Assembly: GCA_964249755.1 (NCBI GenBank)
Contig: CAXUDB010000002.1
Coordinates: 548,267 to 612,266, forward strand
Source of the DNA: an uncultured Ilyomonas sp.
GTDB taxonomy: Bacteria; Bacteroidota; Bacteroidia; Chitinophagales; Chitinophagaceae
Length of the DNA: 64,000 nt
Direction of reading: 5' to 3'
Part shown: positions 1-64,000 of the stretch, piece by piece
Layout of the letters: each line of letters starts with the position of its first letter
How positions within the stretch are numbered: the stretch's first letter is position 1
Notes under the pieces: model-generated
The model's database searches: none
Told to the model about the DNA's origin: nothing
The model's input: only the letters and a program-made list of their open reading frames with translations
Made by a program: the position numbers and the translations under genes

Positions 1-357
1 GTAAGGATGGCAGAAATAGTTTCTTTACAAGATCATTCATCCTTGCTTGGAGCGGCCTATGCTTTTCTTCATTTGTCCCTGCAAAACAATGATGTGATTC
101 CGGCGTTGGAAGCAATGCAATGCGAAACTCCATGCATCAGCTTTGCTTCCACAGTGATGGATGAATACAGCGGTGAAGCAGTCTTATTAATTGAGAAAGA
201 CAAATACGAACTGTTAGGCGAGGCTATGATATCCTTATACAAAGATGAAGCAAGACGCAGCCGCTTGATTGAAGAGGGCAGAAAGCAGGTTCAACAATAC
301 ACACAAGAAGAAGCTACACACACGTTAGCTTCCATTTTACCCAATAGTATTCATTAA
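1..357 (+). CDS. Glycosyltransferase (GT-B/GT4-like) C-terminal part, truncated by the window edge
   Basis: Frame open from base 1; 'ALEAMQCETPCI' resembles the GT4 EAMxxGxPvi motif; C-terminal helix 'RSRLIEEGRKQVQQY'. Confidence 0.6.
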   Translation, partial: VRMAEIVSLQDHSSLLGAAYAFLHLSLQNNDVIPALEAMQCETPCISFASTVMDEYSGEAVLLIEKDKYELLGEAMISLYKDEARRSRLIEEGRKQVQQYTQEEATHTLASILPNSIH

Positions 358-380
358 CGTATCTTCAAAAAAAGAGTAGC

Positions 381-388
381 TATTTTTG
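381..388 (+). promoter_or_regulatory. Bacteroidota sigma-70 -7 element upstream of gldC
   Basis: TATTTTTG matches the TAnnTTTG consensus, 21 nt before the ATG. Confidence 0.55.
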
Positions 389-409
389 CCGCTTAATTAG
401 AATAGAAGC

Positions 410-754
410 ATGTATAATTCTAAGATAACAATAGACGTAACCCGCGATGAAAACAAGCTGGTAAACAAAATCAACTGGAATGCCACCGACAGCTCTATGG
501 AAGAGTTGCAAGCTGCAAAAGCCCTGATGCTTTCGTTCTGGGACAATGCCGAGAAGACAGCATTGCGCATTGATTTATGGACGAAAGACATGATGGTGGA
601 TGAGATGACCGATTTCTTTTACCAAACCTTCATTACCATGGCTGATAGCTACGGCAGGGCTACGCGCTATACAGAGTTATCCAACGACATGAAAAACTTT
701 GCCAAAGAATGGATGAATAAATTTCGTGCGCTGCAAGCGAAAGAAGCGAAGTAG
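410..754 (+). CDS. gldC: Gliding motility protein GldC
   Basis: Characteristic 'KALMLSFWD..ALRIDLWTKDMMVDEM..FFYQT' and 114-aa length. Confidence 0.9.
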   Translation: MYNSKITIDVTRDENKLVNKINWNATDSSMEELQAAKALMLSFWDNAEKTALRIDLWTKDMMVDEMTDFFYQTFITMADSYGRATRYTELSNDMKNFAKEWMNKFRALQAKEAK

Positions 755-757
755 AGG

Positions 758-842
758 AGTTACAGGTTGCGAGTTTTATAGAATATGTTATACAAGGCTC
801 AATCTTTCCTCACTCATACTACGCAACCCATAACCCGTAACT
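758..842. repeat. Inverted heptamer tracts in the gldC-yqeY gap
   Basis: agttaca-ggttgcg (758-771) faces cgcaacc-cataacc-cgtaact (822-842). Confidence 0.6.
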
Positions 843-871
843 GAATCGTTAACTACATAAACAATAATACG

Positions 872-1324
872 ATGAGTTTAGAAACACAGGTAATGGCAGA
901 CATGAAAGACGCCATGAAAGCTAAAGATGAAGCAGCTTTGCGCGGTCTGCGCGCCATCAAGGCAGAAATTATCAAAGCCAAAACAGAACCCGGTGCTAAC
1001 GGGCAGATCAATGAGGAAGGAGAACTGAAACTAATCCAGCGCCTCATCAAGCAACGGAAAGATTCGCTGGAAATTTTTACGCAGCAAAACCGGACTGATC
1101 TTGCGCAAAAGGAACAGGAAGAACTCGACATCATCGAGAAGTTCATGCCTAAGCAATTAAGTGCAGATGAGCTGAAAGCAGAACTGCAAAAAATTATTAC
1201 TGAAACAGGCGCATCCTCGCCTGCCGATATGGGCAAAGTGATGGGCGCAGCCACTAAACAACTTGCCGGCAAGGTAGATGGCAAAACTATTTCGGCAACC
1301 GTAAAAGAATTATTAAGTAAATAA
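872..1324 (+). CDS. GatB/YqeY domain protein
   Basis: 'DMKDAMKAKD..LR.IKAEI', 'KQRKDS', 'DMGKVMG' YqeY signature. Confidence 0.92.
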   Translation: MSLETQVMADMKDAMKAKDEAALRGLRAIKAEIIKAKTEPGANGQINEEGELKLIQRLIKQRKDSLEIFTQQNRTDLAQKEQEELDIIEKFMPKQLSADELKAELQKIITETGASSPADMGKVMGAATKQLAGKVDGKTISATVKELLSK

Positions 1325-1329
1325 TATTT

Positions 1330-1399
1330 AATAAGTAAGAATGAATATTTATAATGTTGAACAGTGGAGTGAAGTATTAAATATTACATCTTACTTATT
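1330..1399. repeat. AT-rich 22-bp imperfect inverted repeat
   Basis: aataagtaagaatgaatattta (1330-1351) vs taaatattacatcttacttatt (1378-1399). Confidence 0.7.
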
Positions 1400-1404
1400 C
1401 TATT

Positions 1405-1941
1405 ATGCTGATTGACGTAGTGTATCTCATACTTCTTGCAGTAGCTGTTTTCAAAGGCTACAGCAAAGGGTTTGTGGTAGCAGTGTTTTCTTTCCTTGCC
1501 ATCTTCATTGGGCTAGCGGCATCGCTCAAATTATCGGCTACTGTTGCGGTCTGGCTGGATAAAAGCATCAATGTAGGAGAACGGTTATTACCGGTGTTGG
1601 CCTTCCTCGTTGTGCTGATTTCAGTTGCCATTCTTACCCGCATCATTGCCCGCCTGATAGAGAAAACATTGCAGATAGCGATGCTTGGTTTTATCAATCG
1701 CTTAGGTGGCATTTTGCTTTATGTTGTGCTATACACTATTGTATTCAGCATCGTATTGTTTTATATCAGCCGGCTGGGATTTACAAAAGAAGAGACCATT
1801 GCAGACTCTCATACCTATAGCTTCATTGCACCGTGGGGACCGAAGGCCATCAACGCTTTCAGCGATATTCTTCCTCCTTTAAAAAATATGTTTTTGCAAC
1901 TGGAAAATTTCTTTGCAAGAGCTGTAGAAAAAAGTGAGTAA
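1405..1941 (+). CDS. CvpA (colicin V production) family membrane protein
   Basis: 'KGYSKGFV', several TM helices, 'INRLGGILL'. Confidence 0.88.
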   Translation: MLIDVVYLILLAVAVFKGYSKGFVVAVFSFLAIFIGLAASLKLSATVAVWLDKSINVGERLLPVLAFLVVLISVAILTRIIARLIEKTLQIAMLGFINRLGGILLYVVLYTIVFSIVLFYISRLGFTKEETIADSHTYSFIAPWGPKAINAFSDILPPLKNMFLQLENFFARAVEKSE

Positions 1942-2018
1942 CACACTCTGCTTCAAAACCAGTATTTTAGCGGCACATCGCTATTTTTGATAAACAGCTT
2001 TATTTATAACAGGCATAC

Positions 2019-2798
2019 ATGGCATATCAAATAAAACAGCAGGATAAGTTCAGGTATATTGAGGAAGGCAGCGGCGAGCCGTTGATCCTGCTGCATGGCT
2101 TGTTTGGCGCATTAAGTAATTTCCGGGACCTGATTGACCATTTCAAAAATCAGTACCAAGTAATTGTTCCGATGCTTCCTCTGTTCGATCTGGATATTTT
2201 TCACACCACCGTCGGTGGTATCGAAAAATACGTATATAAATTTATCGAAGCGCGCAACTACAATGGCATTCACTTGTTGGGCAATTCCCTTGGCGGGCAT
2301 GTGGCGCTGGTGCATATTTTAAAGCATCCTTCGCGCATCAAGTCGCTTACCCTCACGGGCAGTTCCGGGTTGTTTGAGAGCGGTATGGGCGACAGTTATC
2401 CAAAGCGTGGCGATATAGACTACATCCGAAAAAAGACGCAGCTTACGTTTTACGATCCGAAGATGGCAACAGATGAATTGGTGAATGAAGTATTTGAAAT
2501 CACCAACAACCGGTTAAAAGTGATTAAAATTATTTCTCTTGCTAAGAGTGCTATTCGTAACAATTTGGGTGAGGAATTAAACCAGATTACGCAGCCCACA
2601 CTTCTCATCTGGGGAAAGAACGACACTATCACGCCGCCTTTTGTGGCTGAAGAATTTAATAAACTTATCCCCAATAGCGAGTTGCATTTTGTAGACAAAT
2701 GCGGACACGCGCCCATGATGGAAGTACCCGACGAATTCAACCGCATTTTAGAAGTGTTCCTCAAAAAATTGAAACAGCCTGCTGCAACTATGGCGTGA
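2019..2798 (+). CDS. Alpha/beta fold hydrolase
   Basis: HGLFG oxyanion motif, GNSLGG nucleophile elbow, 'WGKND', 'CGHAPM' catalytic His. Confidence 0.92.
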   Translation: MAYQIKQQDKFRYIEEGSGEPLILLHGLFGALSNFRDLIDHFKNQYQVIVPMLPLFDLDIFHTTVGGIEKYVYKFIEARNYNGIHLLGNSLGGHVALVHILKHPSRIKSLTLTGSSGLFESGMGDSYPKRGDIDYIRKKTQLTFYDPKMATDELVNEVFEITNNRLKVIKIISLAKSAIRNNLGEELNQITQPTLLIWGKNDTITPPFVAEEFNKLIPNSELHFVDKCGHAPMMEVPDEFNRILEVFLKKLKQPAATMA

Positions 2799-2826
2799 TT
2801 TTTTTTGTCTCACTAAAAAAAGTGCA

Positions 2827-3486
2827 ATGCTTGTAAATCAGCTTCCGATTATTACTTATCCGGTGCTTCACCTATTTGATACTGTATCGCTCGCCCTGCA
2901 GTTCATGGACGATTACGATGTACAGCATCTTCCCGTAGAAGAGGATGAAATTTATATTGGTATATTATCCAAAACCGACTTGCTGGACGAAGATGAATCA
3001 ACCCTAATTGAAACCTTGCAAGTCGTGATTGCTAAGATTTCTATTCAGCCTGGTGAACATTTTTTAGCCGCTTTAAAAGTGGCATCTGCCAATGAGCTGA
3101 GCATTTTGCCGGTAGTCAATACAGACATGCAGTTGCAGGGCGTTATTACCTCAGCAGAACTGATGCATGCTGCTGCTACATTTCAAAATGTGGAAGAACC
3201 GGGAGCTATCATCGTGCTCGAAATGGAACGGCACAACTACGCTATTGGCGAGTTGTCGAGGCTTGTGGAAACCAACAATGCCAGCATTGTGCAATTGAAT
3301 ACATTTACCGAGAGTAGCACCGGCTTGTTCATCGTTACCTTAAAACTCAACCGTACAGAAATATCCGACGTGGTTTCTACGCTACAGCGTTACGATTATA
3401 TCATCCGCTATTTCTTTGGTGAAGAAGCTTACGAAAACGAATTGCGTGAGAATTTTGATATGCTGATGAATTATCTGAAGATATAA
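2827..3486 (+). CDS. CBS domain protein with C-terminal ACT-like domain (AcuB-like)
   Basis: Two CBS repeats ('HLPV..IGIL', 'ILPVV..QGVIT') and C-terminal 'LQRYDY.I'. Confidence 0.82.
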   Translation: MLVNQLPIITYPVLHLFDTVSLALQFMDDYDVQHLPVEEDEIYIGILSKTDLLDEDESTLIETLQVVIAKISIQPGEHFLAALKVASANELSILPVVNTDMQLQGVITSAELMHAAATFQNVEEPGAIIVLEMERHNYAIGELSRLVETNNASIVQLNTFTESSTGLFIVTLKLNRTEISDVVSTLQRYDYIIRYFFGEEAYENELRENFDMLMNYLKI

Positions 3487-3511
3487 AATGGCACAAATGA
3501 AAAATAAAGAG

Positions 3512-3611
3512 AACAGCCATTATGGACCAGGAGCCAGTCACTCCGATTAAGCCCATTGCAGCCTGTGGCGCTATCAGCGCCATCACACTCTTGTACGCCT
3601 TGTTAATAATT
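3512..3611 (+). repeat. Dispersed ~100-bp repeat, copy A
   Basis: Hand alignment to 26208-26308 gives 16 mismatches and 1 gap; internal hairpin tggcgct-atc-agcgcca. Confidence 0.85.
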
Positions 3612-3665
3612 TAGCAGAATACAACCTTTCTACTCATTATCATCATCTAATAACAACCAGCTAAC

Positions 3666-3947
3666 ATGAGCGAATATCACATTGGCAACGCGTTAAAGAA
3701 CTTTATCAGTAAAAGCAATATTAAAAACGGCATCCGGTCTGTGCAGATTGAAGAAGTGTGGCTGCAAATTATGGGAACCACCATTGCCAAATACACAGAA
3801 AGTATTAAAATCGTCAACAGCACTTTATTCATCAACACTTCCGTTGGACCATTGAAAAACGAACTGCTTTATCAGAAAGAAAAAATTATGGAACGGGTAA
3901 ATGAAGCGCTGGGAGAAAAAGTGATTTTGAGTGTGGTAATACAGTAA
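3666..3947 (+). CDS. DUF721 (DciA-like) protein
   Basis: 'IEEVW.QIMG..IAKYT','LKNELLYQKEKI..RVNEALG' typical of DUF721. Confidence 0.85.
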   Translation: MSEYHIGNALKNFISKSNIKNGIRSVQIEEVWLQIMGTTIAKYTESIKIVNSTLFINTSVGPLKNELLYQKEKIMERVNEALGEKVILSVVIQ

Positions 3948-3970
3948 TTAATCAATGTAACTCAACCCAC

Positions 3971-5080
3971 TTATTTCTTAGTCTCCAGATACTTAATCAC
4001 TTTATCTTTCGAAGCATAACTCACCTTTCTTTTTACAACGGCTTTCTGCATCACAAAATAAGTGGCATTTACGCGGGCTGCGGTTTTTAGCACAGTTGCA
4101 TCACAGCGAAGAATGCGCGACGATGGCAGAATCTTCGCTGCTTCCTGTGGTATTGGCGTTACCATAAACAAAGGGATATGATGCGCTTCGCAATATGCAC
4201 TCATTACTTCAAATTCATCGGCCTGCTTTTTCCAGTGATTAAAATTCTGCACCATCGCCAGTACATATAGTGGCTGGTTCAATATTACTTGTGTAGTATC
4301 GTTGCCATCAATAGTTTGCAGAGCAAAGTCGGTAATAGGCGCCGAGGCTGTGCCTTGCCGCACCAGCTTATCATAGCGATCTACAAACTCATACGTGCTA
4401 TCAAAATCATCCGGGAAATGGTCGGCATCAAATTCAACCTGCTTGCCGTTTTTCTGGTAACGAAACGTCATGGCAAAACTATCCGGCACTGCACCGCCAG
4501 GCACTTTCATTTGCTGGAGCAAATCATTTCCCTGGCGGTACGGCAGGCAATCTAACACCGGCAAGTATGTAAGCACATAGCTTTCAAAAAGAGATACGCC
4601 CACTACCGTAAAGAAGAGGATGAAAAACGACAGCCGTTGAATACGAAACGCCTGCTCGATGCGCCTGCGATTGATGACAAGAACGAGTATTAGGAACAGA
4701 AGAACGAGGTCTTTGATAAAAGATTGTAGCGGCGACAGAGGAAGGCAATCGCCAAAGCAGCCGCAGCTTTTAAATTTACCCGACAGCGTTGCGTAGCCGG
4801 TAAGAAACGTGAAGAAAATAATCAATAATAAAAGCAGCCAGCTAAACACTTTCATGCGCCAGCCAATGATGATGGCTACGCCTGCCAGCACTTCAAACAC
4901 ATTCATCAAAAGCGAAAGCGGCAGTGCAAAATCATTCAGGTAAGCCATGTGCCAGGCCTCGAAAAACTCCTGCATTTTATAGCTCAGTCCCAGCGGGTCG
5001 TTGGCCTTGATAAGACCCGAAAAAATAAACAGGATACCCACTACCCACCGGATAATGAGCAATACGGAATTCCTTTTCAT
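3971..5080 (-). CDS. DoxX/MauE-family membrane protein (BT_3928-like) with thioredoxin-like C-terminus
   Basis: 'FIFSGLIKANDPLG', 'SCGCFGD', several TM helices. Confidence 0.85.
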   Translation of the reverse strand: MKRNSVLLIIRWVVGILFIFSGLIKANDPLGLSYKMQEFFEAWHMAYLNDFALPLSLLMNVFEVLAGVAIIIGWRMKVFSWLLLLLIIFFTFLTGYATLSGKFKSCGCFGDCLPLSPLQSFIKDLVLLFLILVLVINRRRIEQAFRIQRLSFFILFFTVVGVSLFESYVLTYLPVLDCLPYRQGNDLLQQMKVPGGAVPDSFAMTFRYQKNGKQVEFDADHFPDDFDSTYEFVDRYDKLVRQGTASAPITDFALQTIDGNDTTQVILNQPLYVLAMVQNFNHWKKQADEFEVMSAYCEAHHIPLFMVTPIPQEAAKILPSSRILRCDATVLKTAARVNATYFVMQKAVVKRKVSYASKDKVIKYLETKK

Positions 5081-5089
5081 GTGTTGGTT

Positions 5090-5647
5090 TTATTGCGCTT
5101 CTTCGGCTATCAATATTAAGGCAAAAGCGGCATAGTTGATAATATCAATATAGTTGGCGTCAATTCCTTCGCTCATAAGGGTTCTGCCATCGTTCATCAA
5201 GATCTGCCGGATGCGCAACAGTTTCATGAGGATTAAATCGGTCAGACCCTGCTGACTCATATCCCGCCAGGCTTCGCCATAATCATGGTTTTTAGCTATC
5301 ATGGTTTGTTTTGCAACGTCTATCTGCTGTTTATAATATTCCGAAGCGGTATCGGCTGGAAGTTCTTCAATGGCAGAAGGCATTTGCAGTTGAATCAAAC
5401 CAATCACCGCATAATTAAGAATGCCTTTGAACTCGCCAGGAATATCATCGCTCACCATCTGCTCTTTTATCTCTTGAAGATTACGGATGCGAAGCGCTTT
5501 GATAAAAATTTGATCTACTACCGAGATCGTTCTCAATACGCGCCACGAAGTGCCATAGTCAAATGTTTTTTTATCGAATATGTTTTTGCAAATGGCAACA
5601 GCACTATCGTATTGGGCAAGGGTTTTTGCAGCGGCTTCCTGTGTCAT
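5090..5647 (-). CDS. DUF1599 domain protein
   Basis: Duplicated 'KxxDYGxxWR' motif (KTFDYGTSWR, KNHDYGEAWR). Confidence 0.9.
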   Translation of the reverse strand: MTQEAAAKTLAQYDSAVAICKNIFDKKTFDYGTSWRVLRTISVVDQIFIKALRIRNLQEIKEQMVSDDIPGEFKGILNYAVIGLIQLQMPSAIEELPADTASEYYKQQIDVAKQTMIAKNHDYGEAWRDMSQQGLTDLILMKLLRIRQILMNDGRTLMSEGIDANYIDIINYAAFALILIAEEAQ

Positions 5648-5779
5648 AGAGGTTTGTCTTAAGCGAAAAAGAAACGATTATCAGCCGCAAGATAAGAACA
5701 GCAAAGCGCGTTGCGGTCTGATTTTTCAAACAAAAAAGTAAGCAACAGTCTTACTTTAAAAAGGCAAACACCAATTGTT

Positions 5780-6490
5780 TTACCAGTCTTTTTCATTGTC
5801 GGGACTATTCGTTTTTTGCTTTTGCACTTCTTTCTGCAAAGCCTTTTCCTGCTGCTCCAGCTCTTTAAATTTTTGTTCCATCATTTGACGGTTCATTTGC
5901 TGTTGCTTCTGCTGCTTTTGATTTTGTAGTGGTGGCTTTTTTTCTTGTTTGGGCGGTTGTTGTTGTGGCTGTTGCTGTTTTTTGGTTTCCAGCGCTTTCT
6001 GCAGGTTTTCGCGGGCCTCTCTGTCGTTTGGCGCTAAGCGCAATGACTGCTTAAAACTTTCGATGGCTTCTTCTAATTTATTTTGCTGAAGCGAAGCCAG
6101 CGCTTTATTGTAGTAAGCTTTTGCCTGCAAGTCGGCATCCGCGGTATGGTTAATCACATCGTTGTATTCTTCCGCCGATTTTTCCGCGTCATTGCTGCGT
6201 TGCAGTGCATTCGCCAGGTTGAACTTTGCCGCATTGTTATCAGCATCGTACTGCAATGCTTTTTGATATTGCTTGACAGCATTTATATAATCATTCTTCC
6301 GGTAAGCATCATTGCCTTGCTTCACAGCTTCATTTGTTTTTTGTGCGAAGGAAGAGAAGCAATGGGCAAGCAAAAAAAACAGGGAAATGATCCGTAACCA
6401 ATTCCTCCCAGTAAAACGGAAATATTCGTAAAAAGTAATTGAACAGACAGCCCGTTTATGCTTATTTGCTTTATCCTTTTTGTTTTCCAT
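5780..6490 (-). CDS. TPR protein, BatC-like
   Basis: 'KQGNDAYRKNDY..A', 'AKFNLANAL', 'ARENL', Q-rich linker, C-terminal 'EKDW'; directly follows the VWA gene. Confidence 0.8.
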   Translation of the reverse strand: MENKKDKANKHKRAVCSITFYEYFRFTGRNWLRIISLFFLLAHCFSSFAQKTNEAVKQGNDAYRKNDYINAVKQYQKALQYDADNNAAKFNLANALQRSNDAEKSAEEYNDVINHTADADLQAKAYYNKALASLQQNKLEEAIESFKQSLRLAPNDREARENLQKALETKKQQQPQQQPPKQEKKPPLQNQKQQKQQQMNRQMMEQKFKELEQQEKALQKEVQKQKTNSPDNEKDW

Positions 6491-7484
6491 AACGCCTTCT
6501 TTTCACTTCGGGTATAAATACTTCTACCAATAATAAAACCAGCATGATCGCCGCAAAGAAGGGATAAAAAGAAGCATATTCCCGGTTGCTGCCTTCACCG
6601 TCAAGCCGCTTTTTTTCACGGCTGTTCAATTCGTTTGCCAATGCAGTAGCTGTTTCTTCTGATTCATCCAGATGAAGGTATTTGCCGCCTGTTTTCTCGG
6701 CAATTGATTTCAACTCTTCTTCATTCAACTTTGAAATTACAGTCTGCCCGTTCACATCTGTTTTATATACATTACCGGCTTCAATAATAGGTGAGCCTTC
6801 TGCCGTGCCAATGCCAACCGTATAAACTACTACACCATCATCATACAGCTCCTGCAAAATGTCTTTCGTGTTCGGGTTATGATCTTCGCCATCGGTTATC
6901 AGCACCACGGCTTTATACTTTTTTTGTTTCACATCGAGCGAGCGGTTGCAAAGCTGCAAAGCGGCATTCAGGTCTGTTCCCTGTACTGAAACAGCATCCG
7001 GCGTAGCATTACTCAGGTAGAGTTTAGAAGCCGTGATGTCGCTCGTCAATGGCATTTGCAAGAAGGCCTGACCGGCGAATACAACCAATCCTACCCGGTT
7101 GTTAGCTAAGTTATCAATCAGCAAGCTCACACATTGTTTTGCCTTATCAAGACGCGTAGGTTTTACATCCTGGCTCAACATGCTTTTACTTACATCCAGT
7201 GCAATCAGGATGTCAATCCCCGCTAAGTTTTCATTCCCGCCTTTTACTGGCTTTCGCAAATTAGCCAATGCAAGAACACCCAGCGCTATCGCAATCATTA
7301 TTAAAACAAACTTGGCGCGGTATCGCTGGGGAGAATAGTTATTCGTAAGTTGATGAATCAGTTCTTCATCGCCCAAAGCCTTGCGCACCTTGCGTTTCCA
7401 GCGAAGCACCGATACAAATATCAGCGCCAGCGGCACGAGAATAAGTAAGGCTAGCAAATAGCTGTTGTGTTCAAATGAAAGCAT
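6471..7484 (-). CDS. VWA-domain protein, BatB-like
   Basis: MIDAS 'DVSKSM', 'RVGLVVFAG', 'TDGEDH', N- and C-terminal TM helices. Confidence 0.88.
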   Translation of the reverse strand: MLSFEHNSYLLALLILVPLALIFVSVLRWKRKVRKALGDEELIHQLTNNYSPQRYRAKFVLIMIAIALGVLALANLRKPVKGGNENLAGIDILIALDVSKSMLSQDVKPTRLDKAKQCVSLLIDNLANNRVGLVVFAGQAFLQMPLTSDITASKLYLSNATPDAVSVQGTDLNAALQLCNRSLDVKQKKYKAVVLITDGEDHNPNTKDILQELYDDGVVVYTVGIGTAEGSPIIEAGNVYKTDVNGQTVISKLNEEELKSIAEKTGGKYLHLDESEETATALANELNSREKKRLDGEGSNREYASFYPFFAAIMLVLLLVEVFIPEVKRRRYGKQKG

Positions 7485-7573
7485 GAAAAAAGTAAAAGGA
7501 CTTAAAAATAAAATAGGTAAACAGTAATGTCAAAAAATAGGACCAACAATTAACTTTTACGTACTTAGGTAAT

Positions 7574-8386
7574 TTACTTCTTTCCCTCGAAAAAGCCAAG
7601 CTGCTTCAGAGCGCCTTTTAAAATGGACATGCGCACAGTTTTCATATCCATATCGTGCGGTCCTTCAATATTCAATACAAAAAAATAAGGATGCTGGTTC
7701 TCTTCTATCCAGCCTACTACCCAACCGATGCTGTTGCCATTTTCTTTATATCCCCAACCAGTCTTATAACTTAATTGGTAGTTGGCATTGTTCTCCTGCA
7801 GCATTACTTTTTTAACAATGGTCTGCGGTCTTTTATCAAAAGGTAACTGCTGAAAATATAATTTTTTCACCAGCCCTAGTTGTTCATCTGGTTTTACTTT
7901 CAGCGAATTATCTAACCAGAAAGTATCTATGCGCGAAGTGATTTTTTGAGTGCCATAATGCAGGCTGTCGAGCCACTGCTGCATGGTGTCTTTACCAATT
8001 TTTTTGGCTACTTCCTGGTAGTAAGGCACGGCAGATACTTTGAATGCTTCCGTCATCGTAAGGTCTTTGTTCCATTCGGGAATATTGCGCACTACGCCAT
8101 CCCATTTAATCACCATGTTCTCACCTGATATACGTCCTGTCTGTAACCCGATTAACGAGTTAACGATCTTAAAAGTAGACGCCGGCAGGTAAGCCGAATC
8201 GCGATAACGCGGAAGATTATACACTGTAAAGCTGCCTTGCCCGTTATCAAACAGCGCAAAAGTTCCGGTTACTTTGTTATCAGTAAAATATTTTCCTAAG
8301 GAATCATTAACCGTTACGTTGTTGGGTGTGCAGGAAGAGAGGAAACAGGCAATTGCGCAGATAGTTAGGATGAGGAATCGGTTCAT
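7574..8386 (-). CDS. Class D (OXA-type) beta-lactamase-like lipoprotein
   Basis: STFK, SAV, YGT(Q), FWLD and KTG motifs; lipobox 'LSSC'. Confidence 0.88.
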   Translation of the reverse strand: MNRFLILTICAIACFLSSCTPNNVTVNDSLGKYFTDNKVTGTFALFDNGQGSFTVYNLPRYRDSAYLPASTFKIVNSLIGLQTGRISGENMVIKWDGVVRNIPEWNKDLTMTEAFKVSAVPYYQEVAKKIGKDTMQQWLDSLHYGTQKITSRIDTFWLDNSLKVKPDEQLGLVKKLYFQQLPFDKRPQTIVKKVMLQENNANYQLSYKTGWGYKENGNSIGWVVGWIEENQHPYFFVLNIEGPHDMDMKTVRMSILKGALKQLGFFEGKK

Positions 8387-8523
8387 GAAAAAGTATTAAA
8401 GTATTCGCTGAAATGAAGGCGCAAAAATAGAGGAGGAGTTGCAATTCATTTGTCAAAGAAATGAGATGCAACGATGTGCAAACCTTTATTAACTTGCTTT
8501 TCTTTCTTTAACCTTGCGATGAT

Positions 8524-9222
8524 ATGAAAGATGTGTTAGGGCAGGCAATGCACGATTATTACTTTAAGAATGCCCCGCAAACGCTGTGGATACACAACAA
8601 CTATGGCGAAGATGAAGATATGCCGGTGAGCAAATATTTTAGAAGTGAAGCGATGATGCCGAAACTGGAGCGAATGGCGTTGCAATTGTGCAGAGGTAAA
8701 GTGTTAGATGTGGGCGCCGGCGTAGGTAGTCATTCTCTTGCGCTTCAGGAAAAAGGGTTTGATGTTACGGCAGTTGAAATCTCTCCAAAGGCTTGCGAAG
8801 TGATACGCGACAGAGGCGTGAAGAAAGTGATCAATACAGATATATTTCTTTACGAGGGTGCCGGGTTCGATACACTTCTATTTATGATGAATGGCATCGG
8901 GTTTACCGGTAATACAGACAACCTCCGCCGCTTTTTGCAACATGCCAAAACATTAATTCAGCCGGACGGGCAATTGCTTTTTGATTCATCGGATGTGGCT
9001 TATGTATACAATTACAAGCCACCAAAGCGCGAAACCTATTATGGCATTATTACGTACCAATACGATTACAAAAATCAGAAGACAGATTGGTTTACATGGC
9101 TGTATATAGACAGGAATTTACTCTCAAAAATTGCGGGTGAAGAAGGATGGAGAACGGAGGTGTTGGGTGAAGACAAATGGGATAAATTTCTGGTTCGGCT
9201 CACTTTACAACAACGGTTATGA
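8524..9222 (+). CDS. Class I SAM-dependent methyltransferase
   Basis: 'VLDVGAGVGSH' motif I; 'LFMMNGIG'. Confidence 0.88.
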   Translation: MKDVLGQAMHDYYFKNAPQTLWIHNNYGEDEDMPVSKYFRSEAMMPKLERMALQLCRGKVLDVGAGVGSHSLALQEKGFDVTAVEISPKACEVIRDRGVKKVINTDIFLYEGAGFDTLLFMMNGIGFTGNTDNLRRFLQHAKTLIQPDGQLLFDSSDVAYVYNYKPPKRETYYGIITYQYDYKNQKTDWFTWLYIDRNLLSKIAGEEGWRTEVLGEDKWDKFLVRLTLQQRL

Positions 9223-9803
9223 AACGTATTGGTTTTATTCTGTTACTGATCGGTTTTGTTTCCTGTTCGTCACCACATTATACTCATCCGCATGTACTGA
9301 TAGAAACCAGTGCCGGTGATATTGAAGTGGAAATTTATACAGATAAAGCTCCAAAAACAGGAGCAGCTTTTCTCCATAATATTGATTCCGGTTATTACCG
9401 GCGCGCTTCTTTCTACCGCATTTTAAACGACGACAACCAGCCTTCCGATGCTCCCAAAAGCGAGCTGATACAGGGCGGCATCTGGAAGACCGATTATAAA
9501 AAGTCAATGTCAGTGCCGGGAATCCCGCACGAGACCACGCAGCAAACCGGTATTCATCACTTGAATGGAACTTTATCTATGGCTCGGCTGAAACCGGGCA
9601 CTGCCAATACAGAATTCTTTATTTGTATTGGTGATCAGCCAGGCTTTGATTTTGGCGGTGTAAACAATCCCGACGGTCAGGGCTATGCCGCATTTGGGAA
9701 AGTGGTGAAAGGGATGAATGTGGTGAGAACGATTTATAACCGCCCGGAAAATGATCAGAACTTTACGCCGCCAGTTGCTATTCAGAAGATGAAAAGATTA
9801 TAG
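9219..9803 (+). CDS. Cyclophilin-type peptidyl-prolyl isomerase (lipoprotein)
   Basis: 'KAPKT', 'LIQGG', 'LSMAR', 'EFFI', 'GYAAFGKVVKGM'; lipobox VSC. Confidence 0.88.
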   Translation: MKRIGFILLLIGFVSCSSPHYTHPHVLIETSAGDIEVEIYTDKAPKTGAAFLHNIDSGYYRRASFYRILNDDNQPSDAPKSELIQGGIWKTDYKKSMSVPGIPHETTQQTGIHHLNGTLSMARLKPGTANTEFFICIGDQPGFDFGGVNNPDGQGYAAFGKVVKGMNVVRTIYNRPENDQNFTPPVAIQKMKRL

Positions 9804-9917
9804 ACTTTGGCCGGCTTTGAATGTGGTTAGTGACATCCGTATTGTCATTGCTTTTTACACCAGAAATCATTCACATTTCTTAAGCTTTGTTGCATTTGTG
9901 CTGATGATAAGAATGAG

Positions 9918-10685
9918 CTAAGCAAACAACGTCTCAGCCACCGCTATACTTTCCGGCTTGCCTACATCTACAAATAAGTAATCATCGTGCGAAAAGCCTT
10001 GGATGGCCTGCGTTGCAGCCAGTTGGAGATAAACATCAATCATAGAAAATTTGCCGTTGAAACCCTTTTGCAACAGCGGAAATAAAGTGTGATGAATGAT
10101 ATGGATACCGCTGAAGGCACGTTCTGTATAGTGGTCGGATGGCTTTGCCATTTTTACTTCGCCGGTATTGATATTGCGCCAGCCGCAGAGTTCGTTCTCT
10201 TCTGTAAAAAGCAGATAGCGCGATGTGCTTCTGTTGCTCACGGCCAAGGTGGCCAATGGCTGGTTGTGAAGATGTTCTTCTATCATTTTGCCTAAGGGCA
10301 GGTTGGTAAGCACATCTGCATTCATCAATACAATGTCATCCTCGCCTTCAAAATATGGCGAGGCAAACAGCAGACCTCCGCCGGTTTCCAATACTTCTTT
10401 TTCATAAGACAGAGTTACCTCGCTGCCCCAACCCTTATTTACCGTTACCGCTTTTTCTATTTGCTCTGCAAAATGATGTGTGTTCACCACTACTTCCCTT
10501 ATGCCATGTGCCTGCAGATATTCAATATTACGTTGTAACAAACTCTTGCCGTTTACCATTGCCAATGCCTTAGGATGCTGGTCGGTAAAGGGTTTCAGGC
10601 GTGTACCCAGGCCGGCTGCCAGTATCATGGCTTTGCGGATATGTCGTACCGAGCTGTCCTTATTGGATGGATTGGATGCCTGCAT
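9918..10685 (-). CDS. Nucleotidyltransferase, MurU-like (MurNAc-1-P uridylyltransferase)
   Basis: 'AMILAAGLGTRLKPFT..PKAL', 'LETGGG', 'DVGKPE'; coupled to the AmgK-like kinase. Confidence 0.82.
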   Translation of the reverse strand: MQASNPSNKDSSVRHIRKAMILAAGLGTRLKPFTDQHPKALAMVNGKSLLQRNIEYLQAHGIREVVVNTHHFAEQIEKAVTVNKGWGSEVTLSYEKEVLETGGGLLFASPYFEGEDDIVLMNADVLTNLPLGKMIEEHLHNQPLATLAVSNRSTSRYLLFTEENELCGWRNINTGEVKMAKPSDHYTERAFSGIHIIHHTLFPLLQKGFNGKFSMIDVYLQLAATQAIQGFSHDDYLFVDVGKPESIAVAETLFA

Positions 10686-12186
10686 TTTTTCTTTGTTGAC
10701 GGGTAGTGCTTCGGCGTTTAGGAAGTTCTTCTTTCTTGGTTATCTCTTTCACCCAATTGGTTTGATTGTAATGAATCACCTCTGCTTTTACTTTATACTT
10801 GTTGCGTAAATGTCTTGCTGTTTGCTCAGCAGCATATACGCTCCTGTGTTGACCTCCGGTACAGCCAAAGGCTATCGAAAGATGATCGAAGCCGCGCTGA
10901 ATATAGTCTTCCACCGAAATGTCAACGAGGTTATAAACACTGTTTAAAAACTCGTTCATTTTGGTTTTTTCTTCTAAAAAAGTTTGCACGTTTTTATCCA
11001 GACCACTACTGCATTTAAACTCGTCATATCTGCCCGGGTTCAACAGTCCCCGGCAATCGAACACAAAGCCGCCGCCATGCCCGGATGTGTCTTTAGGCAA
11101 CCCTTTTTTATAAGAAAAACTATAAATGGTTACTACCAGCGGTGTGTTTTCATTTGCCTGTATATTTTCAAACCGGTTGATGATATCATCGCTTACAATC
11201 AAATTTAAAATACGGGCAAATTCAAGTGTATTTTCATTCATCCGCGGATGCTGATCTATAAAGCTTTTGAGATTTTTTAAGGCGAGCGGAATACTGGTTA
11301 AAAAATGGGCTTTGCGTTCAAACAAGCCACGAAAGCCATAAGCGCCCAGCACCTGCAGCAACCGCAGCAAAACGTAGCCATAATATTGTTTAGTAAATAA
11401 ATCTCTGTCTAATGGTTGCGGCAACAACTTATCGGCTTCATCCATGTAATGCTGCAATAAACTTGCTTTCCATTCATGGCTCAATTCAGCTTTTGCCTGC
11501 CAAAGTAAAGAAGCAACATCGTATTGCAATGCACCACGCATTCCACCTTGGTAATCTATAAAGCAAAGTTTGTTATCCTTTACAATAATGTTGCGGCTCT
11601 GGAAGTCGCGGAACATAAAATACTGGTTGCCCTGATTGGCTAAGAAACCGCTGATGGCTTCAAATTCATTCAGCAACGCCTGCTTGTCATAAGGCAGCTT
11701 CAGTGTATCAAGGAAATAGTATTTGCAATACAGCAGATCGCTCATTATTGCCTGCCTGCCAAACTCTTTGGCGGTAAGACATAAATTATAATCAAGACCT
11801 ACATCGCCCAATATCTGAAGCTTGGCCAATTGCGTTAAGCTGGTTTGAAACAGTTGATAAACAGATTCATCATATCCCTGTTCTACCAGTGCATCAAGTA
11901 AAGAAACGGTGCCGGCATCTTCCTGTATATACAATGTCACCTCTTCATTCACCGCAAAAACCTGGGGAACCGGCAATCCCTTCTGTTTAAAATGTTGAGT
12001 AAACGAAAGAAATGTTTTGTTCTCCTGAACGTTTGCATTGCTGGTGGCAATAAATGTTTTGCCAGCCGTGAAAATCCGGTAGTAGGTTCTGTCGCTTCCG
12101 CTTTGCGGCAGGCGCACAATTTTCTCTATCGTTTCCTGACTGATGGTGGCAAATAAGTCGGTGATTTGTGTTTCTGCAGAGGTCAT
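10660..12186 (-). CDS. AmgK/APH-like phosphotransferase fused to a RapZ C-terminal domain
   Basis: 'SGSDRTYYR', 'RDFQSRN', 'IDYQG'; C-terminal 'GGGFVFDCR..NPGR', 'GCTGGQHRSVY'. Confidence 0.88.
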   Translation of the reverse strand: MTSAETQITDLFATISQETIEKIVRLPQSGSDRTYYRIFTAGKTFIATSNANVQENKTFLSFTQHFKQKGLPVPQVFAVNEEVTLYIQEDAGTVSLLDALVEQGYDESVYQLFQTSLTQLAKLQILGDVGLDYNLCLTAKEFGRQAIMSDLLYCKYYFLDTLKLPYDKQALLNEFEAISGFLANQGNQYFMFRDFQSRNIIVKDNKLCFIDYQGGMRGALQYDVASLLWQAKAELSHEWKASLLQHYMDEADKLLPQPLDRDLFTKQYYGYVLLRLLQVLGAYGFRGLFERKAHFLTSIPLALKNLKSFIDQHPRMNENTLEFARILNLIVSDDIINRFENIQANENTPLVVTIYSFSYKKGLPKDTSGHGGGFVFDCRGLLNPGRYDEFKCSSGLDKNVQTFLEEKTKMNEFLNSVYNLVDISVEDYIQRGFDHLSIAFGCTGGQHRSVYAAEQTARHLRNKYKVKAEVIHYNQTNWVKEITKKEELPKRRSTTRQQRKNAGIQSIQ

Positions 12187-12297
12187 AGCAAATCATTAAA
12201 GGACGGTAAAAATAGGTTAGTTTTCGGGTTAATCTTCTTTCAAAATCAAAAGCTGTTAAACCTCTTTTCTTTCCTTGCTTCATCTTTCGGCACGCTT

Positions 12298-12305
12298 TAT
12301 TTTTG
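12298..12305 (+). promoter_or_regulatory. -7 element upstream of trhO
   Basis: TATTTTTG. Confidence 0.45.
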
Positions 12306-12396
12306 CGACTTACATTTTGTTCTGCCCCTAACGGAATCTATTGGTAAACATAGAACATTGTGCTGCTGTCAGCTTGATGTATGAAATGAAAGTAAC

Positions 12397-13428
12397 ATGG
12401 CAATTTTACACAACCGCATTAGCAGCGAAGAACTGAAGCAGCGCCTGCTTCAAGAGACGGAAAAGCGCACTACGCTTAGCTTCTACCGGTATTTCGACAT
12501 TCAAAATCCGTTAGAGTTTCGCAATTTTCTTTACAAAGAATTGGATGAGCTTTCTGTTTTTGGCCGCATTTACATTGCAAACGAAGGCATCAATGCGCAG
12601 GTGAGTGTGCCCGAGAAAAACTACGAAGCTTTTCATCATTTTTTAGAATCGGTAAACGGGTTGCAAAACCTGCGGTTGAATGTTGCAGTGGACGATGATG
12701 GCAAATCGTTCTGGGTGTTAAAAATTAAAGTGCGCGATAAGATTGTAGCTGATGGTATTGCCGACGAAACATTCAGCATGAATAACAAGGGACGGTATGT
12801 AAATGCTGCAGAGATGAATGACTACCTACAGCAACCCGGCACAGTAGTAATTGACATGCGCAATCACTACGAATATGAAGTGGGGCATTTTCAAAACGCT
12901 CTGGAAGTGCCGTCCGATACATTCCGGGATCAGCTACCAATGGCGGTTGATATGCTGAAAGGCAAAGAAGAAAATAATATCATTATGTATTGCACCGGTG
13001 GCATCCGTTGCGAGAAAGCAAGTGCATATCTTTTGCACAACGGTTTTCAAAATGTATATCACTTGGAAGGTGGCATTATTAATTATGCAAAAGAGATAAA
13101 AGAACAGGGCTTGAAAAGCGGGTTCATTGGTAAAAATTTTGTGTTCGACAACCGGCTGGGCGAACGGATTACAGAAGATGTAATAGCGCATTGCCATCAA
13201 TGCGGAAAGCCTTGCGATACACACATCAACTGTAAGAATAATGGCTGCCACCTGCTGTTTATTCAATGCGATGATTGTGCAACAAAATATGACGACTGTT
13301 GCAGTGCTGAATGTAAAGAAACTATCCATTTGCCTTTGGAGAGGCAGGCTGAAATAAGAAAAGGAATTGACAAGGGAAGAAACGTGTTTAATAAATCAAA
13401 ATTCAGGTTACGCCCGAAGTTAGGGTAA
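12397..13428 (+). CDS. trhO: tRNA uridine(34) hydroxylase / rhodanese-related (YceA)
   Basis: '[13 protein letters not shown]', '[13 protein letters not shown]', '[12 protein letters not shown]', 'FVFDNR', Cys-rich C-terminus. Confidence 0.88.
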
Positions 13429-13488
13429 TAAAAAGGCGGTATCTGTGCGAATACAAAGCTGGCTTGTCATAACTTTCCCCTTTATGAA

Positions 13489-14922
13489 TTACCACAAAGG
13501 CTTCGACTGATAATAATCTAATATTTTACTACGCAGAATGTAATCGTACTGCGCAGAGATAAGATTCGTTTTGGCGCGGTCAAGATTAGTCTTTATTACC
13601 AGGAATTCAACCGATGTCAGTACGCCGCTTTCAAATTTTATCCCTGCCTCGCGAAAAGATTCACCAAAATCTTCTACCTGCCGCGTGAGCGTCTGATAAC
13701 GCTGATATGCAGAAGTGTTATTCACGTAAGCTTGCTCGATATTTTGCCGAAGTTGCGTTTTCGTAGTCTTCTGCAGAAAGTCAGTTTCTTCGGCTGTAAT
13801 CTGCGCCTGCTTAATGCGGTTGCGCGTTTGCAATCCGTTCAGGAGGGGAATGGTTACGCCAAGGTTAAAATATGAATTGAAGTTGTTTTTCCATTGATCG
13901 CCATACGTAATTTTTGAACTGGAAAACACTGGCGATGGAGCATACACCGGCACTTTTTGATTGTTGACGACTACATAATTATCGCCCGGTACGTCACTTG
14001 ATGAAACGAACTGCTGTAGAGTAGCTGTACTTGAGTAGTTGGTGCCCAAACCGCCATTCAAACTCAACCTTGGATACAGCAAACCTTTGGCTGCCTTTAC
14101 GCTTCGAAGCGCACTCCGGTAATGGTATTCCGCTGCCTTCACCACTGCAAGGTTTTTTTCTGCTGATGCGTAGATGTCATTGGGTGTGCCCTGATAAGAA
14201 GAAGCTGTGTTAATACCGGTTCGTTCCAGCACTACATCTTCGCGGTAGGGTATATTCATCAACTGCGCCAGGCTCACTTTAGAGCTTTCCAATGCATTTT
14301 TTGTGGTGATGATGTTCAATTCATCGGTGGCTAATTGTCCTTTTAAATCATATAGCGCAGATGGTGCAATGGCGCCCTCATTGTTCAGGATAGTTAATCT
14401 TTCCACTTGTTTGCGGCTTACCGCGGCTTGCTGCTCTGCGAGGGTTAACTGATCCTGGTTGCTCAAAACAGAGAGGTAGGCAAGAATTACATTGATTGTT
14501 ACAATATCCCGCTGCTGCTGCGCATCCAGCTTGCCCGCTTCCCAGTTGAGTTTGTATTGCTTAATGCCGTTTTCGATGCTTAAGCCGTTGAACAAAGTGA
14601 GCGAGCCATCCAGTGAATAGTTGGCAAAGTTTACACTCTGGTTAATGTAGGTATTGGTGTATGGGTTGATGTTACGTCCTTGGTTGCTGCCATGATAGAC
14701 CGCGCCGCTTACATACGGCAACTGCTGACCTCTGGCTAATTGCAGGCTGGCTTTGTCCGATTCCGCAGAATAGTCACTCCGCTTTACATCTACGTTATTT
14801 GTGATGGCGGTTTCCACGCATTCTTTCAGCGACAGCATTACGGCAGTTGCCGTCGAATCCTGTGCCGTTGCGCTTGCCGACGCCATCGCTATAATCACAA
14901 AAAATAACAATAACTTCTTCAT
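13489..14922 (-). CDS. TolC family outer membrane protein
   Basis: Signal peptide, 'LSLKECVETAITNN', 'LYPRLSL', 'LDYYQ' OEP repeats. Confidence 0.88.
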   Translation of the reverse strand: MKKLLLFFVIIAMASASATAQDSTATAVMLSLKECVETAITNNVDVKRSDYSAESDKASLQLARGQQLPYVSGAVYHGSNQGRNINPYTNTYINQSVNFANYSLDGSLTLFNGLSIENGIKQYKLNWEAGKLDAQQQRDIVTINVILAYLSVLSNQDQLTLAEQQAAVSRKQVERLTILNNEGAIAPSALYDLKGQLATDELNIITTKNALESSKVSLAQLMNIPYREDVVLERTGINTASSYQGTPNDIYASAEKNLAVVKAAEYHYRSALRSVKAAKGLLYPRLSLNGGLGTNYSSTATLQQFVSSSDVPGDNYVVVNNQKVPVYAPSPVFSSSKITYGDQWKNNFNSYFNLGVTIPLLNGLQTRNRIKQAQITAEETDFLQKTTKTQLRQNIEQAYVNNTSAYQRYQTLTRQVEDFGESFREAGIKFESGVLTSVEFLVIKTNLDRAKTNLISAQYDYILRSKILDYYQSKPLW

Positions 14923-14952
14923 CTCTTCCGTGTTCGTTTGTGGTTGCTTTGT

Positions 14953-15654
14953 TTATAATGAAGCAGCAGGGTCAGCCATTTCAATTTTTTCTATCCTGCC
15001 ATCCATCAGGTGAATGATGCGGTTGCCGTAAGCTGCATTTTTTTCGCTATGCGTTACCTGAATGATGGTTACACCTTCTTCGGCATTCAGCTTTTTGAAT
15101 AAATCCATAATATCCTCGCCCTGCTTTGAATTCAGGTTACCCGTCGGTTCATCCGCCAGTATTAGTTTTGGGTTGGCCACCAATGCCCTTGCAATGCCCA
15201 CCAATTGTTGCTGACCACCTGAAAGTTGCGTAGGAAACAGGTCTTTTTTGCCTACAATATTAAAGCGGTCCAAAATATCGGAGACAATAGCTTTTCGTTC
15301 TGACGATTTTAAATTTTGATAGATGAGTGGTGTTTCGATATTTTCGAAAACAGTCAGTTCGTCTATTAAATGATAAGCCTGAAACACAAAACCGATATGC
15401 GATTTATAAAGCTGTGAACGTTGTTTTTCTTTTAAAGAAAATACATCCTGGTCGCCGAAAAAATATTTGCCTTCCGATGGCTCATCCAGCATACCGATGA
15501 TGTTTAAAAGGCTCGATTTTCCCGAGCCGGATGGACCCATAATGGAAATGAACTCACCTTCTCTTACGCTAAGCGTGATGTCTTTTAAAATGAAGGTGCG
15601 GTTGCCACCAATGGTAATCCATTTGGAGAGATGCTGTATGTCTATTAAAGCCAT
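14953..15654 (-). CDS. ABC transporter ATP-binding protein (MacB/LolD-like)
   Basis: Walker A GPSGSGKS, LSGGQ, 'ADEPTGNL', H-loop 'VTH'. Confidence 0.92.
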   Translation of the reverse strand: MALIDIQHLSKWITIGGNRTFILKDITLSVREGEFISIMGPSGSGKSSLLNIIGMLDEPSEGKYFFGDQDVFSLKEKQRSQLYKSHIGFVFQAYHLIDELTVFENIETPLIYQNLKSSERKAIVSDILDRFNIVGKKDLFPTQLSGGQQQLVGIARALVANPKLILADEPTGNLNSKQGEDIMDLFKKLNAEEGVTIIQVTHSEKNAAYGNRIIHLMDGRIEKIEMADPAASL

Positions 15655-15684
15655 GATGATGAATATTTAATTGCTGCAAAGTAA

Positions 15685-15700
15685 CCAACGGTTGTGCCAA
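15685..15700 (-). promoter_or_regulatory. Sigma-54-like -24/-12 motif upstream of the ABC ATPase
   Basis: Minus strand TTGGCAC-AACCG-TTGG vs consensus TGGCAC-N5-TTGC (one mismatch). Confidence 0.4.
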
Positions 15701-15751
15701 GGTGCGAAACCCTTTGCCCTATTGGGTTTCAGCCTTGTATAGCCATTCCTC

Positions 15752-15767
15752 TGTACGAAAGCGGACA
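15752..15767. promoter_or_regulatory. Palindromic TGT-N10-ACA operator/UAS
   Basis: tgtacgaaagcggaca, followed by a partial copy tgtacggatttgaatg at 15773-15788. Confidence 0.45.
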
Positions 15768-15869
15768 CCTGTTGTACGGATTTGAATGGGTAAGAATGAG
15801 CAATGAATTAGGCAGGTTGAAAAAATGTTTTTATTATTGGGTGAAACAGACAGTACACAGAAGAACAGA

Positions 15870-16862
15870 ATGAACATAGGAAACATAAAACTGCCCGACT
15901 TTTCCTTGCTGCTCGCACCGATGGAAGATGTGAGCGACCCACCTTTTCGCGCCGTGTGCAAAGCCAACGGTGCCGATTTGATGTACACAGAATTCATCAG
16001 TAGCGAAGGGCTGATACGTGATGCCATTAAAAGCCGGCAGAAGCTGGACATCTATGAAGAAGAACGGCCCATCGGCATACAGATATTTGGCGGCGATGAA
16101 GAAGCAATGGCAATGAGTGCCCGTATTGTGGAAGCGGTCAATCCCGATCTGGTGGATATTAACTTCGGCTGCCCCGTAAAGAAGGTAGTGTGCAAAGGCG
16201 CTGGCGCTGCGGTATTAAAAGATATTGACCTGATGGTGCGGCTTACCAAAGCAGTGGTGCAAAGCACAACCAAGCCGGTAACGGTAAAAACACGTTTGGG
16301 TTGGGATGAGGATTCAAAGAACATTGAAGAGGTGGCTGAGCGCTTGCAGGATACGGGTATTCAGGCACTTGCTATACACGGGCGCACCCGCGCGCAGATG
16401 TATAAAGGCGAAGCTGACTGGAAGTTGATAGCAGCCGTGAAAAACAATCCGCGCATCTGCATTCCTATCTTCGGTAACGGCGATATAGACAGCCCGCAAA
16501 AAGCGCTGGAATATAAGAACCGTTATGGCATAGATGGTATTATGATTGGACGTGCTGCCATTGGTTATCCCTGGATTTTTAATGAGATTAAACACTATTT
16601 TCAAACCGGCGAAGTTCTTGCTCCGCCTACCATTCAGCAAAGGGTAGAAGTGATCCGGCAGCATTTGTATAAATCAGCAGAATGGAAAGGTGAAGTGCTT
16701 GGCGTTCTGGAGATGCGTCGCCATTATACTAATTATCTGAAGGGCTTCCCCAATATTAAAGAGTTCCGGCAGAAGCTGGTGAATCTATCATCGCTATCGC
16801 TTATTAATGAAGTGTTGGATGAACTGGAATATCATTATTCAGGAGCAGAAATGACATTATGA
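15870..16862 (+). CDS. dusB: tRNA-dihydrouridine synthase
   Basis: 'LAPMEDV', 'NFGCP', 'KTRLGW', 'HGRT', 'GNGDI', 'IGRAA'; start moved to ATG 15870. Confidence 0.9.
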   Translation: MNIGNIKLPDFSLLLAPMEDVSDPPFRAVCKANGADLMYTEFISSEGLIRDAIKSRQKLDIYEEERPIGIQIFGGDEEAMAMSARIVEAVNPDLVDINFGCPVKKVVCKGAGAAVLKDIDLMVRLTKAVVQSTTKPVTVKTRLGWDEDSKNIEEVAERLQDTGIQALAIHGRTRAQMYKGEADWKLIAAVKNNPRICIPIFGNGDIDSPQKALEYKNRYGIDGIMIGRAAIGYPWIFNEIKHYFQTGEVLAPPTIQQRVEVIRQHLYKSAEWKGEVLGVLEMRRHYTNYLKGFPNIKEFRQKLVNLSSLSLINEVLDELEYHYSGAEMTL

Positions 16863-16935
16863 AGAAGCGGCTGAATCGTTTTATAAAGAATTATATAGCG
16901 CCATAATTTTTGCCGGAAAGCAAGACTGCAACGCA

Positions 16936-17682
16936 TTATTGATTTGCAACTGAACTGATATAGACCGGGTCATCAGGTTTTGTAACATCATACAACCGGA
17001 TGCCATCGCTGACATAGCAAATCAAAAGATTATCATATACAATTGCATCTTTAAAGTCGGCTTCCGCTATTGTTTTCTTTATCGTTTGTTGTTTTACATC
17101 AGTCGCGTCTATAACACTTAATCCTTCTTCACCACGGCACACATATACCATCTTTCCATTCAGCGCCAGCCCGCCGGGTGTTGACAGCTCCAGGGTAGAG
17201 ATTAAAACCGGTTTAGTAAGGTCGAGTACATCGTAGGTGTATAAGCCATCGGTAACAGGTCCGCAGGGCGTGCCGCCTTTAAGGGTTACAAATGCGAAAG
17301 AATCATTGGCTACCACCGGGTCGCAGCTTCTGAGATGTTGAGCCTGACCCAGCAGCTTAGGTTTTGCCGGATCGGTCAATGAATAGATGAACATGCCGGT
17401 AGAAGAACCAAGAAACAGGTTGTTGTCATACGAAAAAATGGTCTCGATATTCCAGGATACATACACCGGATCTTTTGCAACCGGTGCGCCGTTATGAGTA
17501 ATATCAAACACTTCTATATTGCCATTACTGGCTACATAAAGGTAATTGTTCACGATCACAAACCGGGCTAATGAACCACCCGTTCCAACCGTACTGCCAT
17601 CGCTACTGTTAGTGCTGTTGCTGTCTTTTGAACAGGCAAAGAGGCAAATTAAAAAGAAAAAAATAAAAATCGCTGGTTTCAT
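16936..17682 (-). CDS. LVIVD-repeat lipoprotein
   Basis: Lipobox 'FAC', 'GTGGSLARF.IVNNYLYV', repeated 'DVTKPD/SLTDPAKP' units. Confidence 0.75.
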   Translation of the reverse strand: MKPAIFIFFFLICLFACSKDSNSTNSSDGSTVGTGGSLARFVIVNNYLYVASNGNIEVFDITHNGAPVAKDPVYVSWNIETIFSYDNNLFLGSSTGMFIYSLTDPAKPKLLGQAQHLRSCDPVVANDSFAFVTLKGGTPCGPVTDGLYTYDVLDLTKPVLISTLELSTPGGLALNGKMVYVCRGEEGLSVIDATDVKQQTIKKTIAEADFKDAIVYDNLLICYVSDGIRLYDVTKPDDPVYISSVANQ

Positions 17683-17685
17683 AAG

Positions 17686-18261
17686 TTATGGTTTATAGCA
17701 GTAAGACACAACTGAATCTTTTACCCATTTTACAATCACTGAATCGGAATAGAACTTTGCACATTCATAATAACCCGATGAGTCGGGCTGCTCCCAGCTA
17801 TGTGGCATACCGGAATCGCCATAGAACACATTGCGGGTACGACTGGTGATGGTTGGTTTTGTGAGATCGGAAATGTTGATCGAAATGAGATCGTAATAAT
17901 TGTTCGTGTAAAGTATATTTCCTTTGATAGAAATTTCTTCGCAGCCCGGCACTTCTATGAAACCAATGCGGTGCGCCGTTGATGGATTGGTATTGTCGGT
18001 GATGTGAATTCCCTTGCCAACTTCACATTGATAAATCAAGTTGTCTTTTACATAAATTTTGCCTGCGTTCACTACAGGTCTTGCGTCATCATAAGCGATA
18101 GTACGGTACGAGGTATCCAAAGCATACACCGGTTTCCAGGCCCATCTTTTGGGTTCTGTGTATTCGGTGTAGGGTTTATTAAAGAAGCCCCAGCAGGACG
18201 ATAAGCTGCAAACGAAGAAGATAAGTAATGCAGTCAACAGGGAGTGTAAAAGATGTTTCAT
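17686..18261 (-). CDS. Hypothetical lipoprotein with LVIVD-like repeats
   Basis: Lipobox 'SSC', 'AGKIYVKDNLIY..E.GKGIHI.DN.NP'. Confidence 0.7.
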   Translation of the reverse strand: MKHLLHSLLTALLIFFVCSLSSCWGFFNKPYTEYTEPKRWAWKPVYALDTSYRTIAYDDARPVVNAGKIYVKDNLIYQCEVGKGIHITDNTNPSTAHRIGFIEVPGCEEISIKGNILYTNNYYDLISINISDLTKPTITSRTRNVFYGDSGMPHSWEQPDSSGYYECAKFYSDSVIVKWVKDSVVSYCYKP

Positions 18262-18422
18262 ACAGAGAGCGATGTTTGCGTTAGAGGCGGGTTTCCCTGC
18301 GCATGATGCCTGTTGCTGTAAATAAAATTTTAGGTTGTTTTCTTGAATAGACGGTTCTTACCATCTGTTAAGCTGTAAGCACTTAATTTAGTGCCTTCAT
18401 CATACCACACAAAACATAGCTT

Positions 18423-19997
18423 ATGAGTTGGCGATTGTACAACCAATGTTTATGGGTACAACGGATGTTGTTAGCTATAACAACAACGATAATGACCTTT
18501 ACCTCTTATAGTCAAACGGCATCAGCTACTTATCAGCCACCCTTTTTTAGAGATAGTAACCGGCTTCAAAATATAGAGAAAACTTACCCGCTTGTTGACA
18601 GTCTTTTTCAGGCTTATGCTAGTAAAAATCATTATCCCGGGATAGCTTTTGGATTGGTAGCAGATGGTAAATTGGTTCATTCTAACGGGTACGGGTTTAC
18701 CGATGCGGAGAAGAAAATTCCGGCGACTCCTTCTTCTCTTTTTCGCATCGCTTCGATGAGCAAAAGCTTTACGGCGATGGCTATTTTAAAGCTGCGCGAT
18801 GAAGGCAAACTTAAGCTTGATGACCCGGCTTATCTCTACATCCCCGAGATGAAGAATTTACACTATCTTACCACAGATGCTGCACCCATTACAATTAGAC
18901 ATTTGCTTACCCATGCCGCTGGTTTCCCGGAAGATAATCCCTGGGGCGACCGCCAGTTGGAAGATACGGATACGCAGCTTATTGACCTCATAAAAAAAGG
19001 TGTTTCTTTTTCAATGGTTCCCGGCTCGGCTTACGAATACAGCAACCTTGCGTTTGCCCTGTTGGGTCATATTATCACTACAATCTCCGGCAAGCAATAC
19101 GAACAATACATTTCCGAAAATATCCTTCATCCACTCCGCATGAAGAACACAAAATGGGAATTTACACAGGTTGCTCCGCAACAATTAGCGCATGGCTATC
19201 GCTGGTTAAATAACGGTTGGGTTGAACAGCCTCTGCTGCATGATGGCTCATATGGTGCTATGGGTGGATTGATTACGTCTATAGAAGATTTCAGCCGCTA
19301 CATCGCATTGCATTTGAGTGCTACGCCGCCTGCAAATGATAAAGAAACCGGATCAATTAAACGAAGCTCACTGCGCGAAATGCAACAACCCTGGAATATT
19401 AATACTTTATCGCCGCACTATCAGTTTCCTAATGGCAGCGAGTGCGCCACGCTCACTGCTTATGGCTATGGGCTGAGATGGATGAAGGATTGCGATAACA
19501 AAGTGTATGTTGGTCATAGCGGTGGTTTGCCCGGCTTTGGCAGCGAGTGGAAGATTTTACCGGAATATGGCATCGGCATTGTTTCGTTTGCCAATCTCAC
19601 GTATGCTGGTATGAGTATTATCAATTTGCAGGTGCTTGATACCATTATTAGTATGGCGCATTTGCAGCCACGACAATTGCCACCTTCCGCTATTTTACAA
19701 CAACGGAGAGATGAATTAATAAAGATATTGCCTGCCTGGAGCAACGCGCAGCAAAGCGGCCTCTTTGCCGAAAACTTTTTTATGGATTATCCCATTGATA
19801 GTTTGCGCAGCGAAGCCAATGCAATTTTTATCGGCGCAGGCAAAGTTGTAAGAATAGAAGATGTTGTTCCGCTCAATCAATTGCGCGGCAGTTTCACTAT
19901 TGTGTGTGAAAAGAAAAATATTGTTGTTCAGTTCACCCTAACGCCTGAAAATCCTCCGCTCATTCAGGAATATCATATCAAGGAAGTGGAAAAGTAG
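18423..19997 (+). CDS. Serine hydrolase (beta-lactamase class C/AmpC-like family)
   Basis: SxxK 'SMSK', 'LLTHAAG', 'YSN', 'GHSGG'; exact start uncertain. Confidence 0.88.
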   Translation: MSWRLYNQCLWVQRMLLAITTTIMTFTSYSQTASATYQPPFFRDSNRLQNIEKTYPLVDSLFQAYASKNHYPGIAFGLVADGKLVHSNGYGFTDAEKKIPATPSSLFRIASMSKSFTAMAILKLRDEGKLKLDDPAYLYIPEMKNLHYLTTDAAPITIRHLLTHAAGFPEDNPWGDRQLEDTDTQLIDLIKKGVSFSMVPGSAYEYSNLAFALLGHIITTISGKQYEQYISENILHPLRMKNTKWEFTQVAPQQLAHGYRWLNNGWVEQPLLHDGSYGAMGGLITSIEDFSRYIALHLSATPPANDKETGSIKRSSLREMQQPWNINTLSPHYQFPNGSECATLTAYGYGLRWMKDCDNKVYVGHSGGLPGFGSEWKILPEYGIGIVSFANLTYAGMSIINLQVLDTIISMAHLQPRQLPPSAILQQRRDELIKILPAWSNAQQSGLFAENFFMDYPIDSLRSEANAIFIGAGKVVRIEDVVPLNQLRGSFTIVCEKKNIVVQFTLTPENPPLIQEYHIKEVEK

Positions 19998-20136
19998 AAC
20001 AAGAGACTTGTAAGTTTTCAGCTTAAATGCTGACAGAGTTCCAAACCCTATGAGCATTTCGATAGCCTCTACTCACAATCATTCTGAACAATTATATTTG
20101 TTGCCATTTCTCAATTTACCAAAGGCTTTGCTTTTT

Positions 20137-21927
20137 ATGAATGGACCTACTCGACTTTTTGATGCGATTGACCTGCAGCTTCAAAAATTTCCCGACATCA
20201 CCATGCTGGCTGCCAAAGAAAATGGCAATTGGAAAACCTACACGACGACAGAAGTAAAAAACATCGTCAGCCGTTTTTCCGCAGGCTTGCTACAACTGGG
20301 GGTTGGTGCAAGTGAATATACACCCGAAGGCGCTGATAAAATTGCCATCATCAGCAACAACCGCCCGGAATGGATCATTACCGACCTTGCTGTGCAGCAA
20401 ACCGGCGCTATCCTTGTACCATTATACCCCACCACAAATCCTCTGGAAATTACTTTTATATTGAATGATGCTGCCGTGAAATACATCTTCGTGAGTAGCG
20501 AAGATTTGTACCATAAAATAGCTGCCATACAAGCCGATATTCCTTCATTAAAAGCTATCTATTCGTTTGAACCTATCGAAGGGGTAAATCACTGGTCGGC
20601 AATTACAGAGCACAGCAATAGCGAAGCTGAACAAAAAATAGAAGAGATAAAAAAGTCCATACCGGAAGAACATCTTGCTACCATCATCTATACCTCCGGC
20701 ACTACAGGCACACCTAAAGGTGTGATGCTCACTCATAAGAACATTGTGAGTAATGCGCTGTATTCAAAAGAAAGCTTTCCGTTTGAAGACGCACCGGGCA
20801 CTAAAGTGCTCAGTTTCCTTCCGCTCAACCATATCTTCGAAAAGTGTGTCAGCTATATCTATCTCTTCAGCGGCATCAGTATTTACTATGCAGAAAGCCT
20901 TGAAACCATTGGCGCCAATCTGAAAGAAATAAAACCCAATGGCTTCACTACCGTGCCACGTCTGTTGGAGAAAGTGTTTGAACGCATCATGACAACCGGC
21001 TCGCAATTAAAAGGTATTAAACGCGCGCTTTTTTTCTGGGCCGTGCGCATCGCCACGCAATATGATAATCTCAAAAACGGCGGTACTATTTATAACCTGA
21101 GACTGAAGCTGGCGAACAAACTCATCTTTACCAAATGGCGTGAGGCGCTGGGCGGAAACATCTCTTTTATTGTTACCGGCGGTGCGGCTTGTAGCGAAAA
21201 GCTGCTGCGAATTTTCAACGGTGCAGGCATACCAGTATATGAAGGATATGGACCTACGGAAAACAGTCCTGTAATTGCCGTGAACCGCAAGACGAATGAA
21301 GACACTAAATTTGGAACCGTAGGTCCGATAATAAAAGGTGTGGAGCTGAAACTGGAAGAAGATGGTGAAATATGTGTAAGTGGAAACAGTGTAATGAAAG
21401 GGTATTATAAACGTCCTGACTTAACTGCAGAAACCGTGATTGACGGCTGGCTGCACACGGGTGATATCGGTGTAATAGAAGAAGGGAAATTTTTAAAAAT
21501 CACTGACCGCAAAAAGGAGTTGTTTAAAACCAGTGGCGGCAAATATGTAGCGCCGCAGCCGATAGAGAACAAACTGAAAGAAAGCATGTATGTAGAACAG
21601 GTGATGGTGGTAGGCGCAGGCGAAAAATTTGTAGGTGCTTTGATTGTTCCTGCTTTTGCGGCATTGCAGCGTTGGGCGAAAGAAAACGGTGTAACCTACA
21701 CGAGTAATGAACAGATTATTGAAGAGCCGAAGGTGCAGGAGCTGTATCGTTCTATACGTGACAAGTACAACGTCTTCTTTAACCAGGTAGAGCAGGTAAA
21801 ACGCTTTGAATTGCTGCCTAAAGAATGGGGGATTGATACGGGCGAGATGACGCCGAAGATGAGCCTGAAACGCAAAGTGATAATGGAAAAATATAAGAAA
21901 AAAGTCGAGGAAATTTATAAAGGCTGA
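20137..21927 (+). CDS. Long-chain fatty acid-CoA ligase (AMP-binding)
   Basis: 'YTSGTTGTPKG', 'EGYGPTE', 'GWLHTGDIG', 'DRKK'; start moved to ATG 20137. Confidence 0.92.
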   Translation: MNGPTRLFDAIDLQLQKFPDITMLAAKENGNWKTYTTTEVKNIVSRFSAGLLQLGVGASEYTPEGADKIAIISNNRPEWIITDLAVQQTGAILVPLYPTTNPLEITFILNDAAVKYIFVSSEDLYHKIAAIQADIPSLKAIYSFEPIEGVNHWSAITEHSNSEAEQKIEEIKKSIPEEHLATIIYTSGTTGTPKGVMLTHKNIVSNALYSKESFPFEDAPGTKVLSFLPLNHIFEKCVSYIYLFSGISIYYAESLETIGANLKEIKPNGFTTVPRLLEKVFERIMTTGSQLKGIKRALFFWAVRIATQYDNLKNGGTIYNLRLKLANKLIFTKWREALGGNISFIVTGGAACSEKLLRIFNGAGIPVYEGYGPTENSPVIAVNRKTNEDTKFGTVGPIIKGVELKLEEDGEICVSGNSVMKGYYKRPDLTAETVIDGWLHTGDIGVIEEGKFLKITDRKKELFKTSGGKYVAPQPIENKLKESMYVEQVMVVGAGEKFVGALIVPAFAALQRWAKENGVTYTSNEQIIEEPKVQELYRSIRDKYNVFFNQVEQVKRFELLPKEWGIDTGEMTPKMSLKRKVIMEKYKKKVEEIYKG

Positions 21928-22418
21928 TTGTTTTTGTCTTCCTGTTCTTTTAAAAGTTGCTTGATCTTTTCTAAGTAAATGACATCGAGCTGATCTTTGG
22001 GACGGTTAACCGCTTTTTTATTTTCGATAAGATGGTTAATGTGGAGGAAGGGAACTTGGATATTTTCGATAGTAGCAATTGCAGCCATCTTTAAACAATC
22101 ATTAAAAGAAAAATTTTCTATTCCTTTCATTTCAATCATCAGGTCTAAACGAACACCATTATTTAAATTAAAGTGTGTCCAACCAGGAACTATTTGCATA
22201 TAATCCAACATGAAGTAATCAATATTTGAATATTTCTTCAGCGCTTTCCGTAGGTGATTCCTGTTTTCAGCAGTATCATCAATCCATAAATCAATATCAT
22301 TGGTTACTCTATTGTACCCATGCAGATTAGCAGCAAAGCCGCCAACCATAATATACCTGACTTTATACTCACTTAATGCTGACCATAGTTTGATAAATTC
22401 ACTATCGTAAATGTCCAT
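21915..22418 (-). CDS. Minimal nucleotidyltransferase-fold protein (DUF6036-like)
   Basis: 'VGGFA..HG..R.TNDID.W', C-terminal 'NKKAVNRPKDQLD'. Confidence 0.75.
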   Translation of the reverse strand: MDIYDSEFIKLWSALSEYKVRYIMVGGFAANLHGYNRVTNDIDLWIDDTAENRNHLRKALKKYSNIDYFMLDYMQIVPGWTHFNLNNGVRLDLMIEMKGIENFSFNDCLKMAAIATIENIQVPFLHINHLIENKKAVNRPKDQLDVIYLEKIKQLLKEQEDKNNQPL

Positions 22419-22434
22419 AGTAAACTGTATTGGT

Positions 22435-22623
22435 TCATCTGTTTTCAGTTATGGATAAGGGCTTGTGAGTAATAATAGCTTTTTTTAGTGTATTGCTGAT
22501 TTTCATTAAAGTCATAAGAGTTCTAAAGCGCTCTTCGTGTGTTTTATTCAAAGCAGCCCTCAGCAAATCCATCTCGGCTTTTTCATAATCGGGTTCTCTG
22601 TTTTCTGGTGATTCCTGAATCAT
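22435..22623 (-). CDS. Small hypothetical protein upstream of the nucleotidyltransferase
   Basis: 62-aa helical ORF with 'THEERF..LM.L', 16 nt upstream of the NTase. Confidence 0.6.
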   Translation of the reverse strand: MIQESPENREPDYEKAEMDLLRAALNKTHEERFRTLMTLMKISNTLKKAIITHKPLSITENR

Positions 22624-22665
22624 AACTGCAATTTATTTCATTTAGAAGAAACGGTTTGCAAAACT

Positions 22666-23439
22666 TTGTTTTATCATTTCTCTAATGGAATCACATCCTT
22701 TTTCAGCTATCTTCACGATGTGATTTTACAGACATTAACACTGGAAACAAAGCTTCAGCAGAACACAACTACTTTTCATCCCGTAGTGCCGTTTAATCCT
22801 TCGGAGAATAAACTGCTGCTGCTGGATTTTACTGCCCGCAACAGCGAACTTTCTGATGTGATGCTGTATGATGTTAGCTTGTTCAGCCAATACATCAACC
22901 ACAAATTAAAACAGGCTGGTGCAACGTATGGCATCGGTGGTTATACCGAACATCGAACCATTTATTCCCGTAGTTCTGTGTTTAACTCGACTCTGGAAGA
23001 TGCAGAGCCTCGCCGGCTGCATCTGGGCATTGACATTTGGGGAAAGCCCGGCACGCCTGTGTTTGCGCCGCTCGGTGGCGTGGTTCATAGTTATGCTTTT
23101 AATGATCAGGTTGGCGATTATGGCGCAACAATCATTCTGCTGCACCAACTAAATGGCACCTCTTTTCATACGCTATACGGTCACCTGAGTCTTGCTGATC
23201 TTACCAACCTTGAAGCCGGCAAATACGTAAGCCTAGGAGAAACCATCGGGCGTTTTGGGGAGCCGTTTGAGAACGGCAACTGGCCGCCACATCTTCATTT
23301 TCAAATCATTAAAAATCTGGAAGGCAAAGAAGGTGATTATCCCGGCGTTTGTGCTTACGGACAAAGGGAAAAATATATGCAGAATTGTCCCGATCCGGAT
23401 TGGATAGTTAACATGATGCAGTATGCAAAAAAGGAATGA
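22666..23439 (+). CDS. Peptidase M23-family protein
   Basis: 'HLGID.W', 'LYGHL', 'NGNWPPHLHFQ'; start uncertain. Confidence 0.85.
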   Translation: MFYHFSNGITSFFSYLHDVILQTLTLETKLQQNTTTFHPVVPFNPSENKLLLLDFTARNSELSDVMLYDVSLFSQYINHKLKQAGATYGIGGYTEHRTIYSRSSVFNSTLEDAEPRRLHLGIDIWGKPGTPVFAPLGGVVHSYAFNDQVGDYGATIILLHQLNGTSFHTLYGHLSLADLTNLEAGKYVSLGETIGRFGEPFENGNWPPHLHFQIIKNLEGKEGDYPGVCAYGQREKYMQNCPDPDWIVNMMQYAKKE

Positions 23440-23474
23440 CTGCTGATGTTATAACACACAATTTATCGTCTTCC

Positions 23475-23771
23475 TCATAAGTCGCGCAGTAGCTCTTCTG
23501 TTAGTTCTTTCCATTCTTCCTTTAGGCTTATTTCTTTCATTTTTCTGCCGGCTTTGCTATACCAGTAATTCGCGTTCCAGTTGTCGCCTTCTACACGGTG
23601 CAGGTAAGCATGAACCGCTGCAGCCTGGCTGCCCGGCAAGCTGTCAACCAGTTGGTGCGCTTTGTTCCAATCTCCTTTGGCATCGTACCACAAAGCCTGT
23701 AGGTAAACGGATATATTTTGAGGCGGCGCATTATTTGATAAACTGGCTTCAAAAGCGGATGGTGTCATCAT
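23475..23771 (-). CDS. Conserved hypothetical protein
   Basis: 'W.KAH..V','VHAYLHRVEGD.WNA.YWY' conserved family; start moved to 23771. Confidence 0.78.
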   Translation of the reverse strand: MMTPSAFEASLSNNAPPQNISVYLQALWYDAKGDWNKAHQLVDSLPGSQAAAVHAYLHRVEGDNWNANYWYSKAGRKMKEISLKEEWKELTEELLRDL

Positions 23772-23948
23772 GATTATTTTTTTAAAATAATTGAAATTCT
23801 GTAAGACAAGGATAGAGCTTTTGCAAAATATATGCAAAGCGAATGGTAAATGAATAACTGCGCTTTTTGTTGATAACGCTTGCAGCCATTTCCCTAAATG
23901 CTGTGTCTAACTTTTATCTTCGTACTTTCCGTTTCATCGCATACCTAT

Positions 23949-25217
23949 ATGACACAAATCAGCCTTTCTATATTCCTCGCCATTTTTTTATTGTTCATCA
24001 TCTTTTTTGCCGGTATTGAAATCGCCTTTATCAATGCTAACCGGCTGGGTATTGAACTAAAGAAAAAACAGGGAAGAAGAGGCGGTATTATCCTGTCGGA
24101 TTTTTTTGAGAAGCCCAATGAGTTTCTTGGCGTTTGCTTAGTAGGTATGGTTTTATCGCTGGTGTTGTTTGTACTGATTTTAATGCAACTTCTTGCCAAC
24201 AGCCTATGGACCATTCCTTTCTTTCGCAGCATTCAGAACGAATATCTTTTTCTCATCGCCGATGCATTGGCGGGCATCGTTGTCCTCTTATTTTTTATTG
24301 AGTTCATCACCAAAGCTGTGTTCCGCGCGAAAAGCAATTCGTTATTGTCTTTCTTTGCGCCGCTGGCGAAGCTGTTTTACAGCATCCTTCACCCGCTGGT
24401 AAGTTTGTTTGTATCGTTTGCCAATGGCATCCTGCGTTTTCTCTTTAATGTAAAACTGAAGGAAAACAGCGAGCCGTTTACCAAAACTGATATCGAGAAT
24501 TACTATCAGCAAAACAATGAGCAGGACGAAGAGCATCCGGAAATGAATAAAGAACTGTTCGAGAATGCGCTTTCATTGCCCAATATAAAAATAAGGCGCT
24601 GCCTGGTGCCGCGTACCGAAATAGAAGCAGTGAATATTGATACCACGATGGATGCAGTAAAAGAAAAATTCCTGGAAACGAAGTTAAGCAAGATGGTGGT
24701 GTTTGAAGAAAACGTTGACAATATCATCGGCTATATTCACCAGTTAGATTTATTTAAAAAGCCGGCTGATATTCGCTCCATCCTGCTCAATATTCCCGCC
24801 GTTCCCGAGAGCATGAGCGCAACCGATCTCATCACCAAGTTTTCGCGCGAGCGCAAAAGCATTGCCTGGGTGGTGGATGAATTTGGCGGCACAGCCGGCA
24901 TTGTAACGATGGAAGATGTGCTGGAGGAAATTTTTGGCGACATCAATGATGAGTACGATACAGAAGAGTTTGTAGAGAAACGGCTGAGCGAAAATGAATA
25001 CATTTTTTCGGGGCGGCTGGAGCTGGACTACCTTTGTGAAAAATATGGTCTTGCTTTTCCGGAGAACGAATCGGAAACTCTTTCGGGCTATATTATTGAC
25101 GAACACAAAAGCATTCCCAAGTTCAAGGAGCGCATCATTATCGGCGACCACGAATTCGATGTGCTGAATGTAAGCAACACGCGCATCGAAATGATAAAAA
25201 TGAAAGTGCTGCGATAA
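23949..25217 (+). CDS. Hemolysin/CNNM family protein (DUF21-CBS-CBS-CorC)
   Basis: 'FAGIEIAF', 'VVDEFGGTAGIVTMEDVLEEIFGDI.DEYD', 'ETLSGYI'. Confidence 0.9.
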   Translation: MTQISLSIFLAIFLLFIIFFAGIEIAFINANRLGIELKKKQGRRGGIILSDFFEKPNEFLGVCLVGMVLSLVLFVLILMQLLANSLWTIPFFRSIQNEYLFLIADALAGIVVLLFFIEFITKAVFRAKSNSLLSFFAPLAKLFYSILHPLVSLFVSFANGILRFLFNVKLKENSEPFTKTDIENYYQQNNEQDEEHPEMNKELFENALSLPNIKIRRCLVPRTEIEAVNIDTTMDAVKEKFLETKLSKMVVFEENVDNIIGYIHQLDLFKKPADIRSILLNIPAVPESMSATDLITKFSRERKSIAWVVDEFGGTAGIVTMEDVLEEIFGDINDEYDTEEFVEKRLSENEYIFSGRLELDYLCEKYGLAFPENESETLSGYIIDEHKSIPKFKERIIIGDHEFDVLNVSNTRIEMIKMKVLR

Positions 25218-25233
25218 TATACAACCTCACGCC

Positions 25234-25241
25234 TACCTTTG
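25234..25241 (+). promoter_or_regulatory. -7 element upstream of tatC
   Basis: TACCTTTG, 26 nt before the ATG. Confidence 0.55.
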
Positions 25242-25267
25242 CCCGCAACAATTTCGTACTTGGTATA

Positions 25268-26134
25268 ATGGCTACATCAATTTTTAATCGCGGCGGCACA
25301 CCCGAAACGGCAGAAATGTCTTTCGTGGATCATCTCGAAGCCCTGCGCTGGCATATCATTCGGTCCGTTCTCGCGATATTGGTTTTTGCAGGAGTCATTT
25401 TTTATTACCACGAGTGGGTGTTTGATAATGTAATCGCCGGTCCCATCAATCCCAACTTTTTAAGCTACTCAGTGCTTTGCAGGTTCAGCCACTTTCTTCA
25501 TACAGATGCATTGTGCCTCAAAAGCGTAAACATACAATTGCAGACCACTACTTATGGCGGTCAGTTTCTTGGCAGCATCAGTATGGCTTTAATAGGAGGC
25601 GTGATTGCCGCCTTCCCTTATATTTTTTGGGAGTTCTGGCGTTTTGTAAAGCCGGCACTGAAGCCAAAAGAACTACGCAACACGCAGTTTATCATCATTT
25701 GGGTATCTTTCTTTTTCTTCTTAGGAGCTGCTTTTGGTTATTTTATCCTTGGACCTTTTACTTTCAATTTCTTGGGCTCGTTTAATATCAGTGCACAGTC
25801 ATTACTTATCACCAAACCCACGCTGGACGATTATCTCGACAATATCACTAACATCATTCTCGGCTGTGGTATTGCTTTCGAGCTTCCGGTGCTTGCCTCT
25901 GTGCTCACACGTATTGGTTTAATTACGCCACAGTTCCTTCGCAAGTCGCGCAAGTATGCCGTTGTGGTAATATTGGTGGTTGCTGCCGTTATCACACCCA
26001 GCCCCGATTGGATCAGCCAGATGATTGTATTCACGCCTTTGTTTTTGTTGTATCAATTGAGCATTCTCGTTTCCAAACGCACTTACAAATCCATTCATGA
26101 AGAAGATGAGAAAGAAGCGAAGGAGTGGGAGTAG
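25268..26134 (+). CDS. tatC: Twin-arginine translocase subunit TatC
   Basis: 'MSFVDHLEALR', 'W.FVKPAL', 'FELP', 'AVITPSPD'. Confidence 0.95.
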   Translation: MATSIFNRGGTPETAEMSFVDHLEALRWHIIRSVLAILVFAGVIFYYHEWVFDNVIAGPINPNFLSYSVLCRFSHFLHTDALCLKSVNIQLQTTTYGGQFLGSISMALIGGVIAAFPYIFWEFWRFVKPALKPKELRNTQFIIIWVSFFFFLGAAFGYFILGPFTFNFLGSFNISAQSLLITKPTLDDYLDNITNIILGCGIAFELPVLASVLTRIGLITPQFLRKSRKYAVVVILVVAAVITPSPDWISQMIVFTPLFLLYQLSILVSKRTYKSIHEEDEKEAKEWE

Positions 26135-26207
26135 CCAAAGTGGAATAAAAGTATGGACACACAGCAGAGGCAACTAACAAAAGCCACAACAAATAAAAGC
26201 ACAACAC

Positions 26208-26308
26208 AACAGCCATAATGGACCAGAAGTCCGTCTCTCCGATTGAGCATCGTTGCAGCCTGTGGCGCTTTCAGCGTCATCGCACTCTTCAACGCTTTGA
26301 AAATAATT
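26208..26308 (+). repeat. Dispersed ~100-bp repeat, copy B
   Basis: About 83% identical to 3512-3611 by hand alignment. Confidence 0.85.
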
Positions 26309-26367
26309 GAGCTGCAGAGAGATTGCGATTGTATTTAGCGAATTATCTTAAAAGATGATAACGGCGT

Positions 26368-26578
26368 GTCATTCCGCAAGTATCCCCGGCATCGTTTATC
26401 GAAAATCAATCTTGCGGGGATTTTGTGCGGAATCTGCGCTGAATATTTTAATTCGGTTAAAAGAGCAGAAAGCATTTTTATCCCTTGTAAGGATAATAAT
26501 ACAATCATCAGATTCCGCACAAAGCCCTCGCAAGATGCTGGTGTTGCTAAGTCGTGTTGAGGGCAATTGTGGAATGAC
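26368..26578. repeat. Nested-palindrome (REPIN/MITE-like) element, copy 1
   Basis: Ends gtcattccgcaa / ttgtggaatgac; internal 26-bp IR at 26411-26436 and 26509-26534; homologous to 34354-34585. Confidence 0.85.
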
Positions 26579-26611
26579 GGTAAACACCTGGTTTTCAAAT
26601 TATCTTACTGA

Positions 26612-27781
26612 CTATGTTCTTTTATCCACCAACACTTCACCACTATCCTCTTTATTATTACTACCTACAATGCTATGGCTGTTTTTCCCAAACCATTTAT
26701 AAGAATGTGCCTTGTGTTGCTGAATCAATTCAATGCTTTTTTTATACGACAAAATACCTGCACAAAAAACAACAAGGTTATTACCAGAAGAGAACATTGA
26801 TTCATCATTGCCGGTTTCTATTGCAACATTCGAATGGTATTGCTGAATGATCTTTTTAGCTTTATCGGTTGCGGCTTCATCGCCCCATAAAACCACTTTT
26901 TCAAAAGGTTTGCTTGTTCTCTTTCTTTTAAACCGTAATACAATAACTGAGAGAAAACCTCTTGCTGCAATGCCGGCTTGCATGCCTTGTCGCAACAGCC
27001 ACGCACCTGCACCGCGATACCATTTTTTTACAAACAAATTCATGGCACCGTAAAAGACCTTCACGTATCGCAGATCATTTTTCTTCGTGCTTTCCCCTTT
27101 AAAATGAACGATAGCAACATCGCCTAAATAATAGTTTTGATAGCCCGCTTTCTGTACCCGATAACTTAGATCTATGTCTTCCGCATACATAAAAAACCGC
27201 TCGTCAAAACCGCCGGTATTATCAAGAATAAATTTTGGAACTATCATAAAGGCACCGGAAATTACATCTACAACATGCACTTCATTTTGTGCAAGATAAC
27301 CCAGCGCATACTTTCCAAACAGAGGCGAGGAGGGAAACAGAGAAGATAAACCCAACATCTTATACAACGATACTAAAGGCGAAGGAAAAGCCCGTTTGCT
27401 TTCGGGTAGAAAACTACCGGAACCATCAAGCATTCTTACACCAACCGCACCTGCCTGTATGTTTTGTTCGTAAAAAAAGATGCACTTCTCTAATGCATCT
27501 TCCGGCAGTATCGTATCAGGATTTAAAAATAAAATGTAGTTGCCTTTTGCTTCTGCTAAAGCCCTGTTATTCGCTTTCGCAAAGCCTTCATTGTGCTTAT
27601 TTTGAAGGAACGTTACCCAGGGAAATTTGGATTGTAAATAAGCGGTGCTGTCATCGGTAGAATTATTATCAATTATGATAACTTCTGCCTCAATATTCTG
27701 TATGGCTTCCTTAACTGAACAGAGGCATTGCTCTGCAAAATGTTTTACATTGTAGCTAACGATGATGATGGAGAGTGTCAA
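26612..27781 (-). CDS. Glycosyltransferase family 2
   Basis: 'SIIIVSYN', 'DNNSTD', 'NEGFAKANN', 'LNPD', 'FFMYAEDID'. Confidence 0.9.
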   Translation of the reverse strand: MTLSIIIVSYNVKHFAEQCLCSVKEAIQNIEAEVIIIDNNSTDDSTAYLQSKFPWVTFLQNKHNEGFAKANNRALAEAKGNYILFLNPDTILPEDALEKCIFFYEQNIQAGAVGVRMLDGSGSFLPESKRAFPSPLVSLYKMLGLSSLFPSSPLFGKYALGYLAQNEVHVVDVISGAFMIVPKFILDNTGGFDERFFMYAEDIDLSYRVQKAGYQNYYLGDVAIVHFKGESTKKNDLRYVKVFYGAMNLFVKKWYRGAGAWLLRQGMQAGIAARGFLSVIVLRFKRKRTSKPFEKVVLWGDEAATDKAKKIIQQYHSNVAIETGNDESMFSSGNNLVVFCAGILSYKKSIELIQQHKAHSYKWFGKNSHSIVGSNNKEDSGEVLVDKRT

Positions 27782-27791
27782 GCAGAAAGGC

Positions 27792-28541
27792 TTAAATATT
27801 CAAGCCTCCGCATACGCTCAGCACTTGTCCTGTTACATACGCGCTCATATCAGATGCGAGAAACAAAGTAGCATTTGCTACTTCTTCGCCGGTGCCAAAA
27901 CGGCCCAAAGGAATTTTCTTTTTGAAATCATCGGCTGCATTGCCTTCTTTTAAATAATGCGTCATATCAGTTTCAATGAACCCAGGCGCAATGGCGTTGC
28001 AGCGGATGTTACGACTTCCTAACTCTAAAGCAACACTTTTCGTAAAGCCAATAATGCCGGCTTTGCTGGCTGCATAACTGCTTTGGCCTGCATTGCCCCT
28101 GATGCCAATGATAGAGCTCATATTGATGATGCTTCCCGACTTGGCTTTCATCATCGGTCGAATGACCTGCTTCGTCATGTTGAACACGCTCTTTAAGTTA
28201 ATGTCCATTACATCATCCCACTGTTCCGGCGAAAGGCGAAGCAGAAGATTGTCTTTGCTGATACCGGCGTTGTTTACACAAACATCTACACTTCCAAACT
28301 CTTTAAGCACGCTGTTGACAAAGCTTTCGCACGCTGCAAAATCGCCTGCGTTGCTTTGATAACTTTTGGCTTTTACGCCTAAGGCAGTAAGCCGGCCTTC
28401 CAGATCAGCGGCTTTGTCTGCGCTGCTGTCGCTTACGTAAGTAAATGCAATGTGGGCACCTTTTTCGGCCAGCTTTATTGCAATGGCTTCGCCGATGCCG
28501 CGCGCCGCGCCGGTAACAATACATACTTTGTTTTCGAGCAT
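27792..28541 (-). CDS. fabG: 3-oxoacyl-ACP reductase
   Basis: TGAARGIG, NNAGI, YAASK, 'PGFIETDMT', 'IPLGRFG'. Confidence 0.92.
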   Translation of the reverse strand: MLENKVCIVTGAARGIGEAIAIKLAEKGAHIAFTYVSDSSADKAADLEGRLTALGVKAKSYQSNAGDFAACESFVNSVLKEFGSVDVCVNNAGISKDNLLLRLSPEQWDDVMDINLKSVFNMTKQVIRPMMKAKSGSIINMSSIIGIRGNAGQSSYAASKAGIIGFTKSVALELGSRNIRCNAIAPGFIETDMTHYLKEGNAADDFKKKIPLGRFGTGEEVANATLFLASDMSAYVTGQVLSVCGGLNI

Positions 28542-28594
28542 GGAAATCGTGTGTTAGTCTGTTTATAAGATCATCAATAAAAGCGGTAAAATGG

Positions 28595-29284
28595 CTAAGC
28601 CACTACGGCATTTGCACTGTCCTTTACCTTGCCGTTTTCAGTGGTGAGAATGCGGGACGGATATTTTTGTAACACCATAAAATCATGCGTTGCCATTACA
28701 AGACCAGTTCCGTAATCACGGCAGATGCGCATCAGCAACTGCATAATTTCGTCGCTGGTTTCGGGGTCGAGGTTTCCTGTTGGCTCGTCAGCTAAGATCA
28801 GTTTGGGGGAATTGAGCAAAGCTCGGGCAATGTCCACACGTTGCTGCTCGCCACCACTAATTTCAAAAGGCATTTTATAGCCTTTGCTTTTCAATCCTAC
28901 TTTATCCAGCACATCATTAATTTTTTCTTCCATCAGGTTGTTGTCCGTCCAACCCGTAGCACGCAATACAAACCGGAGATTTTCATACACATTTCTATCG
29001 GTGAGCAATTGAAAATCCTGGAATACTACGCCGAGATTACGGCGCAGAAAAGGTAGTTTTTTCCACGTCATTTTAGTAAGGTCAAAACCTACAACTGTGC
29101 CGGCGCCGCTGGTAAGCGGAAGCTCGCCATATAAAGTTTTTAAGAGACTGCTTTTGCCGGAACCCGTTTTGCCTACGAGGTACACAAATTCGCCGCGCAC
29201 CACATTAAAATTTACGTTTTGCAGCACGAGATTGCTTCCCTGGCTAATATTGGCATTATGAATAGAAACTATCGTTTCAGACAT
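28595..29284 (-). CDS. ftsE: Cell-division ABC ATPase FtsE-like
   Basis: GKTGSGKS, '[15 protein letters not shown]', SGGEQ, 'DEPTGNLD'. Confidence 0.75.
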
Positions 29285-29396
29285 AGAATCATAACTTTCG
29301 GGCGAAGGTAAAGAATCCCGATTTTTGAGAAGTGCAAAAAATTGGTAGATTTCTTTGCGGTGGATGGTTACTTTGTAAAACTAATATCTTCGTTTC

Positions 29397-29669
29397 ATGA
29401 AACCCACACAGCATTACCTGGATAAACTTTCAGCCATCGTTCACGAGGCGGAATATACATTGCGTTATGAGCGCGGCACATTTCAAAGCGGCTGGTGCTT
29501 ACTGGAAAGCAAGCGCGTGATTGTATTGAATAAATTTTTAGATGTGGAAGGCCGGATAAATACGTTGATGGAACTGATTCCGCAATTGCCGGTGGATATT
29601 GACAAGCTCACGCACGAATCGCAAAAGCTTTACGAGGAAATTCTGAAGACATCAGGCTCGAAAGTGTAA
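29397..29669 (+). CDS. Conserved Bacteroidota hypothetical protein
   Basis: 'Y.LRYERG.FQSGWC.L....IVLNKF' with good coding character. Confidence 0.75.
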   Translation: MKPTQHYLDKLSAIVHEAEYTLRYERGTFQSGWCLLESKRVIVLNKFLDVEGRINTLMELIPQLPVDIDKLTHESQKLYEEILKTSGSKV

Positions 29670-29697
29670 ACCCTCGCCTGAATCCTTTTACTTTACA

Positions 29698-30474
29698 TTG
29701 TTGCAACCTTCCATTACCATAACATTTTTAGGCACGGGCACCAGCACCGGCGTACCTATGATCGGTTGCCACTGCGAAGTGTGCTCATCGCCCGATGCGA
29801 ACGATAAAAGGCTTCGCAGCAGCATCCTGCTACAATCGGCTACCACCACATTGGTAGTAGATACCACGCCCGATTTTCGCTACCAGATGCTTCGCATTGG
29901 TAATGAACATTTAGATGCGGTGCTGTTCACGCACCCACACAAAGATCATATCGCAGGGTTGGATGACATTCGTCCCTATAACTTTTTTTCGGGGCAGGCG
30001 ATAGATGTGTATGCCAATGAACTTACCAGCGAGGCATTGAAAAAAGAATTCGCGTATGTATTTGCAGAGCATAAATATCCCGGCATTCCTAACATCAATC
30101 TTACCACTATTTCGCAGCAACCCTTTGTAATTGGGGATATACCGGTAACTCCTATTACTGTATGGCACCACAAAATGCTGGTGTATGGCTATCGTTTCGG
30201 AGATTTTACCTACATCACCGATGCCAACAAAATTGATGAGGCAAACAAAGATTTAATCAGAGGTTCAAAAATGATGGTGGTAAATGCGCTGCGCCGCGAA
30301 AACCACATCTCGCATTTCACTTTGGAGGAAGCCATTAATCTGGTAGATGAACTGCAAATACCTAACGCTTATTTTACCCACATCAGCCATCAGTTAGGTC
30401 TTCATAAAACAGTAAATGAAAGTTTGCCGAAACACATATCTTTAGCGCACGATGGACTGATACTTTATTGCTAA
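29698..30474 (+). CDS. Metallo-beta-lactamase-fold hydrolase (PhnP-like)
   Basis: 'LGTGTS.GVP..GC.C.VC', HxHxDH 'HPHKDH', 'THISH'. Confidence 0.9.
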   Translation: MLQPSITITFLGTGTSTGVPMIGCHCEVCSSPDANDKRLRSSILLQSATTTLVVDTTPDFRYQMLRIGNEHLDAVLFTHPHKDHIAGLDDIRPYNFFSGQAIDVYANELTSEALKKEFAYVFAEHKYPGIPNINLTTISQQPFVIGDIPVTPITVWHHKMLVYGYRFGDFTYITDANKIDEANKDLIRGSKMMVVNALRRENHISHFTLEEAINLVDELQIPNAYFTHISHQLGLHKTVNESLPKHISLAHDGLILYC

Positions 30475-30492
30475 TTCCTTAACCAAAATTTT

Positions 30493-31440
30493 ATGCGTAC
30501 CAACCCTTCATGGAAGGACTATTTTGTTTTTTCTAAACGAGACAAAAGAGTTGTAGTACCTGTTGTGTTTTTGTTTGTTGTTTTTGGTGCTTTTATTCTT
30601 TTCTATAACCCAAAACCGGAAGCGCCCGTTATCCAAAATTTAGATGAAGAACTGGCAAAATTATCATTGCCGGAAGAGGATAGTAATGGCTCATTCCACA
30701 GTGCAGCAACACCGGATAATGAATCACTTGCTTCATCTGCTATGCTATTTTACTTCGATCCAAACACCGCTGCTGAAGCTGACTGGGAACGGCTTGGCGT
30801 AAGAAGCAAAGTCATTCATACCATCCTTAATTACCGGAACAAAGGAGGACATTTTTATAAGCCAGATGATCTGAGAAAAATTTATGGATTAAGTGAAGAA
30901 GAAGCAGACCGGCTGGTGCCTTATGTAAAAATTAAAACTTCAGCGGAAACTTCGGGTTCTTTTACAAATGCAAGCAAAACAGATCGTTATTCATTCCTCA
31001 CCAAACAGAAACCGCAAATCATAGACATCAACTCCGCTACTATAGAGCAGTGGAAAGCTTTGCCTGCGATTGGCGATGCTTTGAGTGCAAGGATTGTAAA
31101 ATACCGCGATAAATTAGGTGGTTTCACTTCTATTAATCAAGTGAAGCAAACGTATGGTTTGTCTGATTCTGCTTTTGAAGTTATTCTGCCTTATTTGCGT
31201 TTAACTTCAACTAATGTCGCCACCATCCGGCGAAATTCATCGCCTCAAAAAATCAACATTAATAAAGCTGATGCCGGCGAATTGAAAAACAATCCGGCTA
31301 TCTCTTCAGACATTGCCGAAGCCATTGTGGTTTACCGCAGCAAGCATGGCAAATATTCTTCGGTTGAAGACATCAAGAAAATCATCTTTATTAATGAAGA
31401 CATCTACCAAAAGATAGCACCCTTCCTGACAACCGATTAA
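30493..31440 (+). CDS. Helix-hairpin-helix (ComEA-like) DNA-binding membrane protein
   Basis: N-terminal TM helix and three HhH modules ('FDPNTA', 'IDINSA', 'ININKA'). Confidence 0.85.
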   Translation: MRTNPSWKDYFVFSKRDKRVVVPVVFLFVVFGAFILFYNPKPEAPVIQNLDEELAKLSLPEEDSNGSFHSAATPDNESLASSAMLFYFDPNTAAEADWERLGVRSKVIHTILNYRNKGGHFYKPDDLRKIYGLSEEEADRLVPYVKIKTSAETSGSFTNASKTDRYSFLTKQKPQIIDINSATIEQWKALPAIGDALSARIVKYRDKLGGFTSINQVKQTYGLSDSAFEVILPYLRLTSTNVATIRRNSSPQKININKADAGELKNNPAISSDIAEAIVVYRSKHGKYSSVEDIKKIIFINEDIYQKIAPFLTTD

Positions 31441-31479
31441 AATTCAAAAAAATAAATTTCCTGCATCCAAAACTTCCTA

Positions 31480-31487
31480 TACATTTG
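31480..31487 (+). promoter_or_regulatory. -7 element upstream of the acyl-CoA dehydrogenase
   Basis: TACATTTG. Confidence 0.55.
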
Positions 31488-31506
31488 CAAACTAACAGTT
31501 GTTAGC

Positions 31507-32649
31507 ATGGATTTTATAGTGGAAGAAATCACGGCACAGGTAAAAGAAACAGCAAGGGATTTTGCAGAGCAATACATTCGCCCGCATGTGTTGGAATGGG
31601 ATGAAGCGCAAACCTTCCCTGTTGAGATTTTTAAGGAATTAGGAAAGCTTGGCATGATGGGCGTGCTGGTGCCGGAAGAATATGGGGGCGCAGGTCTTTC
31701 TTATTTCGAATACAAAGAAATCATTGAAGAAATTTCCAAAGTATGTGGCGCTATCGGGCTTAGCGTAGCGGCACACAACTCACTTTGCACCAACCATATC
31801 TTATTATTTGGCAATGAAAGCCAGAAGTACCGCTACCTGCCCAAGTTGGCTACAGCAGAACATATCGGCGCTTGGGGTTTAACAGAACCCAATACAGGGA
31901 GCGACTCCGGAAATATGAAGTGTACAGCAGTACGGGAAGGTGACGACTGGATTTTGAACGGAACGAAGAACTGGATTACGCATGGAAAGACCGGCGATAT
32001 AGCAGTAGTGCTTGCCCGTACTGGTGAGCCCCGCACGAAGAACAATGCCACCGCCTTTATTGTAGAACGCGGCACAAAAGGTTTCTCAGGCGGCAAAAAA
32101 GAGAACAAGCTGGGCATGAGAGCCAGCGAAACCGCCGAGATGATTTTTGATAATTGCCGCATCTCCGACAACAACCGTTTAGGCGAAGTAGGAGAGGGCT
32201 TTTACCAGGCAATGAAAGTGTTAGATGGCGGACGAATTTCCATTGCGGCTTTATCGCTGGGCATCGCCAAAGGCGCTTATGAAGCAGCAAGACAATATGC
32301 GAAGGAAAGACACCAGTTTGATAAGCCGATTGCTTCTTTCCAAGGCATATCTTTCAAGCTGGCAGACATGGCTACCGAGATCGAAGCCTCAGATTTATTG
32401 ATACAGAATGCGTGTCATTTAAAGCATACCCACCAGCCGATGACCAAACAGGCTGCCATGGCGAAATATTACGCCAGCGAAGTAGCCGTGAGAGTGGCAA
32501 CTGATGCCGTGCAGATATTCGGCGGCTATGGATACACAAAAGATTTTCCGGTAGAAAAATATTACAGAGATGCCAAGCTGTGCACCATTGGTGAAGGCAC
32601 TTCTGAGATACAGAAGATTGTGATTGCCCGCGAGGCATTACGCGATTAG
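31507..32649 (+). CDS. Acyl-CoA dehydrogenase
   Basis: '[11 protein letters not shown]', 'LNGTKNWIT', 'KLGMRAS.T', 'QIFGGYG', 'IGEGTSEIQ'. Confidence 0.95.
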
Positions 32650-32681
32650 TGGCCTCTGACGATTCTTTGATTGCTTGCTAA

Positions 32682-32709
32682 AAAGCCTGTCTTGTTTAAG
32701 ACGGGCTTT
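32682..32709. terminator. Likely bidirectional terminator between convergent genes
   Basis: aaagcctgtctt-gttt-aagacgggcttt hairpin. Confidence 0.7.
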
Positions 32710-32715
32710 GTTATT

Positions 32716-34212
32716 TTATTTAACAACATACTCCCTCAACTCATCTGCGATCTTCCTGTCATTACTCAGGCGCGGCAGCTTGTTCTGTCCACCCAATTTA
32801 CCAATTGATTTCATGTAATTAATAAAACCATTCTTCTGCACCGGTCTTATCTTCAGCTTCTGCAAAATATTGCCGCTGATTAAGTCATCATAATACACAT
32901 TTTTCTTCCGCAAATTAGCATCTACTTTTTCTGCAAAAGAGAGAACATCAATTGGTGGTTGTGCAAACTCAATAAACCATTCGTGAAAGCTTTTGCCTTC
33001 GCCCTGCTGCACCATGGGCGCAACCGTAAATTCAACCACATGAATATTTTCTTCCGCGGCGGCTTTCATTAAGGCGGCTTCTACTTCTTCTCCTATCACA
33101 TGCTCGCCAAAGGCGGAGATATAATGCTTGGTTCGGCCAGTTACTATTAAGCGATAGGGATTCGTGCTGACAAACTTCACCGTATCTCCAAGATCGTAGC
33201 CCCAAAGCCCGGCGTTATTGTTAATAATGAGCGCATAGTTTTCCCCTACTTTCACGTCTTTCAAATAGACTCGCGTGTGTACTTCTTTTTCCACTTCATT
33301 CGCCGGGATAAACTCATAAAAAATCCCCGAATTTGTGTTCAGCAGCAAGCCCTGGTGTTCTATCGTGTCCTGGAAAGCAAAAAAGCCTTCCGATGCCGGG
33401 AACGTTTCAATTGAATCAACCGGTTTGCCAATGGTAGCTAGCAACTTGGCTTTATATGGCTCGAAGTTTACGCCGCCATACACCATCACAGAGAAAGAAG
33501 GAAACAGGTCTTTGATTTCTTTGCCGCTTACTTCTGTCAGCCGGTCAAAATACATCTGCATCCACGGCGGAATACCACTAATCAGCGTCATGTTCTGGTT
33601 CGCTGTTTCTTTCACAATGGCATCCAGCTTTGTTTCCCAGTCTTCAATGCAATTGGTTTCGTAAGAGGGTAGCTGATTGGTGCGTAAATAACGCGGCACA
33701 TGGTGGTTTACAATGCCACTAAGCCGCCCGGTGGGAATGTCTGCCACGCGATCCAGTTCGGGCGAGCCGCTTAGAAAAATCATCTTGCCATTGGTAAAAT
33801 CAGCATTGCCCCGTTGCGCTATGTAGCACAATAGTGCATTACGCGCTGTGTCTATATGGTTATCTATCGAGTCTTTAGAAATTGGAATATACTTCACACC
33901 ACTGGTAGTGCCGCTGGTTTTGGCAAGATACAAGGGCTTACCCTTCCATAGCACGTTGTGTTTGCCTTCTTTTATTTTTTCTATGTAAGGCTTCAGTTTT
34001 TCATAATCGCGCAGTGGCACCTGTTGTTTAAAATCATCGTAGGTTTTGATGGTGCTGAAATGGTGATCCTTTCCGAATTGTGTGTCTTTCGCTGTCTTGA
34101 CGAGTTCGGCTAAAATGGCTTCCTGGTCTTGCACGGCAGTTGCCATTCCCTTCTGAATCTTGTTATAAATATAATTGGCAAACGGCTTTGCCAACGAAGA
34201 TTTTATGCTCAT
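32716..34212 (-). CDS. GH3 (auxin-responsive-like) acyl-adenylate/amido synthetase family
   Basis: 'KTSGTTSG.KYIP', 'ASEGF', 'GLWGYDLGD', 'GGQNK.PRL'. Confidence 0.9.
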   Translation of the reverse strand: MSIKSSLAKPFANYIYNKIQKGMATAVQDQEAILAELVKTAKDTQFGKDHHFSTIKTYDDFKQQVPLRDYEKLKPYIEKIKEGKHNVLWKGKPLYLAKTSGTTSGVKYIPISKDSIDNHIDTARNALLCYIAQRGNADFTNGKMIFLSGSPELDRVADIPTGRLSGIVNHHVPRYLRTNQLPSYETNCIEDWETKLDAIVKETANQNMTLISGIPPWMQMYFDRLTEVSGKEIKDLFPSFSVMVYGGVNFEPYKAKLLATIGKPVDSIETFPASEGFFAFQDTIEHQGLLLNTNSGIFYEFIPANEVEKEVHTRVYLKDVKVGENYALIINNNAGLWGYDLGDTVKFVSTNPYRLIVTGRTKHYISAFGEHVIGEEVEAALMKAAAEENIHVVEFTVAPMVQQGEGKSFHEWFIEFAQPPIDVLSFAEKVDANLRKKNVYYDDLISGNILQKLKIRPVQKNGFINYMKSIGKLGGQNKLPRLSNDRKIADELREYVVK

Positions 34213-34252
34213 ATATGGACAACAAAGGTTACGACAAAAGTAAGCAAGGCAA

Positions 34253-34329
34253 TGTTATGTACGATGTTAGATATGAGAGGTGAAACGTGAGATGTGAGAG
34301 GTACGATGTTAGATGTCGGATGTACGATG
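34253..34329 (+). repeat. Heptamer tandem array (11 units, TRMGATG-like)
   Basis: tgttatg tacgatg ttagata tgagagg tgaaacg tgagatg tgagagg tacgatg ttagatg tcggatg tacgatg. Confidence 0.85.
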
Positions 34330-34353
34330 TAATTAGAAAGCAACGCTGCGTTC

Positions 34354-34585
34354 GTCATTCCGCAATTGCCCCGGCAATGTTATTCATAAATCGGTCTTGC
34401 GGGGGCTTTGTGCGGAATCTGCTCTTTATAATTTAATCCAGTTGCATTTCAAAGCACCCTTTTATCATAGAAACAGGCTTGCAACACAATCATCACATTC
34501 CGCACAAAGCCCTCGCAGTCACCATGAAGGTGCAACTTCTTGTTGAGGGCACCCCGACGCGTCGGGACAAGATTTGCGGAATGAC
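34354..34585. repeat. Nested-palindrome element, copy 2
   Basis: Perfect 12-bp terminal IR gtcattccgcaa/ttgcggaatgac; same internal IR as 26368-26578. Confidence 0.85.
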
Positions 34586-34752
34586 GGCGCACACTTTTGA
34601 AGTGACGGCGCAACGTTTCAAAATAGGGGATAGCTGCTTCCTTACTCATCATTCTTATTTTGTGTCATCTCGCTTTCTCGTCAGCCACATCCCACCCATC
34701 TCATTCATTCCCAAAATCCCGGTTCAGACAATTGCCCAATCATTGTCCGGAA

Positions 34753-34798
34753 CGTACAAGTATGCGATGGCGCTAAAGATGCCACAGGCGCAACAGGC
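34753..34798 (-). repeat. Dispersed repeat, partial inverted copy C
   Basis: cgtacaagtatgcgatggcgctaaagatgccacaggcgcaacaggc matches the reverse complement of the core of copy A. Confidence 0.7.
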
Positions 34799-34876
34799 GA
34801 TGCCATGAAATACGGCAGACCGTCTCACAAAAAAGAAAAGACCCAACCGCAACCGCCTCGATATAACTGCGCAACC

Positions 34877-34904
34877 CTTCACTTCTCACTTCTCACTTCT
34901 CACC
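34877..34904 (-). repeat. Heptamer tract (tctcact)n, inverted relative to 34253-34329
   Basis: cttcact tctcact tctcact tctcacc. Confidence 0.75.
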
Positions 34905-35004
34905 GCTTACACCCTTCTGGAACACACATCCTGCACCCAATCGCATCGTTATCAGAAATTCCTATCTTGCGCGCTTTAAATTTTACAACAAAAACAAAAC
35001 GACA

Positions 35005-36078
35005 ATGGCTAAATACCGCGCAGGTGTTTTATTTGGAGAAGAACTTCACGCCCTGTATGATGATGCAAAGAACAACCGGTTTGCCATGCCTGCCGTGAAT
35101 GTTACCAACACCAACACAGTAAACGCGGTGCTGGAAACGGCTGCAAAAGTAAACTCGCCTGTCATCATCCAGTTCAGCAATGGCGGCGCGCAGTTCTTTG
35201 CGGGCAAAGGCATGCCGAACGACAAGCTGCAGGCAAATATTTCCGGAGCCATCAGCGGCGCACTGCACATTCACAACGTAGCGCAATACTATAGCGTGCC
35301 CGTGGTGCTGCATACCGATCACGCGGCAAAGAAATGGTTGCCCTGGATTGATGCTTTGCTTACGGCGGGTGAAGAGCACATGAAGAAAAACGGTCAGCCG
35401 CTCTATAGCTCGCACATGCTTGATTTAAGTGAAGAACCCATACACGAAAACATAGAAACCTCGGTGCAGTTTTTTAAGCGCATGAGCAAGCTGCAAATGA
35501 GTATTGAAATAGAACTGGGTGTAACCGGCGGTGAAGAAGACGGCGTGGACAACAGCGGTGTGGAAAACTCCAAGCTTTATACGCAACCCGAAGATGTGTA
35601 TGAAGCGTATGATCAATTAAGCAAGATAAGCCCGCTGTTTACCGTAGCGGCTGCCTTTGGCAATGTACATGGCGTGTACAGCCCCGGCAATGTTGAGCTT
35701 CGCCCCGAGATTTTAAAAAACAGCCAGGAATACATAGCGCAGAAATTAGGCAAAAGCGAGGGCGAAAAGCCGGTGTATTTTGTATTTCATGGTGGCAGCG
35801 GCTCGCCCAAAAACCAGATTGAAGAAACGCTTAACTATGGCGTGATCAAAATGAATTTGGATACCGATATGCAGTGGGCATTTTGGGACGGCGTGCGGGG
35901 TTATTATCAAAAGAATGAAGGCTACCTGCAGGCGCAGTTAGGCAACCCCGAAGGCGAAACCAAACCGAACAAGAAGTATTACGATCCGCGCGTGTGGCTG
36001 CGTAAAGGCGAGGAAAGCTTTGTGAAACGCCTGGAAGAAGCGTTTGGAGATTTGAACTGCATTAACAAGAATGCATAG
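35005..36078 (+). CDS. fbaA: Class II fructose-bisphosphate aldolase
   Basis: 'PVIIQFSNGG', 'HTDH', 'ELGVTGGEEDG', 'FGNVHG', 'HGGSG', 'YYDPRVW'. Confidence 0.95.
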   Translation: MAKYRAGVLFGEELHALYDDAKNNRFAMPAVNVTNTNTVNAVLETAAKVNSPVIIQFSNGGAQFFAGKGMPNDKLQANISGAISGALHIHNVAQYYSVPVVLHTDHAAKKWLPWIDALLTAGEEHMKKNGQPLYSSHMLDLSEEPIHENIETSVQFFKRMSKLQMSIEIELGVTGGEEDGVDNSGVENSKLYTQPEDVYEAYDQLSKISPLFTVAAAFGNVHGVYSPGNVELRPEILKNSQEYIAQKLGKSEGEKPVYFVFHGGSGSPKNQIEETLNYGVIKMNLDTDMQWAFWDGVRGYYQKNEGYLQAQLGNPEGETKPNKKYYDPRVWLRKGEESFVKRLEEAFGDLNCINKNA

Positions 36079-36095
36079 ATGAATTAGTTATAAAG

Positions 36096-36125
36096 AAAAA
36101 AGCCGGCACGTGCCGGCTTTTTTTT
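36096..36125 (+). terminator. Rho-independent terminator after fbaA
   Basis: aaaaaagccggca-cg-tgccggc-ttttttt. Confidence 0.85.
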
Positions 36126-36195
36126 GAAGTAAAATATGGTGAGGCGAAATAGAAAAGGCTGATAGGTAATGCCGCGCTGGTTCTGCTGTAAACTT

Positions 36196-36363
36196 AATCC
36201 ACTTAAGTAATAGCCGAAACATCATTAACAAAAGCCAGAACATCTATAATTATAACCAAAACATCATTAATTATAATTGAAACATCCTTAATAATAGCCA
36301 AAACATCATTAACAAGAGTTGAAACATCTATAATTATAGCGAAAACATTATTTGCAACAGGGA
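36196..36363. repeat. 21-bp periodic tandem array (8 units, core aaacatc)
   Basis: (a/g)aacat(c/t) recurs exactly at 36217, 36238, 36259, 36280, 36301, 36322 and 36343. Confidence 0.9.
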
Positions 36364-36492
36364 AATGGTTTGTTGTGATAGAGGAAACAGCTGCACCAGC
36401 CGCCTGGCTGCCTCAAATAATGCCTTGGCTGCCGGACATAAAAAAAGGAGAAAATAGCGTGCTATCTTCTCCCGGTTTTTGCATTCCTGCTG

Positions 36493-37002
36493 TTATGCAA
36501 TATGCACGTCTTTGCCGTCGCTATCCTGCTGCAGTAGCGGCTCCGGTTTCTTCTTTTTCTTCTTATAACGCTTGCTTAAATCGGCATACACATCTTTTGC
36601 TTCGGGCACGTTTTCTTTCGATGCCTGCTTTACACTATTGTAATACTTAAGCAACTCTTTTAGCGTGCCTGCGCCTGCCGACATGCGGGTATCGCTCAGC
36701 AGCGACAACAAATTTGCTGTTTGCTGTAGCAGCGGCATCAGCGAAGTCATTATTGAATAATCATTATTCATGCTGTCTACGTCCATTTGGCGGGGCGCAA
36801 ACTGCGGAAACTGCTGCTGGTAGCTGATTCCTTTGTCAACAAATGATTCGGTGCCATCGGCCACCTTATTAATCTTCTTCCGCTCTTCAGTGGTAAGCGA
36901 CACCAGATAGGGAGCCAGCAGATCGCGGTTCTCCTTCGTGTTGGAGAGTACTTTTGCCATTGTTTCCGGCGGAATCATTTCTAAGATATTGGATTTTTTC
37001 AT
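36493..37002 (-). CDS. Helical hypothetical protein (family seen in Bacteroidota and spirochaetes)
   Basis: 'LVSLT.EERKK..K..D..ESFV.K','L.DT...AG','L.YYNSVKQA.K.NVP.AK.VY.DL..RY'; start moved to ATG 37002. Confidence 0.78.
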   Translation of the reverse strand: MKKSNILEMIPPETMAKVLSNTKENRDLLAPYLVSLTTEERKKINKVADGTESFVDKGISYQQQFPQFAPRQMDVDSMNNDYSIMTSLMPLLQQTANLLSLLSDTRMSAGAGTLKELLKYYNSVKQASKENVPEAKDVYADLSKRYKKKKKKPEPLLQQDSDGKDVHIA

Positions 37003-37348
37003 CAGTAAAAAGGCAGTTGGTTTTATACTGCGGATGTAAAGATAAAACATCAGTTACGTAGGTTATTATTTACCCATGTATATTAATCAAAATTTAAGGA
37101 GGAATATAAAAGGCTGCCTGCAAAGCATTTTGCCTTAGACGGGTATCCTAGTTACAGAGAAGAAAAAAACAATGCCCTTTATATATTTAGATTAGATAAG
37201 CAGTTATAAGCCTTTGCAAATTCTACAGGCATTTAAAGCAGTGTTTCATCATTACTTTACGGGCATAGGTGAACATCCGGTAGCTGGCGCACACAATTGT
37301 GTTCCTTGCACATTTTGCCGGAAAGTAAAGAAGTATAAGTTTCTTCTT

Positions 37349-37705
37349 CTAAAGCCCCGCAATCACCTCATCCGCAAATTGCGTGTTAGCAAAGCGCTGA
37401 TATACGCGGATGTGTTGATTGTGCAGTTGCAGGATAAGTTTGTCTTTGGTGATTACTTTTACAATGGCGTTGGATACCTCTTCGGCATCGCCCAGCACTA
37501 AGTAAATTTCAAAGTTTGTGCTGATGCCCATTAAGTAATGGTCGTTGTGCACAACACCATCTTTTATCACCCGCAACTCACTCACATCCAGCGGTGCGGC
37601 GGTGGGTGAAAAGATTAAGGTTTCGTCGGTTGCGGTGCTGTGCCATTTGCCTTGTATTTCGTTTGCCACTGTTTGAAACAGTTGTAACTGTAATGTATAG
37701 GTCAT
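37349..37705 (-). CDS. Hypothetical beta-rich protein
   Basis: 118-aa ORF with 'IQGKW' (lipocalin-like GxW); fills the gap before glgA. Confidence 0.6.
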   Translation of the reverse strand: MTYTLQLQLFQTVANEIQGKWHSTATDETLIFSPTAAPLDVSELRVIKDGVVHNDHYLMGISTNFEIYLVLGDAEEVSNAIVKVITKDKLILQLHNQHIRVYQRFANTQFADEVIAGL

Positions 37706-37954
37706 GCGAGGAGAGCCGTGTTTTGTGTTTTCGATAACTTGCTGCCGGGAGTATAACCATTTTAATGCCGTGTCTTGGCAGCAATGCCATTAAAGTTCAT
37801 CTGTCGTTTTTTTAAGGCAAATGAAACGGCGTTTTTTATACCTACGCAGTTTCGTCTTTTTGCGATTGTCTTTTGGTTATCTCAATCTTTATTTGTCAAT
37901 ATCATTACTATTTCCAACATTTGGCAAGCCATTTAAAACCAATTACTTTATCGT

Positions 37955-39370
37955 ATGGAAATACTTCACGTAACAGCAGAATGCTACCCCGTGGCGAAGG
38001 CGGGCGGGCTGGGCGATGTTGTGGGCGCTTTGCCGAAATACCAGGCCAAAATGGGGCATTACGCCAAAGTGGTAATGCCGATGTATCGTACCAAATTTTT
38101 GTACGAAAACAACTTCACGGTAGATTTTAAGGGGCGTGCCAAAATGGGCAACTGGTATTTCGATTATACCATCATTAAAGAGAACACTGATAAGCTGGGC
38201 TTCAATTTGTTTTTGGTTGATATTAATGGTTTGCTCGACCGAGAAAACATCTATGGCTATGCCGATGATACACAACGCTTCGTAGGTTTCCAGATTGCTA
38301 TTGCCGACTGGCTAAGCCACTGGAGTCATCGCCCCGATGTGGTGCATTGCCACGATTATCACACGGGTTTATTGCCTTTTATTTTTAAATATGCCTACCA
38401 TTACAACATGCTGGCAGAGGTGCCCACGGTATTAACGATACACAACGCGCAATACCAGGGTTGGATGGGCTGGAGCCAAAGCTATCTCTTGCCGGCTTAT
38501 GATAGCTGGAAGAGTGGTTTGCTGGAGTGGAAAGGCGACATCAATCCATTAGCAAGCGCGGTGAAGTGTGCGTGGAAAGTAACAACGGTGAGCTGGAGTT
38601 ACTTAGAAGAACTACGCTGGAATTCAAATGGATTGGAAGCTTTGTTTGAATATGAGCGCAGTAAGTGTTCGGGCATTCTTAATGGTATTGATGCCGACGT
38701 GTGGAACCCTGAAACAGACCCTTTTCTTGAAAATAAATACAGTGTAGAAAATGCAGATGAAGGAAAGCAAAAGTGCAAGGAGGAATTGTGCAAACGCTTC
38801 GGTCTCGATGCAGAAAAACCGCTGGTTATTTTTATTGGAAGACTGGTGGGAGAGAAGGCAGCCGACCTGTTGCCGGATGCGGTTTTATCTTCTATGTATG
38901 CCTACAGCAACAAAGTGGCATTCCTTATCCTTGGCAGTGGTGAGCCACATGTAGAATGGCAATTGCGGCAGTTGAACACTTACTTTCCCGGCGCCTACAA
39001 TTCAATGATTGGTTACAACGAAGGACTAAGTCACCTGATGTATGCAGGTGCTGATTTCTTGCTGATGCCAAGCCGCGTAGAGCCTTGCGGACTGAACCAG
39101 ATGTACAGCATGAAATATGGCACGGTGCCGGTAGTGCGCAGCACCGGCGGACTAAAAGACACGGTGATAGACATGGGCGACCCGGGCGGCTGGGGCATCC
39201 GTTTCAATCATGCCAATCTCGAAGATATAGTGACGTCTGTTGGCAGAGCTTTTGAAGTATATGGACGCAAAGAGCAGCTGAGCGCCATGCGCTGGCGCAT
39301 GATGGAAATTGACAACAGTTGGGAGAACTCGGTTCAGCAATACATTCGTCTTTATCAAAGTTTAAAATAA
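37955..39370 (+). CDS. glgA: Glycogen synthase
   Basis: KxGGL 'KAGGLGDV', 'HCHDYH', 'TIHNAQYQG', 'EPCGLNQ'. Confidence 0.93.
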   Translation: MEILHVTAECYPVAKAGGLGDVVGALPKYQAKMGHYAKVVMPMYRTKFLYENNFTVDFKGRAKMGNWYFDYTIIKENTDKLGFNLFLVDINGLLDRENIYGYADDTQRFVGFQIAIADWLSHWSHRPDVVHCHDYHTGLLPFIFKYAYHYNMLAEVPTVLTIHNAQYQGWMGWSQSYLLPAYDSWKSGLLEWKGDINPLASAVKCAWKVTTVSWSYLEELRWNSNGLEALFEYERSKCSGILNGIDADVWNPETDPFLENKYSVENADEGKQKCKEELCKRFGLDAEKPLVIFIGRLVGEKAADLLPDAVLSSMYAYSNKVAFLILGSGEPHVEWQLRQLNTYFPGAYNSMIGYNEGLSHLMYAGADFLLMPSRVEPCGLNQMYSMKYGTVPVVRSTGGLKDTVIDMGDPGGWGIRFNHANLEDIVTSVGRAFEVYGRKEQLSAMRWRMMEIDNSWENSVQQYIRLYQSLK

Positions 39371-39380
39371 ACTACAATCT

Positions 39381-40667
39381 ATGTTTTCACTTTCTAACTC
39401 CGTGGTTGCCGTTATATTGGGTGGGGGTGCCGGTACGCGTTTGTACCCGCTTACTGCCAGCCGTTCCAAACCTGCCGTGCCCATTGCGGGCAAATACCGG
39501 TTGGTTGACATTCCTATTTCCAACTGTATCAACTCCAACATCAGCCGCATGTTTGTGCTCACGCAGTTCAACTCGGCATCGCTGAACAAGCACATCAAGA
39601 ACACGTATGTGTTCAGCAACTTCAGCAAAGGCTTTGTTGACATTATTGCTGCCGAGCAAACACCCGATAACGCTAACTGGTTTCAGGGAACAGCAGATGC
39701 TGTAAGACAATCGCTGCGGCACATTGGCAATAACGATTTTGAATATGTGTTGATCCTGAGCGGCGACCAATTGTACCAAATTGACTTTGCTGAAATGATT
39801 AACAACCATCGCGATAAAGGTGCCGATATCACCATTGCCACCATTCCTGTAAACAGCGATGATGCTACCGATTTCGGTATCATGAAGACAGACGAAGAAG
39901 ACTTTATTACTTCTTTTATAGAAAAGCCCTCTAAAGAGTTGCACAAAGACTGGGTGAGCGATACCGGCGCAGAAATGCACGCTGAGGGTAAAGACTATCT
40001 GGCATCTATGGGTATCTACATCTTTAACCGCAGCATATTGGACGGACTGCTGAAAGATGAGTTCCCCGATGCAAAGGATTTTGGTAAGGAGATCATTCCC
40101 AGCTCTATTCATAACTTCAAAGTCATCTCTTACCAGTATGAAGGTTACTGGACAGACATTGGAAACATCTATGCCTTTTTCGAAGCGAATATTGCATTGA
40201 CACAGGCAGTGCCGCAATTCAATTTATTCGATAGCAAGAACACCATTTACACTCGAGCGCGCATGTTGCCGCCGGCAAAAATCAGCGGCACGTTCTTAGA
40301 ACGCACCGTGATATCGGATGGCAGTATCATTCTTGCCAACCGCGTAGAGCAATCCCTCATTGGCGTGCGTGCCCGCATCGGCTATGGTAGTACCATTGTT
40401 TGCACCTACATTATGGGCAATGATTATTACGAGACATTAGAAACGATAGAAGCCAACCACAAGAATGGAATCCCTGAACTGGGCATTGGTGAAAGGTGTT
40501 TTATCAAAAATGCCATCATTGATAAGAACTGCCGCATCGGTAACGATGTCCGTATCAACGGCGGCGCTCATTTGGAAGACATTGACCACATCCTTTACAC
40601 CATTAAAGACGGTGTGATTGTGGTGAAGAAAGGTGCTGTGTTGCCGGATGGTTTCGTGATTTCATAA
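39381..40667 (+). CDS. glgC: Glucose-1-phosphate adenylyltransferase
   Basis: 'GGGAGTRLYPLT..RSKPAVP', 'QGTADAVR', 'LSGDQ', 'DFGKEII', 'YWTDIG'. Confidence 0.95.
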   Translation: MFSLSNSVVAVILGGGAGTRLYPLTASRSKPAVPIAGKYRLVDIPISNCINSNISRMFVLTQFNSASLNKHIKNTYVFSNFSKGFVDIIAAEQTPDNANWFQGTADAVRQSLRHIGNNDFEYVLILSGDQLYQIDFAEMINNHRDKGADITIATIPVNSDDATDFGIMKTDEEDFITSFIEKPSKELHKDWVSDTGAEMHAEGKDYLASMGIYIFNRSILDGLLKDEFPDAKDFGKEIIPSSIHNFKVISYQYEGYWTDIGNIYAFFEANIALTQAVPQFNLFDSKNTIYTRARMLPPAKISGTFLERTVISDGSIILANRVEQSLIGVRARIGYGSTIVCTYIMGNDYYETLETIEANHKNGIPELGIGERCFIKNAIIDKNCRIGNDVRINGGAHLEDIDHILYTIKDGVIVVKKGAVLPDGFVIS

Positions 40668-40685
40668 TTATCTTTTTGCAGTAAA

Positions 40686-40728
40686 ACAAAAAAGTTCCGA
40701 AGCTGTTTTAGCTTCGGAACTTTTTTGT
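40686..40728. terminator. Bidirectional terminator between glgC and gpmI
   Basis: aaaaaagttccgaagct...agcttcggaactttttt. Confidence 0.85.
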
Positions 40729-40813
40729 TTGGTGGATGAGCATTCGAACTGCGGAATCCCGGAAACTCAAAGAAGTAATAATAGATAAAGACAAAGCGTT
40801 TCACAATTACAAT

Positions 40814-42337
40814 TTACTCGCTCACCAGCACATTCCCTTTCATTTCTGCCGGTATTGGCAAGCCCATAATATGAAGAACCGTAGGTGCAATATCTCCCAA
40901 CTTTCCCGGGTGTAGCGTTCCTTTAAACTCATTACTGATTAAAAATAAGGGAACCAGATTCAAGGAGTGCTGCGTGTTCGGCGAGCCGTCCTCATTCTTC
41001 ATGTAATCGGCGTTGCCATGGTCGGCGGTAAGCAAAACAGCAAAGCCATGCTGTAAAGCTGCCGTCACCACGCGCTGCACACAGGCATCCACTGTTTCCA
41101 CAGCTTTCACCACAGCGTTCCACACGCCGGTATGCCCCACCATGTCTGCATTGGCATAGTTGAGCACTACAAAATCAACCGTCTCATTTTCAATTTCAGG
41201 GATTAATTTATCCGTTAGTTCCACTGCACTCATTTCGGGCTGCAAATCATACGTAGCCACCTTTGGCGAAGGCGCCATCAGGCGGGTTTCGCCTTCAAAC
41301 GGCACTTCCCTTCCGCCACTGAAAAAGAAAGAGACATGGGGATACTTCTCTGTTTCTGCAATGCGGATTTGTTTCTTGTTGTTGCGCATCAATACTTCGC
41401 CTAAAGTATTGCTGAGATTGTCATTTTCAAAGGCCACATGCACATTCTTAAAGGTCTTGTCATACTCCGTCATGGTAGTATAATGAAGATCGAGTTTGTG
41501 CATGTTCAGTTCGTGCATGTCCTGCTGCGTAAGCACCTGTGTGATCTCGCGGCAGCGGTCGGTGCGGAAGTTAAAGCAGATCGCAACGTCACCGTCCTGT
41601 ATCGAGGCAATGGGTTTGTTGTTATCCTGAATTACTGTAGGTAAAATAAATTCATCCGTTACACCTTTCTCATACGATTGCCGGATGGCAATTGCGGCAT
41701 CGGGTGCGATTTCGCCTTGCCCGTTCACCATTGCATCATATGCCAGCTTAATCCGGTCCCAGCGCTTGTCCCGGTCCATAGCATAATAGCGACCACTTAC
41801 GGTAGCAATTTTTCCTACGGTTTGGTCTAAATGTTTTTGCAGATCAGACACAAAGCCGAGCCCGCTTTTCGGGTCGGTATCACGTCCATCGGTAAATGCA
41901 TGAACATATACATCTTCCAAACCTTCGGTAGCGCACAAGGAAACTATCGCTTTCACATGTGAGGTATGCGAATGCACGCCGCCATCACTCACCAACCCCA
42001 GCAAATGCAAGGCCTTGTTGCTGTTTTTTGCTGTACGAATGGATGCAAGTAAAGCTTCGTTGGTATAAAATTCTCCGTCGCGGATGGCTACATTTATCCG
42101 TTGTAATTCTTGGTACACAATACGACCGGCACCAAGATTCAGATGACCAACCTCACTATTGCCCATTTGTCCTTCGGGCAAGCCAACATCTTCACCACAG
42201 GTTACCAAAGTAGTATTCGCATACCGGTTGTAAAGCGAGGAAACAAAAGGCACATTTGCATTCTGTATTGCATCGGAAGAAGGCACTTTACCCAGCCCCC
42301 ATCCATCCATAATAATGAGTATAACTTTCTTTTCCAT
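40814..42337 (-). CDS. gpmI: 2,3-BPG-independent phosphoglycerate mutase
   Basis: 'MDGWG', 'MGNSEVGH', 'DGRD', 'ETEKYPHV', 'DMVGH', 'TADHGN'. Confidence 0.96.
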   Translation of the reverse strand: MEKKVILIIMDGWGLGKVPSSDAIQNANVPFVSSLYNRYANTTLVTCGEDVGLPEGQMGNSEVGHLNLGAGRIVYQELQRINVAIRDGEFYTNEALLASIRTAKNSNKALHLLGLVSDGGVHSHTSHVKAIVSLCATEGLEDVYVHAFTDGRDTDPKSGLGFVSDLQKHLDQTVGKIATVSGRYYAMDRDKRWDRIKLAYDAMVNGQGEIAPDAAIAIRQSYEKGVTDEFILPTVIQDNNKPIASIQDGDVAICFNFRTDRCREITQVLTQQDMHELNMHKLDLHYTTMTEYDKTFKNVHVAFENDNLSNTLGEVLMRNNKKQIRIAETEKYPHVSFFFSGGREVPFEGETRLMAPSPKVATYDLQPEMSAVELTDKLIPEIENETVDFVVLNYANADMVGHTGVWNAVVKAVETVDACVQRVVTAALQHGFAVLLTADHGNADYMKNEDGSPNTQHSLNLVPLFLISNEFKGTLHPGKLGDIAPTVLHIMGLPIPAEMKGNVLVSE

Positions 42338-42433
42338 TTGTTAAATTCAAAAGTATTTTCGAATGCAAAATAACGATTGTTACTTCTTCGCATCTAATCA
42401 ACGTGTAGTTATCGTAACTTTATAGAATAACAA

Positions 42434-42832
42434 TTGAAAGTAAATAATATGAAACGGATTTTATACTTACTAGTGATAAGTGCGTTGTTGTTTTCCTTTA
42501 CCACTTTACAGGCTGGCAAAGACGAAATGGTAAATGCTTTAAAAGCCGGAAATGCCGGCGAGTTTGTAAAATATTTCGACAATAACATTGATGTAAAACT
42601 GCCCAACAGCGACGAAATGAAAAGCGTTCCCAAAGCGCAGGCAGCTTCTACAGTAAAGAGCTTTTTTACCGATAATTCTATCTCGTCCTGCACCATCACT
42701 TCGCAGCGCGAGAATGGCGGCACCATGTATATTACAGGTAAATTGAACGGCTCTAAAAACTACAATGTAACAGCAATGATTAAAGGAAGCGGAGATAAGT
42801 TTGCCATCATTACGTTGCGTATTAATAACTGA
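42434..42832 (+). CDS. DUF4783-like exported protein
   Basis: Signal peptide; 'ALKAGNA..FVKYFD', 'KAQA...KSFF'. Confidence 0.7.
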   Translation: MKVNNMKRILYLLVISALLFSFTTLQAGKDEMVNALKAGNAGEFVKYFDNNIDVKLPNSDEMKSVPKAQAASTVKSFFTDNSISSCTITSQRENGGTMYITGKLNGSKNYNVTAMIKGSGDKFAIITLRINN

Positions 42833-42845
42833 TTTTTCTCATAAC

Positions 42846-42884
42846 AAAAAGCGACGAACATTTCATCTTGTTCGCCGCTTTTTT
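42846..42884. terminator. Bidirectional terminator
   Basis: aaaaagcgacgaaca...tgttcgccgctttttt between convergent genes. Confidence 0.75.
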
Positions 42885-42890
42885 ATGCGC

Positions 42891-43874
42891 TTAGCTTGCC
42901 TGCACTTCATCCCAGAAGCCCATTTGGTCAAACTTTTCAATGCGTTTAGTCACCCTTTCCTCAGGGTTGATATCCCTGATCTCACTCAAAGCATTTATTA
43001 TCGATTTCTTTAGCAACTGGGCAGCTTCAGTATAGTCCCAATGGGCGCCGCCAATTGGTTCCGGCACAATCTCATCCACCAGCCCAAAGCCTTTCATGTC
43101 TTTAGAAGTAAGATGCAGTTGTTCGGCCGCCACTTCTTTTTTATCCCAGCTTCGCCAAAGGATAGAGCTGCAGTTTTCGGGTGAGATAACGGTATACCAG
43201 GTGTTTTCCATCATTAGCACTTTATCGCCCACACCAATGCCCAGCGCGCCACCACTGGCACCTTCGCCAATGATAATACAGATCACCGGCACTTTCAGCC
43301 TGATCATCTCATAAATATTACGGGCAATCGCTTCCCCCTGTCCGCGTTCTTCGGCTTCCGCGCCGGGAAAAGCGCCGGGCGTATCAATCATCGTTATCAC
43401 CGGCTTGTTGAACTTTTCTGCCAGTTTCATCAGTCGCAAAGCCTTGCGGTAGCCCTCCGGGTTTGCCATCCCGAAGTTGCGCATCTGTCGCAGCTTGGTA
43501 TTAGCGCCTTTCTGGTGACCAATCACCATTACTGTTTCTCCATCCAAATCTGCAAAACCACCCACCATCGCTTTGTCATCCTTCACGTTTCTGTCGCCGT
43601 GCAGTTCAATAAAGTTCGTCATCATTTTTTCCACGTATTTCAGTGTATAAGGACGGTCGGGATGACGGCTTAATTGAACACGTTGCCATGGCGTAAGATG
43701 TTGGGTTATTTCGGTGCGCTTTTCAATAATAGAATGCTCCAGTTGCTGCAAGGTGGCATCGTAGTTAATCTTCGGATTTTTTGCTGCCAGTTTTTTCGTC
43801 TGATCAATCTGCTCGTATAAATCTTTAATCGGCTGTTCAAAATCAAGAAACTGTCTGTTCGGATATTGCGGCAT
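42891..43874 (-). CDS. accA: Acetyl-CoA carboxylase carboxyltransferase alpha
   Basis: 'FLDFEQPI', 'RHPDRPY', '[13 protein letters not shown]', 'IDTPGA', 'EGASGGA'. Confidence 0.96.
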
Positions 43875-43917
43875 ATTCTGTTTAGATAAAAGAAGGTAAA
43901 AATAAAGGTAGAAAAGA

Positions 43918-43950
43918 TTTGGCGACGAAAAATGTTTGCTCTTATATTTG
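43918..43950 (+). promoter_or_regulatory. Bacteroidota -33/-7 promoter for tRNA-Asp
   Basis: TTTG at 43918-43921 and TATATTTG at 43943-43950, 21 nt apart. Confidence 0.6.
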
Positions 43951-44028
43951 CACCCCCGAAAGGGTAGAAGAGGTCAGGGGTTTCAGTCCTTTTCAATTCG
44001 CAAAAAGAAAGTTCTTACTTGATAATAT

Positions 44029-44102
44029 GGATTGGTAGTTCAGTTGGTTAGAATGCTGCCCTGTCACGGCAGAGGTCGCGGGTTCGAGTCCCGTCCAGTC
44101 CG
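44029..44102 (+). tRNA. tRNA-Asp (GTC)
   Basis: Acceptor ggattgg/ccagtcc, anticodon arm ctgcc-ctGTCac-ggcag, T-loop gttcgag. Confidence 0.96.
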
Positions 44103-44103
44103 C

Positions 44104-44133
44104 AAAAGCTCCTTACATAAAGGAGCTTTTTTT
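44104..44133 (+). terminator. Terminator after tRNA-Asp
   Basis: aaaagctcctt...aaggagctttttt. Confidence 0.85.
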
Positions 44134-44327
44134 ATGTATGCCCTTCTATATTTATATTCTTCAAAGTAATATAGGTCATTCTTATTACAATGGCTTTTCG
44201 GGCAGCCTTTTCAGAGATTAGAACAATATATAAGGGTAAAGATGCATATATTTGATAAAAGCTACCTTGGCTATTAATGTGTTTATTAAGTTTTGAACAG
44301 GAAGACGTCTCTCGCCTCCGGGGCAGA

Positions 44328-44662
44328 TCGTTGTAACAGGTAAGCTCTGCTTCGCAGAGGGCATTTGCCGTGTCGAAACCTCCGGCAATAACATCACTGC
44401 TCCCGTAAAGAGCATCGAAAGGCATAAACATCTTATCGCAAGCCCCGGCTTCCGCATCGTACTTACGTAAAGAGCATCGTAACTTCCATAAAGAGCATCG
44501 AAAAGGTCACAACCGGCATTGCAGTGTCCGTTCGCGGCATCGAAACCGCCGCGCGTCGCATCGCAGTCGGTAGCTAATTCATCGAAACCGTCGTAAAGCA
44601 TATCGAAAAGTCTGTAAACAGCAATGGCGTTTCCGGCATTCACTTCGCCGTCCGCGACAGCG
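44328..44662. repeat. 21-bp periodic tandem array (about 15 degenerate units, core gcatcg)
   Basis: gcatcg-like cores at 44349, 44370, 44391, 44412, 44433, 44454, 44474, 44495, 44516, 44537, 44558, 44579 and 44600; one 20-bp unit. Confidence 0.85.
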
Positions 44663-44910
44663 AAACCGAAAAGCCCCTCGAAACCGCCACCATTTCTATT
44701 GTTGGCTTCAAAGAGCCATTCTCTGTCAACAAAAAGGGTGTGTTTGATATCAAGGTGCCCAAAGCCACCTACAACTTCACCGTCACGGTTCTTGGCTATG
44801 ATACGTATCAGGGTACCGTTGTCCTCGATGCCAACTTTATGCGCCGTGCTGAAGTCTTCGCCAAAAAAGCCACCCCGCCGCCTCCTAAAGCAATAAAAGC
44901 CGCAAAATAA
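44578..44910 (+). pseudogene. Start-less gene end encoding a carboxypeptidase-regulatory-like (Cna-B/prealbumin-like) domain
   Basis: Hand translation '..GIHFAVRDSETEKPLETATISIVGFKEPFSVNKKGVFDIKVPKATYNFTVTVLGYDTYQGTV..KAAK*'; C-ending codon bias; strong terminator follows; in-frame TAA at 44575. Confidence 0.65.
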
Positions 44911-44911
44911 A

Positions 44912-44949
44912 AAAGAGAGCCGAGCCTATTTACAGGCTCGGCTCTCTTT
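44912..44949. terminator. Strong (bidirectional) terminator
   Basis: aaagagagccgagcct...aggctcggctctcttt 16-bp stem. Confidence 0.88.
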
Positions 44950-45012
44950 GATTTATAGAGAAGCCTCTCATCAAAATAAAATCACATCGCATGTATCTAC
45001 TCACCCCTCACC

Positions 45013-46431
45013 TCATAGCGTTCCTAAATACCTGACAGCCGTAACCGAAGGAAAGAAGAAATAAGCACCGCCTTTGGTATAAACAAACTTTTTTAAACCC
45101 GTGATGCATTGGCTCACAGGTTCATTTTGTATCGTAAAATTCTGCTCTTGGTTGTGGTCGGGTATTTCCCTCACACCCACAATCGGGTCGGGATCATTAT
45201 ACAGTTCTTTAACTCTTGGATAATTCGCCCAGGTATATTGCACAAATTCATATTGCCTCGAAATATCCGCGTTGAAACAGCCAAACAGCAAACCTACTTC
45301 TGCTTCCGGCGTATGGTGCAGCGGCGAACCTTCGTAGGGTTCGCCATAAAATCGTCCCCTGCGCATAATACGATGGCGGCGGGATAATTGCAGCGATTCC
45401 TTCACGGTATTATCTTCAAACGTATCACGCGGGTTACACCGGCGCAGGTGCGAGCCAAAGGGGCAATTCAAGCCGTCTTTATCTATTGCATGGTAATTAA
45501 AGTCGTTGTCATTGCTTTCTTCCACAGAATGTGGATCGGCAATGGGAAATTTGGCTACCGGCGCGCCGCTGGGCCAACGCCCCATCATCTTCGAAGCCAG
45601 CCAGATGCTTTGATCTACGTTGATACTATCATCTTCATTCTTTGTTTTTTCATTCATAAAATTCCAGAACGTATCTACATCCTGAGCCAGTTGCCGCAAC
45701 ACGAAATAAGACCCGTTTTTGCCAATATCCTTTCTGCCCGAGCCGGACGCATCTGCGGGCAACAGGTTGACATTCCCCTGCTCTTCGGCTAATAAAGGCG
45801 TATCTGGCAGCACGCCATATTCATTGGCATAGCCCAAAATAAACTCTCCCGCGCTTACATAATCTGTTGCCGGACCGGTCTTTCCGCTGCCCGTAATAAT
45901 AGGTTGCGAGATGCCATCCCGAAACCCAAAATGCTCTTTATTGTAGGGAAGCGTCTGTCCGTCAAGATTGATAATTTCGGTTACACCAGACGCCTCAAAT
46001 TGCTGTTTCAAACTATCGTAAAAATGGAGAGCGGTGGTTTGATCTTTTCCAAACACCATGAGCAGGATATGAACTGGTGAATTGTTCGGTCCGCCCCAGC
46101 GCCAGTTAGCGGGTGTGCTACTGTCATAATCGCCCAGCAGCCTCTGGCGGTGTGGCGTGGTCATGCCTTCCCTAAATTCCCGTAAGAAAAACTGTACGTT
46201 GCTGTTGCTCATGCCCAGCGCCCGAAGCCCTGGCGCCGTAAAAGCAATATTCAGGCAGGTTTCGGTGGGATGATGAACAGCATGGGTAAGGTTGTCGCTT
46301 ACTGAACTGATAAACGATTTGGCGCCCGCCGGCTCTATCACCTGCAGCAGCACATAGCGTGAATACATCATGTGCTTATAGCCCCGGATGACATATCCCT
46401 GAATGTCTTCGAATTCTAACGTTTCGGTCAT
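45013..46431 (-). CDS. DyP-type heme peroxidase
   Basis: 'EHFGFRDGISQP' (GxxDG), 'PFGSHLRRCNPR', 'RRGRFYG', 'RQYEFVQ'. Confidence 0.92.
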   Translation of the reverse strand: MTETLEFEDIQGYVIRGYKHMMYSRYVLLQVIEPAGAKSFISSVSDNLTHAVHHPTETCLNIAFTAPGLRALGMSNSNVQFFLREFREGMTTPHRQRLLGDYDSSTPANWRWGGPNNSPVHILLMVFGKDQTTALHFYDSLKQQFEASGVTEIINLDGQTLPYNKEHFGFRDGISQPIITGSGKTGPATDYVSAGEFILGYANEYGVLPDTPLLAEEQGNVNLLPADASGSGRKDIGKNGSYFVLRQLAQDVDTFWNFMNEKTKNEDDSINVDQSIWLASKMMGRWPSGAPVAKFPIADPHSVEESNDNDFNYHAIDKDGLNCPFGSHLRRCNPRDTFEDNTVKESLQLSRRHRIMRRGRFYGEPYEGSPLHHTPEAEVGLLFGCFNADISRQYEFVQYTWANYPRVKELYNDPDPIVGVREIPDHNQEQNFTIQNEPVSQCITGLKKFVYTKGGAYFFFPSVTAVRYLGTL

Positions 46432-46433
46432 AA

Positions 46434-47702
46434 TCAGAATCGTTTTAAGAATTGAGCTGCTTCCTTTTCAGTTAAATTTTTCGACAGCTCATTCCGGATA
46501 AAAGTATTGTTGATAATGTTCTTAATGGACAGGTGTGGGTAAGCCGAATACCATACCTGTGTCGGGATTTCGTATCGCCGGCTCCAGGCTAAAAAATGCT
46601 CTTCGTCATAAGCGCCGCCGGTAAATAAAAAGTGCGTCTTTGGAAAGTTGACCGTATTGCTCCAGATGCCTGTTAAGCCCCAGCCCGACTTGTCTATAAA
46701 ATCACCCAAATACTGTTGCCAGCTGCCATCGAAATTGCTGAAGAAAAGCATGTGTTTTCCATCATCCAGCATTGTCCATCGCGCAAAGTGTATGGTGGGT
46801 ATGCCCATGAGTTTGCCCTGCACAAACAAGAACTTAATCAGCCCTTTGGCAAACAATAAAAAAGCTTGTACGGTAAGGAGTCTTACCCTGCCTGGCTTCA
46901 TCACCAGTAGCTGTGTAAACTGGTTTTGGTATTCCAAGTCTTCATATTCTTCCAGGCTTCTCATGTGCTCTTCCTTCACCTGGCTTGGCATCAGGGGTTC
47001 TGGGTTGTCATTCACTTCGTAAAAAAAATGAACGATGAGTACCCAAAGGATAATCACCGGAGAAAGTACGAGCAAAATCACACCCAGCAATACCATGCCC
47101 GGCCAGCTCACGCCGGGTATGATATTGTGTTGTTTTGCCCAGGCAAAATCATGGTTTGAAAAGATATATTGCTGAACAGCTTTATGAATATCAGATGCGC
47201 TTTTATTCTTCCAGTTGCCGGTGCTTAAAAAGCTGCGGATGGCATTTCTCAATTCGCTTTCCTGCCTAATATCGGTGAGACTTCTCCCCGGCGCACCTAC
47301 GTAAAAAGCCGAAGGCTTGGCACGCCACCGTTTAAGGTAGGCTTTGCGGCTTTCTGTAGTGCGCTCACCGGGCCGCGGGTAATCTATACAGTGCTCATAC
47401 AACTGGTCTGTAAAAGTGCCGAGAAAACGGATGTCTGAAAGCGCATTGTAATGTTCTTCTCTCGGTCCATCAAACACAGAAGCAAAGATGAGCCGCGAAG
47501 AAAGAATATTCTCAAAGCTCTGGTCGGTTTCTTTTTTATCGCTGAAAATCCAACGGGCAAAATGAATGTTGTTAAGATTTTCAAACGGCTCTTTCTTATC
47601 CTTTTCAAGGTCTGACTTTAATTGCAGCAACAAGCGAGACAAAGTATCTTCATCTCCCTCTTTTACCGGCGTTACCAATGTCAATTCGTTTTGAACACTC
47701 AT
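46434..47702 (-). CDS. DyP-associated membrane protein with a duplicated 'HFARW' domain
   Basis: 'IHFARW..LIFASVFDG' and 'IHFARW..MLFFSNFDG' flank one TM segment. Confidence 0.8.
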   Translation of the reverse strand: MSVQNELTLVTPVKEGDEDTLSRLLLQLKSDLEKDKKEPFENLNNIHFARWIFSDKKETDQSFENILSSRLIFASVFDGPREEHYNALSDIRFLGTFTDQLYEHCIDYPRPGERTTESRKAYLKRWRAKPSAFYVGAPGRSLTDIRQESELRNAIRSFLSTGNWKNKSASDIHKAVQQYIFSNHDFAWAKQHNIIPGVSWPGMVLLGVILLVLSPVIILWVLIVHFFYEVNDNPEPLMPSQVKEEHMRSLEEYEDLEYQNQFTQLLVMKPGRVRLLTVQAFLLFAKGLIKFLFVQGKLMGIPTIHFARWTMLDDGKHMLFFSNFDGSWQQYLGDFIDKSGWGLTGIWSNTVNFPKTHFLFTGGAYDEEHFLAWSRRYEIPTQVWYSAYPHLSIKNIINNTFIRNELSKNLTEKEAAQFLKRF

Positions 47703-47725
47703 TCTGAAAAATTGATAGGTAAAAC

Positions 47726-48643
47726 TTATTCTGTTTTGGGTGCTGGTTGTGTGAGCTGGATGTAGCTCAAAGCGCCCTTTGCGCCCGAGGCAACAAGGTT
47801 GCTCATGTCTTGGTCGGTAAGTTTAAAATCGGTAGCCAAAATGCCGAGATCGTCAATGATTACAGTGCGGTAAACCTCGTCGCCGTCTTCATCAAAATCC
47901 TGATCCTGAACGTCCAATATAGATTCAAATAAATGCCGGGCAAAATGCAGAAAAGTATCAAAACCCAGCGCATGTTTTTCCTTGTCCTGCTCCTTTGTTC
48001 GTAAGTAAAAACCAAGCGATTCGGCATTGGCTTCGGCAGGTGTATTGTAGAACCTTGCATCATCGAAAAAAGAAAGCGGGTAGTTAAACATCAACCCGCC
48101 ATCTACATAAATATCATTGTCGGGTATCGAATTCGAAAACTGCCAGGCTTTAAAGAAAATGGGGATAGACATCGAAGCTCTTACGGCTTCGGCTATCAGC
48201 GCACCCGGTGTTTTATCAGCAGAAAATTCAGTTACGGAATGCGTGTTCAGGTTGGTGGCGAATACATACAAATCAAGGCAACCCGCCTTTTTTGCATCGG
48301 CAAATGTAGAATCCCCGCTCAATCCTTTACCGGAGTTTTCCATCAGGTGAATCATCATATCTACAATGTATTGCCCGCTGTGCAAGCCGTAATGTGTGGC
48401 GATTCCGATAGGATTAAAGGCTTCCTCGAACTGCATAAAATTGATGCCTTTCATGATTGTATAGATATGGTCTATGCTATATCCCAATGCATACATGGCG
48501 GCAACGAGTGCACCGGCCGATGTACCGGCCACGCGCTGTACATTGCCCAGCAAATTCCTCTTATCCAGCTCCTGCAATGCGCCCACAAAGGCAATCCCTT
48601 TCACGCCGCCGCCTTTGAAAGCCAGATTTTTTATCATACGCAA
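47726..48643 (-). CDS. Patatin-like phospholipase
   Basis: 'GGGVKG', 'GTSAG' nucleophile, 'DGG'. Confidence 0.92.
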   Translation of the reverse strand: MRMIKNLAFKGGGVKGIAFVGALQELDKRNLLGNVQRVAGTSAGALVAAMYALGYSIDHIYTIMKGINFMQFEEAFNPIGIATHYGLHSGQYIVDMMIHLMENSGKGLSGDSTFADAKKAGCLDLYVFATNLNTHSVTEFSADKTPGALIAEAVRASMSIPIFFKAWQFSNSIPDNDIYVDGGLMFNYPLSFFDDARFYNTPAEANAESLGFYLRTKEQDKEKHALGFDTFLHFARHLFESILDVQDQDFDEDGDEVYRTVIIDDLGILATDFKLTDQDMSNLVASGAKGALSYIQLTQPAPKTE

Positions 48644-48648
48644 AAGAT

Positions 48649-49170
48649 TTATAAATCTCCTTTATCAGCCGGGCTATTTTCAATATTCGCTTTCGCGATG
48701 AGCAAGTTTTGCTGCATATATTTTTTGAAAAACAAATCCATAAATAAGGAAACGATAACAGCCGTAAAAGCATTTTTTGCCTGGAAAGTATAAGTCCAAA
48801 CCACGTTTGTCTGGCTGCCTTCCGAAGAGAAGGAAAACTCACCGATAGCCATAGAAGCCAGGTTTTTTACGGTGCCGCTGAAATCGCTGATATGATACGA
48901 AAAAGAATCGTGTGGATGATAAGAAATCATCTCTTCCCGCAGCGTATCCCCATTGTCAAAATACAATGTTCGGCAAGCGCCCGGCATGGACCAGGGACCT
49001 TTGTGCGTCTCGTGTTTTACTACGGCATGAATGGGGCCGTACTTCTTTAAAAAATGAGTCAGCGATTCTTCTGCCGATAGATAATTAAAAACCGTTTCCC
49101 TGTCCGATGCAATGTTAATGGAAGCTTGTCTTGTAACAAGATCTTTCGATAGCGTTAGGGTTTCAGCCAT
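48649..49170 (-). CDS. SRPBCC (START/polyketide cyclase-like) family protein
   Basis: 'RETVFNYL','PGACRTLYF..GD.LREE', 'TNVVWTYTF', C-terminal helix. Confidence 0.8.
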   Translation of the reverse strand: MAETLTLSKDLVTRQASINIASDRETVFNYLSAEESLTHFLKKYGPIHAVVKHETHKGPWSMPGACRTLYFDNGDTLREEMISYHPHDSFSYHISDFSGTVKNLASMAIGEFSFSSEGSQTNVVWTYTFQAKNAFTAVIVSLFMDLFFKKYMQQNLLIAKANIENSPADKGDL

Positions 49171-49196
49171 AAAGAAAACGTTGGTAAGAAGGTCCT

Positions 49197-49649
49197 TTAT
49201 TTAACCGCAAAAATTTTATATACCACATGGCCGTCTTCGTTATAAGAGCCATAACCTAAGCCCACCGTGTTGTTCAGCCATGCATACTGTGGCGCGGTGG
49301 TTTCGAACAACGGATTGGTGCGCCAGTAATAAGAAGAAGGATCGAGGTCTTTGCCCGCCGGCGAAAACAGTTTCTGCAATGTTTGCGGATCGGCGGCGCT
49401 CATGTAGCCACTATAAGTGATGTAAACAATAGCGCCGTCATCGGCTTTAATAGCAGCTCTTACATTAATCTGGTAAGAGGTGGGCGAAAGAAACAAGCCA
49501 AACTCGCCGCCGATGGGTAATACGGTTCCGGTTACCTTGCCGGTGACGGTGCCGCCAGTAATGCCTGCCAGCACCCGCGGTCCTTCTATAAAAGGCGGGT
49601 TAAGTGTTGCGATAATCAGGAGAATTTCTTCTGCTTCTACTGTTTGCAT
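49197..49649 (-). CDS. DUF3237 domain protein
   Basis: 'ITGGTVTG...G.VLP.GG', 'DDGAIVYITY.G', 'YWRTNP.FET..PQYAWLN'. Confidence 0.85.
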   Translation of the reverse strand: MQTVEAEEILLIIATLNPPFIEGPRVLAGITGGTVTGKVTGTVLPIGGEFGLFLSPTSYQINVRAAIKADDGAIVYITYSGYMSAADPQTLQKLFSPAGKDLDPSSYYWRTNPLFETTAPQYAWLNNTVGLGYGSYNEDGHVVYKIFAVK

Positions 49650-49854
49650 GTTGGTTGGTTTTATTGATGAAATGAAGGGAAACGAAATGTGATTCTTGAT
49701 TGCTTTATGCCTTTTGCTGCAAAAGCAGCGATAACAAATATAGAAACTGATAGCGGGATTGAAGATACCGGCTGCAAATAAATTTCTATCTCCTTGCTTT
49801 TCGACAAAAGTGATAATCCGGAGTAAGCAACAGGATGGCTTTTAGTAATGAAAC

Positions 49855-50871
49855 CTAAACGGCAGTCGGCTCTGTATAAGGCTTCCCATTATGCTGGTGC
49901 CTGAATTTAGACAAGGCTTCATAAGCCTGTTTACGGGCGCGGTTAAAGCTTCCCAACGGGCGGTGTTCGGGTGATGAATGCCAGATGTCAAAAGACAGAT
50001 TATCGCCGAATTCCAATTGCTCTGCACTATCGAACACCTGTGGCGGAATCTTTATTTCTGCCAGTTTGAGGAAAGGCGAATGCCAGGCAACCGTCGGGTC
50101 TTCTATCGGCATGGCATCGGCATCGGTTTGAAACTGCACATAAAAATCAAAACGGATTTCTTTCGTGCCTAACGTTTTAGCCATATTCATCCTGAGATAG
50201 TTGTCGGCCGTTGTGTTATCTGTGAGAAGCTCATTGTCAGCCGAAGGTTTGACACAATATTTTACGGCAGTTGTATCGTTTCCAAACTGGTAAGGCTGCG
50301 TGCTGAAATAAGGAATTTGAAAAGGGTGCTGACAATGGATGTTCGACCCCAAAAGCCGCTTCAGCAAAACCCAATGTTTGGGGTTGATAAAATATTTCAA
50401 CAGTTCCAGCTTGTTCTTTGCGGTAGCGGCTTTCAGCGTTCGCCTGAACTGTTCAATATTCTTCGAAAAGAAAGTTTCGCTGCTCATCAGGAGGAAGTCC
50501 TGCGTCTGTTCAAAACGCTGGTCGTTCAGTAGCTTTTCGCCGGGCACATTCATCAGCTTGATAGCGCAGCCGCGGATGTCTTTTTTCTTATCCGGCTGCA
50601 CAATGGTATTGGCGTTGGAAAAGCGTATCCATGCAGGATAGGTAGCCGCAGTTTTAAAAATGCCGACTCGTAACTCATTGGCTAAATCCGGCAGCACCGA
50701 GAATTCAGCCCTTACGCAGCCGTGCATTTTGGTATGTACCTGCCGCAACATTTTTGTGTTGGGATATAAAGCCGTCAACTGGCTTTCCATTTCTCCGATC
50801 ATTTCTAAGATGATGGCTTCTTCGCCCGGCTCGGGGTATTCTTTGCCGGGCTGTTTGCTGGATGAATGCAT
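49855..50871 (-). CDS. Small catalase-fold heme protein (catalase-related, AOS/HPL-like group)
   Basis: 'RQVH.K.HG' distal His, 'IRFSN', 'RGCAIK', 'RPLGSFNRARKQAY' proximal Tyr; 338 aa. Confidence 0.88.
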   Translation of the reverse strand: MHSSSKQPGKEYPEPGEEAIILEMIGEMESQLTALYPNTKMLRQVHTKMHGCVRAEFSVLPDLANELRVGIFKTAATYPAWIRFSNANTIVQPDKKKDIRGCAIKLMNVPGEKLLNDQRFEQTQDFLLMSSETFFSKNIEQFRRTLKAATAKNKLELLKYFINPKHWVLLKRLLGSNIHCQHPFQIPYFSTQPYQFGNDTTAVKYCVKPSADNELLTDNTTADNYLRMNMAKTLGTKEIRFDFYVQFQTDADAMPIEDPTVAWHSPFLKLAEIKIPPQVFDSAEQLEFGDNLSFDIWHSSPEHRPLGSFNRARKQAYEALSKFRHQHNGKPYTEPTAV

Positions 50872-51050
50872 AATTGTCGTTCGATGATTCCTTCGCAGGT
50901 TGTCTGCTAAATCATCTTGTTTTGTTTATGAAGTAATAAAATCTTCTAAATAATTGAACTAAAAAGTGGGAAAAAATTAAAGTTACCTAAAGACTCTTAT
51001 ACTAAACCTTGTGTATCTTATTTTCCTGCTGTCTTCATAGTTTTCATTTT

Positions 51051-52988
51051 TTAATCAATCAGTTTTATCTTTCGCAAAAAGTCTAAGAAATATTTGTTGT
51101 TGCGCAGGTTGACGGGCATCACCGTCAGATGCGCAAAAATAGGAAGCAGTATATCATTATTGCGATAGCCTTTCTCCAGAAATTCTATAGCAAGGTCTGT
51201 CTTATCTACTGCCGCAGCGCCAATGGCAGCGCCGAACACCGAGAAATACTGCGTTTTATCGCGCTCTATAATTTCATCCATCAGCCGCAGCGCTTCTTCC
51301 CTGTTTCCGTTATGTACCTGCGCCAGCGTCATAAACCCAAGCGCCCAGGAATGCCTGCCCGAAAGGTTCAAAGCCGTATTGAGACAATCTATAGCGTTTG
51401 CCGATTGTCCCATTTCAATGAAGCACCAGCCGGCCAGGAAATAAGGCAGGAATAAAGTAGCGTCTATTTCAATGGCTTTCTTAGCCTGCTGCAGCGACTC
51501 TTCGAACTTCCGCTGCGCCAAAAAAGCCAGCCCTGTTATGTGGTAAGAGATGGCGTTGTAAGGCTCGATGGCCGTAGATTTCAGCCCTTCTTCTTCAGCT
51601 TTTGTCAAGTCGTTTTCTACAATGCTTAAATAGAAACTGTACCAGGAGTGAGCCGCCGCATAATCGGGGTTGAGCTGAATGGATTTTTTAAAGTTTTTAT
51701 TGGCGAGATACCGGTCGTTCTCATAAATGCCATAGATAAAACCCAGCGATGTATAAGGCTCATTTAAAAGCGGGTCTATGCTAATCGATCTCAGTGCGGC
51801 CTCCTTTGCTTTCGGCATGGCATCGTTGGGCGGAAGAATGCCATACAAGCCCAGTGCAGCATACGAATCTGCCACACCCGCATAGGCTTTGGAAAGTGTT
51901 GGATCAATATCTATCGCCTGCTGAAAAAACTGCAGAGCATTGGTCAGCCATCGCCCTCTTTTGTTCCAGTAATACCGTCCTTTTAAATACAATTCATACG
52001 CTTCGGTATCAGCCACCGGCACATTCACCAGCGATTTCTCGCTCTCCAGCAACGTCACTTTCAGCCTTTCTCTTACTGCCAATGCAATATTGTCCTGGAT
52101 GGCGAAAATGTCTTTCATATCGCCGTCATATTTATCCGACCAGAGATGAACGCCGTCTTCCGCGTTCACGAGATAAGTGGTGATGCGAACGCGGTCGCCA
52201 TACCGGCGGGTACTGCCTTCGAGTATGGTAGCCACACCCAATATCTCCCCAATTTTTGAAGGCGAATCATGCTTGCCCCTGAACTGGAAAGAAGAGGAGC
52301 GGCTTACGACTTTCAGGTCCTGTAACTGCGTGAGCGAGCTTAATATCTCTTCCGCAATGCCATCGCTGAAATAGTCCTGTTCGGCATCGCCGCTGAGGTT
52401 GATGAAGGGAAGCACAGCAATGCTTTTGCGAGGGATCTTTTTTGCCGGGGGCGTTGGCGCTGATGAGGCAGAAACAATGTCGCTAAGCTGAACAGTGGCA
52501 ATATTCACTTCATAAATCTGCACCGCGTCTTTTACATTTTTTAATTTTTCTTCTTTTACAAAAATGGTTTCAATGCCCTTATTGGCAATGTTTTTTTGCA
52601 CCGAATCAGATATCCAGATGCCGCCCACCGGCGCTATGGCCTGTATTCTTGCAGCGATGTTTACGCCATCGCCAAACACGTCCCCGTTTTCAAAAATCAC
52701 TTCGCTTAAATGAATGCCAATGCGGAGCGACAAGCCGGGAACGGCAGTTGTAGCCTGCTGAATGGAAACTGCCGATAAGACTGCATTGGTAACGGTAGGA
52801 AACGATGCCATGATGCCATCGCCCAGTTCTTTTATCCAGCTACCGCCATATTTTTCAATCAGCGGTTTTTGTATATCCCGGTTTTTATTCAATATAGCAA
52901 ACGCCTTTTGCTCATCATCGCCCATCAGTGCGGTGTAGCCTACAATATCCGTGAACATAACTGCAGCTAACTGGCGGTATTGTGTCAT
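51051..52988 (-). CDS. Class III adenylate/guanylate cyclase - TolB-like - TPR protein
   Basis: 'VMFTDIVGYT', 'KELGDG', 'RIGIH', 'FGDGVNIAARIQ'; 'SIAVLPF.NLS..QDYFSDG'; TPRs. Confidence 0.9.
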   Translation of the reverse strand: MTQYRQLAAVMFTDIVGYTALMGDDEQKAFAILNKNRDIQKPLIEKYGGSWIKELGDGIMASFPTVTNAVLSAVSIQQATTAVPGLSLRIGIHLSEVIFENGDVFGDGVNIAARIQAIAPVGGIWISDSVQKNIANKGIETIFVKEEKLKNVKDAVQIYEVNIATVQLSDIVSASSAPTPPAKKIPRKSIAVLPFINLSGDAEQDYFSDGIAEEILSSLTQLQDLKVVSRSSSFQFRGKHDSPSKIGEILGVATILEGSTRRYGDRVRITTYLVNAEDGVHLWSDKYDGDMKDIFAIQDNIALAVRERLKVTLLESEKSLVNVPVADTEAYELYLKGRYYWNKRGRWLTNALQFFQQAIDIDPTLSKAYAGVADSYAALGLYGILPPNDAMPKAKEAALRSISIDPLLNEPYTSLGFIYGIYENDRYLANKNFKKSIQLNPDYAAAHSWYSFYLSIVENDLTKAEEEGLKSTAIEPYNAISYHITGLAFLAQRKFEESLQQAKKAIEIDATLFLPYFLAGWCFIEMGQSANAIDCLNTALNLSGRHSWALGFMTLAQVHNGNREEALRLMDEIIERDKTQYFSVFGAAIGAAAVDKTDLAIEFLEKGYRNNDILLPIFAHLTVMPVNLRNNKYFLDFLRKIKLID

Positions 52989-53197
52989 AGAGGAGACTTA
53001 CGGTTACTTTGTTGTTCTCTTGCTATGTAAATGTAATGGCTTATTCCTACTTTGCAGATTCAATACCCATGAAGATACTCAACAAAACTATTTCTTTTCG
53101 CAAATCGTACACACAAGCGGCTGCAAATCATTTACAATAAAAAAGGAAAGCGATAGGCTTTCCTCTGTAAAATTAATAACAGCATTTCGTTAGCTTA

Positions 53198-54121
53198 TCA
53201 TACCGTCTTCAGCAGTTTTTCAATGTTCTGATAGCTCGTCGTGATACTGGCATACGCATCTTTCGGTGCATCATGTTCTACAAAGAAATGCTTCATGCCA
53301 GCGATTTTTGCACTCTCAAAAATGGGTTTGAAATTTACCACACCTTCACCTACGGGTGCCGGTCCCTGCCGCTCTTTATCCAGATCTTTCACATGCCATA
53401 ATGGGTAGCGTCCCGGGCTTTTCTTAAACAGCTCTACCGGGTCAACACCAGCTTTAACAGCCCAGCAGAGATCCAGTTCCATCTTCAGCTCATCAGCATT
53501 GGTTTCCGACAACAAACGGTCGTAAACTACTTTACCATCCAGCTTTTCGAACTCTTTGTCGTGGTTATGGTAGCAAAGCTGGATGCCTGCTTTCTTTGCA
53601 ACTTCTGCCGATTTATTAAGTGTATCAATAGATAGCTTTAATTCTTCTGTTGTATCAAACGGTGTATTGGCGCATACCAAATAAGGAACGCCTCCCTCTG
53701 CGGCATCATCAATAATCTCCTTGTAATTCTCGCGCAGGTTTTTCAGCACCGGAATCACAATCGGTTTGCCATCAGCACCCATTGGCATCTTTGCACCAGG
53801 TGGCAGTTTAAACGGTGCACCCAACACATGGTGCGACTGCCACGACAAACCCAAATTTTTCAGAAAAGTATTCCATTCTTTCGGCTTCATGCCATAGAAG
53901 CCACCTTTCTTGCTGTAAGCCGATTCAATTTCGGTATAACCTACCGCGCGAATTTTTTTCAAAGTGCCTTCTACATCGTCGTCAATGGCGCCAAAGAAGG
54001 TAAACAATTGCAAGCCCACCGCGTGCTGCATCGGCAGGTTAAATGCGGAAGCGGTAGAAAGAAAAGCACTGCCTAAAGCGGCTGCGCCCGTTACTTTAAT
54101 AAATTCTCTTCTTGTTTTCAT
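53198..54121 (-). CDS. Sugar phosphate isomerase/epimerase (TIM barrel), Tat signal
   Basis: 'TRREFIK', 'GLQLFT', 'YHNH', 'ELDLCW', 'HVKD', 'VEHD'. Confidence 0.88.
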   Translation of the reverse strand: MKTRREFIKVTGAAALGSAFLSTASAFNLPMQHAVGLQLFTFFGAIDDDVEGTLKKIRAVGYTEIESAYSKKGGFYGMKPKEWNTFLKNLGLSWQSHHVLGAPFKLPPGAKMPMGADGKPIVIPVLKNLRENYKEIIDDAAEGGVPYLVCANTPFDTTEELKLSIDTLNKSAEVAKKAGIQLCYHNHDKEFEKLDGKVVYDRLLSETNADELKMELDLCWAVKAGVDPVELFKKSPGRYPLWHVKDLDKERQGPAPVGEGVVNFKPIFESAKIAGMKHFFVEHDAPKDAYASITTSYQNIEKLLKTV

Positions 54122-54293
54122 ATGGATGGTTTTAATGGTAAACTAAAAATGTGAGTTTGTGATCAAAGTTAAATTGTAATAATCAGGTGCCCGTTATTCC
54201 ATCCCTGCACAGTTTAGAGATGCGGAATAGGATGATTGAATGAAGTAAAGTTAATTCTTCTAAAATACTTTAGTCACCTAACGACTTTCAATT

Positions 54294-57131
54294 TTATTCT
54301 TTCTTTGCGTTCCGGTTAACTTGCTTTGTTACTAAGAAATGATATTTACCCGAGCCAACAGTGACGATCCTGCTATTTCTCTCAACTACTAAAATGGTTA
54401 TGTCTTTTGTGTTTTCGAGCAACTTTCCGCTTTCTTCTATTTTGTCATCGGGTCCAGCTGGAATAGTAATTCCAGCCGTTGTATTTGCTGGTATCTCCAC
54501 ATCCATTGTCACTGTATGTTGTAGCGTATCCCGCGTCCAGGTATTGCTTAGTTTGCCATAATAGGTTTGCAGGCTTGCCGAAGCCATGGTGAAGCTATCG
54601 CTGATGTGTGGTTGCACCTTGATGTGCTTGTAGCCTACGCCATCTTCATAGGTGTCTAAACCCACCATTACCCGGTACATCCAGTCGCCAATGGCACCGT
54701 AAGAATAATGGTTGTAAGAGTTCATGGAAGGGGTTTCAAAGGTGCCATCCGGTTTAATGCCATCCCAACGTTCCCATATGGTAGTCGCACCCATTTTCAC
54801 CGGGTAAATCCACGAAGGGTAAGAGGGTTGCAACAACAGTTTATAAGCAATACTATCATATCCAAACCGGGATAAGACACCGCACAAATAAGGCGTTCCC
54901 AGAAAGCCGGTGGTTAAGTGATTGTCGTAGCTTTCTACATTCTGTGCCAGCCGCTGCGCAGCCCCGGCACGTAAAGACTCCGGCAAGAGATCAAATTGCA
55001 AAGCCAGCACGTAAGCTGTTTGCGTTCCCGATACTAAGCGACCGTTGGGTGTGAGATATTCGCGGGCAAAAGCAGCTTTAATATTTTGTAATAACGATGA
55101 ATAAGTTGCCTCATCTTCTTTGTTGCCCAACACTTGTGCGGCATTAATCACTAATTGGGTTGAATGCGCATAAAAGCATTGTGCAATTAGGTATTTATCG
55201 GTAACGGCAGCCCTGCCGTCATTGTCATCATCCGGGCGATAAAACAGCCAGTCGCCAAAATGAAAACCGGTCTGCCATAAATTGTTTTTGCTGTTAGCAG
55301 TCATGTAATCTACCCACGCTTTCATGCTGGGGTATTGGTCGCCCAAGATTTGTTTATCACCATAGGCTAAATACATATTCCACGGAATGATAGTGGCAAC
55401 ATCTGCCCAGCCGGTTGAGCCACTGGAACCATCACCCAGCACGTTGGGAATAACAAACGGAACGCTTCCATTGTGCTGGTCAGTCGCCACATCTTTCAGC
55501 CATTTGGCAAAAAAGGCGTTTACGTTCATATTAAAGGAAGCAGTGCGCGAAAACACCTGTGCATCGCCCGTCCAGCCCAAACGTTCATCCCGTTGCGGGC
55601 AGTCGGTAGGCACATCTAAAAAGTTTCCTTTTTGTCCCCATTGAATATTATGCTGAAGCTGGTTAATGAGTACGTTGTTAGTAGAAAAACTTCCCGTTGG
55701 TGCCATGTCAGAATACAAAGTAACCGCCGTAAAGTTGTCTGGTTTCAGTTCACCCTTATAGCCTGTTACCTTCACATACCGGAAGCCATGCCAAGTAAAA
55801 TGCGGCTCGAAGGTTTCTGCCTCGCCACCTCGCAGAATAAAATTGTCTTGGGCTTTTGCTTCGCGAAGATTTGCCGTGTAAAAATTACCTTCTTTATCCA
55901 GCACTTCTGCATGAGACAGCGTGATGGTATCGCCGCTGTTGCCGCCCGCTTTCATCACTACCCAGCCCACCAAATTCTGCCCGAAATCAAGAACCTTTTC
56001 GCCTTTAGGTGTCGTGATGATTTTAATCACTTTAAAAGTCTCATGCTTTCGTACCGGTTCGTTCACGGTGGTAATGAGGTTATCATAAGAATAATCAGGA
56101 GTTGATACACCGCTCCAGCCCTTATCATCATAACCAGCCATCATCCAGCCCTTTTTCTCCAAACGGTCGTCTATCGTTTCGCCGTTGTATATCTCTGTGT
56201 AGCGGATGGCGCCGGTGGAAGATTTCCAAGTATTGTCGGTTGCCACAACCTGTGTAGTACCGTCTGTGTACGTAATGTTGATTTGCGCCAGCAAAGAGAT
56301 GTCTTTGCCATATACATTGATGTTATTGCCAAAGCCAATAATACCCCGGTACCAACCATTGCCCAGCGTAACACCAATGGCATTGTTGCCTGTCTTTATC
56401 TTATCTGTAACGTCGTATGTTTGATACTGCAGCCGTTTGTTGTAAGAAGTCCAGCCAGGAGTAAGATAAGCATCGCCCACGCGTTCACCATTAATATTCG
56501 CTTCATACAAGCCATGAGCTGTAACATACAATACAGCCGATGCGACTTTTTTACCGGTTGCAAATTCTTTTCTAAAAAGAGGGCTGGGGCGGTTGATCGA
56601 ATCTTCTGTATAACCCGGCGAAATCCACATCGCTTTGCCTTCCTTATCGAGGTCTAACAAAGCCGTCATAAAAAAAGCCGGCTCGCTCCAGGCAGATGCG
56701 CCGCCTTTATTATCCCAAACCCGCACCTTCCAGTTATAGCGCGTGCCGCTTTGAAATGCCGGACCTTTATAGGTTACACGCACCGACGAATCGCTCCCTA
56801 TTTTACCACTGTTCCAGACTGTTTTTTTATTCAGGCTATTAGTGACTTCTATCTCGTAAGCCGTTTGCATCGTGCCCCTTTTTGAACTGTTCAACTGCCA
56901 GCTAAAGCGAGGCATTCGCACATCAATACCAATTGGGTTTTTTCGGTTTTCGGTAAGCAGGTTAGAAACAGTTAGCTGCGCAAATAAACCGGCTGAAAAC
57001 AACTGAGCCGTAAGGAGCAAACCAATTTTAAAAACAACAAACGACTTACAAAATACCGTCTGTCGCTTAAGCCCGCTTTTGTTTTTGAATAACTGAATAA
57101 AGTAATCACCGGTTCGTTTTTGTTGTGTCAT
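54294..57131 (-). CDS. Alpha-L-rhamnosidase (GH78)
   Basis: 'LDFGQNLVG', 'FTWHGFRYV', 'PTDCPQRDERLGWTGD', 'GATTIWERW', 'SYNHYSYG'. Confidence 0.93.
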   Translation of the reverse strand: MTQQKRTGDYFIQLFKNKSGLKRQTVFCKSFVVFKIGLLLTAQLFSAGLFAQLTVSNLLTENRKNPIGIDVRMPRFSWQLNSSKRGTMQTAYEIEVTNSLNKKTVWNSGKIGSDSSVRVTYKGPAFQSGTRYNWKVRVWDNKGGASAWSEPAFFMTALLDLDKEGKAMWISPGYTEDSINRPSPLFRKEFATGKKVASAVLYVTAHGLYEANINGERVGDAYLTPGWTSYNKRLQYQTYDVTDKIKTGNNAIGVTLGNGWYRGIIGFGNNINVYGKDISLLAQINITYTDGTTQVVATDNTWKSSTGAIRYTEIYNGETIDDRLEKKGWMMAGYDDKGWSGVSTPDYSYDNLITTVNEPVRKHETFKVIKIITTPKGEKVLDFGQNLVGWVVMKAGGNSGDTITLSHAEVLDKEGNFYTANLREAKAQDNFILRGGEAETFEPHFTWHGFRYVKVTGYKGELKPDNFTAVTLYSDMAPTGSFSTNNVLINQLQHNIQWGQKGNFLDVPTDCPQRDERLGWTGDAQVFSRTASFNMNVNAFFAKWLKDVATDQHNGSVPFVIPNVLGDGSSGSTGWADVATIIPWNMYLAYGDKQILGDQYPSMKAWVDYMTANSKNNLWQTGFHFGDWLFYRPDDDNDGRAAVTDKYLIAQCFYAHSTQLVINAAQVLGNKEDEATYSSLLQNIKAAFAREYLTPNGRLVSGTQTAYVLALQFDLLPESLRAGAAQRLAQNVESYDNHLTTGFLGTPYLCGVLSRFGYDSIAYKLLLQPSYPSWIYPVKMGATTIWERWDGIKPDGTFETPSMNSYNHYSYGAIGDWMYRVMVGLDTYEDGVGYKHIKVQPHISDSFTMASASLQTYYGKLSNTWTRDTLQHTVTMDVEIPANTTAGITIPAGPDDKIEESGKLLENTKDITILVVERNSRIVTVGSGKYHFLVTKQVNRNAKKE

Positions 57132-57366
57132 AGCAAGTATTTATAAAAACTAAAGATTCACTTAATGTACTCTTGCTTCTTTAACAAAGAGGTATAAAAG
57201 CAGCCTGAGAAGGATAATTGTAAACTGAAGCAAAATAAACGATTTGGCTAACTTGTTTTGTCATCTATGGCAATGCCTGTCGGTTGTAAATATAAGCTGA
57301 TGATGGGTGTTTTCGTTTCAACTTTATTTTTAGTGAAATGATGTTTGCATGTTGTACAAGCCGTTT

Positions 57367-57374
57367 TATATTTG
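57367..57374 (+). promoter_or_regulatory. -7 element upstream of the tRNA-like units and tRNA-Thr
   Basis: TATATTTG followed by cgccc. Confidence 0.6.
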
Positions 57375-57384
57375 CGCCCTTATT

Positions 57385-57531
57385 GCCAAACTTAGCTCAA
57401 ACAGTAGAACTTTCCGATGTCTCGGGAGGGTTGTCTGGAGAGCAGAAGAAATTAACAGCTAACCTTAGCTCAGATGGTAAAACATCCCGACGTGTCGGTA
57501 GAGTTGTGAGGAGAAAGGGAAAAGATTAACT
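57385..57531 (+). pseudogene. Two tandem degenerate tRNA-Thr-like units (57385-57457, 57458-57531)
   Basis: 5' halves resemble tRNA-Thr (unit 2: 23/27 identities plus 1 gap); anticodon arm replaced by a ccga-N4-tcgg palindrome; no T arm. Confidence 0.7.
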
Positions 57532-57604
57532 GCCAACCTAGCTCAGCTGGTAGAGCATTTCATTCGTAATGAAAGGGTCGTCGGTTCGATTCCGATGGTT
57601 GGCT
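57532..57604 (+). tRNA. tRNA-Thr (CGT)
   Basis: Acceptor gccaacc/ggttggc, D arm gctc/gagc, anticodon tttca-ttCGTaa-tgaaa, T-loop gttcgat. Confidence 0.95.
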
Positions 57605-57618
57605 CATCATTGAAAGTT

Positions 57619-57643
57619 AAGCGGATGTTACATCCGCTTTTTT
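57619..57643 (+). terminator. Terminator after tRNA-Thr
   Basis: aagcggatgt-tacatccgctttttt. Confidence 0.82.
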
Positions 57644-57801
57644 ATTTTAACTCATTCTCATTTCATCAAAACAAATAGACATTTCTTCTGGTGTGAATAA
57701 ACTTTACTCATCCTGCACAAATCCAACACAATAAAAACAGCGCAGAAGAGTTGACATCTTTGTAACAAAAGTTCCTTGTTTCAGTCATTACTTTTATCAG
57801 C

Positions 57802-58689
57802 ATGAATATTTCCTACAACGAACAACAGTTTGAACGCAATAAAAATATAAAAGCATTGGCTATAACGATAGCTGTTTGCGTCGCTATGTTTTTATTAATG
57901 ATATTGGTGAGCTGGACGCCGCCGCAAACGCCGCTGCCTTTGGTTGATAACGGTATTGAAGTGAACCTGGGAAACAGCGATGCCGGCTTGGGTACTGTAG
58001 CTCCGCAAATACCCGGCGAGCCATCTAAAGCCGAAGAAACGGATGTTCAGCCTCCAAAAGCAATTGCATCACACGATGAACCGGAGGAAAGCAAAGAAGT
58101 GGCTGACAACGAGGAAAAGGAAACGCCCGTCATTCATACATCACCCAAACCCAAAGAACAGCCCAAACATGAAACCGTAATACCAAAGGCAAAGCCGAAA
58201 GAAAAAGAACAAGCAGTTGTAGCGCCACCGGCACCGCCCAAGCCAAAAGCCGTGTACAAAGGCGGAACGGCACAGAATAACTCTGGCGGCAATGGAGCCG
58301 ATAGCTATAATGGCGTGCGCAACCAAGGCATTGCCGGCGGCAAAGGCGACCAAGGCAAAGCCTATGGAAATCCTGCTTCTGACAGTTACACCGGTAACGG
58401 TGGCACGGGAAAAGGCGGCGTGAGTATTCGCAGCGGATTGAGCGGAAGAAAATTTACGCATTTGCCATCCTTTACCGACGACTTTAACGAAAATGCAAAA
58501 GTTGCCGTTGACATAACCGTAGATGCGGCTGGCAACGTAACCAATGCTACCCGCAACCCGCGTGGAACCACTACTACCAATAGTGGCATCATTGGAATCG
58601 CATTATCAAAGGCAAGACAACTAAAACTGAACAAAGGAACTGATGAACAAACCGGCACAATTGTATTCGATTTCAAGCTTCGTGGTTAG
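57802..58689 (+). CDS. TonB-like energy-transducer-family protein
   Basis: N-terminal TM helix, Pro/Glu/Lys-rich spacer, Gly-rich segment, TonB_C-like end 'KVAVDITVD..GNV..A...GTIVFDFKL'. Confidence 0.7.
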   Translation: MNISYNEQQFERNKNIKALAITIAVCVAMFLLMILVSWTPPQTPLPLVDNGIEVNLGNSDAGLGTVAPQIPGEPSKAEETDVQPPKAIASHDEPEESKEVADNEEKETPVIHTSPKPKEQPKHETVIPKAKPKEKEQAVVAPPAPPKPKAVYKGGTAQNNSGGNGADSYNGVRNQGIAGGKGDQGKAYGNPASDSYTGNGGTGKGGVSIRSGLSGRKFTHLPSFTDDFNENAKVAVDITVDAAGNVTNATRNPRGTTTTNSGIIGIALSKARQLKLNKGTDEQTGTIVFDFKLRG

Positions 58690-58715
58690 GCTGGATTCAG
58701 CATCTTTGCGGTGCT

Positions 58716-60005
58716 ATGAACTATCAGGAAACAATTGATTATCTCTATAAAAAACTTCCGCTTTTTAGTCGTCTTGGTGCAGCCGCCATTAAAGCCGATC
58801 TCACCAATACCATCACGCTTTGTGAAGCTTTAGACAATCCGCAAAAAAACTTTGCTGCCATACATGTAGCGGGCACTAATGGCAAGGGCTCTGTAAGCCA
58901 TATGCTGGCAGCCATCCTGCAAACGGCGGGTTACAAAACAGGTCTTTATACCTCGCCTCATCTGGTAGATTTCCGGGAAAGGATTAAGATAAACGGCGAG
59001 CTGTGCGAACCCCGGTTTGTAGTCGATTTTACAGATAAAATAAAGCCGTTGATTGAAGAGATAGAACCTTCATTTTTCGAAATAACGGTTGCTATGGCGT
59101 TCGATTATTTTAGTAAAGAGAAAGTAGATATCGCTATTATAGAAACGGGACTGGGCGGGCGTTTGGACAGTACAAATATCATCACGCCAATTCTCAGCAT
59201 CATTACCAATATCGGTCTTGACCATACACAGATTTTGGGTGAAACGCTTTCGCAAATCGCTTACGAGAAAGCAGGCATCATAAAGCCGGGCGTACCAGTG
59301 GTGATAGGCGAGGTATTGCCCGAAACCGAATCTGTATTTGTAAATACAGCCAGAGAAAAATCAGCGCCGCTAATGATAGCCCAGGAAAGTTATTATGTTT
59401 CGGAATTTGCGTATGAACACAATGCGCTTACGGTTACCATTGCCAATACAAAGACTGACGACAGGGAAACTTATCATTTAGATTTACCGGGTGTTTATCA
59501 AACCAAAAACATCATCACTGTTATAGATGCCGTTCGATACCTGCAATCTCTTGATTATACGATCTCAGCAGCTGGAATAAAAGAAGCCTTGCATAAAGTG
59601 AAAAAGCTAACAGGCTTGCATGGCAGATGGGAACTGCTTCGTCATAAACCAGCGGTGATAGCTGATGTGGCACACAATGCTGATGGCATGAAAGCGTTGG
59701 CTGAACAGATTGAATTGACTACCTACCATACACTTCATATCATCATTGGGATGGTGAAAGATAAAGATGTTTTTGGTGCTTTGGCTTATCTGCCAAAGAC
59801 AGCTAACTATTATTTTACCCAGCCACAAACACCTCGAGCCTTGCCTGCAGATCAAATGGCTGAAATCGGCGCCGGTATTGGCTTGCATGGCAGAACATTC
59901 GACCACGTGAATGAAGCATTGCAGCACGTAATTACGCACGCACACGAAGATGATCTTGTGCTAATTTGCGGAAGTGTGTTTTTGGTAGGAGAGGTAATGG
60001 CGTAA
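58716..60005 (+). CDS. folC: Folylpolyglutamate synthase/dihydrofolate synthase
   Basis: 'HVAGTNGKGS', 'YTSPHL', 'ETGLGGRLDSTN', 'DVAHN', 'CGSVFLVG'. Confidence 0.95.
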   Translation: MNYQETIDYLYKKLPLFSRLGAAAIKADLTNTITLCEALDNPQKNFAAIHVAGTNGKGSVSHMLAAILQTAGYKTGLYTSPHLVDFRERIKINGELCEPRFVVDFTDKIKPLIEEIEPSFFEITVAMAFDYFSKEKVDIAIIETGLGGRLDSTNIITPILSIITNIGLDHTQILGETLSQIAYEKAGIIKPGVPVVIGEVLPETESVFVNTAREKSAPLMIAQESYYVSEFAYEHNALTVTIANTKTDDRETYHLDLPGVYQTKNIITVIDAVRYLQSLDYTISAAGIKEALHKVKKLTGLHGRWELLRHKPAVIADVAHNADGMKALAEQIELTTYHTLHIIIGMVKDKDVFGALAYLPKTANYYFTQPQTPRALPADQMAEIGAGIGLHGRTFDHVNEALQHVITHAHEDDLVLICGSVFLVGEVMA

Positions 60006-60031
60006 GATTGAAACTCCATAAATGAGTAAAC

Positions 60032-60072
60032 AAAAAGAAGCAGCCTGTAAACATTACAGGCTGCTTCTTTTT
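60032..60072. terminator. Bidirectional terminator
   Basis: aaaaagaagcagcctgtaa-aca-ttacaggctgcttcttttt. Confidence 0.88.
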
Positions 60073-60093
60073 ATCTTGACTAATAAATTTTTC

Positions 60094-61017
60094 TTACTCT
60101 ATGAAGGTATTAAATGACCCTTTGATAAGTGTAAGGTTATTTCCATTGTCATCCTCAGTCCAGCAATGAAAGGAACCTATGATATGCTTGGCAGAAGCAT
60201 CGTAAGATGTAATCTTTATGTAAGAATAGCTTTTGTTTGCATCATTGGCATCATCCACAACATCTTCATCAGACTGGTAAACAATTGTATAATCCGGAAG
60301 ATTATACAAACCGACTACATTGTCTTCTTCAATGGGATATATACCTGTTTTTACAACACCGTTTGGCAAGGCAAATGAAACACCAAATACCTGATTCGGA
60401 TCACTGCCAACTCCTGCAATGTTTAGAACAATAGGATTATCTGAATTATCAACTGTAGCTTTTGTAATAAACGTTCCTGAATAGCTGGTGCCGGAAATGG
60501 AATCGGTAAAATGCCATTCATTATCATTCAGCGGATTAGTATCTATAAAGCTGGTATCAATAGCCACTGTTCCACCCCCCAAACCTGTTCCGGTGCTGTC
60601 TTGCACCTCTATACTAAAACCGCAGGTTCCTAACGAATCTACATTGAACGTAAAGTCATTTGTCTGAACCAGAATTGGCGTGCCTCTCGCTTTTAAAATC
60701 AAAGTATCTAAACCTGTTTTGCTGAAGAAGCCTGAATCGGCAAATGAAAATCCATTTTGGGTTGAACTGGCAATATTATAATTACCTGTCTTTTGTATAT
60801 TCACAATGACGGTAATAAAATTCAGATCTCCCGCTGCCGGCACCCCATTGTAATAGTTACCACTTACCTCTATCGGGAAGCAAGCTTTGGTTGAGTCGTC
60901 GTGCAGACTAAAGGTTGCATTGTTGAGGTTTGACTCTTGGCTTAGCTCTTTCTGACACGACAAAGAAAAAAGAGCCATCACAACAAATAAAAAACCGTAA
61001 ACCGCTATTCGCTTCAT
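60094..61017 (-). CDS. Hypothetical beta-rich lipoprotein
   Basis: Lipobox 'SLSC-QKELS'; 'GNYNIASSTQNGFSF..SG', C-terminal 'IGSFH....IKGSFN'. Confidence 0.75.
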   Translation of the reverse strand: MKRIAVYGFLFVVMALFSLSCQKELSQESNLNNATFSLHDDSTKACFPIEVSGNYYNGVPAAGDLNFITVIVNIQKTGNYNIASSTQNGFSFADSGFFSKTGLDTLILKARGTPILVQTNDFTFNVDSLGTCGFSIEVQDSTGTGLGGGTVAIDTSFIDTNPLNDNEWHFTDSISGTSYSGTFITKATVDNSDNPIVLNIAGVGSDPNQVFGVSFALPNGVVKTGIYPIEEDNVVGLYNLPDYTIVYQSDEDVVDDANDANKSYSYIKITSYDASAKHIIGSFHCWTEDDNGNNLTLIKGSFNTFIE

Positions 61018-61094
61018 AGGACTAAATTAAAATGGCTGGTTATAATCTGTTACAAAAAAGAAACGATACGCAGGTGATAAAATTGCCCGGCAGG

Positions 61095-62495
61095 TTATTT
61101 AATTTCCCCTACCATATTCGATGGAATGACCCATTCGTCAAACTCCTCCGGCGTGAGATAGCCCAACTGCACCGCCATTTCTTTTAGTGTGGTATTTTGT
61201 TTATGCGCCTTCTGCGCAATTTCAGCCGCCTTGTAATAGCCGATTTTAGGGTTAAGTGCCGTTACCAGCATCAAACTGTTTTGCAGATGTTTATTAATAT
61301 TAGCTTCAATCGGTTCAATACCCACTGCGCATTTATCAGTAAACGAAATACATCCATCACCAATTAATCTTGCGCTGTGCAGGAAGTTATAAATCATCAC
61401 CGGCTTAAACACATTCAGCTCAAAATGACCCGTAGCGCCGCTAATATTAATGGCAACATCATTGCCCAACACCTGCGCTGCAATCATAGTTAAGGCTTCG
61501 CACTGTGTAGGGTTTACTTTGCCCGGCATGATGGAAGAACCTGGCTCATTATCCGGTATAAATATCTCACCGATGCCGCTGCGCGGGCCACTGGACAACA
61601 TGCGGATGTCGTTGGCAATTTTCATCAGGCTTACAGCAACCGTTTTTAAAGCGCCGTGTGCTTCCACAATGGCATCGTGTGCGGCAAGGGCTTCAAATTT
61701 ATTGTCGGCGGTAACAAAGGGTAATCCTGTTAGCTGCGCAATGTGCTTTGCCACTAGCTCACTGTAGCCTTTGGGCGTGTTGATGCCTGTGCCAACCGCA
61801 GTGCCGCCGAGTGCTAATTCGCTGAGATGCGATAAGGTATTTTTGATGGCTTTGATACCGTGGTTTAGCTGCGAAACATAGCCGCTGAATTCCTGACCCA
61901 AGGTAAGTGGCGTGGCATCCATAAAATGCGTGCGGCCAATCTTCACCACACTTATAAAAGCTTTGCTTTTTTCCGCCAGCGTATCGCGTAGTTTCTCAAT
62001 ACCGGGTATCGTAGTTTCAATTAAGATTTTATATGCCGCTATGTGCATTGCCGTAGGAAACGTATCATTGCTCGACTGCGATTTATTTACGTCATCATTC
62101 GGGTGAATAAACTTGTCTTTATCGGCTAATTGCCCGCCATGAATCACATGCGCACGATAGGCAATCACTTCATTGGCGTTCATGTTGCTTTGTGTGCCGC
62201 TGCCTGTTTGCCATACCACCAGCGGAAACTGATTGTCTAATTTTCCACTTAATATTTCATCGCACACCTCGCCAATGAGTTCGCTTTTTTCTTTGGGTAA
62301 AACACCCAATTCCTCATTGGTTAACGCGGCGGCTTTTTTCAGGTAAGCAAATGCCTTGATGATTTCTTTGGGCATTTTATTGATGTCCTGCGCAATCTTA
62401 AAGTTCTCAATGCTGCGTTGCGTTTGTGCACCCCAGTATACATCAGCAGGCACCTGCACTTCGCCCATTGTATCTTTTTCTATCCGGTAATCCAT
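61095..62495 (-). CDS. fumC: Class II fumarate hydratase
   Basis: 'RIEKDTMG', '[11 protein letters not shown]', 'GRTH', signature '[11 protein letters not shown]'; start moved to ATG 62495. Confidence 0.95.
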
Positions 62496-62590
62496 ATTGT
62501 TTGTGTTAAAGCTGCGAAGATAGTTGGTGGGTGAGAATCGAAAACGGATGACACGGATTTTCAATACACAGATAAGCTGGATCTAAATAA

Positions 62591-62620
62591 AAATTCCGAA
62601 TCAACCCTGATTCGGAATTT
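62591..62620 (-). terminator. Terminator after infC
   Basis: aaattccgaatca-accc-tgattcggaattt with a U-tract on the minus strand. Confidence 0.75.
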
Positions 62621-62691
62621 CTTATGCCATTCAAAATATAAAATCCAAATTATTCGTGCACGTTAGCCCGTGCTACCGGTGTTCTATTTAG

Positions 62692-63261
62692 CTATGCTTT
62701 CTTCTTCGCTGTTTTTGGTGCAAACATCGCCAGCATTCGCTTTCCTTCCATTTTCGGCATGCTTTCCAGTGAACCAAAATCAGCCAAGCGCTCTGCGAAT
62801 TTTAATAGCAGCAGTTGCCCTCGGTCCTGGAACATGATAGCGCGACCTTTAAACTGCACATAGGCCTTTACCTTGTTGCCATCTTTTAAAAATTCTTCGG
62901 CATGCTTGGCTTTAAAGTCAAAGTCATGATCGTCGGTGCCCGGCGTAAAGCGGATTTCTTTTACCTCACTTTGCTTGGCATTGGCTTTCATTTCCTTTTC
63001 CTTGCGCTTCTTCTCATACAGGAACTTTTTATAGTCTATGATTTTGCAAACCGGCGGTGTGGCAGCAGGCGAAATTTCAACCAGGTCAAGCTCTTGTTGC
63101 TGCGCTATCTTTCGCGCTTCGTCGGTGGGGTAGATACCGACTGTAACATTGTCGCCTACAAGACGAATTTCGGGTACACGGATTCTATCGTTGATGCGGT
63201 GTTCAGGCTCCGGTTGCCTGTTAAATCGGGGGTTAAACCTTCCTCTGGGTGGTAATGCCAT
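62692..63261 (-). CDS. infC: Translation initiation factor IF-3
   Basis: 'RINDRI', 'DLVEISP..PPVCKI.DY.KFLYE', 'KEIRF', 'KVK..V.F.GR'. Confidence 0.96.
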   Translation of the reverse strand: MALPPRGRFNPRFNRQPEPEHRINDRIRVPEIRLVGDNVTVGIYPTDEARKIAQQQELDLVEISPAATPPVCKIIDYKKFLYEKKRKEKEMKANAKQSEVKEIRFTPGTDDHDFDFKAKHAEEFLKDGNKVKAYVQFKGRAIMFQDRGQLLLLKFAERLADFGSLESMPKMEGKRMLAMFAPKTAKKKA

Positions 63262-63297
63262 TAATTGACGTTTGGTGAATAATTGTTTTTGTTGTGA

Positions 63298-63561
63298 TTA
63301 AAATAAAACTTTGATAACTGTAATGATTATTCCTGAAAGAGCAAACATAACGCCAACCAACCATATAAGTTGCCTGTTAAACTCAGCTCGCAATTCGCTT
63401 TTCAATTCTGCAAAGCCTGTTTTCATTTCTTGCCGTAACAGTTTAACTTCATTTTGTAAATCTACCAATTCCAGCTTGCTTGCTAAAGTTTGTTTTTCCT
63501 GATTGAATTTATTATCAACAACATTTTCTATTTCTTCTACAAGACTTCGCATCGTTGTCAT
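63298..63561 (-). CDS. Coiled-coil protein with C-terminal TM helix (DUF1640/CCDC90-like)
   Basis: 'LASK.EL..L..E.K....E.K...LIWLVGVMFA' pattern. Confidence 0.7.
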   Translation of the reverse strand: MTTMRSLVEEIENVVDNKFNQEKQTLASKLELVDLQNEVKLLRQEMKTGFAELKSELRAEFNRQLIWLVGVMFALSGIIITVIKVLF

Positions 63562-63634
63562 TCTGAAAATAACGTTTAGAAATTTCGAAGAGGCGTAATG
63601 ATTGTGTTGCTGTCATGCTTTGTAAAAATAAATA

Positions 63635-64000
63635 CTAATTCTCACTTTTCCTTTCCTCAATTTCTTCCCTGATGTTTTGTATAAACTCATCCAGTAATAC
63701 GCTTCCTGCATCGCCCTTTCCCTGCCTGCGAAGCGATATCTTGCCTTCATTCGCCTCCTTTTCACCAATTACCAGCATATAAGGCACTCTGCTTAGTTCT
63801 GCTTCGCGAATTTTCTTGCCGATCTTCTCGCTGCGGTCGTCTGTTTCCACACGAATACCTTTTTTCTTTAGCTTCATCCTCACTTCGTTTGCATATGGCA
63901 AAAACTTATCGCTGATGGGAAGAACTTTTACCTGCAACGGAGCTAACCAGGTCGGGAATTTTCCGGCATAATGCTCTAACAAAAACCCGATGAAACGCTC
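63635..64000 (-). CDS. thrS: Threonine-tRNA ligase, C-terminal part (runs off the window)
   Basis: 'ERFIGFLLEHYAGKFPTWLAP', 'EKIGKKIR', anticodon-binding domain; upstream of infC. Confidence 0.95.
   Translation of the reverse strand, partial: ERFIGFLLEHYAGKFPTWLAPLQVKVLPISDKFLPYANEVRMKLKKKGIRVETDDRSEKIGKKIREAELSRVPYMLVIGEKEANEGKISLRRQGKGDAGSVLLDEFIQNIREEIEERKSEN

Follow-up and report, generated by a model that had tools for sequence, protein, structure and literature searches.

U420 and a DyP peroxidase are the invariant core of a bacterial gene module, usually joined by a second haem enzyme: either CATL, a small catalase-fold haemoprotein, or a P450. The U420 and DyP genes are adjacent or fused in all loci with enough sequence (74/74); when separate, the DyP gene is directly downstream. 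At least seven phyla are represented: Bacteroidota, Cyanobacteria, Chloroflexota, Gemmatimonadota, Actinomycetota, Acidobacteriota and Proteobacteria. The third component, again a haemoprotein, was counted within 10 kb of U420 and is found in 60 of the 74 loci (catalase-like, 43; P450, 17; never both). Natural fusions include U420-DyP (P0193, P0197, P0223, P0253, L074 and a 976-aa protein of Rhizobium); P450-U420, followed by a separate DyP gene; P450-U420-DyP, encoded as a single polypeptide (Novosphingobium aromaticivorans pNL2, Sulfitobacter). Because of the recurrence in about 80 genomes and of these natural fusions, the components are considered as one functional system, whose products very probably interact physically as one multi-haem module. 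The initial annotation had proposed a single system of six genes; the single system is retained, but its core is U420 and DyP, usually with the third haemoprotein, and not the six genes listed. The combination is not unique to the genome under study, and the exact six-gene order recurs in one metagenomic contig (L088). Given this repeated order and the 74/74 adjacency, the gene grouping is far beyond chance. No description of the module was found in the searched literature, in line with the earlier statement that the combination is undescribed.

The window is the entire stretch of 64,000 nt, to which all coordinates refer. Its six co-oriented genes are located on the minus strand (45013-50871) and are separated, in transcription order, by 205, 26, 5, 23 and 2 nt; the ORF coordinates therefore bear out the orientation and the close spacing of the last five genes that had been read from the sequence. 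Their products are: CATL (338 aa, 49855..50871); a DUF3237 beta-barrel protein (150 aa, 49197..49649; Pfam E 7.7e-29); a stand-alone SRPBCC ligand-binding protein (173 aa, 48649..49170; Pfam Polyketide_cyc2 E 1.3e-9); a patatin-like acyl hydrolase (305 aa, 47726..48643; Pfam E 2.9e-31 and motifs); U420 (422 aa, 46434..47702); and a class V (C/D-type) DyP peroxidase (472 aa, 45013..46431). The initial calls of DUF3237, SRPBCC, patatin and DyP are confirmed by Pfam, TIGR01413 and PDB matches. A hairpin with a 17-bp stem, followed by a T-run (44912..44949, minus strand, 64 nt past the DyP stop codon), is a candidate terminator that may close the transcription unit. No lipoxygenase is encoded in the window, as previously noted: all ORFs of 400 aa or more belong to other families. 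Signal peptides are missing from all module enzymes, and the DyP is cytoplasmic.

The limits first given to the unit (45013-50871) are too narrow. They leave out the adjoining gene (51051..52988, minus strand), which encodes a 645-aa protein composed of a class III adenylate cyclase (residues 7-159; Pfam Guanylate_cyc E 6.3e-11), a TolB-N-like linker and TPRs. An adenylate-cyclase protein is present in 34 of the 36 catalase-type Bacteroidota loci. Orthologues (E 0 to 1e-100) are located 8-34 nt upstream of the CATL gene in L015, L027, L039, L042, L048, L057, L059 and L062; those of L005 and L006 adjoin the module. A 1700-aa protein (kinase-AAA16-TPR-GAF-cyclase) occupies this position in another 27 loci. 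The gene belongs to the unit, as a putative regulator or sensor. By contrast, DUF3237 is not a core part, as had been assumed, but a peripheral, lineage-specific accessory: it is carried by three loci only (window, L006, L088). Its PDB matches (4pux, 3g7g, 3c5o) are all uncharacterised.

U420 has no match in Pfam, NCBIfam or PADLOC models; its family comprises 2237 clusters (50% identity). The N and C halves are homologous (hhalign probability 99.7%, E 1.6e-26), each being ferredoxin-like (ABM-like) with an HFARW strand (46-53, 304-311). They are joined by a hydrophobic helix (202-228), the sole hydrophobic stretch, in agreement with the duplicated-domain membrane protein initially described. 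The AF2 model of U420 (pLDDT 92.1, pTM 0.90) is a pseudo-dimeric, ABM-like alpha+beta barrel that carries a predicted hydrophobic membrane anchor.

The catalase fold of CATL, also proposed earlier, is not detected above threshold by Pfam (E 2e-3) but is established by the family profile (PDB 3e4w, E 1.2e-11) and by the AF2 model (pLDDT 89.6; 3e4y, Foldseek E 6.8e-16, TM 0.64/0.71, 23% identity). The proximal residues are Arg313 and Tyr317 and the distal ones Val45-His46; Ser replaces the distal Asn. The DyP (TIGR01413 E 5.6e-30) has PDB 8re3 as best match over its full length (E 2.7e-46). It carries GFRDG (169-173, with Asp172), proximal His328 and distal Arg357/358. The catalytic dyad of the patatin is intact (GGGVKG, 11-16; GTSAG, 40-44; DGG, 181-183), and the PDB matches of the protein are of the VipD/ExoU/PlpD/CapV type. 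The patatin gene immediately precedes U420 in 16 loci of Bacteroidota, and in L088 as well; the two genes are translationally coupled in Bacteroidota. The SRPBCC protein shares 32% identity (E 8e-32) with residues 369-525 of a 527-aa CATL-SRPBCC protein of Olleya (L042). Such fusions are found in 24 loci, and the window protein is the split-off orthologue of the domain that other Bacteroidota carry at the C-terminus of CATL.

For the substrate, a lipid-hydroperoxide mechanism is tentatively preferred (probability about 0.4). The module proteins would gather on the cytoplasmic side of the membrane, where they would handle the hydroperoxide of a membrane lipid. The patatin would free an oxidised (or to-be-oxidised) acyl chain, which SRPBCC, and DUF3237 in the window lineage, would carry. 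CATL, with its Tyr ligand and without the catalase-type distal Asn, would reduce or rearrange the hydroperoxide; the P450 would do the same elsewhere. At the membrane surface, the anchored U420-DyP pair would take lipid peroxide or H2O2 as its oxidant; U420 would either present the lipid or a membrane-soluble reductant, or perform cofactor-free oxygenation. The cyclase would tie the pathway to cAMP signalling. If so, the module as a whole would turn over or repair membrane lipids that have been peroxidised, and might also yield a signalling product.

Several features point to this mechanism. SRPBCC is a hydrophobic-ligand fold. The intact patatin coupled to U420, the SRPBCC domain fused to CATL and the U420 helix are all consistent with a hydrophobic or lipid substrate, which may be an oxidised acyl lipid or a signal lipid. 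CATL is nearer to MAP_2744c and to coral allene oxide synthase (cAOS) than to true catalases. In Rhizobium, an EEP-family hydrolase is fused to or adjoins U420. The acid-alcohol pair of the I-helix is broken in fused and short P450s, and no ferredoxin or reductase gene recurs beside the P450s in the neighbourhoods. Against it, the P450s that are fused to GST in Chitinophagales still have a normal Glu-Thr pair, typical of O2-activating monooxygenases; no third haemoprotein is found within 10 kb in 14 loci; the nearest folds of U420 are polyketide-tailoring proteins. Patatin, SRPBCC and cyclase are missing from the module in the examined loci outside Bacteroidota, so that an acyl lipid is not a necessary substrate of the core. 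Furthermore, polyunsaturated lipids are scarce in Bacteroidota, so hydroperoxides would have to be produced by the module or by the reaction of monoenes with singlet oxygen.

Instead of an acyl lipid, the substrate of the same complex could be a quinone or an isoprenoid or polyene membrane pigment (carotenoid, flexirubin-type polyene, menaquinone), which is judged unlikely. DyP and the second haem enzyme would then cleave, bleach or remodel oxidised pigment, or form a membrane quinol peroxidase. Most hosts come from pigmented lineages exposed to light (Algoriphagus, Cyclobacterium, Olleya, Sporocytophaga, cyanobacteria, Gemmatimonas, Pyrinomonadaceae, Deinococcus), and no patatin accompanies the core outside Bacteroidota. 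An ABA4-like membrane protein, whose plant namesake is linked to neoxanthin formation, is encoded directly after DyP in 13 P450-type loci but in no catalase-type locus, window included. Beta-carotene and anthraquinones are among the reported substrates of DyPs (PMC10820274). However, no carotenoid or quinone biosynthesis gene recurs in the examined neighbourhoods, and the tight patatin coupling is hard to square with a non-acyl substrate.

Generic oxidative-stress defence, in which a redundant catalase and peroxidase operon removes H2O2 beside unrelated neighbours, is improbable. Both haem enzymes belong to H2O2-handling superfamilies, and transcription of Deinococcus radiodurans DR_A0146, a catalase-like gene adjoining the DyP gene DR_A0145, was measured among antioxidant genes. 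Yet CATL lacks the catalase distal Asn, its distal His is replaced by Asn in other phyla, and a P450 takes its place in 17 loci; SRPBCC and U420 fusions are not expected of simple H2O2 scavengers. In addition, the DR_A0145 product (DrDyP, the closest solved DyP) is inactive with H2O2 at pH 7.5 and that of DR_A0146 has no catalase activity (PMC10820274; PMC6300522). Such behaviour would be expected of enzymes that need partners or a different peroxide, and is counted in favour of lipid hydroperoxides.

There is equally little probability that the genes form a cassette that tailors a pigment or secondary metabolite of aromatic or polyketide-like type, with U420 as ABM/SchA-like oxygenase or decarboxylase, SRPBCC as cyclase-like protein, the P450 or catalase-fold protein as oxidase and the peroxidase for phenol coupling. 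The best Foldseek matches of U420 are the polyketide enzymes WhiE-ORFI and Abx(+)O, SRPBCC falls in the Pfam 'polyketide cyclase' family, CATL also resembles the catalase-fold chanoclavine synthase EasC (Foldseek), and a SARP-family regulator adjoins the Novosphingobium fusion gene. However, no PKS, NRPS or other scaffold gene is found in the window or recurs in the 80 neighbourhoods; the window flanks are housekeeping genes (accA, iPGM, tRNA); synteny is kept across whole genera (e.g. ten Algoriphagus species), as in a core genome. A cyclic-nucleotide-triggered, membrane-attacking defence (CBASS/Pycsar-like), in which the cyclase signal would activate the patatin effector with the haem enzymes as accessories, is very improbable: the patatin matches CBASS/anti-phage phospholipase models (NCBIfam E 3e-8 to 2e-11; PADLOC E 3e-13), the cyclase weakly matches PycC (PADLOC E 2.9e-8) and a gasdermin-SIR2-STAND trio adjoins L001, but the patatin and cyclase matches are generic-domain ones far below family cut-offs, the U420-DyP core matches no defence model, patatin and cyclase are missing in most phyla and the module location is constant, not variable, among related species.

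Lipid-hydroperoxide processing can be compared with several known systems. The closest solved structure to CATL is MAP_2744c (33 kDa; Mycobacterium avium subsp. paratuberculosis; 3e4w/3e4y), similarly sized, bacterial and stand-alone, although the sequences are distant. Pakhomova and colleagues are said to have found in 2009 that it has no catalase activity and accepts organic hydroperoxides as peroxidase co-substrates; we know of no U420, DyP or patatin context for it. The initial analogy with coral and cyanobacterial AOS/HPL fails at the distal residues. Like CATL, Plexaura cAOS-LOX (1u5u/3dy5) and the cyanobacterial mini-catalase-LOX have a small catalase core with proximal Tyr and Arg (Foldseek E 1.5e-12, TM 0.64); no catalase function is expected of cAOS or CATL, and each is found fused to another, lipid-handling domain (LOX and SRPBCC, respectively). 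However, identity is only 15%, Thr66-His67 and Asn137 of cAOS correspond to Val45-His46 and Ser in CATL, and the module has no lipoxygenase partner. CATL was therefore rejected as a cAOS member.

In D. radiodurans, a class C DyP gene (DR_A0145; PDB 8re2/8re3) lies beside a catalase-like gene, as in the module; the motif reads GXXDM in DrDyP, against the canonical GFRDG of the window DyP. The module is a testable handle on the function of bacterial DyPs. Like tandem ABM/SchA-like proteins (WhiE-ORFI, 9lmn; Abx(+)O decarboxylase, 9ltx; putative monooxygenases 3mcs and 3f44), U420 builds one barrel from two ferredoxin-like halves (Foldseek probability 1.0, E 1.5e-4, about 390 aligned columns). 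It differs from them by a TM of only 0.40-0.46 (9lmn and 9ltx being the best matches), 8-11% identity, no Pfam ABM match, the inserted hydrophobic helix, the HFARW/SNFDGS signature and the obligatory DyP partner, and, unlike WhiE-ORFI and Abx(+)O, it has no polyketide context.

In eukaryotic repair of peroxidised phospholipids (excision by PNPLA/iPLA2 or Prdx6, reduction by a peroxidase), a patatin-family lipase and a peroxide-reducing enzyme act at the membrane, as proposed for the module; the eukaryotic systems use selenium or thiol and the module haem, and parts other than the patatin are not homologous. By analogy, the nearest functional counterparts of the P450-U420-DyP fusions may be the fungal Ppo/linoleate diol synthases, which also combine two different haem domains in one polypeptide without a reductase; one domain makes a fatty-acid hydroperoxide and the other rearranges it. 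Their peroxidase-type domain has the animal-haem-peroxidase/COX fold, not that of DyP, and they have neither the ABM-like middle domain nor the membrane anchor of the bacterial fusions.

U420 (46434-47702, minus strand; 422 aa), an internally duplicated protein with a hydrophobic helix, belongs to a conserved coupled module: membrane-anchored, ABM-like U420, a class V DyP and a second haemoprotein. The survey included 80 genomic loci carrying U420, one genome per species, and several metagenomic contigs. Neighbours were scored by phmmer and by HMMs built from the window proteins, and the neighbouring ORFs were clustered all-against-all. A DyP orthologue lies on the same strand downstream of U420, or is fused to it, in all 74 loci with at least 1.5 kb of downstream sequence; the 7 U420 loci lacking a DyP are contig ends. 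The gap between the two genes is typically -58 to +60 nt. The pair is found in Bacteroidota, Cyanobacteria, Chloroflexota, Gemmatimonadota, Actinomycetota, Acidobacteriota and Marinobacter; added contexts probably extend this range to Planctomycetota. A third gene, encoding a haem enzyme, is present within 10 kb in 60 of the 74 loci. It encodes either a catalase-like haemoprotein (CATL, 43 loci) or a cytochrome P450 (17 loci), never both. The flank is truncated in 7 of the 14 loci that lack it.

The module proteins very probably form one physical unit, since natural fusions join them, CATL-SRPBCC fusions included. The fusions found among the representative sequences are U420-DyP (n=4), P450-U420 (n=1; a DyP gene overlaps it downstream) and EEP-hydrolase-U420 (n=1). 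A U420-DyP fusion is also found in Longimicrobium; in Rhizobium leguminosarum, a 976-aa U420-DyP protein is followed by an EEP-family gene. The EEP partner has no match in the PDB. Cultured strains carry natural P450-U420-DyP single polypeptides: Novosphingobium aromaticivorans DSM 12444 on pNL2 (WP_011907039.1, 1,443 aa; locus L085, 4805-9136) and Sulfitobacter on a plasmid (WP_152553137.1, 1,620 aa; locus L086, 4742-9604). The former is annotated as 'Dyp-type peroxidase domain-containing protein' and lies downstream of a SARP regulator gene; the latter is annotated as 'cytochrome P450' and lies downstream of a TPR protein gene. CATL-SRPBCC fusions (about 520 aa, SRPBCC at the C-terminus; Pfam, alignment) are encoded by 24 Bacteroidota loci and named 'SRPBCC family protein' by NCBI. 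The separate SRPBCC protein of the window is an orthologue of the fused domain (32% identity, E 8e-32). Chance adjacency of the module genes is ruled out by recurrence and fusions.

Six co-oriented genes of the window lie on the minus strand between 45013 and 50871: CATL (49855-50871; 338 aa), DUF3237 (49197-49649; 150 aa; Pfam E 7.7e-29), SRPBCC (48649-49170; 173 aa; Polyketide_cyc2, E 1.3e-9, 39 bits for a Pfam cut-off of 27.4), patatin (47726-48643; 305 aa; Pfam E 2.9e-31, 109.6 bits), U420 and DyP (45013-46431; 472 aa; TIGR01413). Their orientation and the last four of their spacers (205, 26, 5, 23 and 2 nt, from CATL to DyP) agree with the initial annotation, which took these six genes as the unit; both the core and the boundaries of that unit were mis-drawn. 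The U420-DyP module recurs in the surveyed genomes, and the exact co-directional order CATL-DUF3237-SRPBCC-patatin-U420-DyP is found again in a 6.6-kb metagenomic contig (L088), with 69-73% identity to the window proteins. The commonest arrangement in relatives is two convergent units, patatin-U420-DyP facing cyclase-CATL/SRPBCC.

Bacteroidota modules add lipid-handling accessories (patatin, SRPBCC) and a cyclase. In 16 Bacteroidota loci, the gene directly before U420 encodes a patatin of about 300 aa (gaps mostly -52 to +7 nt); in the window patatin the catalytic motifs are intact (GGGVKG 11-16, GTSAG 40-44, DGG 181-183). DUF3237 is present only in the window, L088 and L006 among the surveyed loci. 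L006, a Chitinophagaceae MAG locus, carries cyclase-DUF3237-SRPBCC convergent to U420-DyP (12853-15960, minus strand), with DUF3237 at the usual position of CATL and neither CATL nor patatin within 10 kb. Across a 179-nt gap upstream of CATL in the window, and outside the interval of the initial annotation, a gene (51051-52988, minus strand) encodes a class III cyclase with TPRs, putatively an adenylate cyclase. Its class is supported by the Guanylate_cyc domain (42.6 bits for a Pfam cut-off of 21.9) and by the motifs FTDIVGYT, IKELGDG and GDGVNIAARI, seen by inspection of the translation, for the metal-binding Asp and the Asn/Arg transition-state residues. Orthologues of this 645-aa protein are encoded 8-34 nt upstream of CATL in at least 8 loci and beside the module in two loci (L005, L006). 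A 1,700-aa Ser/Thr-kinase-AAA16(STAND)-TPR-GAF-adenylate-cyclase is found in 27 loci (e.g. L040, 14776-19899, plus strand); it adjoins the catalase-type module in place of the 645-aa protein in Cyclobacteriaceae and many Chitinophagales. A cyclase protein thus adjoins 34 of the 36 catalase-type Bacteroidota loci, the remaining 2 being short contigs; none was found at non-Bacteroidota module loci. Directly upstream of U420, 8 non-Bacteroidota loci encode a protein of about 150 aa (e.g. L071, 9532-9984) with the signature AWQGKVF ... LDYS..S....IRDEIR.V.PG.YLG. No relation of this protein to DUF3237 and no Pfam match were found.

P450-type loci differ in their accessories. In Chitinophagales, a GST-like/P450 fusion is encoded upstream of U420. 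A small ABA4-like membrane protein (PF14108) is encoded after DyP in 13 P450-type loci (e.g. L002, 12759-13199) and never in catalase-type loci. The closest solved relatives of the module P450s are ordinary CYP107-type enzymes. The I-helix acid-alcohol pair is Glu/Asp-Thr in GST-fused P450s, Glu-Pro in short ones and Pro-Thr in triple fusions. Weighed as candidate CYP74-like hydroperoxide enzymes, the P450s have CYP107-type relatives and a pair that is intact in some members and broken in others. Clustering of the neighbouring ORFs gave no recurrent ferredoxin or reductase family near the P450s. In Flavitalea (L001, 13182-19021, minus strand), a defence-like trio (gasdermin, SIR2, nSTAND/TPR) immediately follows the P450-U420-DyP-ABA4 unit. 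A Blastocatellia contig (L095) encodes an encapsulin (Linocin_M18; 11709-12584, minus strand) about 2 kb from its U420-DyP-P450 unit; it is probably unrelated to this unit, since the known encapsulin-cargo DyPs belong to class B.

A hairpin with a 17-bp stem and a T-run lies 64 nt beyond the DyP stop. An Rfam search of 43-54 kb of the window returned only a tRNA-Asp. A sigma-70 promoter scan, a model not appropriate for Bacteroidota, gave no excess over shuffles; TAnnTTTG-like motifs seen by eye upstream of the cyclase gene and inside the 205-nt gap are weak evidence. Comparison of the window with L088 shows no conservation of the CATL-DUF3237 spacer, and hence no sign of a conserved RNA element. 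The tRNA-Asp gene (GTC; 44029-44103, plus strand), directly followed by a hairpin (44104-44130), lies between accA and the module region. An open frame on the plus strand (44578-44910) encodes a CarboxypepD_reg-like domain (Pfam E 1.6e-9) and has no ATG, GTG or TTG before 44740, which makes it the remnant of a gene or else a gene with a non-canonical start. A 21-nt tandem repeat is found at 44454-44500, and about 780 nt of that region hold no intact gene. Farther away, an unusual fusion of an APH-type phosphotransferase domain and a RapZ C-terminal domain is encoded at 10660-12186 (minus strand). A GH3-family protein (plant JAR1-like acyl-acid amido synthetase) is encoded at 32716-34212 (minus strand), about 11 kb from the module; the plant GH3 family conjugates the oxylipin jasmonate.

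U420 belongs to a large family (more than 2,000 matches at 90% clustering; 2,237 clusters at 50% identity) whose sole name in the sources is 'hypothetical protein'. It has no match in Pfam, NCBIfam, PADLOC or PDB sequences; searches of Pfam, NCBIfam and the PDB do not place it by sequence in any described ABM, SchA, Cld or DyP family. Its halves are homologous (hhalign 99.7%, E 1.6e-26); each contains an IHFARW strand, and one hydrophobic stretch (202-228) joins them. The AF2 model (pLDDT 92.1, pTM 0.90) has two beta-alpha-beta-beta-alpha-beta halves and a long helix (200-231). The best Foldseek match is the tandem ABM/SchA-like protein WhiE-ORFI (9lmn; probability 1.0, E 1.5e-4, TM 0.40/0.46, 392 columns), followed by Abx(+)O (9ltx) and by putative monooxygenases (3mcs, 3f44). 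U420 is therefore predicted, from its model, to consist of two ferredoxin-like halves forming one barrel of the ABM/dimeric alpha+beta-barrel type. On sequence grounds, U420 is not a degenerate DyP (hhalign with the DyP profile, probability 0.3%). The conserved residues lie mostly in the C-terminal half (His305, Arg308, Trp309, Ser322, Asn323, Ser327, Tyr331), a pattern that points to a pocket and not to a scaffold. At the median, the hydrophobic segment comprises 27 uncharged residues; in 44 of 55 sequences a Pro lies at its centre. We infer that this segment anchors U420 at the cytoplasmic face, as a monotopic or re-entrant element, instead of spanning the membrane: the model packs the two halves into a single barrel, and the haem domains found fused to either end lack export signals.

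The window DyP matches TIGR01413 with 104.8 bits (cut-off 100.5). Among solved structures it is most similar to D. radiodurans DrDyP (class C), which it matches over the full length at E 2.7e-46, ahead of fungal D-type DyPs, AnaPX and DyP2. All 17 orthologues compared retain GFRDG (169-173, including Asp172), His328 and Arg357/358, and these residues align with DrDyP. Inspection of the N-terminus, MTETLEFEDIQG, revealed no Tat or signal peptide, and none was seen in any of the six proteins. The GXXDG Asp, the Arg, the His, the two-domain fold and the absence of a Tat signal place the protein in class V (C/D).

CATL matches Pfam Catalase below threshold (17.7 bits for a cut-off of 25; E 2e-3). 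A profile built from 22 orthologues reaches E 1.2e-11 with 3e4w, the 33-kDa catalase-related protein of M. avium, and about 6e-5 with true catalases. The AF2 model (pLDDT 89.6) has 3e4y as best Foldseek match (E 6.8e-16, TM 0.64/0.71); coral AOS (1u5u) gives E 1.5e-12 and catalases about 1e-11. These matches and the proximal pair Arg313 and Tyr317, invariant in alignments of 22 and 50 sequences, bear out the catalase fold proposed in the initial annotation. The distal position, aligned on the catalase RxVHAKG motif, is Val45-His46; members from Chloroflexota, Cyanobacteria, Actinobacteria and Marinobacter have Asn instead of this His. The stretch matching the distal Asn of catalase and cAOS, LMSSETFF (128-135; aligned by inspection), contains no Asn. 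A monofunctional haem catalase is rejected on the sub-threshold Pfam match, the absent distal Asn and the distal His not conserved in the family. CATL had also been likened to coral and cyanobacterial AOS/HPL. The defining features of cAOS are T66, H67, N137, Y353 and a lipoxygenase partner (PMC5617202). Both proteins share the catalase-core fold with a proximal Tyr and a supporting Arg, but CATL has Val45-His46 in place of the distal Thr-His (T66-H67; PMC5617202) and no counterpart of N137. Whereas cAOS has a fused or adjacent lipoxygenase, none was found among all window ORFs of at least 400 aa, as had been stated, and no lipoxygenase-sized family recurs in the 80 neighbourhoods. The AOS/HPL analogy thus falls, only the Tyr and the fold being shared.

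The reading preferred here, with a probability of roughly 0.4, is that the module may process membrane-lipid hydroperoxides at the inner face of the membrane. An acyl chain would be freed by the patatin and carried by SRPBCC, with DUF3237 in the window lineage. The acyl hydroperoxide would be reduced or rearranged by the catalase-related haem, or by P450 in other lineages. Peroxide would be consumed at the membrane by U420-DyP; U420 itself would either oxygenate the substrate or act by presenting a lipid or membrane reductant. The pathway would be tied to cAMP through the cyclase. Circumstantial backing may come, by analogy, from D. radiodurans: DrDyP has a six-coordinate low-spin haem and is inactive with H2O2 at pH 7.5, its authors asking what activates it (PMC10820274), and the catalase-like DR_A0146, encoded next to the DrDyP gene, has no catalase activity (PMC6300522). 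Against this reading, the patatin and SRPBCC accessories are confined to Bacteroidota and some module P450s resemble ordinary monooxygenases. Bacteroidota, moreover, contain few polyunsaturated lipids. Of the lipid-peroxide/oxylipin pathway first proposed, a single functional unit without lipoxygenase is retained, its core, boundaries and AOS analogy are not, and the module is plausibly lipid-related.

A substrate that is a pigment or a quinone is the best surviving alternative and has a small but appreciable chance of being correct. It is unlikely that the module is a membrane-anchored, lipoxygenase-independent oxylipin synthase. In such a synthase, DyP and/or the ABM-like U420 would act as the dioxygenase on a membrane-derived fatty acid; rearrangement of the hydroperoxide would fall to the second haem enzyme, much as in the dioxygenase-P450 fusions of fungi; and the co-encoded adenylate cyclase would read the resulting lipid signal. 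If true, this would be the first defined physiological pathway for class V bacterial DyPs. A generic defence against H2O2 is unlikely, and so is a cassette tailoring a secondary metabolite. A cyclic-nucleotide/patatin defence system is very improbable, and was downgraded since PADLOC gave only generic patatin and cyclase matches: a CBASS/Pycsar-type anti-phage system is not supported by the family-level models, which give only generic domain matches with scores far below cut-offs (CBASS_lipase, 33 bits for a cut-off of 200; PycC, E 2.9e-8, cyclase domain only), and the defence models of NCBIfam and PADLOC do not match the other five proteins.

What bacterial DyPs do physiologically, and on which substrates, is a recognised open question, above all for class C/V. 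The module offers a DyP clade that is always paired or fused with U420 in informative loci, usually with a second haem enzyme, and provides concrete co-expression partners for it. It also leads to a specific hypothesis, lipid-hydroperoxide processing tied to cAMP. If true, bacteria would have a route to handle or generate oxidised lipids without lipoxygenase, the dark family U420 would acquire a function, and an explanation would be at hand for the small proteins that many Bacteroidota genomes list as 'catalase family' or 'SRPBCC family'.

The searched full-text literature contains no description of DyP with patatin, with catalase-related proteins, in such an operon or in a P450/catalase context, nor of natural P450-DyP fusions; the initial annotation likewise knew of none for the six-gene combination. 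As these searches gave no description and U420 lacks a family model, the module is rated as outside any described kind of system, although all its catalytic domains fall in known superfamilies. The nearest known systems differ according to the feature compared. By structure, the nearest is MAP_2744c, which differs in composition. By fold and logic, it is cAOS-LOX, which also differs in composition and whose tested features exclude membership. By gene adjacency, it is the DR_A0145/DR_A0146 pair, again of different composition. Fungal dioxygenase-P450 fusions, likewise of different composition, resemble the module by analogy only. Tandem ABM proteins share the fold of U420 but not the composition of the module.

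What the first reader, a model, noticed from the sequence alone, without database searches (positions are those of the whole stretch)
57385..57604. tRNA-Thr preceded by two tandem tRNA-like half copies carrying a palindrome in place of the anticodon arm
Seen: units of 73 and 74 nt, homologous along their length (gcYaaMcttagctca..gtaRaac..ccga-N4-tcgg..gttgt..ggaga..attaac), sit between a TAnnTTTG promoter and the intact tRNA-Thr(CGT). They keep the acceptor 5' strand and D-loop sequence, though D-stem pairing is damaged. The anticodon arm is replaced by a 4-nt-loop hairpin, and the T arm and 3' acceptor strand are absent. Inference: repeated duplication of the tRNA 5' half linked to the CCCGA/TCGGG element. 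This may be a scar of an element that targets tRNA anticodon loops, or a co-transcribed tRNA-mimic leader that could yield small RNAs.
Basis: partly seen in the sequence, partly recalled or inferred. Interest (0 to 1): 0.72.

Follow-up and report, generated by a model that had tools for sequence, protein, structure and literature searches.

The report
Tandem dead tRNA-Thr copies with palindrome
Two broken, tRNA-length copies of a threonine tRNA gene sit head to tail between its promoter and the working gene. The same short palindrome replaces the anticodon arm here and in similar repeats beside other tRNA genes in distant bacteria, so this looks like a recurring, undescribed kind of tRNA-derived repeat rather than a one-off scar.

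Summary
Units of 73 nt (57385-57457) and 74 nt (57458-57531) lie flush between the only good Bacteroidota-type promoter (TTTG 57344-47, TATATTTG 57367-74) and an intact tRNA-Thr(CGT) at 57532-57605, which is followed by a terminator. The units are not halves. They have the full tRNA length, align to the tRNA through position 53, and unit 2 ends in a G-to-A-decayed acceptor 3' strand. ARAGORN and Rfam do not call them.

Copy number at this locus varies among Ilyomonas-group relatives: 0 in 9-10 loci, 1 in two, and 2 here and in one strain seen in raw data. That strain's extra unit carries the same palindrome (CCCGAC-NN-GTCGGG). So do tandem units upstream of a tRNA-Lys(TTT) on an IMG/VR contig beside a small GIY-YIG nuclease gene, and two variants of exactly 73 nt in peat metagenomes.

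Best reading (about 0.5): these are inert pseudo-tRNA repeats made and resized by recombination at the tRNA gene, possibly triggered by a nuclease. They would be transcribed as a ~150-nt leader and cut off by RNase P. The conserved palindrome is unexplained and leaves room for a mobile or functional element. No expression data exist.

The parts
57344..57347 (+). -33 element TTTG of a Bacteroidota-type promoter
   Evidence: Lies 19 nt upstream of the -7 box. The sigma-70-style scan also flags 57344-57372.
57367..57374 (+). -7 element TATATTTG (TAnnTTTG). The start of transcription is inferred at about 57379-57382.
   Evidence: Only perfect TAnnTTTG in 57250-57610. It ends 10 nt before unit 1. 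In relatives without units the -7 box and the tRNA have this same spacing, so unit 1 occupies the tRNA's usual slot.
57385..57457 (+). Unit 1 (73 nt): degenerate copy of the tRNA-Thr gene. It keeps the acceptor 5' strand, a damaged D arm, a substituted anticodon arm, the variable loop and the T-stem 5' strand. It ends in a purine-rich tail, ATTAACA.
   Evidence: Not called tRNA.
57413..57427 (+). Unit 1 palindrome/hairpin TCCGA-TGTC-TCGGG(A) at the anticodon-arm position
   Evidence: Member of the CCCGAC-NN-GTCGGG core family.
57458..57531 (+). Unit 2 (74 nt): second degenerate copy. Positions 7-22 are identical to the tRNA of sister genomes. Its last 8 nt look like a G>A-decayed acceptor 3' strand.
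57486..57498 (+). Unit 2 palindrome CCCGAC-GT-GTCGG
   Evidence: Its arms are identical to those of X51 unit B and of the L165 units.
57532..57605 (+). Intact tRNA-Thr(CGT). CCA is not encoded.
   Evidence: ARAGORN. Rfam 66.6 bits. Cloverleaf fold.
57619..57649 (+). Intrinsic terminator: 9-bp stem AAGCGGATG/CATCCGCTT followed by a T run

Best explanation
The two units are dead, tRNA-length tandem copies of the tRNA-Thr(CGU) gene (pseudo-tRNA repeats).

**What is shown**
- They lie head to tail, without spacer, between the promoter and the live gene.
- They keep the acceptor 5' strand, most of the D arm, the variable loop and the T-stem 5' strand.
- They have lost the T loop, the T-stem 3' strand and a pairing acceptor 3' strand, so they cannot fold into a tRNA.
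- Their anticodon arm is replaced by a GC-rich palindrome, (C)CCGAC-NN-GTCGG(G).
- Copy number differs between related genomes (0, 1 or 2).
- The same palindrome-bearing unit type occurs beside other tRNA genes in distant organisms.

**What is inferred**
- Transcription starts at about 57380 from the single good promoter and runs to the terminator at 57619-57649. This gives a precursor of about 270 nt.
- RNase P cuts at 57531/57532 and releases a leader of about 150 nt that consists of the two units. The leader has no role in decoding.
- The array arose, and grows or shrinks, by recombination at the tRNA gene: unequal crossing-over or gene conversion between unit and tRNA 5' parts, and possibly repair of breaks made in the T-loop-coding DNA by tRNA-gene-cutting nucleases of the GIY-YIG kind.
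- Copies that lack the T loop and a normal anticodon arm are inert. They persist until a recombination event between the repeats deletes them.

Why the same palindrome recurs is not explained by this model alone.
For: **Anatomy**
- Homology to the tRNA through position 53, with exact 73/74-nt phasing.
- Unit 2's last 8 nt match the acceptor 3' strand with G>A changes.
- No tRNA call by ARAGORN or Rfam.
- Unit 1 sits 10 nt after the -7 box, exactly where the tRNA sits in relatives without units. No perfect promoter lies inside the units.

**Turnover among relatives**
- Of 12 Ilyomonas-group loci with the whole region upstream of this tRNA in hand, 9 have no unit (L001, L002, L004, L045, L046, L048, L050, L051, L133). 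L005 has one unit of 46 nt, L006 one of 54 nt, and the window two.
- Units occur in three separate clades of the neighbour-gene tree. L005's sister L004 (94% aa identity) has none.
- An L005-like strain in run X51 has an extra 68-nt unit between the 46-nt unit and the tRNA. A 41-nt exact repeat frames it, which is the signature of unequal recombination.
- Runs X1 and X3 hold the identical tRNA allele with the promoter abutting it.

**Family**
- X51 unit B, L165 units and peat variants share GAGCAT-CCCGAC-YY-GTCGGG-AGGGTCG (13/14 identity in the palindrome). In L165 and peat variant (e) the 5' part is that of the tRNA-Lys(TTT) that follows; peat variant (f) has a different tRNA-like 5' part that recurs after it. 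Two peat variants are exactly 73 nt.

**Nuclease link**
- In L165 the array is followed by a small GIY-YIG gene (Pfam 3e-18). Its stop codon lies inside another palindrome-bearing tRNA-like 3' part.
- SegB, a GIY-YIG enzyme, cuts inside tRNA genes at RAWTSGAAC and drives segmental amplification of a tRNA region (PMC13096335; PMC2330249).
- That motif is present in the live tRNA's T loop (57584-57592, minus strand) and absent from the units, whose homology to the tRNA ends just there.
Against: - There is no expression data. No public run holds the locus, and poly(A) RNA runs of the host of L006 gave no reads.
- No nuclease, integrase or transposase gene lies near the units in the window or in the Ilyomonas loci.
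- RAWTSGAAC is a common motif: 5 hits in the window against 5.7 expected.
- The palindrome arms are identical (11/11) between unit 2 and X51 unit B, although the tRNA-like 5' parts of these two units are only about 67% alike. The arms also recur next to a different tRNA in another phylum. Neutral decay does not predict this, so selection or horizontal spread of the core is likely. That points towards a mobile element or a function.
- The zero-spacer, exactly tRNA-length period in independent arrays is not explained.
- The extra unit variants come from low-depth Logan contigs (2-9x) that I reconstructed from alignment pieces.
Confidence: 0.5

Rival explanations
1. Functional RNA module. The units form a structured 5' leader, an anticodon-less tRNA mimic with a conserved GC hairpin and purine-rich single strands. 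It would act on the RNA level. It might control folding or RNase P processing of tRNA-Thr(CGU), for instance when a pseudo 5' acceptor strand competes for the tRNA's 3' strand. Alternatively it might bind a protein or give rise to a small RNA.
For: - The hairpin arms are conserved while the loops vary: TGTC, CGTG, CTCG, CTTG.
- The 5' acceptor strands of all four Ilyomonas-group units can still pair with the tRNA's 3' strand. The changes are C>T, which gives G-U pairs (read).
- In the ensemble fold of the precursor, unit 1's 5' strand takes the tRNA's 3' strand with p about 0.86 if the transcript starts at 57380 or later.
- The promoter lies upstream of the units.
Against: - The competition prediction flips (own acceptor stem p 0.93) if the start is 2 nt further upstream. 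It is absent in L005 and L006.
- Folding z-scores are unremarkable: -2.2, -0.4 and -1.1.
- No compensatory change supports the hairpin. In unit 2 the extended stem of unit 1 is broken.
- Most close relatives lack units entirely, and L005 and L006 keep only stumps without the palindrome.
- There is no Rfam match and no RNA data.
Confidence: 0.2
2. One-off local tandem duplication followed by ordinary neutral decay. The resemblance of the palindrome to the units in L165 and the peat contigs would be coincidence: a GC-rich stem arising from an inverted repeat that was already there.
For: - Tandem, in phase and adjacent to the parent gene.
- The stem change from TTTCA/TGAAA to TCCCG/CGGGA needs only six transitions that keep pairing.
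- The tails are not significantly alike between lineages.
- 0 hits for a duplicated tRNA 5' part in 241 million metagenome records.
Against: - The strict pattern GTAGAGCNNCCCGANNNNTCGGGAGG found a single IMG/VR contig, and there it lies in a tandem array upstream of a tRNA that shares the unit's 5' part.
- A looser pattern gave only that contig and one random coding hit.
- X51 unit B, from a different Ilyomonas clade, has the same arms.
- In L165 the flanks are 26/26 identical to the tRNA while the whole arm differs. That is a block difference, not gradual decay.
Confidence: 0.15
3. Operator array. The palindrome, with 6-bp half-sites and a 2-bp spacer repeated every 73 bp (about 7 helical turns), would be a DNA site for a dimeric protein, either a regulator or a nuclease. 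Binding downstream of the promoter would control or mark the tRNA gene.
For: - The form of the site, CCCGAC-NN-GTCGGG. Its arms are conserved while the centre varies.
- CCCGANNNNTCGGG occurs twice more in the window, at 17774 and 34553, against about 0.1 expected from my own estimate.
Against: - No candidate protein is encoded nearby.
- Unit 1's half-sites are degenerate.
- One of the two extra sites lies inside a gene.
- Most relatives do without any site.
Confidence: 0.08
4. Integration scars. The units would be att-site remnants left by integrative elements that recombine in the anticodon stem-loop of this tRNA gene.
For: - This tRNA is an integration and rearrangement hot spot in relatives. 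L047 keeps only a 3' fragment that starts in the anticodon loop.
- L001 and L046 have inserts between the tRNA and the next gene, and in L003 the tRNA is replaced by a transposase-like region.
- L004 and L045 carry a tRNA allele with three compensatory changes in the anticodon stem.
Against: - Such events duplicate the part carried by the element, normally the 3' part, and leave it kilobases away across the element (PMC9897764).
- Here the 5' parts are repeated, flush, with tRNA-length period and no element DNA.
- No integrase lies in the window near the locus.
- The units have no match in the phage or plasmid collections.
Confidence: 0.07

Closest known systems
SegB-type (GIY-YIG) homing-endonuclease-driven segmental amplification of tRNA gene regions in T-even phages (PMC13096335; PMC2330249)
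   Same: Tandem repeats that involve a tRNA gene. The copy number is unstable. The nuclease cuts inside tRNA genes at a T-loop-like motif, which is also where homology between unit and tRNA ends. In the related array L165 a GIY-YIG gene sits next to the tRNA.
   Different: SegB amplifies kilobase-scale segments that hold a full-length working tRNA and part of segB. Here the repeats are tRNA-length and dead, carry a substituted anticodon arm, lie in a bacterial chromosome, and have no nuclease gene nearby. The L165 protein is an 85-aa catalytic domain only, and its activity is untested.
tRNA pseudogenes from tandem duplication and random loss (animal mitochondrial genomes, e.g. PMC4860592, PMC4223735)
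   Same: Head-to-tail duplication of a tRNA gene, followed by decay of the redundant copies next to a surviving one.
   Different: Different genetic system. Those pseudogenes have no shared substituted arm across unrelated tRNAs and taxa.
Partial tRNA genes left by integrative elements (PMC9897764)
   Same: Non-canonical tRNA gene fragments close to an intact copy. Relative L047 shows this classical type at the same tRNA.
   Different: Those are single direct repeats, usually of the 3' part, at the far end of an element of 9-23 kb. Here there are flush tandem copies that keep the 5' part, with no element.
E. coli tyrT locus: 178-bp tandem repeats that each contain the last 19 nt of tRNA-Tyr
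   Same: Tandem repeats that carry a piece of the adjacent tRNA gene, are co-transcribed with it and arose by unequal recombination.
   Different: Those lie downstream, carry the 3' end only, and have a period of 178 bp.
Regulatory RNAs cut from tRNA precursor spacers, such as 3'ETS-leuZ (own knowledge)
   Same: A co-transcribed non-tRNA part of a tRNA precursor could have a role of its own.
   Different: That is a unique spacer, not tRNA-derived repeats. No RNA evidence exists here.

Membership tests
Canonical tRNA gene | Cloverleaf with acceptor stem, D, anticodon and T arms; detected by ARAGORN or the Rfam RF00005 model | tested here: not met
   The units are not called by ARAGORN or by Rfam even at E<=10. 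57532-57605 meets the test (66.6 bits).
Tandem-duplication tRNA pseudogene | Head-to-tail copy adjacent to the parent gene, homologous along its length, with loss of features needed for function | tested here: met
   Spacing 73, 73 and 72-75% identity. The unit profile hits tRNA-Thr genes over positions 5-53. The tail end matches the acceptor 3' strand. The T arm is lost.
Tandem-duplication tRNA pseudogene | Copy number varies between related genomes, as expected of unstable tandem repeats | tested here: met
   0, 1 or 2 units in 13 loci or strains.
tRNA fragment at the end of an integrated element (att repeat) | Fragment separated from the intact tRNA by an element of kilobases that encodes an integrase | tested here: not met
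   The units are flush with the tRNA. The neighbours are a GH78 rhamnosidase, a TonB-like protein and FolC.
Homing-endonuclease (SegB-like) segmental amplification | Endonuclease gene next to the amplified segment | tested here: not met
   tblastn with six GIY-YIG proteins finds nothing in the window or in the Ilyomonas loci. The feature is met only in the related array L165.
Homing-endonuclease (SegB-like) segmental amplification | Cleavage motif in the tRNA gene at the repeat junction | tested here: inconclusive
   RAWTSGAAC lies at 57584-57592 (minus strand) in the T loop, where unit homology ends. The motif is as frequent in the window as chance predicts.
Homing-endonuclease (SegB-like) segmental amplification | Nuclease-dependent formation of the repeats | not testable with these tools
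   Needs an enzyme assay or a genetic test.
Any described RNA family (Rfam 15) | Match to a curated covariance model | tested here: not met
   No match over the units in the window or in L165.

The most novel reading that the evidence does not exclude
The units belong to a family of ~73-nt tRNA-derived repeats that spreads horizontally. Its conserved core is GAGCAT-CCCGAC-NN-GTCGGG-AGGGTCG. Members install themselves in tandem upstream of tRNA genes with compatible D and T arms (Thr, Lys and others) in Bacteroidota, Ignavibacteria-like organisms and their mobile DNA. Two readings fit. In one they are a selfish mini-element mobilised by nucleases that cut tRNA genes, to which the altered copy is immune. 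In the other they are a selected anticodon-less tRNA-mimic leader module.
Probability: 0.3. Interest if true: 0.8.

Novelty: new variant of a known kind. Interest (0 to 1): 0.5.

Why it matters
If these are only decaying duplicates, the locus is a tidy bacterial example of how tRNA genes duplicate and erode, and of why gene finders should not call such pieces.

The recurrence of one specific palindrome is hard to get by chance. It sits in place of the anticodon arm, in units of exactly tRNA length, upstream of different tRNAs in distant taxa, and once beside a GIY-YIG nuclease gene. That pattern suggests an undescribed process acting on tRNA genes: a nuclease-and-repair cycle, a tiny mobile repeat, or a leader module that tunes a rare tRNA. 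Any of these would add to the current picture of tRNA genes as battlegrounds between mobile elements, phages and defence systems. Each could be tested with simple experiments.

Tried and rejected
**No data or no hits**
- RNA evidence: no public run holds the window locus. Poly(A) RNA runs linked to L006 gave zero reads.
- Exact-protein look-up of the window's neighbour gene: not on record.
- Metagenome scan for CTTAGCTNA-N30-60-GCCAACYTAGCTCAG: 0 hits. The same pattern in viral contigs: 0 hits.
- The second metagenome scan, with the TonB-like protein, returned only distant genera without the tRNA.
- Units against the phage and plasmid collections: no match. The 32-nt core gave only chance hits.
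- A search with peptides translated from the core to catch spurious ORFs: nothing.

**Chance or non-significant results**
- Short palindrome pattern in viral contigs: 16 chance hits without tRNA context.
- Tail similarity between lineages is not significant, so I dropped the idea that the tails are homologous.
- The tail as a copy of the promoter and leader: no similarity in the window (read). In L165, however, the 40-nt tail is repeated before every unit and before the tRNA, which fits it being the tRNA's upstream region.

**Ideas considered and rejected**
- Retro-copy of mature tRNA: rejected, because there is no CCA between units.
- Integron attC site, CsrA-type sponge and split tRNA: considered from memory and rejected on sequence.
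- The 63-aa ORF over the units (57338-57529) starts upstream of the promoter and has no Pfam match.
- Long-range complementarity of unit 2 to the start of the TonB-like gene (I8/I9): the two segments are not colinear for a duplex, so I take it as chance.

Full report
**1. What is in the window**

The sequence shows, on the + strand:
- a Bacteroidota-type promoter, TTTG at 57344-57347 and TATATTTG at 57367-57374 with a 19-nt spacer. It is the only perfect TAnnTTTG in 57250-57610;
- unit 1 at 57385-57457 (73 nt) and unit 2 at 57458-57531 (74 nt);
- tRNA-Thr(CGT) at 57532-57605 (ARAGORN; Rfam 66.6 bits);
- a terminator at 57619-57639 followed by a T run.

The neighbours are a GH78 rhamnosidase on the minus strand (54294-57131), a 295-aa TonB-like protein (57802-58689) and FolC (58716-60005). 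The repeat is real. The repeat finder gives 57 nt at 75% identity with spacing 73, and a three-copy family with spacing 73, 73. A D-arm pattern hits only these three places, against 0.2 expected. The units are not called tRNA by ARAGORN or by Rfam, even at E<=10.

**2. Anatomy of a unit**

Aligned to the tRNA, a unit has these parts:
- The acceptor 5' strand is kept (GCCAAAC in unit 1, GCTAACC in unit 2).
- The D arm is kept, with 3/4 and 2/4 stem pairs.
- The arm at the anticodon position is only 1 nt shorter than the real one. It has a different, GC-rich stem and a short loop: TCCGA-TGTC-TCGGG in unit 1 and CCCGA-CGTG-TCGG in unit 2.
- The variable loop and T-stem 5' strand are kept (AGGGTTGTCTGG against AGGGTCGTCGG).
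- A purine-rich stretch follows, and the unit ends in ATTAAC(A/T).

The last 8 nt of unit 2 (GATTAACT) match the tRNA's last 8 (GGTTGGCT) at five positions, and the other three differences are G>A (p about 0.004). The unit length equals the tRNA length. The units are therefore best read as full-length copies without spacer, not as halves.

A profile of the two units hits the tRNA-Thr genes of relatives over positions 5-53. The best hit is the sister genome L001, not the window's own tRNA. Unit 2 positions 7-22 are identical to the L001-type tRNA. The 5' 26 nt are better kept than the next 28: 22/26 against 15/29 for unit 2.

**3. The same locus in relatives**

The TonB-like protein places the window in the Ilyomonas group of Chitinophagaceae, at 73-85% aa identity. 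I read 12 related loci that have this tRNA upstream of the gene.
- **No unit:** nine loci (L001, L002, L004, L045, L046, L048, L050, L051, L133). In these the -7 box ends about 10 nt before the tRNA. That is the spacing seen between the -7 box and unit 1 in the window.
- **One unit:** L005 has a 46-nt unit and L006 a 54-nt unit. L006's unit still has a tRNA-like arm with a 7-nt loop.
- **Distribution:** on a neighbour-gene tree the carriers fall in three clades. L005's sister L004 (94% aa identity) has none.
- **Identical tRNA allele, no units:** runs X1 and X3 hold the tRNA allele of the window with the promoter directly in front.

The locus is also rearranged in other ways. L047 keeps only a 3' fragment of the tRNA that starts in the anticodon loop. 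L001 and L046 have inserts after the tRNA, and L003 has lost it.

**4. The palindrome recurs**

Contigs of public runs were laid on L005. One run (X51) showed a strain with an extra unit between the 46-nt unit and the tRNA:

GTCAGCTTAGTTCAGCTAGTAGAGCAT-CCCGACTCGTCGGG-AGGGTCGCTGATC-GTTAAGTGATAATA

It is framed by a 41-nt exact repeat. Its arm has the same arms as unit 2 of the window, which belongs to a different clade.

A scan of IMG/VR with GTAGAGCNNCCCGANNNNTCGGGAGG found a single contig, L165. There the motif lies in three or more tandem units upstream of a tRNA-Lys(TTT). Each unit has four parts:
- the first 26 nt of that tRNA, copied exactly;
- CCCGA-CTTG-TCGGG, or the same arms around a 23-nt insert;
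- AGGGTCGAGTGGTTCG;
- a 40-nt AT-rich tail.

A looser pattern found only L165 and one chance hit inside a gene.

Peat-metagenome runs laid on L165 gave two more variants, both exactly 73 nt long. One precedes the tRNA-Lys 5' end with a 15-nt tail. The other has a different tRNA-like 5' part. The central core is nearly invariant across these variants, while the 5' part follows the neighbouring tRNA and the tails differ.

In L165 the tRNA is followed by a terminator and an 85-aa GIY-YIG protein (Pfam 3e-18). Its stop codon lies inside another palindrome-bearing tRNA-like 3' part, and a partial repeat of terminator and ORF follows. The closest named homologue of this protein comes from an Ignavibacteriaceae MAG. 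No such gene is found in the window or in the Ilyomonas loci.

**5. How it most likely works**

*Shown:*
- The units cannot be tRNAs.
- They are tandem derivatives of the tRNA gene.
- Their number changes between relatives.
- The unit type recurs elsewhere.

*Inferred:*
- The single promoter drives a precursor of about 270 nt. RNase P removes a leader of about 150 nt made of the two units.
- Arrays expand and contract by unequal recombination between the similar 5' parts. The 41-nt repeat in X51 is the footprint.
- Copies without a T loop and a normal anticodon arm are inert.

*More speculative:* breaks made by nucleases that cut tRNA genes may start the duplications. SegB, a GIY-YIG enzyme, cuts tRNA genes at RAWTSGAAC and drives segmental amplification of a tRNA region (PMC13096335). 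That motif sits in the T loop of the live tRNA (57584-57592, minus strand), exactly where unit homology stops. It is a common motif, however.

*Unexplained:* this model does not account for why the same palindrome, and a period of exactly tRNA length, recur next to different tRNAs. That keeps a mobile-repeat or functional reading alive.

**6. Tests of a function**

- Folding gives weak z-scores.
- A predicted competition of unit 1's 5' strand for the tRNA's 3' acceptor strand depends on the exact start of transcription. It is absent in L005 and L006.
- There is no compensatory change in the hairpin.
- There is no Rfam family.
- No RNA data could be had.

**7. Comparison with what is known, and verdict**

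The units pass the test for tandem-duplication tRNA pseudogenes. They fail those for tRNA, for integration att fragments (PMC9897764) and, in this window, for endonuclease-adjacent amplification. I found no description of palindrome-substituted, tRNA-length repeats upstream of tRNA genes.

I rate the finding a new variant of a known kind, with interest 0.5. The evidence for the wider family rests on one IMG/VR contig and a few low-depth contigs, so a systematic scan is the obvious next step.

Noticed in passing
L047:769-812: A relative keeps only the 3' part of tRNA-Thr(CGT), starting inside the anticodon loop (TTCGT...), directly upstream of the TonB-like gene. This looks like the far-end repeat of an element integrated at this tRNA.
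   Followed up: partly
L004:2791-2864 and L045:2072-2145: These two relatives carry a tRNA-Thr(CGT) allele whose anticodon stem differs by three compensatory pair changes (ACGCA/TGCGT instead of TTTCA/TGAAA). L005, 93-94% identical in the neighbouring protein, has the common stem but their T arm. The gene appears to be a recombination mosaic.
   Followed up: no
window:57750-57767 (also 57723-57737): GTTGACATCTTTGTAACA lies 35-50 nt upstream of the TonB-like gene. It is invariant in the window and 13 related loci and differs at 1-3 positions in 5 more, although the surrounding intergenic DNA is not conserved. It is probably a promoter or regulator site.
   Followed up: partly
window:34213-35000: Repeat-rich non-coding stretch. 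It holds 21-nt tandem repeats at 34259-34330, a palindrome CCCGACGCGTCGGG at 34553-34566 with the same arms as the units, and inverted repeats GTCATTCCGCAA (34346) / TTGCGGAATGAC (34575).
   Followed up: no
window:36203-36352: Tandem array with a period of 21/42 nt and about 7 copies (TTAATAATAGCCAAAACATCA), found by Tandem Repeats Finder.
   Followed up: no
L165:403-1000: After the tRNA-Lys come a terminator and an 85-aa GIY-YIG gene. A tRNA-like 3' part follows, with inserts in the anticodon arm and the T loop, and then a second partial copy of terminator and ORF start. This looks like nested insertions of a nuclease cassette that carries a tRNA 3' part into the D loop of a tRNA-like target. 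One upstream unit has a 21-nt palindromic insert at the same D-loop position.
   Followed up: partly
L006:2437-2540: About 100 nt upstream of the L006 unit attract many unrelated contigs at 85-90% identity in lichen-associated runs, as if a conserved or repeated element lay there. ARAGORN and Rfam find nothing.
   Followed up: partly
L003:2400-3000; L001:1190-3000; L046:1648-2500: The stretch between this tRNA and the TonB-like gene is variable. L003 has a transposase-like ORF and no tRNA. L001 has an M1-peptidase gene inserted. L046 has an unknown 207-aa ORF inserted.
   Followed up: partly
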